This document shows positions 1-64,000 of a DNA stretch of 64,000 bases, piece by piece. The position numbers were made by a program, and so were the translations under genes. The stretch's first letter is position 1. Every line of letters begins with the position of its first letter. The notes under the pieces are model-generated. The model saw only the letters and a list, made by a program, of their open reading frames with translations, ran no database searches and was not told where the DNA came from. The stretch comes from Octopus sinensis (Eukaryota): NCBI RefSeq assembly GCF_006345805.1, contig NC_043021.1:17546001-17610000 (forward strand), written 5' to 3'.

Positions 1-523
1 AGCAGATGAAAGACGTCCTTATGACAAACGCTCATCAAATGACAATTGCTCGGCAGAGCCTAAACATTTGTAGACCGTAGATTTTCAAATTTATGCAATA
101 CATCCAGAATGAATTCTTTCTGGTGACGACAACTACATGATAACTCTGATCTGTGATTAAGCCTATATCACTGAATGTTTTAGAATGTGGAACTTTTCTA
201 CAAAGCAAAGCCTGCAGTTTCGACCTTCGGTGAAGTGTTCAGTAGTCGATGCTGTCCTAAGCTTTTAGAGTACTTTCCAGGCTACAGTACCCGCGTTTCC
301 AAATCCAGATGATCTGAGACAAGATGGTAGAGAAGATGCGTGCAGTTTTGGTCTTGTGTTCGGTAACTTCGATAGTGGTGACAATAGGTAACTTATATTA
401 TAAATACACGTGTATATGTGTGTATAACATACAAACACATGCACACACACGCACACACACCATACAGACGCGCACACAAACACATATCTATATAGACAGA
501 CAGACACAGAGAGATAGACAGAC

Positions 524-524
<1 letters not shown>

Positions 525-604
<80 letters not shown>
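525..604. repeat. (GATA)n microsatellite
   Basis: Pure GATA run flanked by GACA units. Confidence 0.95.
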
Positions 605-606
<2 letters not shown>

Positions 607-723
607 CAGACAGACATACACATATGCATTTACATATACAAATTCATATGAATAATAAATATACATACTCACACACACATATATGCATTTACATACGCTG
701 ACATGTTTACATATATATATATA

Positions 724-979
724 CTTTATTTAAAGCAGCAGAAAATTTAACAAAACCTGTTACTCTAAGTTTCCATTGCCGTTCATCGGACAGTTTTTGC
801 TAGAATGGAACCGATATGTCTGTACCATTCTAGCAAAAAACTGTCCGATGAACGGCAACGGGAAACTCAGAGTAACAGGTTTTGTTGAATTTTCTGCTGC
901 TTTAAATAAAGCATATTACTCTACCACTGGTATTTGAGTACTCTTTTTTCCACCTTGTTTCACATTATGTGTTTACTCC

Positions 980-980
<1 letters not shown>
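724..980. mobile_element. Fold-back element with hammerhead-like motif, probably derived from a Penelope-like pseudo-LTR
   Basis: Inverted arms 724-808 and 825-911; (TA)n on both sides; second copy at 17516-17745; motif CCGATGA..GAAAC..GTA at 845-874. Confidence 0.6.
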
Positions 981-1060
<80 letters not shown>

Positions 1061-1375
1061 TATATATATACACACACACACATATATATATATATATGTG
1101 CATAATACACAAATACGTAGATAGACGTAGATGCATACACACACGCACGCACACACATTTATATATACATCCATCCATCCACTCTTACATACACACAGAC
1201 GTTCATACATTATAAATACAGACGCGCGCGCGCGCGTAAAAGAATTCCACTCTTTGATAAATGAGATGAACTTCCGGTCTTTGATGAACATCAGTTTTTG
1301 ATATTTGAAAATATTTCGCTACTTTTTGTTTGTTTGTTTTATGCAGTTGTATATTTTAATTTATTTATTTTGTTC

Positions 1376-1437
1376 TATTTATTATTTATTATTATTATTT
1401 TTATTATTATTATTAATATTATTATTATTATTATTAA

Positions 1438-1491
<54 letters not shown>

Positions 1492-1715
1492 TATTATTAT
1501 TATTTTATTATTATTATGACTATTATTATTATTATTATCACTATTATTATTATCTATCATTATATTATTATTATTATTATATTATTATTATTATTTTATT
1601 ATTATTATTTTATTATCCTATTATTAATATTATTATTATTATTATTTTATTATTATTATTATTATTATTTTTATTTTTATTATTATTATTTTTTTATTAT
1701 TATTATTATTATTAT
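1376..1715. repeat. Degenerate (TTA)n microsatellite
   Basis: About 340 bp of TTA/ATT triplets; explains the poly-I/L/Y ORFs. Confidence 0.95.
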
Positions 1716-2064
1716 TCATTTATCTATTTATTTATTTCATTTATTTTTTTTTTAATATTCGTTGGGTCTTGTTAACTTTCTTCCGACCACTTGAAGTTTT
1801 TCAACTTTTCACCGGATTCTTTTCAGAAAACATGGCTGGGCTGTAGCTTTGCCCGTTGCTGAAAACTGCATTCAATTCTTCTTTTTTTTTTCTGATTTTC
1901 TTTTTTCTTAAGAATTAATAATGCTTTTGAAGTTGTGGCACACGGCCGGCAATTTCGGAGGAGGGGGTAAGTCGATTACACCAACCCCCAAAGTATCAAC
2001 TGATACTTATTTTATCGACCCGACCCCGAAAGGATGGAAGGCAAAGTCGATCATGGCGGAATAT

Positions 2065-2067
<3 letters not shown>

Positions 2068-2095
<28 letters not shown>

Positions 2096-2103
2096 AAGAA
2101 GAA

Positions 2104-2148
<45 letters not shown>

Positions 2149-2414
2149 GAAGAGAAGAAAAATAGAAGAAGAAAATCTTCGAAGAACAGAAGAAAGAAGA
2201 AGAGAAAATAAAAGAGATCGAACGAAGAAGAGAAAATAGACAAAGAAGAATCGAAGCAAGAAGAAGAAAGAAGAAGAAGAAGAAGAGAAGAGAAGAAAAA
2301 TATTAAAAAGAAGAAGAAGAAGACGAAAAATAAAAAGAAGAAGAAGAAGAAGAAGAAAAATAAAAAGAAGAAAACGAAAAATAAAAAGAAGAAGAAGAAG
2401 AAGAAGAAGAAGAA
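2068..2414. repeat. (GAA)n/(GAT)n low-complexity tract
   Basis: GAA and GAT runs. Confidence 0.95.
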
Positions 2415-2585
2415 ATGTTACGAGCATTTCAAATTATGTAATTTTAGCCAATCGAAGTCTCGATTGCCAGACATTCCGGAAATCGTGACTATTCCCCCCC
2501 CCACACGAAACCTTTACATGGTCTTTCGATCTGCTAGAAATAATAGCTAAATATACCTTACCCAGCACCATAATGTCTAAAACAC

Positions 2586-3278
2586 AAAAAAGGACGGCAC
2601 ATTGTGCCACAGCTCAGCGTATTTCCTTGCTTGAGACTAGCCCAGGTGCTTTCCATTTGCTGGCTGTTATTAATAACATTTAAATTAAAGTCATCCTCCA
2701 CAGATGTAATCTTTTATCGAACTCATGACACTTTGTAGCGTGGTTCGAAACCTAACCGCTAGATATTCGGTTGAATGCCACGGGTGAACCACCAGTTTCA
2801 CGTGATCGGTCAATAAATCGAGAAGCTGTGGCGTGATATGGTTTTCTCAAATGTTCTAAAATATGACTTCTTGTTCCCTATAAAAAATTTTTTTTTGGCG
2901 GGTAACGTTGGGCGTAGACGACCAACGAACCACTGACGTCACAGATTGCCTCGGAGACTCGCATCAATGCGAGTGGTAGACTTCGCCTTTCATCCTTTTG
3001 GGGTCGAGAAAATTAGTATCAGTTGAGCACTGGGGTAAATGTAATCGATTAGAACCCCTACTCTCCTGAAATTGATAGCATTGTGCCATAATTTGAAATC
3101 AGTATTAATCTGTGAGGCCCAGCAAGTGTTTTAAGAGTTGTGAGTTCGATAAAGGGTTACATCTGTGGAGATTGACTTTAATTTAAATGTTATAAATAAA
3201 ACTCAAATGAAGATTGACTTGGTCCCGTCTCAAGCAGGCAAATAAACTGGACTGTGGCACAGTGTGCCGTCCTTTTTT
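2586..3278. mobile_element. Putative non-autonomous TIR element (MITE-like)
   Basis: 27-bp inverted repeat aaaaaaggacggcaca(t/c)tgtgccacag at 2586-2612 and 3252-3278, extending degenerately inward. Confidence 0.5.
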
Positions 3279-3497
3279 TTTTTTGGTGGGGAAGTTGTTT
3301 TCTTTTTTTATGTTATGATGTGGTTTCATGTGTGCTGTTGCCAGAAGTCTCAGTTGGTTAAAATTGCATGATTTTAATTGCTTTTAACATATTTTTTTTA
3401 ATTAATTTCTAAAAATTAATAATAAAAAAAGGTGGCAAGCTGGCAGAATCGTCGGCACACCGGGAAAAATGCTTAACGGCATTTCGCCCCGTCATCG

Positions 3498-4430
3498 AAT
3501 TTTTTTCCCACGAGAGTTCCGGACCCCAGTTTTGAGCTCATTTGCATACAGCCAATCAGAGCTCAATTATCAGACTATCAGAGCGCATAACAAGTGGAAG
3601 CACTCCGTCGGTTACGACGACGAGGGTTCCGGTTGATCCGAATCAATGGAACAGCCTGCTCGTGAAATTAACGTGTAAGTGGCTGAGCACTCCACAGACA
3701 CGTGTACCCTTAACGTAGTTCTCGGGGATATTCAGCGTGACACAGAGAGTGACAAGGCCGGCCCTTTGAAATACAGGTACAACAGAAAGAGGAAGTAAGA
3801 GTGAGAGAAAGTTGTGGTGAAAGAGTACAGCAGGGATCACCACCATCGCCTGCCGGAGCCTCGTGGAGCTTTAGGTGTTTTCGCTCAATAAACACTCACA
3901 ACGCCCGGTCTGGGAATCGAAACCACGATCCTATGACCGCGAGTCCGCTGCCCTAACCACTGGGCCATTGCGCCTCCACGCATAACAAGTGATGAGCGAT
4001 AAGATCAGGTCACTTGGTTAAGGAATGACCATGTTTCTTTTCTCTTTTAAGAATGCTTGTTGTTCTTGTTTTTGTTCCAACCATGGCTGCCTCTGCATAG
4101 TTGTGTTGTTGTTTACTTTGTAAAACAGTAAGGGGAGAGGGTTGCTAGCACATCACCCTCTACCCACATTTTCCCCATCTGCACCATTACCATATGGAGC
4201 CCTAACAAAATCCGATAATAGGTACAGATGCAAATCTATCTAATTACTTGTCTCCTTCTAAAACCAGACATAACTTGGCCATCGGTCGACTTAAAACAAC
4301 ACCGTTCTTCGTCTTGAATTTCCTTGGTAGAGAGTGTTTGTTAACTTGACAGCAAGGTCAAGGTGAGTTCTGATTGGTTGTATGCAAAGGAGTTCATTAC
4401 TGGGGTCCGGAACTCTCGTGGGGAAAAACT
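3498..4430. mobile_element. Non-autonomous TIR element inserted in a SINE-B copy
   Basis: About 65-bp inverted termini (ttttcccacgagagttccggaccccag...gcatacagccaatcaga); the SINE-B sequence stops at about 3498 and resumes at about 4431. Confidence 0.7.
3597..3979 (-). mobile_element. tRNA-derived SINE, family C
   Basis: Minus-strand head with A box TGGCCCAGTGG and B box GGTTTCGATTCC; 12-bp TSD gcataacaagtg (3585-3596, 3980-3991); near-identical copies at 15055 and 55594. Confidence 0.9.
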
Positions 4431-4787
4431 TCGCGTCCCGTTCAAATTTCGCCGGGGTCGACTTTACCTTTCATCCTTTCGGGATCGATAAGATAAGTAT
4501 CAGTTAAATACTGGGGGTCGATGTTATCAAATTAGTCCCACACCCGAAATTTCAAGCCTTGGGTTTAAAAATAAACCCAATGCGATTTTCGTCCATCATC
4601 AAACAAAATATGAAAAATACATTTTCGGAAAAGAATTTGGTGAAAATTTCGAAAACTTGAAATGGTTGGAAGAAATTCAACAAGATTCTATCAGGAAGGT
4701 TGGCTGCCATTTGACAACTTTTCAGCTCTTCAATGGTAAAATGCCCAATCTTTCTTCTGTTTTCATGGCGAAGGTCCGGTCGAATAA

Positions 4788-5360
4788 GGGAGCTGGCAGA
4801 ACCGTTAGCACACCGGGCGAAATGCTTTGCGGTATTTCGTCTGCCATTACGTTCTGAGTTCAAATTCCGTCGATCTCGACTTTGCCTTTCATCCTTTCGG
4901 GGTCGATTAAAATAAGTACCTGTTACGCACTGGGGTCGATGTAATCGACTTAATCCGTTTGTCTGTCCTTGTTTGTCCCCTCTGTGTTTAGCCCCTTGTG
5001 GGTAGTAAAAAAATAGGTATTTCGTCTGCTGTTATGTTCTGAGTTTAAATTCTGCCGAAGTCGACCTTGCCTTTCATCCTTTCGGGGTCGATTAAATAAG
5101 TACCAGTTACGCACTGGGGTCAATGTAATCGACTTAATCCGTTTGTCTGTCCTTGTTTGTCTCCTCTGTGTGTTTAGCCCCTTGTGGGTAGTAAAGAATT
5201 AGGTATTTCGTCTGCTGCTACATTCTGAGTTTAAATTCTGCCGAGGTCGCCTTTGCCTTTCATCCTTTCAGGGTCGATAAATCAAGTACCAGTTGAGTAC
5301 TGGGGTCGATGTAATCGACTTACCGCGTCCCCCAAAATTTCAGGCCTTGTGCCTAGAGCA
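4788..5360 (+). mobile_element. Tandem SINE family B copies (about 3)
   Basis: Repeated gagttcaaattcc B box and gcctttcatcctttcggggtcgat core. Confidence 0.85.
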
Positions 5361-5830
5361 AATAGGACAATATACTCCGTTCGAAATGTTCCTTTCTTGT
5401 CCGTCTGATAAGATTCGATTTGTTTCTTTTTTATATTTACTCGTTGGTTATTTGTTTATTTATTTATTTTGTTTTATTTATTTATTTATTTATTTTATCC
5501 ATTTGTTTGTTTGTTTGAGTGGGTGGTTGGGTGGAGGTGGGTTTCGTTAATGTAATAGGGGAGAATAAGGGTGGGGTGGGGTAATGCTGGTCTTGTGTCT
5601 ATTCACTTCAATGGTGGTGGTGGAGAGAGTGCTGTTTAACCCCAGGTCAGACCTAATCGAATAGAGCCGGCCGTGGCCGTCCTGTCTTTTTTTTTTTTTT
5701 ACCTCTTTGCTGTTTCGAAACGGATGATTATCATATTAGCTTCGCTGTGTTCGACTAAAATCACTCTCTTGTACTTGTTTCAGTCATTTGACTGCGGCCA
5801 TGCTGGAGCACCGCCTTTGGTCGAGCAACT

Positions 5831-6730
5831 CGATTTTATCGATCAACTGGTATTTAATTTATTTATACGGAAAAGATGAACGGTAAATCCTACCTCTGCA
5901 GTATTTGAACTCAGAACGTCAAGCCCGAAAAAAAAAAGAAGAAACAAACAAACAAAGAAAAAGGCCGTTAAGTAGTCTGTCCGGCTTGCTAAAGATTCTG
6001 TCAGCTCGTCATAAGTGATAACGCATGTCAAATACGAAACCGGATGTGACAAACAGCTGATGGCACTACTACATAATACAGAATATATATTTTATACAAT
6101 GCAGTATATATATATAAATCTAGAGTATTTTCTAAATTTCAATGGTCAGAACTATTTATAATGGTGTTGGTGACCATAATACATGATAAGATCTAGATTT
6201 ATTTAAGACAATAATTACTGAATTGCTAAATGTATTCTGTGAAATCACTATAGGATTGTAGCAGCTACAGAGATATATTTGTTGGGTAGCGTTTCAAAAT
6301 TTAAGACCATGCTTTTAAGGATCATTTCTTAAGTATGTGTCGCAACGGTATCCGATTCCTTTGATCGGTCAACAACATCACGATGATGCGAGATCGTATT
6401 GAGTCCTGAGCGTGAAGCAGGATCTCCTCTATCGTTCGTTACTCCGCCTTCAACGAACGTGAGGAATCCATTGAAGATCGTTCTTGAGAGGTTTAATAAC
6501 TTCTTAAAGAGGGACTCGATACTTTCTGAGTGATGTTATTTTTTATACTAAATTAACAACAGATAATGTTTTTCATATGACAGATAGTACGGGCTTTGTA
6601 AATATCGATTCTAAATACTGTCCATCCATTCGGGTGCGCTCTGTCTCGATCCAAACGAATGAAAGAAGGGGGACAAGATTACGTTGTTCAGGATGAAAGG
6701 CATGGTCGACCTCGACGGAATTTGTAGTTT
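5831..6730 (+). repeat. About 900-bp locally duplicated segment, copy 1 of 3
   Basis: Direct match to 9004-9897 and inverted match to about 12765-13651, with scattered SNPs and indels. Confidence 0.95.
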
Positions 6731-6734
6731 AACT

Positions 6735-7118
6735 TTTTACTTGTGACTGTGGCCATGCTGGAGCACCGCCCTTAGTCGATCAAATCGACCCCAGGACTTA
6801 TTCTTTGTAAGCCTAGTACTTATCTTATCGGCCTCTTTTTTGCCGAACCGCTAGGTTACGGGGACGTAAACACACCAGCATCGCTTGTCAAGCAATGCTA
6901 GGGGGACAAACACACACACGCATACATATATATATATATATATTTACATATATACGACGGGCTTCTTTAAGTTTCCGTCTACCAAATTCACTCACAAGGC
7001 TTTGGTCGGCCCGAGGCTATAGTAGAAGACACTTGCCCAAGATGCCACGCAGTGGGACCGAACCCGGAACCATGTGGTTGGTAAGCAAGCTACTTACCAC
7101 ACAGCCACTCCTGCGCCT
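6735..7118 (-). mobile_element. tRNA-derived SINE, family A
   Basis: Minus-strand head GGCGCAGGAGTGGCTGTGTGGTAAG, internal (TA)n, conserved tail. Confidence 0.9.
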
Positions 7119-7389
7119 ATTTATTTATTTATTTTATCCATTTGTTTGTTTGTTTGAGTGGGTGGAGGTGGGTTTCGTTAATGTAATAGAGGAGAATAAG
7201 GGTGGGGTAATGCTGGTCTTGTGTCTATTCACTTCAATGTTGGTGGTGGAGAGAGTGCTGTTTAACCCCAGGTCAGACCTGATCGAATAGAGCCGGCCGT
7301 GGCCGTCCTGTCTTTTTTTTTTTTTACCTCTTTGCTGTTTCGAAACGGATGATTATCATATTAGCTTCGCTGTGTTCGACTAAAATCAC

Positions 7390-7762
7390 TCTCTTGTACT
7401 TGTTTCAGTCATTTGACTGCGGCCATGCTGGAGCACCGCCTTTGGTCGAGCAAATCGACCTCGAGACTTATTCTTTGGAAGCCCAGTACTTATTCTATCG
7501 GTCTCTTTTGCCGAACCATTAAGTGACGGGGACGTAAACACACCAGCATTGGTTGTCAAGCAATGCTAGGGGGACAAACAAACACACATATATATATATA
7601 CATATATACGACGGGCTTCTTTCAGTTTCCGTCTACCAAATCCACTCACAAGGCTTTGGTCGACCCGAGGCTATAGTAGAAGACACTTGCCCAAGGTGCC
7701 ACGCAGTGGGACTGAACCCGGAACCATGTAGTTGGTAAGCACACACAGCCACTCCTGCGCCT
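7390..7762 (-). mobile_element. SINE family A
   Basis: Same family sequence. Confidence 0.9.
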
Positions 7763-8154
7763 GGGTGCGATAAAAAAAAAAGACATCACTTCTACTTTTG
7801 CAATCAATAGAGTATTTAGAATTGTTAGAAATAGCAGTTAAATCTCGTCCAAGTCTCACACATTTTTTTTTTTAATGAAAAGGATAAATTAGATCAGACA
7901 AACTGGACGGTGCCACATAAACTCCCTCATATGGGGAGTCATATAGGGATCGATTCATTGTCCTTACAATTCTTCAAGGTGATACTCCAGCATGGCCGCA
8001 GTCTAATGGCTGAAACAAGCATAAGATTATATATAAAAAAAAAGTAATCGCAATCTACATTCTCAGAAAACGTACCTTTACCAAAATAACGAAATTTCCG
8101 GAAAGATTCGAGGAAACAAATTTGGATTGTGGGAGATAGCAGTCTGTAGGTATA

Positions 8155-8373
8155 CTCTTTTACTCTTTTACTTGTTTCAGTCATTTGAGTGCGGCCATGC
8201 TGGAGCACCGCCTTTAATCGGGCAACTCGACCCCAGGACTTATTCTTTTTGTAAGCCCAGTACTTATTCTATCGGTCTATTTGCCGAACCGCTAAGTAAC
8301 GGGGACATAAACACACCAGCATCGGTTGTCAAGCAATGCTAGGGGGACAAACACAGACACACAAACACACATA

Positions 8374-8461
<88 letters not shown>

Positions 8462-8632
8462 TATATACAACGGGCTTCTTTCAGTTTCCGTCTACCAAAT
8501 CCACTCACAAGGCTTTGGTCGGCCCGAGGCTATAGTGAAGGACACTTGCCCAAGGTGCCACGCAGTGGGACTGAACCCGGAACCATGTGGTTCGTAAGCA
8601 AGCTACTTACCACACAGCCACTCCTGCGCCTA
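8155..8632 (-). mobile_element. SINE family A with expanded internal (TA)n
   Basis: Same family sequence. Confidence 0.9.
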
Positions 8633-8675
8633 TGTGAAAATTGTTTGGGGCTCGTTCTCAGCAACACATATTCTC

Positions 8676-10493
8676 TTTGACTTTCGTAAATTAAAAGTAA
8701 ATTCGCCGCAGAAGGAATTTGAACGTCAGGTGGTGGAAGCGTAAACATGATATATTCTTTTCTACTCTAGGCACAAGGCAAGAAATTTTGGGTGAGGTCG
8801 GGGGGGGGGGGGTCTAATCGATTCCCAAGCGATTAGATCGACCCCAGTACGTAACTGGTACTTAATTTGTCGACCTCGGCGGAATTTGAGTTCAGTAAAC
8901 ATAATATAGTATAACCTTAAAATATCATTAAGGTTGATGTTTAATGAATGTCGATAAATTTTAATAATCCTTTCTGCCGGAAAGTTTGGGATGCGGTGCA
9001 AATCGATTTTATCGATCAACTAGTATTTAATTTATTTATACGGAAAAGATGAACGGTAAAGTCTACCTCTGCAGTATTTGAACTCAGAACGTCAAGCCCG
9101 AAAAAAAAAAGAAGAAACAAACAAACAAAGAAAAAGGCCGTTAAGTAGTCTGTCCGGCTTGCTAAAGATTCTGTCAGCTCGTCTCGTAAGTGATAACGCA
9201 TGTCAAATACGAAACCGGATGTGACAAACACCTGATGGCACTACTACATAATACAGAATATATATTTTATACAATGCAGTATACGTATGTAAATCGGGTA
9301 TTTTCTAAATTTCAATGGTCAGAACTATTTATAATGGTGTTGGTGACCATAATACATGATAAGATCTAGATTTATTTAAGACAATAATTACTGAATTTGC
9401 TAAATGTATTCTGTGAAATCACTATAGGATTGTAGCAGCTACAGAGATATATATTTGTTGGGTAGCGTTTAAAATTTAAGACCATGCTTTTAAGGATCAT
9501 TTCTTAAGTATGTGTCGCAACGGTATCCGATTCCTTTGATCGGTCAACAACATCACGATGATGCGAGATCGTATTGAGTCCTGAGCGTGAAGCAGGATTT
9601 CCTCTATCGTTCGTTACTCCGCCTTCAACGAACGTGAGGAATCCATTGAAGATCGTTCTTGAGAGGTTTAAAAACTTCTTAAAGAGGGACTCGATACTTT
9701 CTGAGTGATGTTATTTTCTACTGAATTAACAACAGATTATGTTTTTCATATGACGGGCTTTGTAAATATCGGTTCTAAATACTGTCCATCCATTCGGGTA
9801 CGCTCTGTCTCGATCCGAAATGAATGAAGGAAGGGGGGGACAAGATTACGTCGTTCACGATGAAAGGCATGGTCGACCTCGACGGAATTTGTAGTTTTTT
9901 TTTTTTTATGGGGGTGGGAACCCAAGACTGGCTACTTGCGTTCTGAGTTCGAATCCTTGAATGTTAAGACTTATGAAGAAACAAAATCGAAAGGTAAAAA
10001 AACTAATTCATATTGAGAACTGAAATGGGGAGGGGAGAAAAAAGTCAAGGGGGCACATGGACACGGACACAAACACTCACACACACACGAACACAGATAC
10101 AAATGAACACTCACACAGACACAAACATACTCCCGCATATACACACACGCAGAGACGGACACAACCATACACACTCACACAGGCTCAAACACACACACTT
10201 GCAATACATACACACGTAAGCCCATGCACACATAGACACAGGGACGCACACACAGTCAAACACAAACACACACACTCACGCGCACACAAAATCCATGTGC
10301 TATAGTAGTAGTCACTTATAAAGGGAGAGAATAACATTGTAATTATCTCCCTGCATAAGTAAACGCTATTAACTTGTTTCCATGGAAAGTAGATTTTACC
10401 TGCTATATTAACAGATATTTAACATGCTCTCTCCGTCTCCTCTCTATCTATCTGTCCCTCCCCACTCTCTCTACATATATATATTTATCCTTC

Positions 10494-10528
<35 letters not shown>

Positions 10529-10877
10529 GAGTAGTTGAATGAATTATCTTATTAGGGATAATTCGAAAGATAACCGATACCTGGGTAGAAAATTCACATC
10601 AGAAAGAACACGGTTGAAGCTACGTCCCTCGGGCATAGACTACGTGTCTTCGTGCGGAAATTTGTATGTTTATTTTAAAATTATAAGTATATGAAAGAAT
10701 GGAGTTGAACGGCTAGTTAACAAATATCCTTTATTCTCGACATATGTTTCGAAGGCTGCATATTCCTAATTCCGAAGGAATAAGGAGTACATTATGCAGA
10801 TTTCTCATCAGGAAAATCAAGGAACTTATGTCGACATCAAAATGCACAAAAAACTTTTAGCTGACCGCTCTCAAGGA
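8676..10877 (+). repeat. Left arm of 5.3-kb inverted repeat
   Basis: Reverse complement of 11711-13976, checked at both ends and several internal points. Confidence 0.95.
10727..10823 (-). ncRNA. Type I hammerhead ribozyme motif, left-arm copy
   Basis: Exact reverse complement of 11765-11861. Confidence 0.7.
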
Positions 10878-11210
10878 ACCGATGTCTACTTCTACATTGG
10901 CGCAACCTCTTCTAAATTAGCCTAAAGGGTCTCAAACTATTATTTCACTTTCAGAGATAAGAGAAAGCAACACAGCACGGGGCTAAGCAAATTAGTCTGG
11001 CGTCTGAAGAACAATAACACTACGTTCAAGCTCGAATGATCCATTTTGTCGGTGTCCTTCCCGTTTGATAAAGGCAGAAAATTTTGTGGCATCTGTAATT
11101 CCGAACTTTTTCATATTTTGTTCGCCAAAGTCCCTTTAATAAACACAATCGTCGAAAGATCCTACAGGTGTTTACACTGGAAAAGACACACCTTTCACTC
11201 ATATAAATAG
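10875..11210 (+). mobile_element. Penelope-like element ORF 3' fragment (GIY-YIG endonuclease region), inactivated
   Basis: Translates as GTDVYFYIGATSSKLA*RVSNYYFTFRDKRKQHSTGLSKLVWRLK...E*SIL...KFCGICNSE...LIN...CLH; matches the PLE pattern YIG..R..NH..F..ST.LSK..W.LK..W.IL..C..C..E..LN..C.H; two in-frame stops. Confidence 0.85.
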
Positions 11211-11710
11211 TGACTAATATAGATAACCCCTCGATTTCCAAAAAATATTTTTGCTATATTTCACCCCAATAGTCAAAAAGATTTTCTTATATTCCCAAAT
11301 ACTACTATCCATTCTTGCGTTGCCTCTCACCTCGCCCGATTCTTTCTCCCTTTCGCTATCTACTTTCCTTTCTCTACAGTAAACATAATCGAGCACACAG
11401 ACACAGACCTCTCACCTCACAGCTGTCGGTTTTCTGACATCTACCCATCCACAAACACAATCACGCATTCAGACACACACATACACACATTAAGACAGTT
11501 ATATACAGTCACACACACAGCCACTCATTCATAAAAGAAATCATTTAAACCCACCATTCTTTTGACCTGCACTCTCTCACCTTACTATTCTTATGCCTCC
11601 TTCCTCCTACTTCGTTTGAACCCTTGAACCTTTAGAACCTTCTAGATTCTTCTACATTCAGCCACTCTGACCTCACTCCTTATAAAGAGACACTCATTAT
11701 CGCCATGGGC

Positions 11711-12059
11711 TCCTTGAGAGCGGTCAGCTAAAAGTTTTTTGTGCATTTTGATGTCGACATAAGTTCCTTGATTTTCCTGATGAGAAATCTGCATAATGTA
11801 CTCCTTATTCCTTCGGAATTAGGAATATGCAGCCTTCGAAACATATGTCGAGAATAAAGGATATTTGTTAACTAGCCGTTCAACTCCATTCTTTCATATA
11901 CTTATAATTTTAAAATAAACATACAAATTTCCGCACGAAGACACGTAGTCTATGCCCGAGGGACGTAGCTTCAACCGTGTTCTTTCTGATGTCAAATTTT
12001 CTACACAGGTATCGGTTATCTTTCGAATATCCCTAATAAGATAATTCATTCAACTACTC

Positions 12060-12105
<46 letters not shown>

Positions 12106-13976
12106 ATATATATAATATATATATATATATGCAGAAGGATAAATATATATAGTAGAGAGAGTGGGAGGGACAGATAGATGGAGAGGGAGACGGAGAGAGC
12201 AGTGTTAAATATCTGTTAATATAGCAGGTAAAATCTACTTTCCATGGAAACAAGTTAAAATAGCGTTTACTTATGCAAGGGAGATAATTACAATGTTATT
12301 CTCTCCCTTTATAAGTGACTACTACTATAGCACATGGATTTTGTGTGCGCGTGAGTGTGTGTGCGTGTGTGTCCGTGTGTGTGTTTGTGTTTGACTGTGT
12401 GTGCGTCCCTGTGTCTATGTGTGCATGGGCTTACGTGTGTATGTATTGCAAGTGTGTGTGTTTGAGCCTGTGTGAGTGTGTATGGTTGTGTCCGTCTCTG
12501 CGTGTGTGTATATGCGGGAGTATGTTTGTGTCTGTGTGAGTGTTCATTTGTATCTGTGTTCGTGTGTGTGTGAGTGTTTGTGTCCGTGTGCCCCCTTGAC
12601 TTTTTTCTCCCCTCCCCATTCAGTTCTCAATATGAATTAGTTTTTTTTATTTTTCGATTTTGCTTCTTCATAAGTCTTAGCATTCAAGGATTCGAACTCA
12701 GAACGCAAGTAGCCAGTCTTGGGTTCCCACCCCCATCAAAAAAAAAAAAAAAAAAACTACAAATTCCGTCGAGTTCGACCATGCCTTTCATCGTGAACGA
12801 CGTAATCTTGTCCCCCTTTCATTCGTTTCGGATCGAGACAGAGCGTACCCGAATGGATGGACAGTATTTAGAATCGATATTTACAAAGCCCGTACTATCT
12901 GTCATATGAAAAACATAATCTGTTATTAGTTTAGTAAAAAATAACATCACTCAGAAAGTATCGAGTCCCTCTTTAAGAAGTTATTAAACCTCTCAAGAAC
13001 GATCTTCAATGGATTCCTCACGTTCGTTGAAGGCGGAGTAACGAACGATAGAGGAGATCCTGCTTCACGCTCAGGACTCAATACGATCTCGCATCATCGT
13101 GATGTTGTTGACCGATCAAAGGAATCGGATACCGTTGCGACACATACTTAAGAAATGATCCTTAAAAGCATGGTCTTAAATTTTAAACGCTACCCAACAA
13201 ATATATATCTCTGTAGCTGCTACAATCCTATAGTGATTTCGCAGAATACATTTAGCAAATTCAGTAATTATTGTCTTAAATAAATCTAGATCTTATCATG
13301 TATTATGGTCACCAACACCATTATAAATAGTTCTGACCATTGAAATTTAGAAAACACTCGATTTACATATATATACTGCATTGTATAAAATATATATTCT
13401 GTATTATGTAGTAGTGCCATCAGCTGTTTGTCACATCCGGTTTCGTATTTGACATGCGTTATCACTTACGAGACGAGCTGACAGAATCGTTAGCAAGCCG
13501 GACAGACTACTTAACGGCCTTTTTCTTTGTTTCTTTGTTTCTTTTTTTTTTTCGTGCTTGACGTTCTGAGTTCAAATACTGCAGAGGTAGAATTTACCGT
13601 TCATCTTTTCCGTATAAATAAATTAAATACCAGTTGATCGATAAAATCGATTTGCCCCGCATCCCAAACTTTCCGGCAGAAAGGATTATTAAAATTCATC
13701 GACATTCATTAAACATCAACCTTAATGATATTTTAAGGTTATACTATATTATGTTTACTGAACTCAAATCCCGCCGAGGTCGACAAATTAAGTACCAGTT
13801 ACGTACTGGGGTCGATCTAATCGCTTGGGAATCGATTGGACCCCCCCCCCGGACCTCACCCAAAATTTCTTGCCTTGTGCCTAGAGTAGAAAAGAATACA
13901 TCATGTTTACGCATTCCACCACCTGACGTTCAAATTCCTTCTGCGGCGAATTTACTTTTAATTTACGAAAGTCAAA
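11711..13976 (-). repeat. Right arm of 5.3-kb inverted repeat
   Basis: Reverse complement of 8676-10877. Confidence 0.95.
11765..11861 (+). ncRNA. Type I hammerhead ribozyme motif in a PLE pseudo-LTR
   Basis: CTGATGA 11777-11783; stem II GAA/TTC plus CTGCAT/ATGCAG; GAAA 11838-11841; C-ATAT-G minimal stem III; GTC cleavage triplet ending at 11849; stem I ccttgattttc/gagaataaagg. Confidence 0.75.
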
Positions 13977-14222
13977 AAAAATGTGTAATTTTAAAATATA
14001 CATATATATATATATATATATATGTTCAAACAAATATTCTTGTGTCTTAGGAGAGCCATTAACACCAATAGAAATGAACAGTGCGCGTGTTTATTATTAT
14101 TGGCACAATGACCCTCCCAAGACACAGGTGTGTGTGTGGATGAAACAGCATAACCTTCAGAACGTTAAGCAGAAAGCTTCGCGATATTTCAGGCCACTTC
14201 TGTGTGTGCGTGCGCGTGCGCG

Positions 14223-14258
<36 letters not shown>

Positions 14259-14729
14259 CTCTGTGTGTGTGTGTGTGTGTGTGTGTTTCTTCATTTATTT
14301 TCTGAAGTAAACTCTTTTTAGTTTAAAAAAAAACAAACAGTTGCCTTTCGTTTTACTTTCGAGTGTCCGGGACAAATGACGATTTTTGCCGAGTTCGCTA
14401 GTTTCACTTTCTGGTTCATAAAACGAAAGATTACTCGTAATAAAAGGCAACAACAGTGACGTAAACTACTAACACAACTAAAACCAAATCTTGAAATTAC
14501 AATATCGTAAAGGCAACAAGCTGTCAGAACCGTTAACCCGCCGGGCAAAACGCTTAGCGGCATTTCGTCTGTCTGTACGTTCTGGGTCCAAATTCAGCGG
14601 AGGTCGACTTTGACTTGAATCCTTTCGGGGTCGATTAAATAAGGACCAGTTGAACATTGCTGTTGATGTAATCGACTTCGTCCCACCCCAAAAATTACTG
14701 GCCTTGTACCAACTTTGAAATCATTATAA

Positions 14730-14891
14730 GCGCAGGAGTGGCTGTGTGGTAAGTAGCTTGCTTACCAACCACATGGTTCCGGGTTCAGTCCCACTGCGTG
14801 GCACCTTGGGCAAGTGTCTTCTACTATAGCCTCGGGCCAACCAAAGCCTTGTGAGTGGATTTGGTAGATGGAAACTGAAAGAAGTCCGTCG

Positions 14892-14922
<31 letters not shown>

Positions 14923-15033
14923 CTGTGTCTGTGTTTGTCCCCCTAGCATTGCTTGACAACCGATGTTGGTGTGTTTATGTCCCCGTCACTTAGCGGTTCG
15001 GCAAAAGAGACCGATAGAATAAGTACTGGGCTT
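14730..15033 (+). mobile_element. SINE family A, 3' truncated
   Basis: Family head and body. Confidence 0.88.
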
Positions 15034-15054
15034 ATACACCTTTTCATTTACATG

Positions 15055-15438
15055 TGGAGGCGCAATGGCCCAGTGGTTAGGGCAGCGGACTCGCGGTCAT
15101 AGGATCGCGGTTTCGATTCCCAGACCGGGCGTTGTGAGTGTTTATTGAGCGAAAACACCTATAAGTTCCACGAGGCTCCGGCAGGGGATGGTAGTGATCC
15201 CTGCTGTACTCTTTCACCACAACTTTCTCTCACTCTTACTTCCTCTTTCTGTTGTACCTGTATTTCAAAGGGCCGGCCTTGTCACTCTCTGTGTCACGCT
15301 GAATATCCCCGAGAACTACGTTAAGGGTACACGTGTCTGTGGAGTGCTCAGCCACTTACACGTTAATTTCACAAGCAGGCTGTTCCGTTGATTCGGATCA
15401 ACCGGAACCCTCGTCGTCGTAACCGACGGAGTGCTTCC
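15055..15438 (+). mobile_element. tRNA-derived SINE family C
   Basis: Head gtggaggcgcaatggcccagtggttaggg, B box, 3' end gagtgcttcca. Confidence 0.9.
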
Positions 15439-15660
15439 ATCCATTTTCATTTACATAGCTTCACGTGTTTAAGGTGAAAATTCGTTTAAAAAAATAAATC
15501 GGAATTTGAAGAATTTAAATGTTGTTTCATGAAATACATTAAAAGATTAGTTTGTATTTTGCATAAAACCTTCCTGTCCTGTCACTGTCTCTTGAAGAGT
15601 AACCTGATGCAGTTCACCCTTCCTGGGTACCCCAACGATGCCAATGAAAGGCTACATACT

Positions 15661-15925
15661 CTTACTCTCTTTTACTCTTTTACTTGCTTCAATCATTTGA
15701 CTGCGGCCATGCCTTTTAGTCGAGCAAATCGACCCCGGGACTTATTCTTGGTAAGCCCAGTACTTATTCTATCGTTCTCTTTTTTGCCGAACCGCTAAGT
15801 ACGGGGGCGTAAACACACCAGCATCGGTTGTCAAGCGATGTTGGGGACAAACACACACACACATATATATATATAATATATATAGATATATATATATATG
15901 TAATATATATAATAGATATATATCT

Positions 15926-16016
<91 letters not shown>

Positions 16017-16022
16017 GTATAT

Positions 16023-16053
<31 letters not shown>

Positions 16054-16123
16054 GTGTATATTATATATATGATATGTAGTATATATATATAATATAGTAT
16101 ATATATATGTATATGTATATATA

Positions 16124-16155
<32 letters not shown>

Positions 16156-16222
16156 TGTATATATCATATATATCACACAGGTATATATATATGTATATAT
16201 ATATATATCACACAGGTATATT

Positions 16223-16259
<37 letters not shown>

Positions 16260-16350
16260 GACGGGCTTCTTTCAGTTTCCGTCTACCAAATCCACTCACA
16301 AGGCTTTGGTCGGCCTGAGGCTATAGTAGAAGACACTTGCCCAAGGTGCC
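15661..16350 (-). mobile_element. SINE family A with about 400-bp internal TA-rich expansion
   Basis: Family tail at 15661-15850 and body at 16258-16350 separated by a (TA)-rich tract. Confidence 0.85.
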
Positions 16351-16602
16351 ACTGTGGACAGTGAAGGTGTAATCTGAAATCGGGTTCAATACACTACAGG
16401 GCTGTAATTTGAAATCGGTTTTAGATTTCAAAGTGGTCACTTAAATTGAGGAGGTAACTTGAGATCTTAGCACCGGTGTGGTTCATTAAGGGAGATAATT
16501 CTGATTACCGTTTAGCGGTAGTTATCGTCCCTGATTCACCTCTACATGGAGAGTGGTGTTCCTCCGTCTGGTCGTCCTTGTATCAAGGTTGACCCCACGA
16601 AG

Positions 16603-16781
16603 ATGTTCTCCCGTTGTATCTTCCCCCGCCATTTACAGCAGGTCACTTTACAGATTAGAACACTGTCCCTTACTTCATCACAGACATGTTGCAAAAGCTC
16701 AGAAGAGCTGCGTACATTTAACAGCAGCACAACAACTCTTTATTCTTCGCATCAAACACAAATCTCTGTTCAACGAACCTC
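16603..16781 (+). CDS. MRPL47: MRPL47 exon 1, mitochondrial presequence-like
   Basis: MFSRCIFPRHLQQVTLQIRTLSLTSS..., Arg/Ser/Thr-rich and poor in acidic residues; donor TC|GTGAGT in phase 2 matches exon 2; in-frame upstream ATG at 16546. Confidence 0.75.
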
Positions 16782-17189
16782 GTGAGTAAGATTTTGGGAA
16801 TTATATTTTGTAATTTTATCTATCCTGTATACCTGTGTTATATATATAATATATATAATATTATATATATATATTAATATATAATATATAGCTATTAAGT
16901 TAGACATGGCCTGGACCAATCTTTGGTCGAAACATATCTAAGTTTATATATATATATATATACACAACGACCTCGAACACACAGTGCAAACAAGGGAGTC
17001 AGAGAAAGGCAGAATGCCACTTATATCTGAACACTACTATAGAAATATTCCCTTAAAAAAACTTTTCTTCTAATTTTTCTAAATTTAATTATTTAATCGT
17101 TACAGTTGAAAAGGTCTCAAAATGACCGAAACCGGTACTGAAAGATTCACTATAAAATTATTTTAGCATTTTCTATTTTTGACTTGTTT

Positions 17190-17232
<43 letters not shown>

Positions 17233-17515
17233 ACCAATTAAGGACTGAACACGAAAAGTGGACAGTCAACATGCTAGATATAGACGTCAAATATGTGATG
17301 AGTTTGATTTGAGAACATAATCTTTTGGAGAATGGCGATTTGACGTCTATATCTAGCATGTTGACTGTCCACTTTTCGTGTTCAGTCCTTAATTGGTATA
17401 TATAAATATTTAATCTTCGGATTCTTTTTTTAATATGCTAGAGCACTGGTTTTAATTGATAAATATTGATTTCTACCCTCAATTAATTTTATATATATAT
17501 ACATATATATATATA

Positions 17516-17745
17516 CTTTATTTAAAGCAGCAGAAAATTCAACAAAAACCTGTTACTCTGAGTTTCACGTTGCCGTTCGTCGGACAGTTTTTGCTTGAAA
17601 AAACTGTCCGATGAACGGCAACGGGAAACTCAGAGTAACAGGTTTTGTTGAATTTTCTGTTGCTTTAAATAAAGCATATTACTCTACCACTGGTATTTGA
17701 GTACTCTTTTTTCCACCTTGTTTGACATTTATGTGTTTACTCCGG
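17516..17745. mobile_element. Second copy of the fold-back hammerhead-like element
   Basis: Matches 724-980; hairpin arms about 17516-17592 and 17598-17674; flanked by (TA)n. Confidence 0.65.
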
Positions 17746-18135
17746 TATATATAAATATATATATATATATATATTACAACATTTTATATAGAGTTACCTA
17801 ATATTTCGCAACCCACAAAACCCAAGCCTTGTTATATGTCATGCCTTTTTATTAACTATATATATATATAATGTGCGTGTGTGTGTGATTGCAATAATAA
17901 TAACCCTTTCTACTATAGGCACAAGGCCTGAAATTTGTTGGGAGGGGACTAGCTGATGATATCGACCCCAGTGTTTCACTGGTATTTAACTTATCCACCC
18001 GGAAAGGATGAAAAGCAACGTCGACCTGGGAAGAATTTGAACTCAGAAGGTAGCAACAGATGAAATGCCGCAAAGCATTTTGCCCGGCGTGCTAACGATT
18101 CTGCCAGCTCGCCATGCAGTATTAATAATAATAAC

Positions 18136-18790
18136 GGTACTACTTAAGAAGAGTGGTCCCGGTGCGCGCACTCGCATACTCACGCATCCGCGCTAGCTAG
18201 TCGTGACTTACTTTGTGTTTTTGTTTTATTTACTTTGTTAAAAAAAATTTACTTCGTGTTTTTGTGTTTTACTCTTTACACTCTTTTACTCTTTTCAGTC
18301 ATTTGACTGCGGCCATGCTGGAGCACCGCCTTTAGTCGAGCAAATATTCTTTGTAAGCCCAGTACTTATTCTATCGGTCTCTTTCTATCGGGGACGTAAA
18401 CACACCAGCATCGGTTGTCAAGCAATGCTAGGGGGACAAACACAGACACACACACACACATATATATGTATATATACATATACATATACACGACAGGCTT
18501 CTTTCAGTTTCCGCCTACCAAATCCACTCACAAGGCATTGGTCGGCCTGAGGCTATAGTAGAAGACACTTGCCCAAGATGCCACGCAGTGGGACTGAACC
18601 CGGAACCATGTGGTTGGTAAGCAAGCTACTTACCATGCAGCCACTCCAGCGCCTTTATTTACTTTCTTTTAAAAAATTATTTATTTTGTGTTTTATTTAC
18701 TTTTACTAGATAGTCGTAGGATCGACTAGTCATGACTAGCTAGCGCGGATACGCGAGTGCGCGCACTGGGACCACTTCTTAAGTAGTACC
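18136..18790. mobile_element. TIR element with nested SINE-A (18272-18653, minus strand)
   Basis: About 65-bp inverted termini GGTACTACTTAAGAAG...CTTCTTAAGTAGTACC. Confidence 0.8.
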
Positions 18791-18848
18791 ATTATATGTT
18801 ATGTCTTTTTATTAGCTATATATATATATATATAAATAAAATATATAT

Positions 18849-19000
18849 AGGCGCAGGAGTGGCTGTGTGGTAAGTAGCTTGCTTACCAACCACATGGTTC
18901 CGGGTTCAGTCCCACTGCATGGCACCTTGGACAAGTGTTTTCTACTATAGCCTCGGGCCGAGTGGATTTGGTAGACGGAAACTGAAGGAAGCCTGTCGTA

Positions 19001-19047
<47 letters not shown>

Positions 19048-19238
19048 TTGTGCATGTGTTTGTCCCCCCAACATCGCTTGACAACCGATGCTGGTGTGCT
19101 TACGTCCCCGTAACTTAGCGGTTCGGCAAAAGAGACCGATAGAATAAGTACTGGGCTTACAAAGAATAAGTCCTAGGGTTTATTTGCTCGACTAAAGGCG
19201 GTGCTCCAGCATGGCCGCAATCAAATGACTGAAACAAG
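18849..19238 (+). mobile_element. SINE family A
   Basis: Full head to gaaacaagtaaaagag tail. Confidence 0.9.
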
Positions 19239-19518
19239 TAAAAGAGTATATATATAATGTGTGTGAGAGTACAGTAATGATCCTTTCTACTATAGGCACA
19301 AGGCCTGAAATTTGGGGGGAGGGGACTAGCTGATGGCATCGACCTCAGTGTTTTACTGGTATTTAATTTATTGACCCGGAAAGGATGAAAGGCAACGTCG
19401 ACCTGGGAAGAATTTTAACTCAGAAGGTAGCAACAGACGAAATACCGCTAAGCATTTTGCCCGGCGCTCTAACGATTCTGCCAGCTCGCCATGCAGTAAT
19501 AATAATAACAATAATAAT

Positions 19519-19907
19519 AGGCGCAGGAGTGGCTGTGTGGTAAGTAGGTTGTTTACCAACCACATGGTTCCGGGTTCAGTCCAACTGCGTGGCACCTTGG
19601 GCAAGTGTCTTCTACTATAGCCTCGGGCCGACCAAAGCCTTGTGAGTGAATTTGGTAGACGGAAACTGAAAGAAGCCCGTCGTATATATGTATGTATATA
19701 TATATATGTGTGTCTGTGTTTGTCCCCCTAGTATTGCTTGACAACTGATGCTGGTGTGTTTACGTCTCCATTACTTAGCAGTTTGGCAAAAGAGACCGAT
19801 AGAATAAATACTAGGCTTACAAAAGAATAGTTCCGGCGTCGATTTGCTCGATTAAAGGCGGTGCTCCAGCATGGCCACAGTCAAATGACTGAAACAAGTA
19901 AAAGAGA
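19519..19907 (+). mobile_element. SINE family A
   Basis: Full head to tail, inserted in (AAT)n. Confidence 0.9.
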
Positions 19908-21289
19908 ATAATAATAATGAGCTTATTGTACAAAGTGCGAAGATGTACCACAAGTCGCCTGAGAAGAGTAACAAACGGGTGCCGAAGTCATAAAGAGGAA
20001 ATGGTGCATGTCAGGAGTTGAGAAGCGTGAATAAGACTTGTGAATGGATTTGGTAGACGGAAACTGAAAGAAGCCCATCATATATATATCTATCCCTCTA
20101 ACGTTTGACCTCCGATCTCTGACTTCTCCTGAAATCAGAACGCCATGTTGGATCGTTAGCCCCTACACACAATTTTTTTCTTTCCTTGTTTCTTTTCTGT
20201 GTATCTTTCTGTCGAAGAGCGTAGGCTCAAATCATAAAAGACTTGTTTTATTTATATTCCTGAGCGCTATACTAATACAATTGTTTGTTTGTACTCCACC
20301 TGCCTTCGTCTTTTGTTTATTTTCGTAAACCTTCCCGTTATATATATATATAGAGAGAGAGAGAGGTTATGAGAGGTAATAGTGTCAATAAGACCCAAAG
20401 GTGTCAGATAATGCTGAGTAAGTGCTATGGACTTTAAATAAACCCTAGATTCAACAGCACTGTGTACAAACTCTATACTTGGAATGACCAATTTTAAATA
20501 CTTCTGGAATACTTCTTCAATTCTCTATTTCATATCTTATCTAAATTAACTATTGCTTAACCATTTTCTCACACCGTCTCCGATGAAGGGATATAAAAAA
20601 ATCCCAGTTCAAATTCCACCAAGGTCGATTTTACCTTTCAGGGTTGATAAATTAAGTACCAGTCATGTACTGGGGTCAATGTAATCAACTATTCTCCTCC
20701 CCTCAAATCTCAGGCCTTGTGCCTATAATAGAAAGGATTTGGAGTCTGGTGTGTGTAAAGATGGTTCTATTTAAGGCATTCTACTGAATCTTGCACAAGA
20801 CGTGGGCTGTTCCAAGATGAGCTATTTTGTGGGGGAGGCAGTGTGAAGTGTTGTGAACTCTGCTTCTGTGTTCCTTTCCATTTTTTTTTTTATAGAACCT
20901 AATGCTCCAAAGATGGCAGGCTGATAGAATTCTTACAGTGTCATGGGGTATTTGTTCTGGATTTCTATGTTCTAAGTTTAAATCCGAGTTCAAATTCCAC
21001 CAAGGTCGATTTTACCTTTCAGGGTCAACCTTGCTTTTCATTCTTCCAATTCTATAAAACAGATGACTGATCAAATTCTGGAGTCAATGTAATTGACTAA
21101 ACCCCCTCCCCTCAAATTTCAGGCTTTTTTTTTTGTTTTTTTTTTTTTTGCAAGAAATTATTATAGAGCATCAAATTAACAATTAACATTATCTATCAAA
21201 CAAAGAAGAAATGCTTTCCAACATCTGTTCCCGCTCAGTTTTGTGTTCAAACCCTGCTGGGGTCAGCTTTGCTTTTTATCCTTCTAGGG

Positions 21290-21707
21290 CAGTGCTTTTC
21301 AAACTTTTTGCTGGAGCGGAATCCCAAGGAAACATTTCACTGGCTCGGGGAACCCCTGTGCAATAATTTAATAGTCTTATGCACGCATATCTCAATTCTT
21401 TATTGCCCACAAGGGGCTAAACATAGAGGGGACAAACAAGGACAGACAAAGGGATTAGGTCGATTACATCGACCCCAGTGCGTAACTGGTACTTAACTTA
21501 TCGACCCCAAAAGGATGAAAGGCAAAGTCGACCTTGGCGGAATTTGAACTCAGAACGTAATGGCAGACGAAATACTGCAAGCATTGCGCCCGGCATGCTA
21601 ACGATTCTGCATAGGAAAATTAAAAATTACTGCCGATTTTAGCAGTTTTGTAACTTCTCACGGAACCCCTGGACTGTACTGGCGGAACCCTGGTTAAAAA
21701 ACCACTG
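21290..21707. mobile_element. hAT (Charlie-like) MITE with nested SINE-B
   Basis: TIR CAGTGCTTTTCAA/AAAACCACTG; 8-bp TSD ttctaggg on both sides. Confidence 0.9.
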
Positions 21708-21831
21708 TTCTAGGGGGTCAGTATAACCAGCTAACTCCTTCCTTTCAAAATTGCTGACCTTTTGTACCTAATTCAGAAACAGTCATCAATATTATTAGAT
21801 TTATTTCATTTCCCTAATTTGAACAGCTTAA

Positions 21832-22770
21832 CCCTTTCGTTACTGTATTTATTTTGAGATGTTCTGTGTTTCTTTCAATTACTTTAACCCTTTAGTGTTT
21901 AAACCAGCTATATCTGGCCCAAATATTCTACTCATTTTATGCTCAAACTGGCTAGAACCAGTATCTCACACCTACCCTGCAATGTAATTCTAAAAATAAA
22001 CAGTTACATCTTTCAAATCTTGAAGCTACAAGATAATACCAGATTAATTTTTTAAATGTAAATGAATAAGGATTACTTCTGACATATTAATTTGAACACT
22101 AAAGGGTTAAATATAACAAAGAATTTAGTAAAATAACTTAGTTATCATTAAGCTTGTATTAGGAACATAAATTGTGACTAAGGTTTGGTGGAAGATTTTA
22201 ATTTAAAACTTATGAAAACAAGACATTTGTACTACAGAGCCAGTTTCAGCTGGGTTGATAATGAAAGGGTGAAGAATTGTTTCTCTATTATATATTTTAA
22301 CCCTTTTGTTACCATATTTCTTTTGAGATGCTCTGTGTTTCTTTCAATTACTTTTAAATAAAACAAAGAATTTAGTAAAATAACTTTGGTATCATTCAGC
22401 TAGTGTTAGGAACATAAATTGTGACTAAGGTTTGGTGGAAGATTTTAATTCAAAACTTATGAAAACAAGACATTTGTACTACAGAGCCAGAGCTGGTTTC
22501 TGCCAGGTTGGTATCAAAAGGGTTAGAATTGTTTCTCTGTTATATATTTTAGCCCTTTTGTTACCATATTTCTGTTGAGATGCTCTGTGCTTCTTTCAAT
22601 TAATTTTAAATATAACAAAGAATTTTGTAAAATAACTTAGTTATCATTAAGCTTGTATTAGGAACATAAATTGTGACTAAGGTTTGGTGGAAGATTTTAA
22701 TTGAAACCTTAAGAAAACAAGACATTTGTACAACAGAGCCAGAGCCGGGTTGGTAACAGAAATGTTAAAG
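21832..22770. mobile_element. piggyBac-like MITE array: three tandem units, the first with a nested TTAA-flanked MITE (21888-22106)
   Basis: TTAA-CCCTTT...AAAGGG-TTAA termini; about 250-bp units starting at 21832, 22301 and 22553. Confidence 0.7.
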
Positions 22771-22800
22771 TTAAATGTTTTGTCTTTTTTTTCTCCACAG

Positions 22801-22913
22801 AAACTGTCAGCACAGCCTTTCCGTTCGATCTCTGCACACAACTCCACCATGTTCCGATCTCATGGAATTCTTTGATGACAAAAAGAACTGGGGGAAAGAA
22901 ACCATCTCAACTG
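22801..22913 (+). CDS. MRPL47: MRPL47 exon 2
   Basis: Polypyrimidine acceptor ttttctccacag; encodes ...DLMEFFDDKKNWGKETIST, matching the MRPL47 EFFDDxKNWG motif; donor G|GTGAGT. Confidence 0.95.
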
Positions 22914-22947
22914 GTGAGTCTTTTTTTTTTTTTTTTTTTACTCTAAA

Positions 22948-23447
22948 TCTATATATCACACAACTGTAGTTGTGTGAGTGTCTGTCCCCTTCGATTTAGA
23001 TTCCTAACTCCTCCCACATTTTGCGGTGCAGTTTAACCAAATTCGGGTATCTTATAGTCGTGATTCATGTCGAGTCCGTCTGGCTATTAGCGCGCGTGTA
23101 TGATGAGTCTACGATTTTAAAAATAATTTAACATCATTTTTTATTCCATTTTAATGCATAATTTTTCGTGTGTCGATGGCGGCGGAGTTGGCGTCCATGG
23201 TCACACCTGCACCTGTTTGCTTCTCCCCCTTCTTCCCTCCCTCGTGAAGCTGTAAGGAAATCAACGTCGTAAAGCGTTGTCAAGGAGACCAGCGTTCTTT
23301 TAGAACAACGACTTCATGGCTTGAAGACACCAAAACAGAAATGGCTAAGAAAGCCCGAATTGGCATCTATAAGGGGAGTAACTCTCTAAAAATGCTTATA
23401 TAGTTATTTCCCTTACAAACCCGAGCAACGCCGGGCGATACTGCTAG
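22948..23447 (+). mobile_element. Non-autonomous Helitron
   Basis: 5' TC after A; 3' hairpin cccgagcaacgccggg then CTAG|T; no TSD; related copy at 34153. Confidence 0.85.
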
Positions 23448-24029
23448 TTAGAAATAAATTGGAATTTAATAAAACATTTTTGGAAAAATTTTATATTCTT
23501 TAATTGGCCAAAGTAATAATTCCTGACCTCATTGATTGATTTAGATCTTCAACCAGGGTTTGTGGCCCGTGCATCATCATCATCACCACCACCACCATTA
23601 TCTGTAAATGGAGGTTTGGTGATTTTTGTGGCTCCTCCCAACATCTTTCTCCCTCTTTACCTTACCTTTCTCTCAACAAGGAGACTCCTTTACTAGCAAA
23701 TGTAGGTGTGGTCTGTCGATAACTCCTCCCACCATCACTTTCCTTCATCAGCAAATATAGGTGTGGTCAGACTATGACACATCCTCATCAGTAGATATTG
23801 TTTATAAGAAAAAAATAACCTGGTAATACTGAGGGTGAACTGCCATCATTCACCACCACTGACCATCCACCCCAGTTGTTGGCAGCAGATAATATTCAAA
23901 GCCCCATCATCCATCACCACCAAGCTACCTTCGTTGTGACCTTCATCCATCTCACCTTAGATTTATTCTAAAGAATAAAATAAATTTTGCAATGAAGTTA
24001 GAATGCTGACTTTGGTTCTTGTATTCCAG

Positions 24030-24090
24030 GACGTCCGTGGCACCTGGCAGAATTGAGACTGAAAAGCAATGAAGACTTGCACAAATTATG
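24030..24090 (+). CDS. MRPL47: MRPL47 exon 3
   Basis: GRPWHLAELRLKSNEDLHKLW (uL29-family KSNEDLHKLW motif); ccag acceptor, gtaagt donor, phases fit. Confidence 0.97.
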
Positions 24091-24345
24091 GTAAGTTCTT
24101 GATTCTCTCTGAAGACTTTGACTGTAAAAGCTTCCCAGAACGAACATTGCTGGGATAATCTAGGATTAACTCTTTAGCCATTCAGATTTTTCTTTCAAAT
24201 TCTGTAATTCTTATTTATTCACATTGTTTTGAATTATCTGTTGTCTTGTAGCTTTTGAGATTTCAATGATGTGATTATTTAGTTAGAGAATGACATTGTT
24301 GGGTAGGTGTGAGAGGCTGGATCTGGTCAGTTTGAATGTAAAGCA

Positions 24346-24711
24346 TCTCTATATATATAAACAGCAAAATGTCTGTGTGTGTGTATCCTTTATACAAATC
24401 CACAATTTTTCAGTTAGAGAGCTCGCACTTTCTATGGTCATTCAAAACCGTCCAAGGGTGGTCGTGCACATCTTTACATTTCCCCAGTCACCCCGCAAAG
24501 CCATTAAAAAATCAATAGAAGTGACTTTTTTGTGAATTTTCTATCCAAAACCCAATCAAAATGCCCAAAACTTGACACGCCAATTGAATGCCAGCTAGCT
24601 GTATGTGATTGGTGGGAGATCTGGACAGTACTCACGTGTATGTGCGCACGCACGCAGCTGTATATGCATGCACTAGCACTATGACCCGGCGTTGCTGGGT
24701 CATAGTGCTAG
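24346..24711 (+). mobile_element. Non-autonomous Helitron, second family
   Basis: A|TC start; 20-bp terminal hairpin ending CTAG|T; no TSD. Confidence 0.8.
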
Positions 24712-25324
24712 TGTAGAATATTTGGTCCAGATATGGTCAGTTTAAATGCTATTGGGTTAATACTAATACTTAGGGTGACTTGCAGACGGGGACACGCACA
24801 CACACAGAGAATGCTACACCAAAGCATACAGGTTTAATGACACCTTTATGTTCACATTCATGTAGAAACACACACACACTGGTACACTGAGACATGTAGG
24901 TTTAGTGTGGTATCCCTCACATCCATGCAGAAATACACATGTACCTACCTCCAGTGATATTTACACATACATGACCTGGCTCTCCATCGGTTACGAAAAT
25001 GAGGGTTCCCACCTGATCCAATCAACGGAACAGCCTGCTGGTAGAATTAACATGCATGTGGCTGAATCTCCACAGACACACATACCTTTAATTTATTTCT
25101 CATAGAGATTCAGTGAGATACAGAGTGGGACAAGGCTGGCCCCCTTTGAATTACAGGTACTACTCATTTATGCCAGCTGAGTGGAATGGAGCAATGAGAA
25201 ATAAAGTGTCTTGCCCAAGGACACAAAGCACTGCTGGGAATTGAACTCACAACCTTACGACCATGAACCGAATTCCCTATGAAGCCATGCATCTTAACAC
25301 ATAAATAAATTAAGGATGTATATA

Positions 25325-25688
25325 GGCGCAGGAGTGGCTGTGTGGTAAGTAGCTTGTTTACCAACCACATGGTTCCGGGTTCAGTCCTCACTGCGTGGCA
25401 CCTTGGGCAGGTGTCTTCTACTATAGCCTCGGGCCGACCAATGCCTTGTGAGTGGATTTGGTAGACGGAAACTGAAAGAAGCCCGTCATATATATATATA
25501 CATATATGTATGCATGTGTGTGTTTGTCCCCCTAGCATTGCTTGACAACCGATGCTAGTGTGTTTATGTCCCCATTACTTAGCGGTTCGTCAAAAGAGAC
25601 CGATAGAATAAGTCCCGGGGTCGAGTTGCTCGATTAAAAGCAGTGCTCCAGCATGGCCGCAGTCAAATGACTGAAACAAGTAAAAAAG
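25325..25688 (+). mobile_element. SINE family A
   Basis: Full head to tail. Confidence 0.9.
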
Positions 25689-26121
25689 TATATGTATTTC
25701 TTCATTAAAGCTTTAATAGCCACACTGTTGTGGGTTTGATAGGTGTGCCATACACACTACCACTACTGTGAGGCCCAAAATCTTGAAATCCGGCCTCAAC
25801 ACTTCTTCCTGGGTCTTCCTTGCTGCTTCCTCTGCTACAACTACACACACACACACACACACACACCTTTTACATTTTGATTAAAGCCTTTAACATCCAA
25901 CCATTCTCTCTCTCTCTCTCTCTCTCAACCCAGATGTGGCCCACCTGTCAGATTGTGATACGTTTACAAACTGGGTCTCACAGTCTGTTTGACAGTTTTT
26001 GCCTGCACCATGCAGAACAGTACAGTGAACTGGGCCACACGGTGGCATCTATTTACAGCTAAGTAGACTCCACTGCAAAGAGTTAAATGTCTTGCTCACA
26101 GACAAAGTACAGTGAACTCTA

Positions 26122-26918
26122 CCACATTGTAGTACCTACTTACAACTGGGTGGACTGTTCCACATTGTGGTACCTACTTACAGCTGGGTGGACTGTCCCA
26201 CATTGTGGTACCTACTTACAGCTGGGTGGACTGTTCCACATTGTGGTACCTACCTACAGCTGGGTGGACTGTTCCACATTGTGGTACCTACTTACAACTG
26301 GGTGGACTGTTCCACATTGTGCTACCTACTTACAGCTGGGTGGACTGTTCCACATTGTGGTACCTACTTACAGCTGGGTGGACTGTTCCACATTGTGGTA
26401 CCTACTTACAGCTGGGTGGACTGTTCCACATTGTGGTACCTACCTACAGCTGGGTGGACTGTTCCACATTGTGGTACCTACTTACAGCTGGGTGGACTGT
26501 CCCACATTGTGGTACCTACTTACAACTGGGTGGACTGTTCCACATTGTGGTACCTACTTACAACTGGGTGGACTGTTCCACATTGTGGTACCTACTTACA
26601 GCTGGGTGGACTGTCCCACATTGTGCTACCTACTTACAACTGGGTGGACTGTTCCACATTGTGGTACCTACTTACAACTGGGTGGACTGTCCCACATTGT
26701 GCTACCTACTTACAGCTGGGTGGACTGTTCCACATTGTGGTACCTACTTACAGCTGGGTGGACTGTCCCACATTGTGGTACCTACTTACAACTGGGTGGA
26801 CTGTTCCACATTGTGCTACCTACTTACAACTGGGTGGACTGTTCCACATTGTGCTACCTACTTACAACTGGGTGGACTGTTCCACATTGTGCTACCTACT
26901 TACAACTGGGTGGACTGT
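26122..26918. repeat. 38-bp minisatellite, about 21 units, in MRPL47 intron 3
   Basis: Unit ccacattgtggtacctacttacagctgggtggactgtt; the ORF translations repeat every 38 aa (3 x 38 nt). Confidence 0.97.
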
Positions 26919-27157
26919 CGGTGGCACATAAAAAACACCATCCGAGCGTGGCCGTTCGCCAGCCTCGTCTGGCACCTGTGTCGGTGGCACATAAAAAGCA
27001 CCCACTACACTCACGGAGTGGTTGGCATGAGGAAGGGCATCCAGCTGTAGAAACACTGCCAGATCAGACTGGAGCCTCCTGGCTTCCCAGACCCCAGTTG
27101 AACCATCCAACCCATGCTAGTATGGAAAGCGGACGTTAAACGATGATGATGATGATG
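26919..27157 (+). mobile_element. SINE family D 3' part with RTE-type (GAT)n tail
   Basis: Ends ggacgttaaacgatgatgatgatg; reverse copy at 36727-37058. Confidence 0.75.
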
Positions 27158-28732
27158 AAAGTTTATTTTTAGAATGACATTGTAGAGTAGGTGTGAGAGG
27201 TTGGATCTGGTCAGTTTAAATTGACCTTTAAATCTACTGGTCAAAAGTAATTCTGTCATTTCTATTTTGAAGTATTTTTCCTTTTTTTTTTCTTTGTCTC
27301 AATTAGATTTCAGTTTTTTTGTTTTTTTTTTATTTTGCTTGTGGAAGAAGGGACCACACTCCCTTCTCTGCAACTTGTGAGGTTAATGTTTGGAAGAGGG
27401 GCAAGGGAATGTCTGTAGTAAAAGCAGCAGGGGGTGGATTTTGAAGAGTTGGCATTCTGTGCTGGAAGGATTGGGTATAGTGATCATTGGTGGGTGTGAG
27501 AGGAGGCTGTCTGTGAGGGTAACAATAGGGGAAGGCTGCTCCCCCTGCTGCTAAAGAGGATTGGCCAGCAAGAGTTGTGCTGGTGCCCTGTAAAAAGGAC
27601 ACATGCCAATTCCACATAGTGGCACATCAAAGCACCCAGCACACTCTGAAGTGGTTGACATTAGGAAGGGCATCCAGCCATAGAAACTATGATTCTAAAT
27701 CAGGTTGGAGCCTGGTGCAGCTCTGGTCAAATTGTCCAACCCATGTGAGTATGGACAATAAATGATGATGATGAGAAACCATTTTAAGTATTGTCTGAAA
27801 GACAAAAGACCTTGCGTTTGTGTGTAAGCGAGGTGTTGGCAGTCAGTGGGATGGGTATCTGTCAGTTCCACAGCGCCACCATTCAACTGAAACTAAAGAA
27901 TTAGTTTAGGAAGCCAAGTCATTCTGTTCGCAGTTTTGTAGACATGGGATTCTAATGAAATATCAGTTTGCAAGGTTTAGCATTTGTACAAACTGGAAGC
28001 TTGAGTTGTGCTTTGTTTTTGAAGTGTAGTGTGTTTGTTAGGAATGGTGACAGTAAAGAGTTACTGTCCCACATGTGGTTGGTGTCAGTACTACAGGCAA
28101 CGGGCTTGCAGAATCGTTAGCATGCCGGGGGCGAAATGCTGTGCGGTATTTCGTCTGCCGCTACATTCTGAGTTCAAATTCCGCCGAGGTCGACTTTGCT
28201 TTTCATCCTTTCAGGGTCGATAAATTAAGTACCAGTTACGCACTGGTGTCAGTATAATCGACTTAATCCGTTTGTCTGTCCTTGTTTGTCCACTCTATGT
28301 TTAGCCCCTTGTGGGTAGTAAAGAACTGGGTATCAGCACTACATGGCAAGGTGATAGTAAGAGGCATAACATCCCAATTACATGGCCACCAGTTCACTCA
28401 TAGCCCACTCCAACACATTGATATTTCCCAAGTGCAGTCTACCTAGCTGTAAATAGGTGCCACAGTGTGCTGAAGTTCAATGTACTGCATGCGTAGTGCT
28501 GTCAAATTGACTGCTGTACCCAATGTGTAAACATGTTGCAATCTGACAGGTGGGCCACATCTGGGTTGAGAGAGGATGGTTGGATATTAGGGTTAGGGTT
28601 AATCAAAATGTGCAACACAGTGTGTGTTTGTTGTTGCTGGTTGTAGGAAAGGAAGGGCAGGAAAGAAGTATTGGGAACCAGATTTTGTAAGGTTTCAAAC
28701 CTCCTATACATTGGTTTTTGTTTTCTTTGCAG

Positions 28733-29186
28733 GTACATCTTATTAAAGGAACGTAACATGTTGATGACAATGGAAGCTGAATACATCAGGCAAGCTGAAT
28801 TATTCCCAAACCCAGAACGATTGTTTAAAATTGATGAAAGCATGCAGAACATCCTAGAAATAGTGGCAGAAAGAGATGATGCTGTTAGCCTTTTGGAAAC
28901 AGGGAAATCTTGCAGACCCCAGTACAGAATGGTACGCAACTTCTTGGGACTAAAATACAGGCGCAAAGTGAAAGAGTATGCCGTACCATCTTGGATGAAT
29001 CTGCGATACCGTATGCTGCACACCCCTTTCATGAAGGGCTTGACTCCTTATTTTGGATTGTATTTTGAAAAGCAGCGTATGTTGGCAAAGAAACACCAAA
29101 AGAGACGACTTGATTATAAGAGAAAGCTAAAAAAAGAATTCCCTCATTTGGAACTTGAGAGTGAAGAGAGCAAACAGAGCATTTGA
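28733..29186 (+). CDS. MRPL47: MRPL47 exon 4 (terminal)
   Basis: WYILLKERNMLMT...PNPERL..IDESM...AERDDAV.LLETG...FPHL aligns from memory with the MRPL47 C-terminal half; acceptor ttttctttgcag; TGA at 29184-29186; AATAAA at 29487. Confidence 0.98.
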
Positions 29187-29257
29187 TCACACTTGTATAG
29201 ACACTATGTTTATACACCCATCTATATATACATACATACATACATGAGGGTGTAGAC

Positions 29258-29448
29258 CAGTGCTTTTCAATCTTTTTGCTGGAGCGGAACCCCAAGGAAA
29301 CATTCCACTGGTTCGGGGGAACCCCCTGTGCAATAATTTAATAGTCTTCTGCACAGGAGAAATAAAAATTACTGCCGATTTTAGCAGTTTTGTAACTTCT
29401 TGCGGAACCCCTGGACTGTACTGGTGGAACCCTGGTTGAAAACCACTG
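29258..29448. mobile_element. hAT MITE in the probable MRPL47 3' UTR
   Basis: Same TIRs as 21290; 8-bp TSD gtgtagac. Confidence 0.9.
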
Positions 29449-29612
29449 GTGTAGACTATACACAGTTAAATATTTACAATTTTATCAATAAAAAGTTTTT
29501 GACACAATGACCTATTTTGAAAGCAGTTTCATATTTCATTTAAAAGAAAATATGTTGGTTTATTTGCAAAGCTGCGTTTATACATACATAAATTTATACA
29601 TACATAAATTTA

Positions 29613-29845
29613 GGCGGCGAGCTGGCAGAACCGTTAGCACGCCGGGCGAAATGCGTAGCCGTATTTCGTCTGCCGTTACGTTCTGAGTTCAAATTCCGCC
29701 GAGGTCGACTTTGCCTTTCATCCTTTCGGGGTCGATAAATTAAGTACCAGTTACGCGCTGGGGGGGGGTCGATGTAATCGACTTAATTCGTTTGTCTGTC
29801 CCTGTTTGTCCCCTCTATGTTTAGCCCCTTGTGGGTAATAAAGAA
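29613..29845 (+). mobile_element. SINE family B, near-consensus copy
   Basis: ggcggcgagctggcagaaccgttagc head, B box gagttcaaattcc, family tail. Confidence 0.9.
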
Positions 29846-30033
29846 ACATATACATACATAAATTATTAGTATTATTAAGGCAGGTGAACTAACAGAAACA
29901 GGGTGGGATTGAACATGAAAACAGTTGTGAGACAAACTTCTTAATGACCCCCCCCCCTCCATGCCTAATCAAATCCTGTTGGGGGTCTAAAAACCCAAGG
30001 GTTAACTATGAATATAAATTAGAATTCTATGTT

Positions 30034-30419
30034 ACTCTTTTACTTGTTTCAGTCATTTGAGTGTGGCCATGCTGGAGCACCGCCTTTAGTCGAGCAAATC
30101 GACCCCGGGACTTATTCTTTGTAAGCCCAGTACTTATTCTATCGGTCTCTTTTGCCGAACTGCTAAGTGACGGGGACGTAAACACACCAGCATCGGTTGT
30201 CAAGCAATGCTAGGGGGACAAATACACACACACATATATATATATATATATACATATATACAACAGGCTTCTTTCAGTTTCCGTCTACCAAATCCACTCA
30301 CAAGGCTTTGGTCGGCCCGAGTCTATAGTAGAAGACACTTGCCCAAATGCCAAGCAGTGGGACTGAACCTGGAACCATGTGGTTTGTTAGCAAGCTACTT
30401 ACCACACAGCCACTCCTGC
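30034..30419 (-). mobile_element. SINE family A
   Basis: Family sequence on the minus strand. Confidence 0.88.
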
Positions 30420-31472
30420 ACCAATGTTGTTGACATTCTCAGAATATCTAAACTTTGAGAGAATGTAAAATAATTTGTTCATAACGGTTGAATAAGCAAT
30501 AAACCTATGAATTATAATAGTGTGTAGATTACATAACCGACCAGGTTATCAGGTGTTGTTACACATCACTGGTCACAATGCGCTTTTGCATTGTTTTAGC
30601 CCTTCAAATGACCCCACCTCACCCCTTTCTGGCTAAGCAAGCAGGCCAACACTCCCCTCTGACTGAGAGGAAGGATTGGAGCAATGTCAAATGAAGTGTT
30701 TTGCTCAAGAACAACAAGGCACCCACTCGGAGAATCGAACCTACAATCCAGCAATTGTGAGTGCAACTAGGCCATGCACCTAGTATAGATATCAGGGTAA
30801 AAACCCGATTTGGATAGTAAAAGGATAACTGCCATTTCTTGTAAGCATAATATCTGCTGTGTTTTCAGGAGGTGAAGGGTTTATGTCCCATAGGCAACCT
30901 TCATCCTTCCTTCTTTTTTGTAGCCAAAACAATATTTAACCCAATATTTTTCATTGTATTATAGCTTTATGTGCTTTGAAATACTGTTCCAAGAAACTTC
31001 CCAACTGGTTTCTAGGTTCAGTCCTGCTGTATGACACCTTTTGCATATGTCCCCTACTGTATAGCCTCCGGCCTTGTGAGTGGATTTACAAGGCAGAAAC
31101 TGAAAGAAGCCTGTCTTGTATGATTGGCATACGCGCACGTGTGTGTGTGTGTTTTTTTTGTCCCCCACCACTGCTTGACAACTGGTGTTGGTGTGTTTAC
31201 ATCCTCATAACTTAGCAGTTTGGCAAAGAGAGTGAGAGAGAGGGAAACTAATAGAATAAGAAACAGGTATATAAAGGAAAGAAGTCCCGGGGTCAATTCT
31301 TTCGACTAAAAATCCTGGAAGAATTTTAGTTGGAACAAATTGACCCCAGGACTTATTTTTTGCTAAGCCTGGTACTGATTCTATCAATCTCTTGTCAAAC
31401 TGCTAAGTTACAGGGATGTAAACAAGCTAACCTTTTGTCAAGCAGTGACAGAAGGATAAACAGACATTTTTA

Positions 31473-32245
31473 TATTGGGTTGGCAAAGAAAGTTCCTGCT
31501 GTTTTTTTTTTTAATTTTGGAATCTATTTTTTTCGAGAATTCTATTTTTGAATCATTTTGGAATCTTTTTTGTTTTGTTTTTTTTCTAGTTAATTTTAGT
31601 TAATTTTTGTTTATTTTCAGATCATTAAAATAATGGAGTTGTTTGTCCCCTCTATGTTTAGCCCTTTGTGGGTAATAAAGAAACATATACGTACATAAAT
31701 TATTAGTATTATTAAGGCAGGTGAACTAGAGGGGACAAACAACTCCATTATTTTCAGATCATTAAAATGGAGTTTCAACAATCGTTTTGGGTTTGGGAAT
31801 AATTCAGCTTGCCTGATGTACTCAGCTTCCATTGTCATCAACATGTTACGTTCCTTTAATAACAAACATTTTTGACACCTTTTTGCTTTTAATCAAGGTT
31901 CTAAGGCCACAAAAGCTACTCACGACATTTGCGCTGTGTATGGAGCGGGTGCCATAGCTGAAAGAACTGCTCGTGATTGGCATACCAAGTTCAAAACTGG
32001 AAATTTTGACCTCAAAGACGCACCTCATTCTGGCTGTGCAGTTGAGTTCGATGAAGAGTGATTAAACCAACTTTTGCATGAAAAGTCTCATCAAACAACA
32101 AGGGAACTGGCAGAGAAAATGGAATGCTCCCACACTGCTGTAGAGAAGCATTTTCACTCGATGGGAGCAGTTCAGAAGTATGGAGCATGGGTTCTGCATG
32201 CTTTAAGTGACAACAACAAAAATCGACGAGCCACAATCTCCGCTG
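31473..32245 (+). mobile_element. Mariner relic, 5' half, disrupted by templated insertions
   Basis: TIR-like tattgggttggcaaagaaagtt; transposase N-terminus FAFNQGSKAT..ICAVYG..AERTARDW..KFK.GNFDLKDAP.SG..TTRELAEKM..MG.VQKYGAWV.H.LS..NK..R. Confidence 0.92.
31777..31862 (-). pseudogene. 86-bp copied fragment of MRPL47 exon 4
   Basis: Reverse complement of about 28740-28825 with 2 mismatches. Confidence 0.95.
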
Positions 32246-33769
32246 AGATATATACATACATATATATATACATACACACAAACATATATGCACACACACA
32301 CACACACACACAAACATATACGACGGGTTTCTTACAGTTTCCCACTACCAAATCCACTCACAAGTCTTCGGTCAGCCTGGGATTATAGTAAAAGACACTT
32401 ACCGAAGGTGCCACACAGTAGGACTGAACCCGGAACCATGTGGTTGGTAAGCAAGCTACTTACCACACAGCTACACCTTTGGAGAAAGATTCCCCACCAC
32501 CTCAGTTCGTACAGCCACGCAGAATTTACTGTACTACATAGAATTAGGTATTTAACAACTGAAATTTAATAAAGCAAGATATACAGACAAGAAATAGTCA
32601 GAGATGATATAAAGAAAGCAAAATGAATTATACGTTTTAAAAAAATAAAAATATGTAAAAACGTAGTGTAGTTACCTCCCTTGGGTGAATGCAGCGTCTT
32701 CAGTATTTACCTCCCTTGTATTTTAGGCCCTGTTCACGAAGCGACTGTGGATAAGAGCGTTGTGTGTGAGCGGGCACTCACGTACGTGTGTGTGTGTGTA
32801 CATTTTCTTTTATTTCTTTACTGCCCACAAGGGACTAAACACAGAGGGGACAAACAAGGAGGACAGACAAAGAGATTAAGTCGATTGCATCGACCCCAGT
32901 GCGAAACTGGTACTTTATTTATCGACCCCGAAAGGATGATAGGCAAAGTCGACCTCGGCGGAATTTGAACTCAGAATGTAACGGCAGACGAAATACGGCT
33001 ACGCATTTCGCCCGGCGTGCTAACGTTTCTGCCAGCTCGCCGTACATAGTCATATAATCGACCGCACACCAAAATCGCCCGCAATTCCAGGTCTTCAGGT
33101 TAACTGAGTGGGTAGCAAATTGCAAGATCAGAGAGCCAGGCAATTAAGAACTTTGACCATACCTCCGTTGTACCCGTTATACGATTACAAGAAGGGTACT
33201 AAGATTAAAATAGGGATTAACTGTACTTTGAAACTGTGGTTTGACAGGAAAGTTTAAGGTGTCGTGTCGTCAACATGGCCATTTCCCAAGACTTATGGCG
33301 ATTCCACTTATATGGAATATCAACAGTCAACAGAAATGTGTGTTAGCGGGTTCTTGTGAGACGGGTTTAGTTGCAAAGTAGAATCTACAACAGTTGGAAT
33401 GTTTAGTGGTACTATATATTTTTTTGTTTATTGCCCACAAGGGGCTAAACATAGAGGGGACAAACAAGGACAGAGAAAGGGATTAAGTCGATTACATCGA
33501 CCCCAGTGCGAAACTGGTACTTTATTTAATCGACCCCGAAAGGATGAAAGGCAAAGTCGACCTCGGCGGAATTTGAACTCAGAACGTAACGGCAGACAAA
33601 ATACCGCTAAGCATTTCGACCGGTGAGCCAACGTGTCTGCCAGCTCACCGCCTGTTTAGTGGTACTATATAGTGTACTTCTGCCTAGTTCTACTAAGAAA
33701 CACCAGCTGCGTGTAACATCACTGGACGAGGAGAATGTGACCTCGTGTATACCGTTGGCGATTTTTTTT

Positions 33770-33990
33770 CCCTGTCTTCCCTTCTCTGGATCTTTCCTTC
33801 TCCTATGTTTCCGACGAAGAGCTCCGCTCGAAACGTTAAACCCTCCTTCTTTCCTGAGCGTCCAATAATACTATAATTGTTTTCCTCTGTCTTCCCTTCT
33901 CTGGATATTTCCTTCTCCTATGTTTCCGACAAAGAGCTCCGCTCGAAATGTTAAACCCTCCTTCTTTCCTTCTTTCCTGAGCGTCCAATA
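33770..33990 (+). repeat. Tandem pair of about 120-bp units, each with a minimal hammerhead-like motif
   Basis: gttt-CCGACGA-A-GAGC-tcc-GCTC-GAAAC-GTT-aaac at 33807-33841; mutated second copy near 33925-33955. Confidence 0.55.
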
Positions 33991-34152
33991 ATACTATATT
34001 CGTTCCACGTCCTCGCGTTGTTGTGTTTTTTTTTTTGTGCTTTCTTGTTTGGATTAACTTTAAGTTAATAAAACTCTGCTGGGATGTGATGCTCAGATTC
34101 CATGGATCCTATTGTTCTTATAAAAGAGTCGAGTGTGTTGACAAGGAGGAAA

Positions 34153-34551
34153 TCTCTATATATAAAAGTCAAGTTGTGTGTCTGTCTACTCCGATTTAGA
34201 TTCCTAACTACTTCCACATTTTGCGGTGCAGTGTAACCAAAAGTGGGTATCTTATAGTCGTGATTCATATCGAGCCGTTCTGGGTATTAGCGCGCGTCTA
34301 CGATGAGTCTACGATTTTTTTTAATAATTTACCATCATTTCTTTCCATTTTAATGCATTTTTTCGCTATTATATAAGGGAAGTAACTCTCTAAAAATGTC
34401 TACGATGAGTCAACGATTTAAAAAAAAATTTACCATAATTTTTTTTCCATTTTTAATGCATTTTTTTGCTATTTTTTGGCTATAACTCTCTAAAAATGCT
34501 TATATAGTTATTTCCCTTACAAACCCGAGCAACGCCGGGCGATACTGCTAG
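34153..34551 (+). mobile_element. Non-autonomous Helitron, same family as 22948
   Basis: A|TC start; identical 3' end with hairpin and CTAG|T. Confidence 0.85.
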
Positions 34552-34779
34552 TAGAAGATAAGAGATGACAGAGAAATAAAAGATGTGATTTAAGCTGGTT
34601 TATCTTCTGTCAACCCACGTATGACCGTGTGGGTCCTTACAAGAAGTACAAGTTCAGTTACAATCGGCTCATTTGTTGTCTTGCAGTAAAAGGGACACTA
34701 TGATGGACCCTCAACACTGCTTCCTACCATCCCATTTTATCAGCAAGATCCTTGATTTGTCTCTCCACGAGTGTAGTGG

Positions 34780-35299
34780 GTGCTTTTTATGTGCCACCTG
34801 CACAGGTGCCAGGGGAGTCTGGCATCGGTCACAACCGGTTGGAGCTTTTAACGTGCCACTGGCACGGAAGCCACATTCGGATGGTGCTTTTTATGTGCCA
34901 CCTGCACAGGTGCCAGGGGAGTCTGGCATCGGTCACAACCGGTTGGAGCTTTTAACGTGCCACTGGCACGGAAGCCACATTCGGATGGTGCTTTTTATGT
35001 GCCACCGGCACAGAAGCCAGTCGAGGTGGCGCTGGCATCGGCCACGTTCAGATGGTGCTTTTTATATGCCACCGGCACAGAAGCCAGTCGAGGCGGCGCT
35101 GGCATCGGCCACGTTCGGATGGTGCTTTTTATGTACCACCGGCACAGAAGCCAGTCGAGGCGGCGCTGGCATCGGCCACGTTCGGACGGTGCTTTTTATA
35201 TGCCACCGGCACAGAAGCCAGTTGAGGCGGCGCTGGCATCAGCCACGTTCGGATGGTGCTTTTTATGTACCACCGGCACAGAAGCCAGTCGAGGCGGCG

Positions 35300-35300
<1 letters not shown>
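34780..35300. repeat. Tandem array derived from SINE-D interior: 2 x 104 bp, then about 5 x 67 bp
   Basis: tgctttttatgtgccacc recurs at 34781, 34885, 34989; gatggtg recurs every 67 nt from 34984. Confidence 0.9.
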
Positions 35301-35333
<33 letters not shown>

Positions 35334-35617
35334 AGGTTTGGAGATGATGTACACTCGTGCACAAATACCAATTTTTTTTTTTTTTTAATCAAATTTTCTT
35401 TAATCTTTAATCCACTTTTTGTCCTCCAGGCATGATCTTTCTTTCATTTGGCTTGAAGTAAAGAATAAATTTGAACAAAAATTAGTAGCAAAAAATAACT
35501 GAAACTGGCCTTGGCATGTTTTTGAACAACATAGACAAATACAGGTATATCAAATACTATACAATATAAATTCTTGACTTGTTATTTCCACAAGAATTTA
35601 TGTTGTATGACATTTCA

Positions 35618-36040
35618 TAGGCGCAGGAGTGGCTGTGTGGTAAGTAGCTTGCTAACCAACCACATGGTTCCGGGTTCAGTCCCACTGCGTGGCATCTTGG
35701 GCAAGTGTCTTCTGCTATAGCCTCGGGCCGACCAATGCCTTGTGAGTGGATTTGGTAGACAGAAACTGAAAGAAGCCTGTCGTATATATGTGTATATATA
35801 TATATATATGTATGTGTGTGTATATGTTTGTGTGTCTGTGTTTGTCCCCCTAGCATTGCTTGACAACCGATGCTGGTGTGTTTACGTCCCCGTCACTTAG
35901 CGGTTCGGCAAAAGAGACCGATAGAATAAGTACTGGGCTTACAAAAAGAATAAGTCCCGGAGTCGATTTGCTCGACTAAAGGCGGTGCTCCAGCATGGCC
36001 GCAGTCAAATGACTGAAACAAGTAAAAGAGTAAAGAGTAT
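35618..36040 (+). mobile_element. SINE family A
   Basis: Full head to tail. Confidence 0.9.
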
Positions 36041-36726
36041 ACCTGTATTTATCTTCAAAGAAGTTATTTAGACAAATAATGTCCAGTATTTGCACAACAT
36101 TACCAACCTATCAAACCTATCAGGGTTTCAATGCAAAACTCTTGATCACCTGATTCTGCCTCTCTGTCACACGCTAACATTTCATCATCTGAGATAAGAT
36201 CACCTCCTCCAATGCCCCCTCCCCTCTCAAAGGTTCTTTGTCTTACAAGTCATTTGGGGACCCTGCCTATGCTGGTGCCACTTAAAAAGCATCCAGTCCA
36301 CACTGTGAAGTGGTTAGCATTTGGAAGGGCATCCAGCTGTAATAACCATACCAAAACTGACCTCACCTGTTCTGGTGCCATGTAAAAAAAAAAGCACTGT
36401 CTACTTTGTGGGGTAGTTGGTGTTAGGAAGGGCATCCAGTCATAAAAACCCTGCCAAAACAGACACAGAAGTATGGTGCAGTCTTCTGCCTGGCCAGCTC
36501 CTGTCAAATCGTCCAACCCATGCCAGCATGGCAGGCAGACATTAAATGATGATGATGTGCTTGCTCCAACATGCTGACAAGAACCAAACCTGGGCTGGCT
36601 GCAGAGAGAAGTGAATTGAAAAACTAGCAATCACACTGATGGTAGTATCACAACATGGCAACAGCTCCAGGTTGAGAGCAGTAAAATAGAAAGCACACAC
36701 ACACACACATATATATATATATCTCA

Positions 36727-37058
36727 TCATCATCGTTTAACGTCCGTTTTCCGCGCTAGCACGGGTTGGACGGTTCAACCGGGGTCTGGGAAGCCAGGGG
36801 CTGCACCAGGCTCCAGTCTGATCTGGCAGTGTTTCTACAGCTGGATGCCCTTCCTAACGCCAACCACTCCGCGAGTGTAGTGGGTGCTTTTTACGTGCCA
36901 CCTGCACAGGTGCCAGGGGAGTCTGGCACCGGCCACGATCGGTTGGAGCTTTTAACGTGCCACCGGCATGGAAGCCAGCCAAGGCGGTGCTGGCATCGGC
37001 CACGTTCGGATGGTGCTTTTTATGTGCGACCAGCACAGAAGCCAGTTGAGGCAGCACT
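36727..37058 (-). mobile_element. SINE family D
   Basis: catcatcgtttaacgtcc is the reverse tail; body matches 26919-27157. Confidence 0.8.
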
Positions 37059-37347
37059 ATATATATGTATATATTTTGGAAGGTTTGGAGATGATGTACA
37101 GGTATTTTATATTAGAAGAAATGAGGTACTCAGAATATCGGATGGTTTTATATTTACAGATATTTATTTGTATATTACATGTTTTTATACATCATATAAC
37201 TTAGATCATATATTAGCGCTTTCTCCCATTCTAGTGGGGTTTTCAAATCGAACTAAGTTCGAACTTGTATAAATACATGTAATATATAAATAAATATCTG
37301 TAAATATAAAACCATCCGATTTTCTGAGTACCTCATTTCTTCTAATA

Positions 37348-37387
<40 letters not shown>

Positions 37388-37636
37388 ATATATATATATA
37401 TATACGGGTGTGTGTGATTGTGTATAGAAGAATATATTAATAAAAGGAATTCCAACCCTGTCTGATTTTCACGTTTTATTTACAATCTTATGATATAATA
37501 TAAGATAATATAATATAATAAAATAAAATAATGTTAAATGTTCATTCTGATTGAACTAGTACTTTCATGCATTAAATTCTGCAATCTTCAGGTTCATGTA
37601 GTAGTGGTGACAGTCATGCTTCACAATTTTTTATAT

Positions 37637-38076
<440 letters not shown>

Positions 38077-38101
38077 GCTATAGAATAGAGTCGTAAATAA
38101 C

Positions 38102-38426
38102 CTAGTGCACCAAAACCTGTAATTCCTTCTCATTTATATGTTTTAAACGTAAGAGATTTCAAACGTTTCCTTCCTTGACTGTAATTTTTTAGTTTTGACA
38201 TTTCGAAAAATTTTTTCCCCGATTGATTTTAAAATATATGACATTTTTTTTAATAATGTGTGAAGCTTTTTTTAAAACAATTTTGAAAAAAATTCTCAAA
38301 GAAATCAAAGCTGAAAAGTTATGAAAAAGCAGGGCAAATCACCATTTCAAATCACAAGTAACTATTTGATATAATGTAATCTAGAGTGTCTAAACTATTT
38401 AGAAAATACTGTTTTAGGTGCACTAG
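38102..38426. mobile_element. Possible MITE
   Basis: Short inverted termini ctagtgcacc(t)aaaac; no TSD resolved. Confidence 0.4.
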
Positions 38427-38935
38427 ATAATTTCTGACTATTGTACAGGAAATCTTTATATGGCATAACTACACTAATATGCCCCACAAACTGTTTCTCC
38501 ATAAATTTTTGGAATATGGTCATTAAGATTTTCTACAAATATGCTTCAGAGGATGCAGATTACTATTATATTATAATCTAATGGGAAAAGAAAGGAGGGG
38601 GCATATATTTTATGCATTTCTACTTTGTTTCCTCATACGCTTTTATGATATAGATTACAATTATGATGGCGGGGGGGGGGGGGGTGAAGAATTATTTCTG
38701 AGGCCTATTCCAGCCTATCCCCTCTGGAATTTGTTGAATGAATGTATTAATAAAATAAAAATCTTCAGAGATACCAGCATAATCTGAAACAAAAATTATC
38801 GAAGACGAATTTGTTGGTGTAATGGTTTGGTATGTCTACAGGCCTAGGAGTTTTCATTAAAAAAAAATATTCATTAAACAAACTCCAGAAGGGAAAGGGT
38901 GAAACGGTCTTCAAAAGTATTTTCCCAACATAACT

Positions 38936-39340
38936 GGGCGATCTTTCGTCTCTAGTAGACCTTTCCGTCGATTTCCGTAAAAATTTTTTTTATTTTTTTA
39001 CATATGGGCTTGCGGGAACTTTTGAAGTAATATACATACATATACACATACACCGAGTAAAAAATTTCAGTTATTTCTTTCTTTCACACATTACTCTGTC
39101 TCTTCACACACACTAACAGAAGCACTTCACTTACACAACATACTGTCTGTCTCCCACACCCCATCAAACACACACACACATGTACATCAATGCTTCCCAT
39201 GCACGGTAACTTCAAAAGAACTTCCCTCGTCATACAATCGCTTTCTCTTAGTCTCTTTCGCTCTCATTACTTCAAAAGTTCCCGCAAGCCCATATGTAAA
39301 AAAAAAAATGTTTTTACGGAAATCGACGGAAAGGTCGCCC
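38936..39340. mobile_element. MITE upstream of the UBXN10-like gene
   Basis: About 75-bp inverted repeats (gacctttccgtcgatttccgtaaaaa...gggaacttttgaagtaat); termini gggcga/tcgccc. Confidence 0.75.
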
Positions 39341-39619
39341 ATAATTGTAATCTATATCATAAAGGCGTGTGAAGAAACAAGGTCGAGGCATGTAAATCTT
39401 AAACTCCTTTCACAACAAATTCTGATATAATCGTAAAACATCATCTGAAAGTTATTTGTAGAAAATAACAGTAAAACATCTCCATTTTTCAGAAAATTAT
39501 GGGGCACGCTTGTGTAGTTCTGCCCTATGCGTGTATATGTACGTGCGTAAGAGCGCCCACAGCCGCCAGTCCGTTCGATGTCGGTTCCTCGTCGCCCAGG
39601 TGAGCAAACTGTAAACAAT

Positions 39620-39743
39620 ATGGCTACGAGTGGCGATACTCATGCTGGGCGCGATCTACCTGTCCGTGCCTCTCGATTAACATCGTCTACACAACCAGCA
39701 TTCCTTACAGGTGCAAACAGAGACATACAGTCATTGAATACAG
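39620..39743 (+). CDS. UBXN10-like exon 1
   Basis: ATG in a CpG-richer region; MATSGDTHAGRD...; donor G|GTAAGA in phase 1 matches the next exon. Confidence 0.65.
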
Positions 39744-40021
39744 GTAAGAATGAATGGTCATGAGCAGATGTTTGGGTTTTTTTCGCGAGAAAACATCTTC
39801 CATTGAGTAACACGGATATAATATTGTTATATATCTGAGCTTCGTCTTGTTGTTGTTGTTTAGCCCAGGGCAGCCTGTGAAAACTGGCTAATAGTAACGT
39901 ACAAAGACTGCATTATTCAATACGTCTGTTATTTACAGCTGGTAGGCTGAGATTTGAGAGAGATTTAGTTGCTATTTCTAGCCGGTCATGTTACTAAGTA
40001 GGAGCCCTCCAACAGTGTTCG

Positions 40022-40056
<35 letters not shown>

Positions 40057-40409
40057 CGATTCAATGTTTATATTTACGAAGGCAGATATCTGAGTCACCG
40101 GTGTGAAGGAGGGACCCTCTTCGTGTTGCCCGGCCTACAAGAAATAGCAGCCAAATCTCTCAAATCACAGCCTACGGTTTTGAAAAAGTGTATGATGAAA
40201 ATCTAATATTTTGAATAAAAGATTGCGTGATTACGGCTGGAATACTTTGATCATAGATCAGATCTGACCTTGGGCTAAACATGACATTACATGTTCAAGC
40301 GTTATGTTTCGGTGATGGCTTTTTATTGACAATTCACCCGAGCAGTGACAGACAGACAGACGACGTGTGTGCGTCCGTGCACACGTATTTCTGTATAAGA
40401 TATGGTCTT

Positions 40410-40817
40410 ACTCTCTCTCTTTTACTTGTTTCAGTCATTTGACTGCGGCCATGCTGGAGCACCGACTTTAATCGAGCAACTCGACCCCGGGACTTATTCT
40501 TTTTGTAAGCCCAGTACTTATTCTATCGGTCTCTTTTGCCGAACCGCTAAGTAATGGGGACATAAACACCACACCGGTTGTCAAGCAATGCTAGAGGGAC
40601 AAACACAGACACACAAACATATACATACACATACATATATATATATATATATTCGACAGGCTTCTTTCAGTTTTCGCCAACCAAATCCACTCACAAGGCA
40701 TTGGTCGGCCCGGGGCTATAGCAGAAGACACTTGCCCAAGATGCCACGCAGTGGGACTGAACCCGGAACCATGTGGTTGGTTAGCAAGCTACTTACCACA
40801 CAGCCACTCCTGCGCCT
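40410..40817 (-). mobile_element. SINE family A
   Basis: Family sequence. Confidence 0.88.
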
Positions 40818-41544
40818 GTTAAGTATTTTGTCTGGAGTGCTAATATTTCTGACCATTTGCTGCCTTCTTTTCAGACTTAATGAATCCATGGCTACTTTAT
40901 TCAGCGTGTCCTTCCTTTTTTTGTGTTCAAGTGTGGCTTGAAGAAAATTTACCTTCTTTCTAGCTGGTCAAACAACTGCATGAGGACACTCATTGATTCA
41001 GAAAAAGTAGCAGCTGTAATTGATGTTGCTCTTTAACCCTAGGTCATTATAATCAAAGGCATTCCAGCTGCAACCATCTCATCTATTTCACCTTGTCCAT
41101 CAAATATGTCACCTAATATCCTCCATTTTTTAAAGACAAGTGTATGGTTTGAGGGAGATTTGGCAGATATTTTTAGCAGGAAAAACAACCATGTACAAGC
41201 TTTCTCATTGGTTTAATAAGCATTTGGTTCCAGTGATGACCACCACCTCCCAAGACAATTTAGATAGGAACCAATGAAACTATAGCATCAGCAGATTAAC
41301 AAGGGCAGACTTGTTTTTATTGCTTACAACTTTTAGAGCTTCTTGGGACCAATGGCAAGAAAAGAGGTAATTCCCAGACCAGAAATCTGTCCTGAATATA
41401 TACAGCATAGGAACCTCCACTAAAGGAAACCCAGGACCACATGGTGGTGTTCAACTAAAGACTTCCTTGCAGGAATTCACTAGTTCTGTCAACCAAATTC
41501 TACTGATACTCTGAAACAAGTAAAAGAGTAAAAGAGAGTAAAGT

Positions 41545-41880
41545 ACTGCGGCCATGCTGGAGCACCGCCTTTAGTCATGCAACTCGACCCCGGGTCTTAT
41601 TCTTTGTAAGCCCAGTACTTATTCTATCGCTCTCTTTTGCCGAACTGCTAAGTGACGGCGACGTAAACACACCAGCATCGGTTGTCAAGCAATGCTAGGG
41701 GGACAAACACAGACACACATATATACGACAGGCTTCTTTCAGTTTCCGTCTACCAAATCCACTCACAAGGCTTTGGTCGGCCCGGGGCTATAGCAGAAGA
41801 CACTTGCCCAAGATGCAAAGCAGTGGGACTGAACCCAGAACCATGTGGTTGGTTAGCAAGCTACTTACCACACAGCCACT
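41545..41880 (-). mobile_element. SINE family A
   Basis: Family sequence. Confidence 0.85.
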
Positions 41881-42040
41881 GCATAACAAGTTCACCAGTA
41901 CACTGTCAAAGCAGACACTGGAGCTCGATTCAGTCCTTAGACCCACGGGATCCTGTCAAACCAACCAACCCATTCCAGCATGGAACATGGATATTAAAAT
42001 GTTTTAACAACAATTCATAAGTATTTTTGTTTTTTGCCAG

Positions 42041-42137
42041 ATTCTTTTCTCATTCCATCAAAGCAAATAATGAGGTCAAATGATGCCAGCAGAAATCAGA
42101 ATGGTAGAGATACTCCGAGTAATTCTCTCTCAAACAG
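42041..42137 (+). CDS. UBXN10-like exon 2
   Basis: Acceptor ttttgttttttgccag, donor AG|GTAAGA; open frame DSFLIPSKQ..., phase 1 in and phase 2 out. Confidence 0.65.
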
Positions 42138-43011
42138 GTAAGAACCGACTCAACACCTTATTACTGAACATTTTTTTCTTTTGTCATTTGATTGTGGCCA
42201 TGCTGGAGCACCGCCTTTAGTCAAACAAATCAACCCCAGGACTTAATCTTTGTAAGCCTACCACTTATTCTATCGGTCTATTTTGCCGAACCACTAAGTT
42301 ATGGGGATGTAAACATACCAACATCGGTTGTCAAGTGACAGCGGTGGGGGGATGAACACAGTCACACACAACAGGCTTCTTTCAGTTTCTGTCTACGAAA
42401 TCCACTCGCAAGGCTTCGGTCAGCCCATGGCTATAGTTGAAGACACTTGCCAAAGGTGCCATGCAGGGGGACTGAACCTGGAACCATGTGGTTGGTAAGC
42501 AAGCATCTTACTACACAGCCACTCCATATGGTGCAGGGAGAACAAATCAGAAATTGGATTATCATTCAGTTTCATAGAAACAAAATAAAATTGGCATTTT
42601 GTTTGCTTAATGTGATTCTGAGTTCAGTCCCACTGCGTGGCACCTTTGGCGAGTGTCTTCTACTATAGGCCTGGATCAACCAAAACCTCGTAAGTGTAGA
42701 TGGAAAAAGAAGGAGTGAGTGAGTGAGTGAGTGAGTGTCTACGAAATCCACTCACAAGGCTTTGGTCGGCCCGAGGCTATAGTAGAAGACACTTGCCCAA
42801 GGTGCCACACAGTGGGACTGATCCCGGAACCATGTGGTTGGTAAGCAAGCTACTTACCACACAGCCACTCCTGCGCCTAAAGTTTTCTGTCAGATCATCA
42901 GATGTCTAAGAAAAGATCTTAGGGTAGGATCTTTTGATCAGTTTTTCAATTAGCCAAAAGAAAAACTCAAACTTAAATTCTAGAATTTACCATTTTTTTC
43001 TTTCCTTGCAG

Positions 43012-43223
43012 CCAACAACAGTCATTCAGCTCTTTGGAAGCAGCTCTGCAGGGTCAAGTTTCCCTGCAGTCACGAAGAATGTCAGATAGTTACCTCATTA
43101 AACCTCCAATGACCACAAAAGGATCCAGACGTGACCACCCACAGCGACCGACCCCACCATCATCAGGATACTGTTCGACTGGTTTAACATCACAGTTAGA
43201 CATTTCTGAAAATCCCCATCAAG
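43012..43223 (+). CDS. UBXN10-like exon 3
   Basis: Acceptor tttctttccttgcag, donor G|GTAACG; open frame, phase 2 in and phase 1 out. Confidence 0.7.
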
Positions 43224-43271
43224 GTAACGTAGATTTTAATTGGGTTTTGTTTTTAAACTCAATTTCTAGAC

Positions 43272-43490
43272 CAGTGCTTTTCAAACTTTTTGCTGGAGCG
43301 GAACCCCAAGGAAACATTCCACTGGCTCGGGGAACCCCTGTGCAATAATTTAATAGTCTTATGCACACATATCTGCACAGGAGAATTAAAAATTACTGCC
43401 AATTTTAGCAGTTTTGTAACTTCTTGCGGAACCCCTGGACTGTACTGGCAGAACCCTAAGGTTCCGCGGAACCCTGGTTGAAAACCACTG
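43272..43490. mobile_element. hAT (Charlie-like) MITE
   Basis: Same TIRs; 8-bp TSD ttctagac. Confidence 0.92.
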
Positions 43491-43824
43491 TTCTAGACAA
43501 AGTAGAAACTGTTAGTGAAGGGAGTTGGAGATTTCACTGAGGTTTGGGGTGGTTTCAGAGACAGAATTACCTGGCTGAGGAAATGGTTAGAACCCTAGGA
43601 CCTTGAGCCAACAAGAGGGCCTCAACTGAAACTCAAATTGCTAGAAATAGCTACGGGCATTGTCAGTGACAATGACAAGGGTCCCAGTTGATTCAATCAA
43701 CAGAACAGCCTGCTTGTGAAATTAATATGCAAGTGGTTGAGTATTCCACAGATATGCACAACCTTAACAGTTCTCAGAGACTCAGTATGATACAGAATAT
43801 TTCCTACTCTAGGCACAAGGCCTG

Positions 43825-44420
43825 AAATTTTGTGGGAGGGGGCCAGTCAATTAAATCAAGCCCAGTATGCAACTGGTACTTTGACCTCCAAAAAGATGAA
43901 AGGCAAAGTCGACCTCAGTGGAATTTGAACTCAGAATGTAAAGACACAAAATACTAAGCATTTCGCCCAGCATGGTTATGTTTCTTATTTCTTTATTGCC
44001 CACAAGGGGCTAAACATAGAGGGGACAAACAAGGACAGACAAACAGATTAAATCGATTATATCGACCCCAGTGCGTAACTGGTACTTGTTTAATCAACTC
44101 CGAAAGGATGAAAGGCAAAGTTGACTTCGGTGGAATTTGAACTCAGACTGTAGCGGCAGACGAAATACTGCTAAGCATTTCGCCCGGCATGCTAATGTTT
44201 CTTCTTTATTGCCCACAAAGGGCTAAACAGAGAGACAAACAAGGACAGACAAACAGATTAAGTCGATTACATCGACTCCAGTGCATAACTGGTACTTAAT
44301 TTATCGACCTCGAAAAGATGAAAGGCAAAGTCGATCTCGGCGGAATTTGAACTCAGAACGTAACGGCAGGTGAAATACCCCTAAACATTTTGCCCGGCAT
44401 GCTAACGGTTCTGCCAGCTT
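43825..44420 (-). mobile_element. Tandem SINE-B cluster
   Basis: Three to four consecutive minus-strand family B segments. Confidence 0.8.
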
Positions 44421-45569
44421 GCTGCCTACAGTACGATACCGAATGCAACAAGACTGGCCCTTTGAATGACAGATGCTGAGTGGACTGGAGCAATGGGGAA
44501 TAGAGTGTCTTGCTCAAGGACATAGTACACTGGCCGGCAATCTGACTCACGACCAAATACCCTAAACCCCAAGTTACCATGAGTGAATCAAAAGATTCCC
44601 CGTGGAGGCCCTCATTACATCACAGGTTTATAAAATATTCTTCCATTTCATTAGTAAACATTGAAGTATCTTCCTAAGCACAAGCATGGCAGTGTGGTAA
44701 GAGGTTTACTTCCCATCCACATGGTTCCAGGTTCAGTCTCACTGTATGGCACCTTGGGCAAGTTTCTACAGTAGCCTTGGACTGACCAAAGCCTTGGGAG
44801 TGGATTTGGTAAACAAACTGTAAGAAGCTCATCATGTGCTTGTGTGTTGGTTTGTTTATGTCCCCATAGCTTAGCAGTTCAACAAGAGAATAAGTACCAG
44901 GTTTTAAAGGATTAGGGGTCAGATCATTCAGCTAAAGGCCCTTCAAGGAGGTACCCTAGTCTGCCTGCAATCCAATCTCCAAACAAAAGAAAAAATTATG
45001 TCACGTGTATATTGGCAGGGACTTCAGGGGTGATAAGGGATCTAGTTCCATTGGGTGTAGGGCCCAGGGAACTCCTTGCTGGGAAGATATCAAGAACTGT
45101 CTCCAAGATTAAGAAATTGTCTCCAAAAATAATTTAAAAGAATTCATGGACCTTACAAAGCATGTATCTCCAATTAAAAATTTAACAAAAAACATTCAAC
45201 TTCATAATGTCCATCTGCACACGCATGCATCTGCATGCACCTGCACGTGCATCTGTGTGCACAAAGTGTTGATCTGAAGTTAATGTTCTTTCAAGTGTAT
45301 CCAATAAAAAATTTATGATCCATTAAAGTTGCTAAGACCAATCATAGTAAGATATGATTGTTCTTCATTCCAGTGGAAATTCAACAAAATGTCTAAATAA
45401 CCAATTAAAAAAATCAAAGACATGAAACAAATTTTATTTTTACAAAAAGAAAAATATTACAAAAGGGTTTAACGTAAATTACAGATTTTCTATATGAAAA
45501 ATAATATCTAAAAGAATATTGAAAATTTATACAATTTAAAAGCTTAAATGATTTTTTAAATGGAAGGGG

Positions 45570-45893
45570 TAGTTAGTTAGTTAATTTTTGGCTCAAAAAG
45601 CAAAAAGCAAGGCCATGTAGGGGGACATGGAGTTATGTACAGGGTGGTGCTCATGTAAAGAGTTCAGGCCACTTGTGGTCAAGGGAGACTGAACCAAGCG
45701 GTCGTTGGCATTTTCACCATCTCGTCCGGCAGCTTATTCCACGGATCTGCAACCCGGACGGAGAAAGCCCCTCTCCTTCGATTGAGATGAAATCATCGCA
45801 GATAGAGCTTTTCGGAATGACACCGCAGCCAACGCTCTGGAGCAAGAGTGAAGAACAGCTCTTTCGAGAGGTTACACTTTCCGCTTATGATGT
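45570..45893 (-). mobile_element. CR1-type LINE 3' end
   Basis: Reverse-complement match to about 63190-63481, with (AACT)n tail. Confidence 0.85.
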
Positions 45894-46349
45894 ATTGAGT
45901 TTGAAGGCTGTTTTATCTCTCCAAAACTGTTTTCTGTCATGGGCGAGAAAGAAAAGCTGAAAAACTGGAAGAATGCTGTTTGAATGAATGGCATCCAACT
46001 CAGGAAGTACATTGAATCAGAACAGTTGGATTTTACTAATCACCAAGAGATGTGTACAGGTCGCTGTGTACTCCTATCACCATTGAAGACAATGGTATTT
46101 GATGATGGCACTTTGGCCCCAATCTCAACTCAGCTGGCAGGGACTGGGATTAGCATTAAAGAAAACAGTTATCTCTATGTTTCTGAACAGACTTCTGGCA
46201 AAATTGCTGAAGCAGTAGGAAGTCAGTATACGTATGTTAATCAATCTTAAAACCAAGAGAACGCCGATGTCAAACCAAGTGTACAGGTTCTGCATAATCT
46301 CAAAACCAAGATGGTAGCCACATTGTGCAAAAAAAAAAAAAAAAAAAAA
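45891..46349 (+). pseudogene. GMEB-like SAND-domain retrocopy fragment
   Basis: CIEFEGCFISPKLFSVMGEKEKLKNWKNAV*MNGIQLRKYIESEQLDFTNHQEMCTGRC resembles the GMEB SAND domain (ISPK.F...LKDWK.AIR.GGI.LRK...G..DFY.H...C...C); stops at 45981 and 46248; ends in an A-run. Confidence 0.8.
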
Positions 46350-47334
46350 GGGACAATATCTAATTCAACAGGGGACTTTTTACCAGCTCATTCATTGAGC
46401 TTAATGAACCTTAATGTTTTAATTTTTATTCAACAGAAACCAGTATCAATTAAGAACAAAAAAGTTTAATATATATTTATTCCATACAGGCTAAAAACCA
46501 AAAATTTTGTGGGAGGGGGCCAGTCAATTAGATCAAGCCCAGTATGCAACTGGTACTTTGACCTCCAAAAGGATGAAAGGCAAAGTCGACCTCAGTGGAA
46601 TTTGAACTCAGAATGTAAAGACACAAAATACTAAGCATTTCGCCCAGCATGCTTATGTTTCTTATTCCTTTATTGCCCACAAGGGGCTAAACATAAAGGG
46701 GACAAACAAAGACAGACAAAAGGATTAAGTCGATTATATCGACCCCAGTGCGTAACTGGTACTTGTTTAATCGACCCTGAAAGGATGAAAGACAAAGTCG
46801 ACCTCGGCAGAATTTGAACTCAGAACGTAACGGCAGACATGACATAACGGTAAAACAATTTTAGGATTTAAAATATTAAATTAGTACCAATCATTACCAT
46901 TGACTAAACTCAAATTTAGTGGCTTTGTGTCTATTTGACTGGTGTTTTATTAATCCTAGTAGTAGTAGTTGAGACAAGGTCAACCTTGGCAGGATTTGAA
47001 CTCAAAACGAGTAGAATTAAATACAGCACAAACATTGAGGCACTATTTCTGCCAATTCATCACTGCTTTATGAGGTTTTAAAATACTCATGGTCATTCAG
47101 TTTTTATTTGATATGATGAGCTGGTCTAATATTCAACCCTTATACAAAAGAATTTAATTTGAACAAAATGACCTGACCTAAAGTTAGAGCTTGAGAGGTC
47201 CTTTAGGGTGATAAAAACTTAACTGAATCTAGAATTCAAAACAGTTTTTCAGTTTTCCGCAGAATCTAAAAATCAAAGTCATTTTGACAGTGACAAAAAA
47301 AAACAATTATATTTTTGAAATGAATTCTGTATAT

Positions 47335-47730
47335 TATTTACATTGGATGGAGATATGTCCTCATCTTGTTATATTTCAGCCGATTTGCTCTCCAACCTTC
47401 ATCAAGTGTCCTTGTAGAATTTTGAACCCAACCCTGGGTTCTCATTCCTAAAGTATTTTTTTGCTGATATTTATTCAAGGCACTGCCTGGAATTGAACTC
47501 GCAATCTTTGGGTTAGTAGCCTGCACTCTTAACCAGTACACTATCTGCCCGAGGTGGAGTCCAATTCCAATCAGTGTCTTGAATAAATAACATCATCAAA
47601 AAATACCTTAGGAATGAGAACCCAGAGTTGGGTTCAAAATTCTACCAGGACACCTGATGAAGGCTGAAAAGGAAATCGACCGAAACATGATAACAAACCT
47701 GGACACATATCCGTCCAATGTCAATAATGT
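47335..47730. mobile_element. Degenerate fold-back with hammerhead-like motif
   Basis: Inverted arms about 47335-47460 and 47600-47730; CTGATGA-A-GGCTG...GAAAC at 47654-47686. Confidence 0.55.
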
Positions 47731-48842
47731 AATTGGAGTAAATAGAAGCAATCTTTAAAAGAAAATTTAGTTTTATAGTAAAATAATGAATTGTATCATA
47801 AAATCTTGTTCCTGACAAGTCTTGGAATTAAAGGTAAAAAAAATTCAAGTTTGGAAACAGATTGAGTTTTTATCAATAATTTTAGAACCGTTTCTAATAT
47901 CTATATAAAACTCAACTTTTGTGCGTGTGTGTGCGCGTGTGTGTGTATCTGTGTGTGTGTGTGTTTAACTTCCCGGCACATCTGGCCAACAAATCGTAGA
48001 ACCACCAAAAATGGGTCACTTAAAGTTTAGGCGAATGAAAATTGAACTGCGCTATTTCTGTTCCAAAATTCATTTCGCAAGTGCAAAAATCGATAATGTG
48101 TTTGTTTAGGCCTTATCCCATGCATTGAATAGTGAACTTCACTCAGTCAGCTGTTTGACGTGAACTGTGTTCACCACGCGTGCAAGCATGCGTAAATTGC
48201 ATGAAAAATAAAAAATAAAAATATAAAAACGAATCGCCGTAAACATTGTAGAAATTCGGCAAAGAAATGAATTTTCGGAATGTAGCCTGGAGGGTTTTTT
48301 CGTATTAACCGTTTGGACTTTGTGAACACATACCAATTCTTTTCATAACATTTTTAACGCTTTGAATTAAATGTGACCATTTTGCGTTGAGTCTGAAGTT
48401 TGAATCACTTTAACCAAATTTTAGCAGCCCAGATTTTTGATCATCACGATACATTGCCAGTGACTCCCTGAAACCCCGTTGAGAAATCTATTATATATAT
48501 ATAGAATAATACTTTGAATGTGACTCCTGAGAAAGGGTAAAAGTAATTATCCGATGAACGACGGGTATTACTGCTAGTTCTATATAATTGTATAGAGTAC
48601 ATTGGATTACTAACTGTAAGGACTTTTGTATACACAATTCTAATCTGATGTGTGCATATGCACACACACACACAATTCTACCCTGGTGCATAGAGGATTC
48701 TGTTCTAGTGTGTATAACATATACACAATCTTACTCCAGTGTATGAATAGGATTCCAGCGTTGATATTCTAGTTGCCGCCATTACATTTACCAATATTTA
48801 TGTTGTAGACATTTACTAAGAATATGCTAAACTTTTTTTCAG

Positions 48843-49456
48843 ATGATTTCCTGATTAATGTCACCCGACCAAAGTCTTCCTCCCTGTCCAGATATAAACC
48901 ACTGCCAGCCATAAAGCCAAAGTTTACGACGCCAACACCTAGAGATATCCATGTTATACCAACTGACACCTCAGACACAACAGTGGACATGGATTCTTGT
49001 CAAGTCAAAGATACAGAATTCTTTGAGTTCTATAGAAGCAAAAACAAACATTTTGATACAGTTCTCAATCAGTCAGCATCTCCAAGAAGTTTGCCATTAA
49101 ACCTCCGTTTCGAAGAGAATGATGGTTTATCTTCAGACACTGAACCTGATGAAAAAACTTCCAATACTTTGGTGGTAGCACCAGAATGTGTTGGGCAAAA
49201 TATTCTATTGGCAGTAAAATTACCCAACAGTCAGCGAATTCAGAAATGTTTCCATCCAGATGAAACTTTCCGAGCAGTGCGTCAGTTTGCCGAACATGAG
49301 AGCGGTGAGAATTTGTCCGACTATCAGTTGGTTTGTAACATGCCTCGGGTCCTACTTGATTTGGACACCACAATACGGGACAACGGACTTTTAGACAAAA
49401 CATTGCTGCATTTAGAACATTCTGGAACATTCAGAGATCATAAACTACAACATTGA
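48843..49456 (+). CDS. UBXN10: UBXN10-like terminal exon with UBX domain
   Basis: TRPKS and SSLSRYKPLPAI recall UBXN10 (RPKS, SSLNKYPVLPSI); C-terminal LLAVKLPNSQRIQKCFHPDET...MPR...DNGLLDKTLLHLE is a UBX fold (about 49199-49417); acceptor ttttttttcag; spliced total 1047 nt is in frame. Confidence 0.8.
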
Positions 49457-52400
49457 ATGGTTTCACTTGGCGAGGTTTAAATAAACGTCCTATACCAGAC
49501 CTGGCTTTTAGTTCAGAATGGATGAAGAGGAATGACAAGTCATGCTATAGCTAATAATGGTGACCAATAAGCCATGAGCAAGACGTGGCCAAAGATGACC
49601 AAGCAGACAGTTTCTAGGAAGCTTTGAAACAATGAAATCTTTTGGCAGAGTCCAGGCTTTGCTTGTCTACATTTGTGACTTTTTAATTAGTAATTTAAAA
49701 CAAGTAAAATAATTCAGAATTCTGTGAATTCCAAAGAATTTTAAAAGAAACAAAAGAAAAATATTAAAATATGATTGTATTTTGAAGAATTCTTGATATT
49801 TCCAACAACTTTAGAAAAATATGGAAATAATCTGCCTTATCTGCTCACAATTTTCAGTTTTTGTAGCTTTATTCTGGAATAAATCAGGATTAATTCTAAA
49901 GTCGTCAGGAATAACCATTTTACAAAGATTTTACTGAAGTGGGCACTGAACAATTTATTTTCCTTTCACCCAAAACTTGACAAAGACCAATCTTTCTTTA
50001 GACATTACACCTCCTGCTTTGACAGGAATATTTTTTTCAACAGAAAATTCTGAATAAAGTTTGTCTAACCACCAAAAACGTCTCCACACTCGAGAACATA
50101 TTTCAATATACCTGAAGTTGGTACTTCATATTAAAAGGTTCCTTACTATTACAGACTCCCTTCCCACTCACCCACCCCTCTTATTTTCATCCCTTCAACT
50201 AACCAGAAATGTTCTTTTGAAAAAACAAAAAAAATCTTTTCTTGATATGTGTTGAAGCACTGAAGAATTCCTGTGTATGGAAGAATGTTTTCACTCGAGA
50301 GGAAAAAAATTAAATTGCATTCTTCTGAGTTTCAGGAATTTGAGAAAACAAATCATAAATCTTCTTCCAATTCCTTAAACTTTACAATATTTTCAGTGTT
50401 ACAGCACTTCTATATTCCTGGAGACCCCAGGGGTGAGAGAGAGCTGAACTAGTTCCAGGGTAGATTCAAGCAAAGTGTCTCCTTGCTGCCAAGGTAAATA
50501 TCAAGAATTCCTGCTTATATCTTCAACACTGAAGAATTTTTATGCCTCCAAAAGTCATTTCAAAGAATTCAAGCCATGATGTCTTATTAAATGAGGAAAT
50601 ATTTCTCATCCAATAAATTGTTTTTGTAATATTTTCCGGGCCAGCAAGGTTTGAACATTTTGACAAACGCTGGCAACCAGAGGGCAGCACCAAGCTCCAT
50701 TATCTGCTTTGAAATGGATGTTCTTTTGTTTGTTTTACTGCTAAATGCTGTAATGGCAACCCCTTTGCTGGGTGTGCTGGGTCCTTTTTTTTCCATTACA
50801 TGACATTGCCACCAGTGACAACAACAAGTAACTCACAAGACAAGAGCCCTCAACTGAAGGGTGTGTCATAATATAGAAGGTGGCTTTATGACAGGTAAGG
50901 AGAGGTTAAACTATGAATAGAAAAACAGGTACAGGTGTGTGATTGATAAATGAGATCCACATTCACCCCAGGAGGAAGAAAAAGATAACCAACCAGCATT
51001 TCAGACTTCTCTTAAGATATGACAGAACAGTTACTGTTAGGTTGGGCCAAAAGTTTTGGAATTTTTCCAGAAAGGAGAAATTCATTTGAGATTTTCCTAA
51101 TCCAATGTCCCTCAAGTGAGCAAAACCTATCTAGAAAAACAGGTACAGGTGTGAGGTTGATGAGATCCACATTCACCCCAGGAGGAAGAAAAAATAGCAA
51201 ACAAACATTTTAAGCTGCTCTAAGGCAATGGATGCGACCCTAATATTCCTAGTTAGATGGAAACTGCGGATCCACATGGTGCAGTGCCCTGTGACATAGT
51301 ATACACAACCGAAACCCTTATGAAGGGGTGTCCTAGATGAGATAATCCAATGTCCCTCTCTCAGGTGATCAACAAAACCTATCTGGCAACCACTACACAC
51401 CCATTCATACCATTCTTGCTAAGATTATTGCATCAAGTGCTTTAAATTTATCCAGTGTATATATTTTAATAGAAAAAGTGTTTAAATGTTAGCATTGTTA
51501 CAACCGTTTGGTAACCGAACTGGGTTTGTTGGATTAGCAGCAGATATTAGAAGCTGGAATTAGCAAACAGTTGGGACCCCCTTCGGTCACGACACTGACC
51601 ATGGGATTGCACCTAGAAGGTTACCCTCCTAGTCACAAGTCTGGGCAAGGTGGTTTATGGAAGACCAGCAGTCGCCCATGCATACCGGCCTCCCCTCTCC
51701 ACGCCACCAGTGTTATCCAAGGGAAAGGCAAAGGGGCCCAATACAGCTTGGCACCCGTGACGTCGCAACTCATTTCTACAGCTGAGTGAACTGGAGCAAT
51801 GTGAAATAAAGTGTCTTGCTCAAGAACACAACACGCAGCCCGGTCCGGGATTCGAGCTCAAAACCTCACGATCATAAGCTCGATGCTCTAACCACTGAGC
51901 CATGCGTACAAACAGTACACTATAGCTATAACACTAAATTTGGGAACAACATTAAATGGGTGATGGTGGTTATTTGATGAAGTATCAACCACTGGTCTAA
52001 TGATGAAGTAAAACAGCAACTGAGTCCACCCTGCCCACCTCTACTGAAGTCAACACCAGATCCTATAAAGGACAGAATCAGAAATGCTGTTTTTTTTTTT
52101 GCTTTTTTTTCAAAATAAAAATCAGTAACACAAAGCACATTAACATAATTTTTGATTTAGACTCAAGACCGGCAATTTTAGTTGATTACCCCAGCCCCAA
52201 GTATATGACTGGTACTTTGACCTTTAAAAGATGAAAAGCCAAGTTAACCAAGGTTTGAACCATAAAGAGCCAGAACATACAAAGAATTTTGTCCAAGATT
52301 TTAATGATTCTTAATGCACCGTGATATAAGGAATACCTATTTCATTATTACCCACAAGGGGCTACACAGAGGGGACAAAAAAGGACAGACAAAGGGATTA

Positions 52401-53269
52401 AGTCGATTACATGACCCCAGTGCGAAACTGGTACTTTATCGACCCCGAGAGGATGAAAGGCAAAGTCGACCTCGGCGGAATTCGAACTCAGAACATAACA
52501 ACAGACGAAATACCGCTAAGCATTTCGCCCGGCGCGCTAACGGTTCTGCCTGATATAAGGAATACCACTGATCAGGAACCTACCCACCATGTCACACTTC
52601 AGCTACAATACCAAAACCCCAAAATACAATAAGAAACTAACGCAGCATGGTTGTCAAATACAGGTGACATAAAAGATTCCCTAATTTCTTCATAACTACC
52701 TTTACACTTTGAACACCGCCAAGCATCATCATCTGCTCCACAATTACCCGAACCAGAAGGCAAACAATGCCCGATTCTCACCCCCAATTCCAATTATAAG
52801 TGATGTAGGGGGAATAGCCATCATTTAACGACTTTTATATAGGTATGGGTTGGCCAGCTTGTCAGGATTCAATGGGCCCAAATACTTCATGTTCCAAAGA
52901 TAATTAATTGGTTGCCAAGAGAGAGAAAGAGAAAGAAAGAGCACTTCTGCAAACTCAAGGCATCTCCCTGCTCCAAACAAACGGTCACATCGATGACTAA
53001 ATACTAACGGCAGATGGTAGGGGTGGTTGGCTGAGGAAGTGGGATATAGAGTGAGGGAGGCAAGTAAGATACTTGGAGTTGTAAAAGGTATGCCGGGATA
53101 AAAGGTGTGTATGAGGGCATGATTATGCTGAGAATGTTATATGGTAGAGACATGGGGGCTGAGAGGAGGAGGAAAGGAGGCAACTAGATTCAAACAGGAT
53201 GGGCAATGAGGAGGTGCAAAGATGAGCAGGAATAAGAGAAAAGCTAACAACCAAAATGGATAGATGAAT

Positions 53270-53712
53270 TTTGAGGTGGTTCAGCCACATGGAGATGGAT
53301 GAGGAGCAGATGGTGAGGAGGGTGATGAAGGCAGAAGTGGTAGGTAGCAGAATCAGAGGCAGGCCTCGGTTTGTGTGGATGGATGGAGTGAGGAAAGCTT
53401 TGGTGGTTAGAGGTGTTGGAGTGAGAGAGGCAAGAGAGTTTATAAATGAAAGGAAAGCTTGGAGAGTGTTTGTGGATGGATGGGTGAATTGATGTTGCTC
53501 AAAGGGGTACGGAACCAGCATAATGTGGTAGGGGTAAACCATCAAATGCTGTCGGCCCCCGCTGCTGATATCAGGGGTTGTTTTCTGTGTCTTGACCTGA
53601 CCATAGGACAGGGTTCACCTCTGAGCTGGGAACTGAATGGAATGCCTGGTGTGTGTTTTGTTGTGGCTACCCACTTCCTATAGGAAATAAGCCTTGGTAA
53701 ATGAAATGAAGA
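53270..53712 (+). mobile_element. RTE-clade LINE 3' fragment
   Basis: LRWFSHM...V.GSR.RGRPRFVWMDGV...WR C-terminal motif, 3' UTR and (GAAAT)n tail. Confidence 0.8.
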
Positions 53713-55016
53713 CGGTCACCTCCAAACAGACATATACCACACTCCCAGAACACTCCCGCCACAGCATTCTAAAAGCACCAGTTTTCTCACACAGCTCAGA
53801 CAAACCTAAAAATTATTAGACACAGAAATAGCCCCCAACATCAATAGCCTCATATACCTAAAATGTATCTGGGTACACACCCTCAGCAGTAAATGTAGAG
53901 GAAGAGCAATTATCATACTTGACCAAGTCTGCCTTTCCCACCTACACTGGTCAAAGTCTGGACAGCCATGAGTAGCCTCTACTGAAGTCAACACCAGATC
54001 CTATAAAGGACAGAATCAGAAATGCTGTTTTTTTGGGGGTTTTTTTTTCAAAATAATAATCAGCAACACAAAGCACATTAACATAATTTTTGATTTAGAC
54101 TCAAGACCGGCAATTTTAGTTGATTACCCCAGCCCCAAGTATATGACTGGTACTTTGACCTTTAAAAGATGAAAAGCCAAGTTAACCAAGGTTTGAACCA
54201 TAAAGAGCCAGAACATACAAGGCATTTTGTCTGGACAGCCACGAGTAGCCTGGACAGTACCTCGTGTCTAGACTGTTACACTGCATCTCGAACAAGTGCA
54301 AAGTATGGTCCTCAACAAATCAGAGGAATATGGAAGGGTTCTTGGGAATCACACTTGTTTGGCTGACAAATGTGTTGCTTAGACTTTCCAGGGATCGCTG
54401 CTGATGGAGGGGCTACACAATATGTTTGGGTACATTGTAGGCACCATGCTTCCTGCTGCAGTCTTAACTTTGGTAGCAAGAGAACATTGATCTTCAGAAA
54501 TCTTTAAGTCAACTGTGGGATGTCATCAGCAGCTGGGTGAGTTGACCGGAAGTTGGGGCTAACCGGAAGGGGTCAGCCTGCAGGCGCGCACAGCGAGCGG
54601 TGAATTCAGCCTTTCGAACGAGGGCCGTCGAGGTGTCAAGATGTGGGAAGACGTCGCTAAGGTTGGGCGCAGCAGCTGCTATCTTTAGTGTTCGGGTCGG
54701 GGCTGTGTCGAAGGATCCGTTACCACTGAAGGGTCTCCATCGGAATGAAGAGAAGGTAGGTGCCTTTATATTCGAATCGCGCACACACTACATCAACTTA
54801 CTGTAAATTGCTTGCAGACACTCAGGAATAATTTGAGGAGTGTATTCTGGAGAAAAATTATTTCACTTTGACACTTTCTGTGTCTTGACCAGAGCATAGG
54901 ACAGGATTCACCTCTGAGCTGGGAAATGAATGGGATGCCTGGTGTGTGTTTTGTTGTGGCTACCCACTTCCTATGGGAAATAAGCCTTGGTAAATGAAAT
55001 GAAGACGGTCACCTCC

Positions 55017-55220
55017 ACGGGCTGTACGACAACCCTGATGACTACAGAAGTGGCAGAGACGTGGAGTGGAGAAAGCAGTGTTAGAGCAGTCGACGGAAGA
55101 GAAGTACACTGTGAAGGCGTTACAGATGCACGGATTGTAGTGCAGGGACTACAGCTGACGCTGCGAGCGATTGTGGTTGGTCACTTGGTGGACGAGATTA
55201 ACGTGGTGATGGGGATGGAT
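55017..55220 (+). mobile_element. LTR-retrotransposon (Gypsy-type) aspartic protease fragment
   Basis: TGCTTTL...VRAVDG..V.C.G...LVDEINVVMGMD; the catalytic Asp lies at or just before the junction and is missing. Confidence 0.65.
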
Positions 55221-55593
55221 AACCAAAAAGATCGCAAACTGAACAAGAGAGCTGCTTTCTCGTCAGTGTCTTGAATAAAATTATCATTTCAAGAAATACT
55301 GCAAATTAGGGAGATTAAAACAGAATCTGAACATGGAACAGTCTGGCCATCACTGAAATAATCCACCAGGATTAGCCTAAAGTAACCAATCAATATCCAG
55401 TAATCTAAGATTTTCTGTATTCAGTACAAAAACAGATTGCATTTTTTTGATTCACAGTAAAGTAGGTTCCATAATTTGACATCAGGCACCATATTCTAGA
55501 GAATATAAAATCTGTTTATGCATCATGTCTTCCTCAGAAGACGTGACATGTGAATTGGAATCATTTCAGCCAGGCACTGAAACAAGATTTTGA

Positions 55594-55978
55594 AGCACTC
55601 CATCGGTTACGACGACGAGGGTTCCGGTTGATCCGAATCAACGGAACAGCCTGCTCATGAAATTAACGTGTAATTGGCTGAGCACTCCACAGGCACGTGC
55701 ACCCTTAACGTAGTTCTCGGGGATATTCAGCGTGACACAGAGAGTGATAAGGCCGGCCCCTTTGAAATACAGGTACAACAGAAACTGGAAGTAAGAGTGA
55801 GAGAAAGTTGTGGTGAAAGAGAGTACAGCAGGGATCACCACCATCCTCTGCCGGAGCCTCGTGGAGCTTTTTAGGTGTTTTCGCTCAATAAACACTCACA
55901 ATGCCCGGTCTGGGAATCGAAACCGCGATCCTATGACCGCGAGTCCGCTGCCCTAACCACTGGGCCATTGCGCCTCCA
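55594..55978 (-). mobile_element. SINE family C
   Basis: Matches 3597-3979. Confidence 0.9.
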
Positions 55979-56639
55979 CACTGAAACAAGATTACATGCA
56001 ACAGCAGCAACTGACATCATTTACAGATAACAATTGATTATCAATTTTTAATAGATAAAAGTAGGAAGGATATAATTGACTGCAAAATCAAATATGAAAT
56101 GAAACTGCCAGGTCTGCCTTTGTTTTGTATCTAATGTTAATACACTCAATATTACCACACGGTCACTCAAGAAAGATTTATAGAAGACAGACCAAAGATT
56201 AATTCAATCAAATTAGTTCTAAATGGTGGTCAATCATCAATATCTATTAAATGGGGTTTTTTTTTTGGGGGGGGGGTTCCACAAGATAAAAGTTGGAAGT
56301 TCGAAATTCAAAACTGACCACGAGAGTAATATTGCAGTGACTGGTCCACCCCACTGGTCACTGGACAAATACTGCTGGCTGTGAATTATTCAGCATACTG
56401 ATCACTAGAATATTGTGACCAATATATAACAATCAATATTGGACACCACTACAGGGAATGGTCAGTTCTATTGACCTTTGAACCACCACAGCAACCGACC
56501 CACACCACTGTGACAGAGTTACATATTTAAATATCAAATGTATGAGGAGATACCCAAAAGTAACTGGAAATGTTGTGGGACAAGCCCATTGTAGTTCAGG
56601 CTTCTGCTGCTAGAAGCCACTTGATGCGAGCCTCAGGCA

Positions 56640-57015
56640 TCAGTCTGCCAACAAGCATCATCAAGTGAAGTTGTACTACCACGTGGTGTGTCTTTGTGTA
56701 CAGCTATCGACTGAATCCATTGTGAAAATCGACCCGCCGGATTTCTTAACGAAAGAAGGTAAGAATTGTTTTCTCTGTGGTTGCAACTGCGAAACAGGTA
56801 GTATGGAAGACAAGGATGAAAGGGGTGACAACAGGCAACTTCATCTCTGGTCCTAGTCTGGTGGTATATTTTAGATTCCACCTAAAAAGACAAATAGAGC
56901 TAGAGAGGAGGTTCCTGAGTAAGAAAGAGTTTGATGAAAGATGGAAGAATGTCGTGAATAAAAGGACCCTCATGAATGCGAGATAATCCAAAAAAGAAAA
57001 AAAAGGAAAAAAACC
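56640..57015 (+). mobile_element. Tx1/L1-like LINE ORF2 3' end with A-rich tail
   Basis: VQLSTESIVKI...CFL...AKQVVWKTRMKG, similar to 62130-62345; A-run after the stop. Confidence 0.6.
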
Positions 57016-57089
57016 AAGGTCAGTGACGAGGCGGGGCTCGTGGGGTCCGTAATCCCGCCCCACTCCATCTGTGAAAATTGTCCTGTACA

Positions 57090-58252
57090 GTGTCTTATCA
57101 TTCGTAAACTATAATCATGTATAATTTTTAACAGACCCCATACGCATGTTTAATGTTAAATCACTCGTGATTGTACCGTTTTTTTTATGTATAACCTTTT
57201 TGGTGAATAAAGAAAATGTGCTGTGTCTTTGTTCTGCGGTGCTTCTCCCCTGTTCATTGATCTTTGCAATGGCTGAAATGAAGAAACAGCATGCTTCCTT
57301 GAAATTCTGTTTTCTACTGGGGGAAAACGGTAGCCAAATCGGTTGTCATGCTTCAAACAGCTTGCAAGGACACAGCCACGAGCAAAACACAAGCTTAAGT
57401 GTGGTTTTCATGCTTTTAAGTGTGGCCACTTGTTGCTTGAATATCAACCTTGCTAAGGGCATCTGTCAACCTCCCAAATGAAAACAAAAATTCGTGAATT
57501 GGTCTTGGAGGACCATCACTGAACAATTGAAATTGATATGAGTGGTGTGTCCTGGAGCTCCTGCCAACGAGTCGCAAACGAAGAGTCGCAAACGAAGAGT
57601 CGCAAACGAAGAGTCGCAAACGAAGAGTCGCAAACGAAGAGTCGCAAACGAAGAGTCGCAAACGAAGAGTCGCAAACGAAGAGTCGCAAACGAAGAGTCG
57701 CAAACGAAGAGTCGCAAACGAAGAGTCGCAACGAAGAGTCGCAAACGAAGAGTCGCAAACGAAGAGTCGCAAACGAAGAGTCGCAAACGAAGAGTCGCAA
57801 ACGAAGAGTCGCAAACGAAGAGTCGCAAACGAAGAGTCGCAAACGAAGAATTGCAAACGAAGAATTGCAAACGAAGAATTGCAAATGAAAAGAGTTGCAA
57901 AATTTGGGCATTGCTTGCTCACAGAAGATCAAAAGCAGTTATGACTGAATGTCATGAAGGAAGAGAACAGTTGAAAGTTGATCCAGACCTTTTTCAAAGG
58001 TCTGATGACTGATGACGGAAGCTGGTGCTACAGAATTTGAAGATGTGGAAGAGTTGGAAAAAAACAAAACAAAAAAACAGATGTTAAAAGGCATCGCTTG
58101 GCAAGAGTTCCAGGACTGCTTCAAATAGTGGAAAAAATGTCTGGACTAATGCTTTGCTTCAAATGGAGAATACTTTGGAGGAAATAGAAGTGTAAACATG
58201 TAAAAATGAATAAAATATTGTAAAATTCCAGTTTCTTTTTGGTATCCACTCG
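57090..58252 (+). mobile_element. Mariner relic, internally deleted, with a tandem-repeat expansion
   Basis: MAEMKKQ.ASLKFCFLLG.. N-terminus; MSGVSWSSCQR...EELQMKRVAKF; C-terminal FQDCF..W....GEYF; 3' end tggtatccactcgta. Confidence 0.88.
57569..57885. repeat. 14-bp tandem repeat (gagtcgcaaacgaa), about 22-23 units
   Basis: Seen directly; the last units read gaattgcaaacgaa. Confidence 0.97.
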
Positions 58253-58487
58253 TAATTAACGAGCTTTAATTAAAGTGGAAGCTTAAAAGTTGTTAGTGGG
58301 GGGGGGGGGGTACATAATTAGCTGCCAGGTACTTTACTAGAATCTGAGCCAATGGTGTGTCAGAGCATCTCGACAGACTAGACCCAACCCGGTTTGCACC
58401 AGCAAAAGTGAATTAAGAGACATTTCCAAGTAGATTGATCCCTGTGCCATAACATCTACGTACACCATGGAATGCAAACGTCAAAGA

Positions 58488-58489
<2 letters not shown>

Positions 58490-58527
<38 letters not shown>

Positions 58528-58694
58528 CACAGACACACACACACACACATACACAGACACACACACACACACACATATATACACAGACACACACACATAC
58601 ACAGACACACCACACACACACATATACACAGACACACACACACACAACACACACACACATATACACAGACACACACACACACATATATACACAG

Positions 58695-58728
<34 letters not shown>

Positions 58729-58863
58729 ACATACACAGACACACACACACACATACACAGACACACACATACACACAGACACACACACATACACACACAC
58801 ATACACACACGTACATACACACACGTACATACACACACGTACATACACACACGTACATACACA

Positions 58864-58921
<58 letters not shown>

Positions 58922-58942
58922 TATATATACAGCCACACACAC
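58490..58942. repeat. (CA)n-rich compound microsatellite
   Basis: CA/TA/GA dinucleotide mosaic. Confidence 0.95.
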
Positions 58943-59077
58943 AGAACCACAAATGAAACCTCACACTGTAAAAGATTTGTTTCACACGATATTGAGATTA
59001 TACGGATTTTATCACATTTCTGGGTAATTTGACATCAAGAAGATGTCACTGGCACGACACCTCTCTTCTGAAAACAA

Positions 59078-59625
59078 TGGAACGGGTAGAGAAAAGGAGA
59101 ATTATTTTCAAAACTTTTCAAAACGTAGAATAAGAGAATCTACAAAACGGAGGGGAAATAGAAAAGTGTGTGAAGCCAACCTGGTCTGACATTCCATGGA
59201 TAAACAGAGGGAAGCGGTTTGGAAGAGTGGAAGAGTGGAAGCGAGGTTCAAATCAGAGGAATTAACCAGGCGGCTCTCTTCTGAGAGTGGGAAGAAGATC
59301 GAAACTTAACATATCTCCAGAAGTAGATGCCGTCTGGCTTGATGCGGCGATTATGATGAGCCTGGAGGAGATAATTCTCCAGGCATCGGTAGTCGAAGAG
59401 GAAAATTGGAAAAGACAAAGTGTGAACATGCCGATTCAGGCGAAAGTCCCTACTCTAGAGGAAATTGTGGAAGTTATAAACATCAGTGAGGAAAGGCCGA
59501 TAGTTTTTGTTGAAGGAAGGAAGACGAGATGCTTCAGCTGTGGACTAAAAGGACACAAGATCAGAATGTAAACCGGAAAAGAAAGCACAGGAAGAAGCGG
59601 TAGAGGAAGAAACAACCATCCCTAC
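59078..59625 (+). mobile_element. Tx1-like LINE ORF1 relic with zinc knuckle
   Basis: RGKRFGRV.., SKLNISPEVDA.., EGRKTRCFSCGLKGH (CX2CX4H); similar to 61269-61643. Confidence 0.65.
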
Positions 59626-60912
59626 TATACATCTTGGACACGTGGTACAAATCTTGGTGGTGGGGATATCTAAACAGCTTATCCCGCCACCGAAAACGAG
59701 GCCTACCTACTTCCTTCATGATTTCTATTACCCACCCCGAGAGACTCTTCCCTACATATTCTACTATGCTCCACCCTGTCCTCCACGCTTCTAACAAAAG
59801 AATCCCAGGCACCCGACGTCGCGTCTTCGTGTTCCAATAAGGCCTCGGAGAAGACCGCCGACCAATGGATATGCCCAGGACATGCAGAGTCGAGGAAACG
59901 ATCCCTCCAGTCAGGACAAGATGTACCTTCAACTTGTGAATGGGAGTTGGCAGTCGGCAGCCCCGACCCTTGACTCTTGTGAGTCTTTTTGGCCAGAGCT
60001 GCCTTCTTGGTTCCCCCACCTGCTAGGCAGTTTTGCCCAGTAGGAACTGTGCAACGACAACATTGATATGCCTGACCCCGGCTGCCAATAGCTCAGCCTC
60101 CTTCTCGACGAGGACCGCTACTTCCTCGTCAGACCAACAGCCCCTACGTCTTCAGGCAGAGGCTGCTCTATCCGCACGTTTCTTAGCCAGTTGCTCCTTA
60201 TGAGCAGCCATCCTGTGTGCATTCGCAGCTACAGGATGTTCGTGACATTCATGCTGAGATTGACCTGCAGCCGTCAAAAAAGAACGGCTGCAGTGGCCAC
60301 ACTAGAAGAAGGACTGAGCAGGACCAGATACACCAGATGTACCATTACACTTGCCAGCGTGACACCTCATAGAATGGAGGTGTCCGCTCTCCCTATCACA
60401 CTTACTGCACCTGTAGACCAGCTTCACATAGTGTCTACACTCCATACGTTCTCCCAATCGTCGGGAAGAAGAGAAGCGCTGAGGACATAGCGGACAGGCT
60501 ATGGAGCATGAGGCGCAGGGACTGAGTAACGGAAATTCGCTCCCTGCCGGCATGAGGCTTGATATCCCACGTCCCCCTCTCGGACCACTTCTAGAAAAAG
60601 AGAGTGGACGTCATGGAGGGGGTATCGAGCTATGTCCGGCGGGAGATGAAAACCCTTCACTACCAGGATGTGGCTAGGGTACTCTATTGTAAATAAGCCG
60701 TCTAGATTGAGTATACGTCAGCGTCGGGTGCAAATAGTGCTCGACGCTGGTCAAGTCGTTAACATGTGGGTCACTAAGTATACTATGGAGATGACCCATT
60801 GTCCACCGCAGGGGAAGGAGGCAAAGCGGCCGGGCGTGGGGAGGTCACACGCCCAGCCTGACCAGCAAGCCCTGACACGTAGGTCACCAGTTTAACGGCA
60901 CCTGGTTACGGT
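59626..60912 (-). mobile_element. R2-clade non-LTR retrotransposon 5' fragment: three zinc fingers plus Myb domain
   Basis: Minus strand from 60553: CPLC...; CSKC...HSMRCHAGKC; CGHCSRSFLTAAGQSQHECHEHP; WSDEEVAVL..E...IN....LLGKTA*QV (Myb); later KLFRYPHHQDLY; several stops and frameshifts. Confidence 0.8.
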
Positions 60913-60914
60913 AT

Positions 60915-61643
60915 GTTTGTAAAATCACTTCACTTTTTGGATTTGGATCGTTTTGCTTGTGTTTTTTCTTGAACGTGTATTGGATAGTGTTAAGTTGATT
61001 TTTGATTGTTGAGTGCTGCTTAGCAACGGGTTTTCCGGTTGTGCTTTCTCTTTCAATGAGAGACAGCGATGGCTACGGATAAAATGGTTTTTCGGACTCG
61101 AGAGTGGATCGGAATTGTCCTTTTCGGAGGAGGAATTGATAAAAACCGTAGATAAGACGGACAAATGCTTAGGAAGAAGTTTTGCGGAGATTACAGAAGT
61201 AAAAAAGGAAGGAAATCAATGTCAAACGTAAAGGAACACCAAAAGATGGTATGTAGAGGGGGGTTGACGTGAAGCCGTCACCACCACAGAAGGTTATAGA
61301 GGATATGGCTAAGAAGACCATCGTTTATAAAGTGAACTCGGTAGAAGAGGAAAAGACAGAACAAGTGGAGGCAGAAATAATCAAGAAAGTGTTAAGCGCA
61401 GTACATATTGTATTTCTGGCAAGAGGAAATAAATTTAGGACAGTGACTATACAAGACGGAAGAAACAGCAAGAAGGCAGGCAGTAAATACAGTAAAAATA
61501 AAGTGGTACTTCTGCCAACGTACATTGGAAGGAGGACGTCTAAAATTAAGGTTGAGGGAATCCCACCAGATATAGATGCAGCGGCTGTCCTTCTTGGAAA
61601 CATGGAAGAGGTACCCGTCCTACAAGCCACAGAAACTGGCTAA
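60915..61643 (+). mobile_element. Tx1-like LINE 5' UTR and ORF1 start
   Basis: T-rich leader, then KKTIVYKV...RGNKFRTV...SKIKVEGIPPDIDA. Confidence 0.6.
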
Positions 61644-61689
61644 TGATGCGCAATCACACGCTGAGGCTAAGGCATCTTTCGCTTTACCT

Positions 61690-62790
61690 AGATGGTGAAC
61701 GAGTGTGGTCTCCGTTCGTCAAACTTGTTTCCTAGGTTCACTAGTTTTAGTGAACTAGAACCAGGGATCAAACGTAGACCGAAGTTGGGTGCGAGGCAAG
61801 CCGAGTGTCGCAAGGCTCTCGTGCTCTTCTGCTGCACGGGTAATGCTGGTAGCGTGGGGTCCACCTCGTTGTTCTGTACAGGGTTTGTAGAGGCCAAGTG
61901 TGATGACGCTCTGGAGGAAACCCTTGGCTTTGACGAAGGTCAACTAGCCAGCCTGTTCCAAAGGACATTCGGGCCAGGATCCCTGGACAATTTCTAGAAG
62001 TCCCTTGCCTGGCAGTGTTACCGAGGAGCCTTACCTGTTCACAATAAACTCGCAAGGTACGGTGCCTCATGCTCACCCACATGCCCGAGATGTGGGTGGG
62101 TCAGTGAAACTGTTACGCACACGTCTTTGCAGTGTTCGAGGATTTCAGAGCTGTCGGTTTACGTCGAACCACTGCTGCCGTGTCTAGGAAGTGTACAGCT
62201 GTCGTCCAAGTCAAAGATTGCTCCAGTTCCCTCACTGAACAGAGAAGGTAAGGCTTGTTTCCTCATAGTGGTCACTATAGCGAAAGAAGACATATGGAGG
62301 ACACGGATGAAAGGATTGGCGACAGGCATCTTCCTTTCTGGCTAAGGTTTGGTAAACTTTTGTTTCCCTTCTACAGAGGAAAATAAGGCTAGAAAGGAGG
62401 TGCCTATCTTTGGACACGTATACCACTTGCTTCCATCTTTTACCATACATGTTTGGGAATGTAAAACCCTGCGTGAGTGTAATCCATAAAAGGTCAACCA
62501 AAAGCTTCAGTAGGGGAACGTGTCTTGCGGGGTCGTTACCGTCCCCCAATTTAATTGTACTGTTATATTGTTTCATCCGTTTTATTTCCATAAATTTTTT
62601 ATTTCATCTCTATGTAATTGCATTCTCTCCCCGACCCCGTATTCACTTTCGTATTGTCCCTTCTATGTTTGGCTCTTGTGGCCGGAATAAAATCCGTTCC
62701 CCCTCACCTTTGTGTTGGACGTGTTATATCCTAAGTTGCTGATTAAGTCTAATGTAATTGTTGGATTTGCTGTTATTTGTGTTTTTTTTA
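61690..62790 (+). mobile_element. Tx1/L1-like LINE ORF2 C-terminus and 3' UTR
   Basis: zf-RVT-like CPRCGWVSETVTHTSLQC at 62082-62135; AKEDIWRTRMKG; T-rich 3' UTR. Confidence 0.75.
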
Positions 62791-62989
62791 AAACACCTTG
62801 TTTTCTGCGTTTGGCAGTTTAACTTCCACCCCCACCCCCCTTGTGTGAAAGGGGAAACTATTGTTTTTGTTGGATGCTTTCACCCCCAAAATTTTTAATC
62901 TGGAAAATGAGTAGTTCCTCTGGCGAGGCAACTGCCATGGAATCTATCCTGGGTACGCCTACTGAGGAGGAAAGGATAAAGTCGAACCA

Positions 62990-63481
62990 CTGGTGAGACC
63001 CATATTGGAGTACAGGATTCAAGCCTCTTATCTCCTCAAAGACATACATCACCTCGAAAGAGTCCAGAAGCTGGTTACCCGCATGGTTCTTGGCCTTCAA
63101 GCATTTGTCTTATGAAGAAGAAAGGCTGAAGACGCTCGACCTTTATTCTCTAGAAAAACGACGCCGTGGTGATCTCATTCTTGCTCACAACATCATAAGC
63201 GGAAAGTGTAACCTCTTGAAAGAGCTGTTCTTCACTCTGAAAAGCTCTATCTGCGACGATTTCATCTCAGTCGAAGAAGAGGGGCTTTCTCCGTCCGGGT
63301 TGCGGATCCGTGGAATAAGCTACCGGACAAGATAGAGAAGATGTCGACGACCGCTTGGTTCAAAGTCTCTCTTGACCAGAAATGGCCTGAACTCTTTGCA
63401 TGAACACCCCTGTACATAACTCCACGTCCCCCTACATGGCCTTGCTATTTGCTTTTGAGCCAAAAAATTAACTTAACTTAA
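62990..63481 (+). mobile_element. CR1-type LINE 3' fragment
   Basis: LVRPILEY...KDI..LERVQK...LSYEE.RLK.L.LYSLEKRR.GDLI; (AACTT)n tail. Confidence 0.9.
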
Positions 63482-63669
63482 GTGACAAAGTTGCAGCGGC
63501 AGCTAGAGTAAACAGATAGGAACTGAATATCAAACTAAACAAACTGAGGAAATACAAAGGATGGATTCAAAGGGAGGGGCTCGAGGTGAAAGACACCCCT
63601 CTCAGTGAAGCAACGCACCCCAGTATACCATTATATACAAGACATTCATCATAAAGGCAACTTCATGAA

Positions 63670-64000
63670 AAGGACTCCCTAAAAACAAACCTCAAAAAGT
63701 GTGACATCGACTTCACTAACTGGGAGGAAACAGCAAAAAACAGACCACTCTGGAAAACCACCATCCATGAGGGAACGGCGAATTTCGAGTCGAAAAGGTC
63801 TGCAGAGCTGGAGGAGAAAAGACGACGACGGAAGGAGCACCAACAACAACCACGTGCAACTCTCCCTTCCGGCACTAGATGTCCGCATTGCAACCGATCT
63901 TTTCAAGCAAGAATTGGTCTTATCGGTCACCTACGGACTCACCAGTAAATTTGCGCGAAGACCATCATCCTCGACCTTGAGGGATTGCCATCATCATTCA
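63670..64000 (+). mobile_element. RTE (BovB-like) LINE 3' end with C2H2 finger
   Basis: KDSLKTNLKKC.I...WE..A..R..W...CPHCNRSF.ARIGL.GHLRTHQ* (stop 63946-63948), then 3' UTR with (CAT)n. Confidence 0.88.

What the first reader, a model, noticed from the sequence alone, without database searches (positions are those of the whole stretch)
31611..31870. Multi-step templated insertion that captured MRPL47 coding sequence inside a mariner
Seen, in order: mariner 5' UTR; an 89-bp copy of 29803-29891 including unique flank (31640-31728); a perfect 28-bp snap-back of the junction just made (31727-31754 is the reverse complement of 31627-31654); a restart in mariner (ttattttcagatcattaaaa repeated at 31611 and 31748); an 86-bp reverse copy of MRPL47 exon 4 (31777-31862); return to the transposase frame. 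The switches show short overlaps. Known: this pattern is typical of polymerase-theta end joining or microhomology-mediated template switching. Inferred: one germline repair event sampled templates 2-3 kb away. If transcribed on the + strand, it gives RNA antisense to MRPL47.
Basis: partly seen in the sequence, partly recalled or inferred. Interest (0 to 1): 0.78.

Follow-up and report, generated by a model that had tools for sequence, protein, structure and literature searches.

The report
Patchwork repair scar in octopus mariner
A dead mariner transposon just downstream of an octopus MRPL47 gene carries a roughly 220-bp patch stitched from two nearby sequences, a fold-back copy and a re-copied piece of itself; it is a clear but ordinary case of a DNA break mended by a polymerase that hopped between templates.

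Summary
The patch sits in a 5' mariner fragment (31474-32245), 2.3 kb downstream of the MRPL47 stop codon.

It contains five parts:
- an 89-bp copy of a SINE-tail/flank junction (donor 29803-29891);
- a perfect 28-nt fold-back of the junction just made;
- a re-copy of 31 nt of mariner;
- an 86-bp inverted copy of MRPL47 exon 4 (donor 28740-28825);
- loss of 9 bp of mariner.

The junction overlaps are 0-1, 2-3, 7, 2 and 2 nt.

Four other octopus mariner copies are uninterrupted at this point. The orthologous Octopus bimaculoides locus lacks the donor SINE and the whole mariner block. The exon copy also carries window-lineage bases. The event therefore happened in place, after that split.

The best reading is one serial template-switching repair of a break inside the transposon. 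This is the 'transposition-independent gap filling' already described for animal Pack-TIRs. The polymerase (Pol theta or another) cannot be assigned, and there is no evidence of function. I could not check raw reads or a closer sister species.

Verdict: real, correctly interpreted, a new member of a known kind, of modest interest.

The parts
31474..32245 (+). Host element: the 5' part of a decayed mariner. It has a TA plus 5' terminal inverted repeat, the 5' UTR, and a transposase N-terminus with in-frame stops. It is truncated at 32245 and has no 3' TIR in the window.
   Evidence: HTH_48 E=1.7e-13. 79 mariner/SETMAR-like hits, best 83% to O. bimaculoides. 88-92% DNA identity to copies L001, L002, L004 and L005. 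31474-31518 matches the reverse complement of the 3' end of the full-length copy L005 (4517-4471, 83%). No downstream mariner remainder was found.
31611..31639 (+). Copy 1 of the mariner 5' UTR/start codon (…TTATTTTCAGATCATTAAAAT[AAT]GGAGT), ending at junction J1. It contains a derived extra AAT within 31629-31634.
   Evidence: Alignment to four other copies (A3) and junction tracks. The AAT is absent from all other copies and from copy 2, but present in the fold-back arm.
31640..31728 (+). Segment B: a direct copy of 29803-29891. It comprises the last 44 bp of a SINE, that SINE's 16-bp target-site duplication, and unique flank.
   Evidence: 87/89 identity. The flank 29848-29891 is unique in the window apart from this copy. 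Both differences are derived in B, judged against the SINE consensus, the upstream TSD and O. bimaculoides.
31727..31754 (+). Segment C: a fold-back (snap-back), the perfect reverse complement of 31627-31654, which is the J1 junction itself. It overlaps B by TA (or TAG if the donor then read CTAG, as O. bimaculoides does).
   Evidence: 28/28 complementarity. DNA fold -37.3 kcal/mol, z = -8.2 versus shuffles. Junction tracks. O. bimaculoides reads CTAGCAG.
31748..31778 (+). Segment D: a re-copy of the mariner (TTATTTTCAGATCATTAAAATGGAGTTTCAA) with normal spacing. It overlaps C by 7 nt (TTATTTT) and runs 5 nt further into the mariner than copy 1 did.
31777..31862 (-). Segment E: an inverted copy of MRPL47 exon 4, nt 28740-28825. 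It overlaps D by AA and the resumed mariner by AA, and replaces 9 bp of mariner (GTTAAGAAA).
   Evidence: It shares three window-specific bases with the window exon (96.7% identity, versus 93.3% to the O. bimaculoides exon). All three differences are derived in E.
31861..32245 (+). Resumed mariner transposase sequence (…AACAAACATTTTTGACACC…). It includes a 6-bp deletion relative to other copies, about 17 bp to the right of the last junction.
29803..29891 (+). Donor 1: the 3' end of a SINE (29612-29846, flanked by the target-site duplication ATACATACATAAATT) plus downstream flank.
   Evidence: The SINE is absent at the orthologous O. bimaculoides site.
28740..28829 (+). Donor 2: an internal part of MRPL47 coding exon 4 (exon 28733-29186, the last coding exon).
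   Evidence: PF06984 E=4.9e-27 on the spliced exon 3+4. Four-exon model calibrated on the 288-aa O. bimaculoides gene.

Best explanation
**What it is.** A DNA break arose inside an already resident mariner copy, between …ATGGAGTTTCAA and GTTAAGAAA|AACAAACATTTT…. It was repaired in place by synthesis-dependent end joining, in which the growing 3' end changed template five times.

**Proposed order of steps (inferred):**
1. The left 3' end, trimmed to …ATGGAGT, primed with 0-1 nt of homology on the SINE/flank junction 1.75 kb upstream and copied 89 nt.
2. It dissociated, folded back on itself through TA(G), and copied 26 nt of its own strand, including the junction just made.
3. Its new end, TTATTTT, re-annealed 7 nt-for-7 nt to the mariner's own complementary strand (or the sister copy).
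4. It primed by AA on MRPL47 exon 4, 2.9 kb upstream, on the opposite strand, and copied about 84 nt.
5. It annealed by AA to the right-hand end, 9 bp having been lost, and the gap was sealed.

**What is shown and what is inferred.**
- Shown: the five junctions, their overlaps, the direction of copying, the local and lineage-specific origin, and the absence of the inserts from other copies.
- Inferred: a single event, a two-ended break rather than a stalled fork, the order of steps, and an error-prone Pol theta-like polymerase.

The product is a neutral scar in a dead transposon. It equals the 'transposition-independent gap filling' that produces single-copy Pack-TIRs in animals.
For: - **Segments and junctions:** the coordinates and identities are verified.
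- **Direction for donor 1:** the donor SINE is full length with its own TSD, and the 45-bp flank is otherwise unique in the window.
- **Direction for donor 2:** it is a conserved coding exon.
- **Pre-event sequence:** four other family copies (three from O. bimaculoides, one from O. sinensis) are uninterrupted. They define it as …CATTAAAATGGAATGTCAAGTTAAGAAAAAYRAGCATTTT…. That exposes a 9-bp loss, the extra AAT and a nearby 6-bp deletion.
- **A fixed obstacle or end:** the mariner template was left twice within 5 nt (after ATGGAGT and after TCAA).
- **Microhomology:** it exceeds chance. P(at least 4 of 5 junctions with 2 nt or more) is about 0.004, and a 7-nt overlap alone has P of about 0.0008.
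- **Local, post-split origin:** the orthologous O. bimaculoides locus (L003) has MRPL47 and the UBX gene in the same order. It lacks the donor SINE (empty site) and the whole 30471-32494 block containing the mariner. The exon copy carries three window-lineage bases.
- **Error-prone synthesis:** all five copy/donor differences are derived in the copies and none in the donors. That is about 1 per 35 nt, close to the roughly 1/30 error rate reported for Pol theta templated inserts (PMC5068794).
- **Known pattern:** single-copy Pack-TIRs show donors mostly under 5 kb away, median microhomology of 2 bp, a small gap in the TE, and internal breakpoints (PMC8277862).
Against: - No reads, second haplotype or closer sister species could be examined. 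The pre-insertion allele is therefore inferred from paralogous copies, and an assembly error is not formally excluded.
- Two pieces of 86-89 nt copied from 1.75-2.9 kb away are much longer and more distant than typical Pol theta inserts, which are under 25 bp with 85% primed within 10 bp. The enzyme assignment is weak.
- A stalled-fork (FoSTeS/MMBIR) route gives the same product.
- The J1 and J4 base assignments are ambiguous by 1-4 nt, because this copy's own pre-event sequence is unknown.
- The extra AAT is not explained by a simple realignment.
- The 5:0 asymmetry of differences is not significant once exon constraint is allowed for. For the neutral donor 1 alone it is 2:0.
Confidence: 0.55

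Rival explanations
1. The same single-event serial template switching occurred, but at a stalled or collapsed replication fork (FoSTeS/MMBIR) rather than at a two-ended break joined by end joining. The nascent strand left the mariner template at a lesion, sampled nearby single-stranded templates in both orientations, returned twice, and finally resumed 9 nt downstream.
For: Multiple switches, 2-7 nt microhomology, cis templates within 3 kb and both orientations are all classic for FoSTeS/MMBIR and for short-range template-switch mutations (junctions). Two departures 5 nt apart fit a fixed replication block as well as they fit a break end. Segment lengths of 86-89 nt fit replicative or BIR polymerases better than Pol theta.
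Against: There is no associated larger copy-number change. The cluster of small errors (AAT gain, 6-bp loss, 5 substitutions all in the copies) suggests a low-fidelity repair polymerase, though MMBIR is also mutagenic. Sequence alone cannot separate the two routes.
Confidence: 0.25
2. Two independent events occurred a few bases apart. The first was an insertion of B+C+D (a replication template-switch returning 27 nt upstream). The second was a separate 9-bp deletion with an 86-bp exon-4 filler.
For: B+C+D alone is a self-contained event with no net loss of mariner sequence. E plus the 9-bp loss is a self-contained deletion-insertion. The mariner A-rich tract GTTAAGAAAAA could be a recurrent fragile spot.
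Against: It requires two rare events within 5 bp of each other, both drawing on templates 2-3 kb upstream on the same side, and with similar copy/donor divergence (2/89 and 2-3/86-90). None of four other copies shows either change.
Confidence: 0.1
3. Abortive gap repair after transposase-mediated excision. The mariner was cut out, the gap was refilled from the sister chromatid from both ends, and the two nascent strands picked up filler before meeting.
For: Filler DNA and microhomology at internal breakpoints are known products of abortive gap repair of cut-and-paste elements, including Tc1/mariner miniaturisation (PMC3814204, listed). It is also one of the models discussed in PMC8277862.
Against: The gap in the element at the filler is only 9 bp, and the breakpoint is internal. 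Tan et al. take that pattern as arguing against excision-initiated repair. The copy has in-frame stops and no 3' TIR in the window. However, the order of truncation and filler capture is unknown.
Confidence: 0.05
4. RNA- or retrotransposition-based origin. B would be a 5'-truncated retrocopy of the neighbouring SINE with 3' transduction, flanked by a 27-bp target-site duplication. E would be a reverse-transcribed MRPL47 mRNA fragment.
For: B keeps the SINE 3' end. Copy 1 and copy 2 of the mariner look like a long target-site duplication around B+C. E lies wholly within one exon, so an mRNA template cannot be excluded.
Against: - There is no tail at B's 3' end.
- B's 3' end is joined to a reverse copy of B's own 5' junction. 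That junction must therefore have existed first, which is the opposite of target-primed reverse transcription.
- The 'duplication' differs by 3 bp.
- An AATAAA sits about 300 bp after the stop, well upstream of donor 1. That argues donor 1 is outside the mature MRPL47 mRNA.
Confidence: 0.02
5. Assembly or library artefact (a chimeric consensus).
For: Fold-back chimeras with microhomology are typical in-vitro artefacts. I could not examine reads, and exact-ORF look-ups found no independent assembly.
Against: The copies differ from their donors by five substitutions and no indels, whereas an in-vitro chimera would be identical to its donors. The structure is internally coherent, with a 9-bp deletion at exactly the place defined by four paralogues. 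Chimeric single reads rarely survive consensus.
Confidence: 0.03

Closest known systems
Single-copy Pack-TIRs made by transposition-independent gap filling (Tan et al. 2021, Nat Commun, PMC8277862)
   Same: Host-gene and non-TE sequence is captured inside a TIR transposon (here Tc1/mariner). The donors are in cis and under 5 kb away, junction microhomology has a median of 2 nt, only a tiny part of the TE is lost, the breakpoint is internal, and the capture happened after the TE was resident.
   Different: - The 3' end of the element is missing, so it fails their two-terminal criterion.
- Each filler is under 100 bp.
- One donor includes a SINE, and their pipeline excludes parental copies flanked by TEs.
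- There are two donors plus a fold-back and a self re-copy, not one filler.
- No mollusc was named in the text of that paper.
Polymerase theta-mediated end joining with templated inserts and snap-back synthesis (van Schendel et al. 2016, PMC5068794; Kent et al. 2016, PMC4912351; SD-MMEJ, Yu & McVey 2010, PMC2943611)
   Same: Reiterated priming, extension and dissociation. Priming on 1-2 nt. A reverse-complement insert copied from the same end. Composite inserts. A high error rate in the copied tracts.
   Different: Documented inserts are mostly under 25 bp and about 85% are primed within 10 bp of the break. Only about 3% map to distant sites. Here two tracts of 86-89 nt come from 1.75 and 2.9 kb away. 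POLQ dependence is untestable here.
FoSTeS/MMBIR and short-range template-switch mutations (Löytynoja & Goldman 2017, PMC5453318; Osia et al. 2021, PMC8421209)
   Same: Serial microhomology-guided switches to nearby templates in either orientation. Creation of a perfect hairpin by copying the opposite strand.
   Different: There is no accompanying duplication or triplication of flanking DNA. The short-range model covers the 28-nt fold-back, but not the kilobase-distant pieces.
Templated sequence insertion polymorphisms, class 2 (Onozawa & Aplan 2016, PMC5110952)
   Same: Short stretches templated from elsewhere in the genome are inserted at a repaired break without LINE hallmarks (abstract only).
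   Different: Those donors are usually distant or on other chromosomes and are often thought to be RNA-derived. Here both donors are local, and one is probably untranscribed.

Membership tests
Tc1/mariner (Mos1-like) transposon (host element) | Transposase N-terminal HTH (Pfam HTH_48) with homology to mariner transposases | tested here: met
   PF17906 E=1.7e-13. 79 hits annotated mariner Mos1 / SETMAR-like.
Tc1/mariner (Mos1-like) transposon (host element) | Terminal inverted repeats at both ends, flanked by a TA duplication | tested here: inconclusive
   The 5' end is TA + TTGGGTTGGCAAAG…. It matches the reverse complement of the 3' end of the full-length copy L005. No 3' TIR exists in the window, because the copy is truncated at 32245.
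Tc1/mariner (Mos1-like) transposon (host element) | DDD/DDE catalytic domain (Pfam Transposase_1) | tested here: not met
   The mariner homology stops at 32245, before the catalytic domain. Relatives such as P0013 do have PF01359. This copy is a dead fragment.
Pack-TIR (operational definition of Tan et al. 2021) | Non-TE sequence flanked on both sides by parts of one TIR element | tested here: met
   There is mariner on both sides of 31640-31862.
Pack-TIR (operational definition of Tan et al. 2021) | Both flanks reach within the terminal 10 bp of the consensus element | tested here: not met
   The 3' terminus is absent.
Pack-TIR (operational definition of Tan et al. 2021) | Internal sequence of 100-5000 bp with one unambiguous parental copy at 90% identity or more; parental copy not flanked by TEs | tested here: inconclusive
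   The composite is about 222 bp, but it has two parents of 89 and 86-90 bp at 97-98%. They are unique within the window, but uniqueness genome-wide is not testable. Donor 1 itself includes a SINE.
Pack-TIR (operational definition of Tan et al. 2021) | Gap-filling signature: cis donor, microhomology, small internal gap, TE resident before capture | tested here: met
   The donors are 1.75 and 2.9 kb away. Overlaps are 0-1, 2-3, 7, 2 and 2 nt. The gap is 9 bp. Residency before capture is inferred from the copy's own sequence being re-copied as segment D.
Pol theta-mediated end joining (TMEJ) templated insertion | Short microhomology priming and reiterated extension, including snap-back | tested here: met
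Pol theta-mediated end joining (TMEJ) templated insertion | Templates in the immediate flanks of the break; inserts usually under 25-30 nt | tested here: not met
   Segments C (26-28 nt) and D (24-31 nt) fit. B and E (86-89 nt, 1.75-2.9 kb away) do not.
Pol theta-mediated end joining (TMEJ) templated insertion | Genetic dependence on POLQ | not testable with these tools
   It would need a POLQ-deficient germline and induced breaks.
FoSTeS/MMBIR | Two or more template switches with microhomology, nearby templates, either orientation | tested here: met
FoSTeS/MMBIR | Origin at a one-ended break or stalled fork; long-tract conservative synthesis | not testable with these tools
   Nothing in the sequence discriminates this.
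LINE-mediated SINE retroposition with 3' transduction (considered for segment B) | 3' tail at the priming junction, target-site duplication directly flanking the insert, 3' junction formed first | tested here: not met
   There is no tail. B's 3' end is joined to a reverse copy of B's own 5' junction. The flanking direct repeats differ by 3 bp.
MRPL47 / uL29m (donor 2) | Pfam MRP-L47 domain, conserved exon structure and synteny | tested here: met
   PF06984 E=4.9e-27. The four-exon model parallels the 288-aa O. bimaculoides gene, with a UBX gene downstream in both species.

The most novel reading that the evidence does not exclude
The inverted 86-bp copy of exon 4, lying on the same strand 2.9 kb downstream of the exon, may be co-transcribed with MRPL47 by read-through. 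It would then pair with the coding exon as a near-perfect 86-bp RNA duplex. The adjacent 28-bp perfect hairpin could add to this. In a coleoid cephalopod, such a duplex could act as a newly born editing-complementary sequence for ADAR, or as a source of small RNAs against MRPL47. A repair scar would then have created a regulatory element in one step.
Probability: 0.03. Interest if true: 0.6.

Novelty: new member of a known kind. Interest (0 to 1): 0.3.

Why it matters
It is a clean, fully resolvable natural example of a five-junction templated repair event. Both donors are still present next door, and an outgroup locus polarises every base change. It is therefore useful as a teaching case, or as a benchmark for pipelines that detect template switching or Pack-TIRs.

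It also shows that this mutational class operates in a cephalopod germline, and that it can copy tracts of nearly 90 nt from kilobases away.

It does not reveal a new mechanism or a new kind of element, and nothing indicates that it affects MRPL47.

Tried and rejected
- **Octopus MRPL47 in the protein database:** a search with the exon-4 peptide returned only three distant fragments. That route to orthologous loci therefore failed.
- **Independent assemblies:** exact look-ups of 11 window ORFs, including the 82-aa ORF spanning the whole patch and its start variants, found nothing.
- **Proteins not on record:** look-ups of P0008 and P0083 returned no gene on record. The cluster mate P0085 worked and gave the orthologous locus.
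- **Spliced MRPL47 look-up:** No closer sister species or second assembly could be compared as a result.
- **Other copies of the patch:** I searched for the composite, the donor-1 flank and the exon piece in the L001 and L002 octopus loci. Only the mariner parts matched. Alignment A3 shows that L004 and L005 also lack the inserts.
- **Alternative template for the extra AAT:** a search for short words around it found none in the window.
- **tRNA scan:** no genes found.
- **SINE retroposition with 3' transduction:** I considered reading the 27-bp direct repeat as a target-site duplication. I rejected it because the fold-back copies the 5' junction.
- **MRPL47 mRNA as a common template for both donors:** this is unlikely, because a poly(A) signal lies between the stop codon and donor 1 and the two pieces have opposite orientations.
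- **Dating the event from copy/donor divergence:** this is unreliable, because all five differences sit in the copies and may be synthesis errors.
Full report

Yes.
- Positions 31640-31728 equal 29803-29891 at 87 of 89 bases.
- 31727-31754 is the exact reverse complement of 31627-31654 (28/28).
- The 20-mer TTATTTTCAGATCATTAAAA occurs only at 31611 and 31748 in the whole window.
- 31777-31862 is the reverse complement of 28825-28740 with two mismatches. BLAST extends it to 31773 / 28829, giving 87/90.
- BLAST E-values of about 1e-38 to 1e-39 and a perfect 28-nt inverted repeat leave no room for chance.
- The single-stranded DNA fold of 31600-31790 is -37.3 kcal/mol, against -13.2 ± 3.0 for shuffles.

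**2. What are the pieces?**

*The host is a mariner.*
- The translation after the patch matches Pfam HTH_48 (the HTH domain of Mos1 transposase, E=1.7e-13).
- It also matches 79 mariner/SETMAR-like proteins, the best from Octopus bimaculoides, O. vulgaris and O. sinensis.
- It starts at a TA followed by TTGGGTTGGCAAAG… (31474). This stretch matches, in inverted orientation, the 3' end of a full-length O. bimaculoides copy (L005).
- It has in-frame stops and ends abruptly at 32245. No remainder or 3' TIR is found in the window.

*Donor 2 is MRPL47.*
- Pfam MRP-L47 scores E=4.9e-27 on exons 3+4.
- I reproduced the 288-aa, four-exon O. bimaculoides gene model from locus L003 and transferred the splice sites. 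The window gene is then 16546-16781, 22801-22913, 24030-24090 and 28733-29186.
The copied part lies wholly inside it.

*Donor 1 is a SINE end plus unique flank.*
- It spans the last 44 bp of a roughly 235-bp SINE (29612-29846) that has at least 10 copies in the window.
- It also spans 45 bp of flank that has no other copy in the window.
- That flank begins with the SINE's own 15-16-bp target-site duplication, ATACATACATAAATT.
- In both cases the direction of copying is unambiguous: donor to mariner.

**3. Where is it?**

It is not inside MRPL47. The stop codon is at 29186 and an AATAAA lies at 29489. The mariner starts at 31474. The next gene is a UBX-domain gene whose large exon is at 48824-49456.

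**4. What did the mariner look like before?**

Four other copies of the family were recovered: three from O. bimaculoides and one from O. sinensis. All read without interruption as …TTTATTTTCAGATCATTAAAATGGAATGTCAAGTTAAGAAAAAYRAGCATTTTCAACACCTCCT.CTTTTTGC… (alignment A3).

Against this, the window copy has four changes:
- an extra AAT in the first copy of CATTAAAAT(AAT)GGAG. The fold-back arm also carries it, but the second copy does not;
- the B-C-D insert;
- a 9-bp loss (GTTAAGAAA), replaced by the exon piece;
- a 6-bp deletion about 17 bp to the right of the last junction.

None of the four paralogues carries any of the inserts.

**5. Junctions**

| Junction | Switch | Overlap |
|---|---|---|
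| J1 | mariner …ATGGAGT / TGTTTGTCC… (donor 1) | 0 nt, or 1 if this copy had T where the family has G |
| J2 | donor 1 …GAACTA / TAGAGGGG (fold-back) | TA, or TAG if the donor then read CTAG as O. bimaculoides does |
| J3 | fold-back …CCATTATTTT / TTATTTTCAG (mariner) | 7 nt |
| J4 | mariner …TCAA / AACAATCG (exon, reverse) | AA (imperfect TTTCAA) |
| J5 | exon …TTTAATAA / AACAAACATTTT (mariner) | AA (imperfect AATAA) |

I drew random switch points from the same 3.8 kb. At least four of five junctions with 2 nt or more occurred in 0.4% of trials. A 7-nt overlap occurred in 0.08%.

**6. Comparative evidence**

The UBX exon is 90% identical in protein to O. bimaculoides LOC106869085. The window therefore comes from another Octopus species.

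The O. bimaculoides locus (L003) is colinear with the window at 87-95% nucleotide identity in blocks. Three results follow.
- The donor SINE is absent there. The site is empty, reading …GTTTATACATAAATCATTATTAGTTTTATTAAGGCAGGTGAACTAGCAG….
- The whole block 30471-32494, including the mariner, is absent. The O. bimaculoides sequence runs …gagagaatgtaaaac|accacctcag….
- The exon copy shares three bases with the window exon that differ in O. bimaculoides. Identity is 96.7% to the window exon versus 93.3% to the O. bimaculoides exon.

The patch was therefore made in place, in the window's lineage. It was made after the SINE had inserted next to MRPL47 and after the mariner was resident. The absence of the mariner block from O. 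bimaculoides could also be a deletion there. The empty SINE site cannot be.

**7. Base changes**

All five copy/donor differences are derived in the copies.
- For E, the window exon and the O. bimaculoides exon agree at all three sites.
- For B, the donor agrees with the SINE consensus at one site. At the other it agrees with both the upstream target-site duplication and O. bimaculoides.

That is about one change per 35 copied bases, with none in the donors. It is close to the roughly 1/30 error rate reported for Pol theta-templated inserts in C. elegans (PMC5068794). It suggests that at least some differences were made during synthesis. The asymmetry is not significant once selection on the exon is considered (2:0 for the neutral donor). 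It does mean that divergence cannot be used to date the event.

**8. Mechanism**

The simplest account is one repair event with five template switches, set out step by step under 'best explanation'.

Two features point to a physical end or a fixed block just after …TCAA:
- the mariner template was left twice within 5 nt;
- the second pass (segment D) has the family's normal spacing. It was therefore copied from an intact template and not from the already altered first copy. That template could be the complementary strand of the same end, on which synthesis would run off exactly at the break, or it could be the sister chromatid.

I therefore favour a two-ended break repaired by synthesis-dependent end joining (0.55). 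A fork-based FoSTeS/MMBIR route is next (0.25). The two cannot be separated from sequence.

Pol theta fits the fold-back, the 1-2-nt priming, the reiteration and the errors. Tracts of 86-89 nt copied from 1.75 and 2.9 kb away do not fit. Its documented inserts are mostly under 25 bp, and about 85% are primed within 10 bp of the break. I leave the polymerase open.

Other rivals:
- two independent events 5 bp apart (0.10);
- excision-initiated abortive gap repair (0.05). This is disfavoured by the 9-bp gap and the internal breakpoint, by the criteria of PMC8277862;
- retroposition or RNA templating (0.02). This is contradicted by the fold-back copying the 5' junction and by the poly(A) signal upstream of donor 1;
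- assembly artefact (0.03). This is disfavoured by the substitutions between copies and donors.

**9. Comparison with what is known**

The closest described kind is the single-copy 'Pack-TIR' of animals.
- Tan et al. 2021 (PMC8277862) found 370 TIR transposons carrying captured host sequence in 100 genomes.
- They concluded that single-copy cases arise by transposition-independent gap filling.
- In those cases donors are mostly under 5 kb away, median microhomology is 2 bp, the gap has a median of 4.6% of the element, and breakpoints are internal.

This case works the same way. It fails their operational definition on three points:
- the 3' terminus is missing;
- each filler is under 100 bp;
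- one donor includes a SINE.

It is more composite than their typical case, with two donors, a fold-back and a self re-copy. The 28-nt fold-back on its own is a textbook short template-switch mutation (PMC5453318).

**10. Function**

None is indicated. The patch is intergenic, in a dead transposon. The short ORFs across it are mechanical. Rfam finds nothing there.

The geometry is an inverted exon copy on the gene's own strand, 2.9 kb downstream, next to a perfect hairpin. It would allow an exon:copy RNA duplex if MRPL47 transcripts read through. I give that 3%.

**11. Limits**

No reads, no second haplotype and no closer sister species could be consulted. The pre-event sequence is inferred from paralogues. 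'Unique' means unique within 64 kb plus about 65 kb of other octopus loci.

**12. Verdict**

It is a new member of a known kind. Interest is 0.3.

Noticed in passing
window 6303-6534 (+), 9478-9709 (+), 12946-13177 (-): There are three full-length U3 snoRNA genes (Rfam RF00012, about 126 bits each). Two of them lie in the arms of a 2.3-kb inverted duplication (8666-10884 versus 13986-11704, 93.9% identity, 820-bp spacer). Both sit upstream of MRPL47 exon 1.
   Followed up: partly
window 23379-23457 and 34483-34561: An 80-bp direct duplicate at 97.5% identity has a perfectly identical core of about 70 bp and sharp borders. One copy is in MRPL47 intron 2. The other is 2.2 kb to the right of the mariner. 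It could be a second short templated copy from the MRPL47 locus, or a rare repeat. It was not found in the L001 and L002 octopus loci.
   Followed up: partly
window 31878-31880 (relative to alignment A3): There is a 6-bp deletion (ACACCTCCTTCTTTTTGC becomes ACACCTTTTTGC) in the mariner, about 17 bp to the right of the last junction. The extra AAT lies 9 nt to the left of the first junction. Both are absent from four other copies. They may be flank scars of the same repair.
   Followed up: partly
window 29612-29846, 30034-30423, 30471-32494, about 32800-33042; compared with L003 7400-8100: Several SINE/TE insertions are absent at the orthologous sites of O. bimaculoides. The distance from the MRPL47 stop to the large UBX exon is 19.6 kb here, versus about 7.5 kb there. 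The intergenic region has grown about 2.5-fold by repeat insertion since the two species split.
   Followed up: partly
window 29612-29846 (+) versus 32813-33042 (-) and 33423-33653 (-): Copies of the same SINE, about 90% identical and in inverted orientation, bracket the mariner at a 3-kb spacing. An inverted pair like this is a plausible source of fragility or of template proximity, but this was not tested.
   Followed up: no
window 26122-26918: A 38-bp minisatellite of 21 copies with 96% matches lies in MRPL47 intron 3. It gives spurious ORFs of up to 350 aa.
   Followed up: yes
window 37637-38075: There is a (GTGC)n microsatellite of about 110 copies. Tandem arrays of 67 and 104 bp lie at 34779-35301.
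   Followed up: yes
protein hits: The mariner N-terminus is 76-80% identical to proteins annotated in a bee (Habropoda laboriosa) and a mite (Dinothrombium tinctorium), and 64% identical to one in Hydra vulgaris. It is 79-83% identical to octopus copies. This is the patchy distribution typical of horizontally transferred mariners.
   Followed up: no
window 52038-52293 versus 53976-54231; 53582-53724 versus 54875-55017; 38958-39031 versus 39336-39266: There are further low-copy duplicates: 256 bp at 96.5% and 143 bp at 95.8% (both direct), and 74 bp at 93% (inverted). They were not examined.
   Followed up: no
L003 6891-6900: The O. bimaculoides assembly has a short N-gap inside the poly-T tract just upstream of MRPL47 exon 4.
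   Followed up: no
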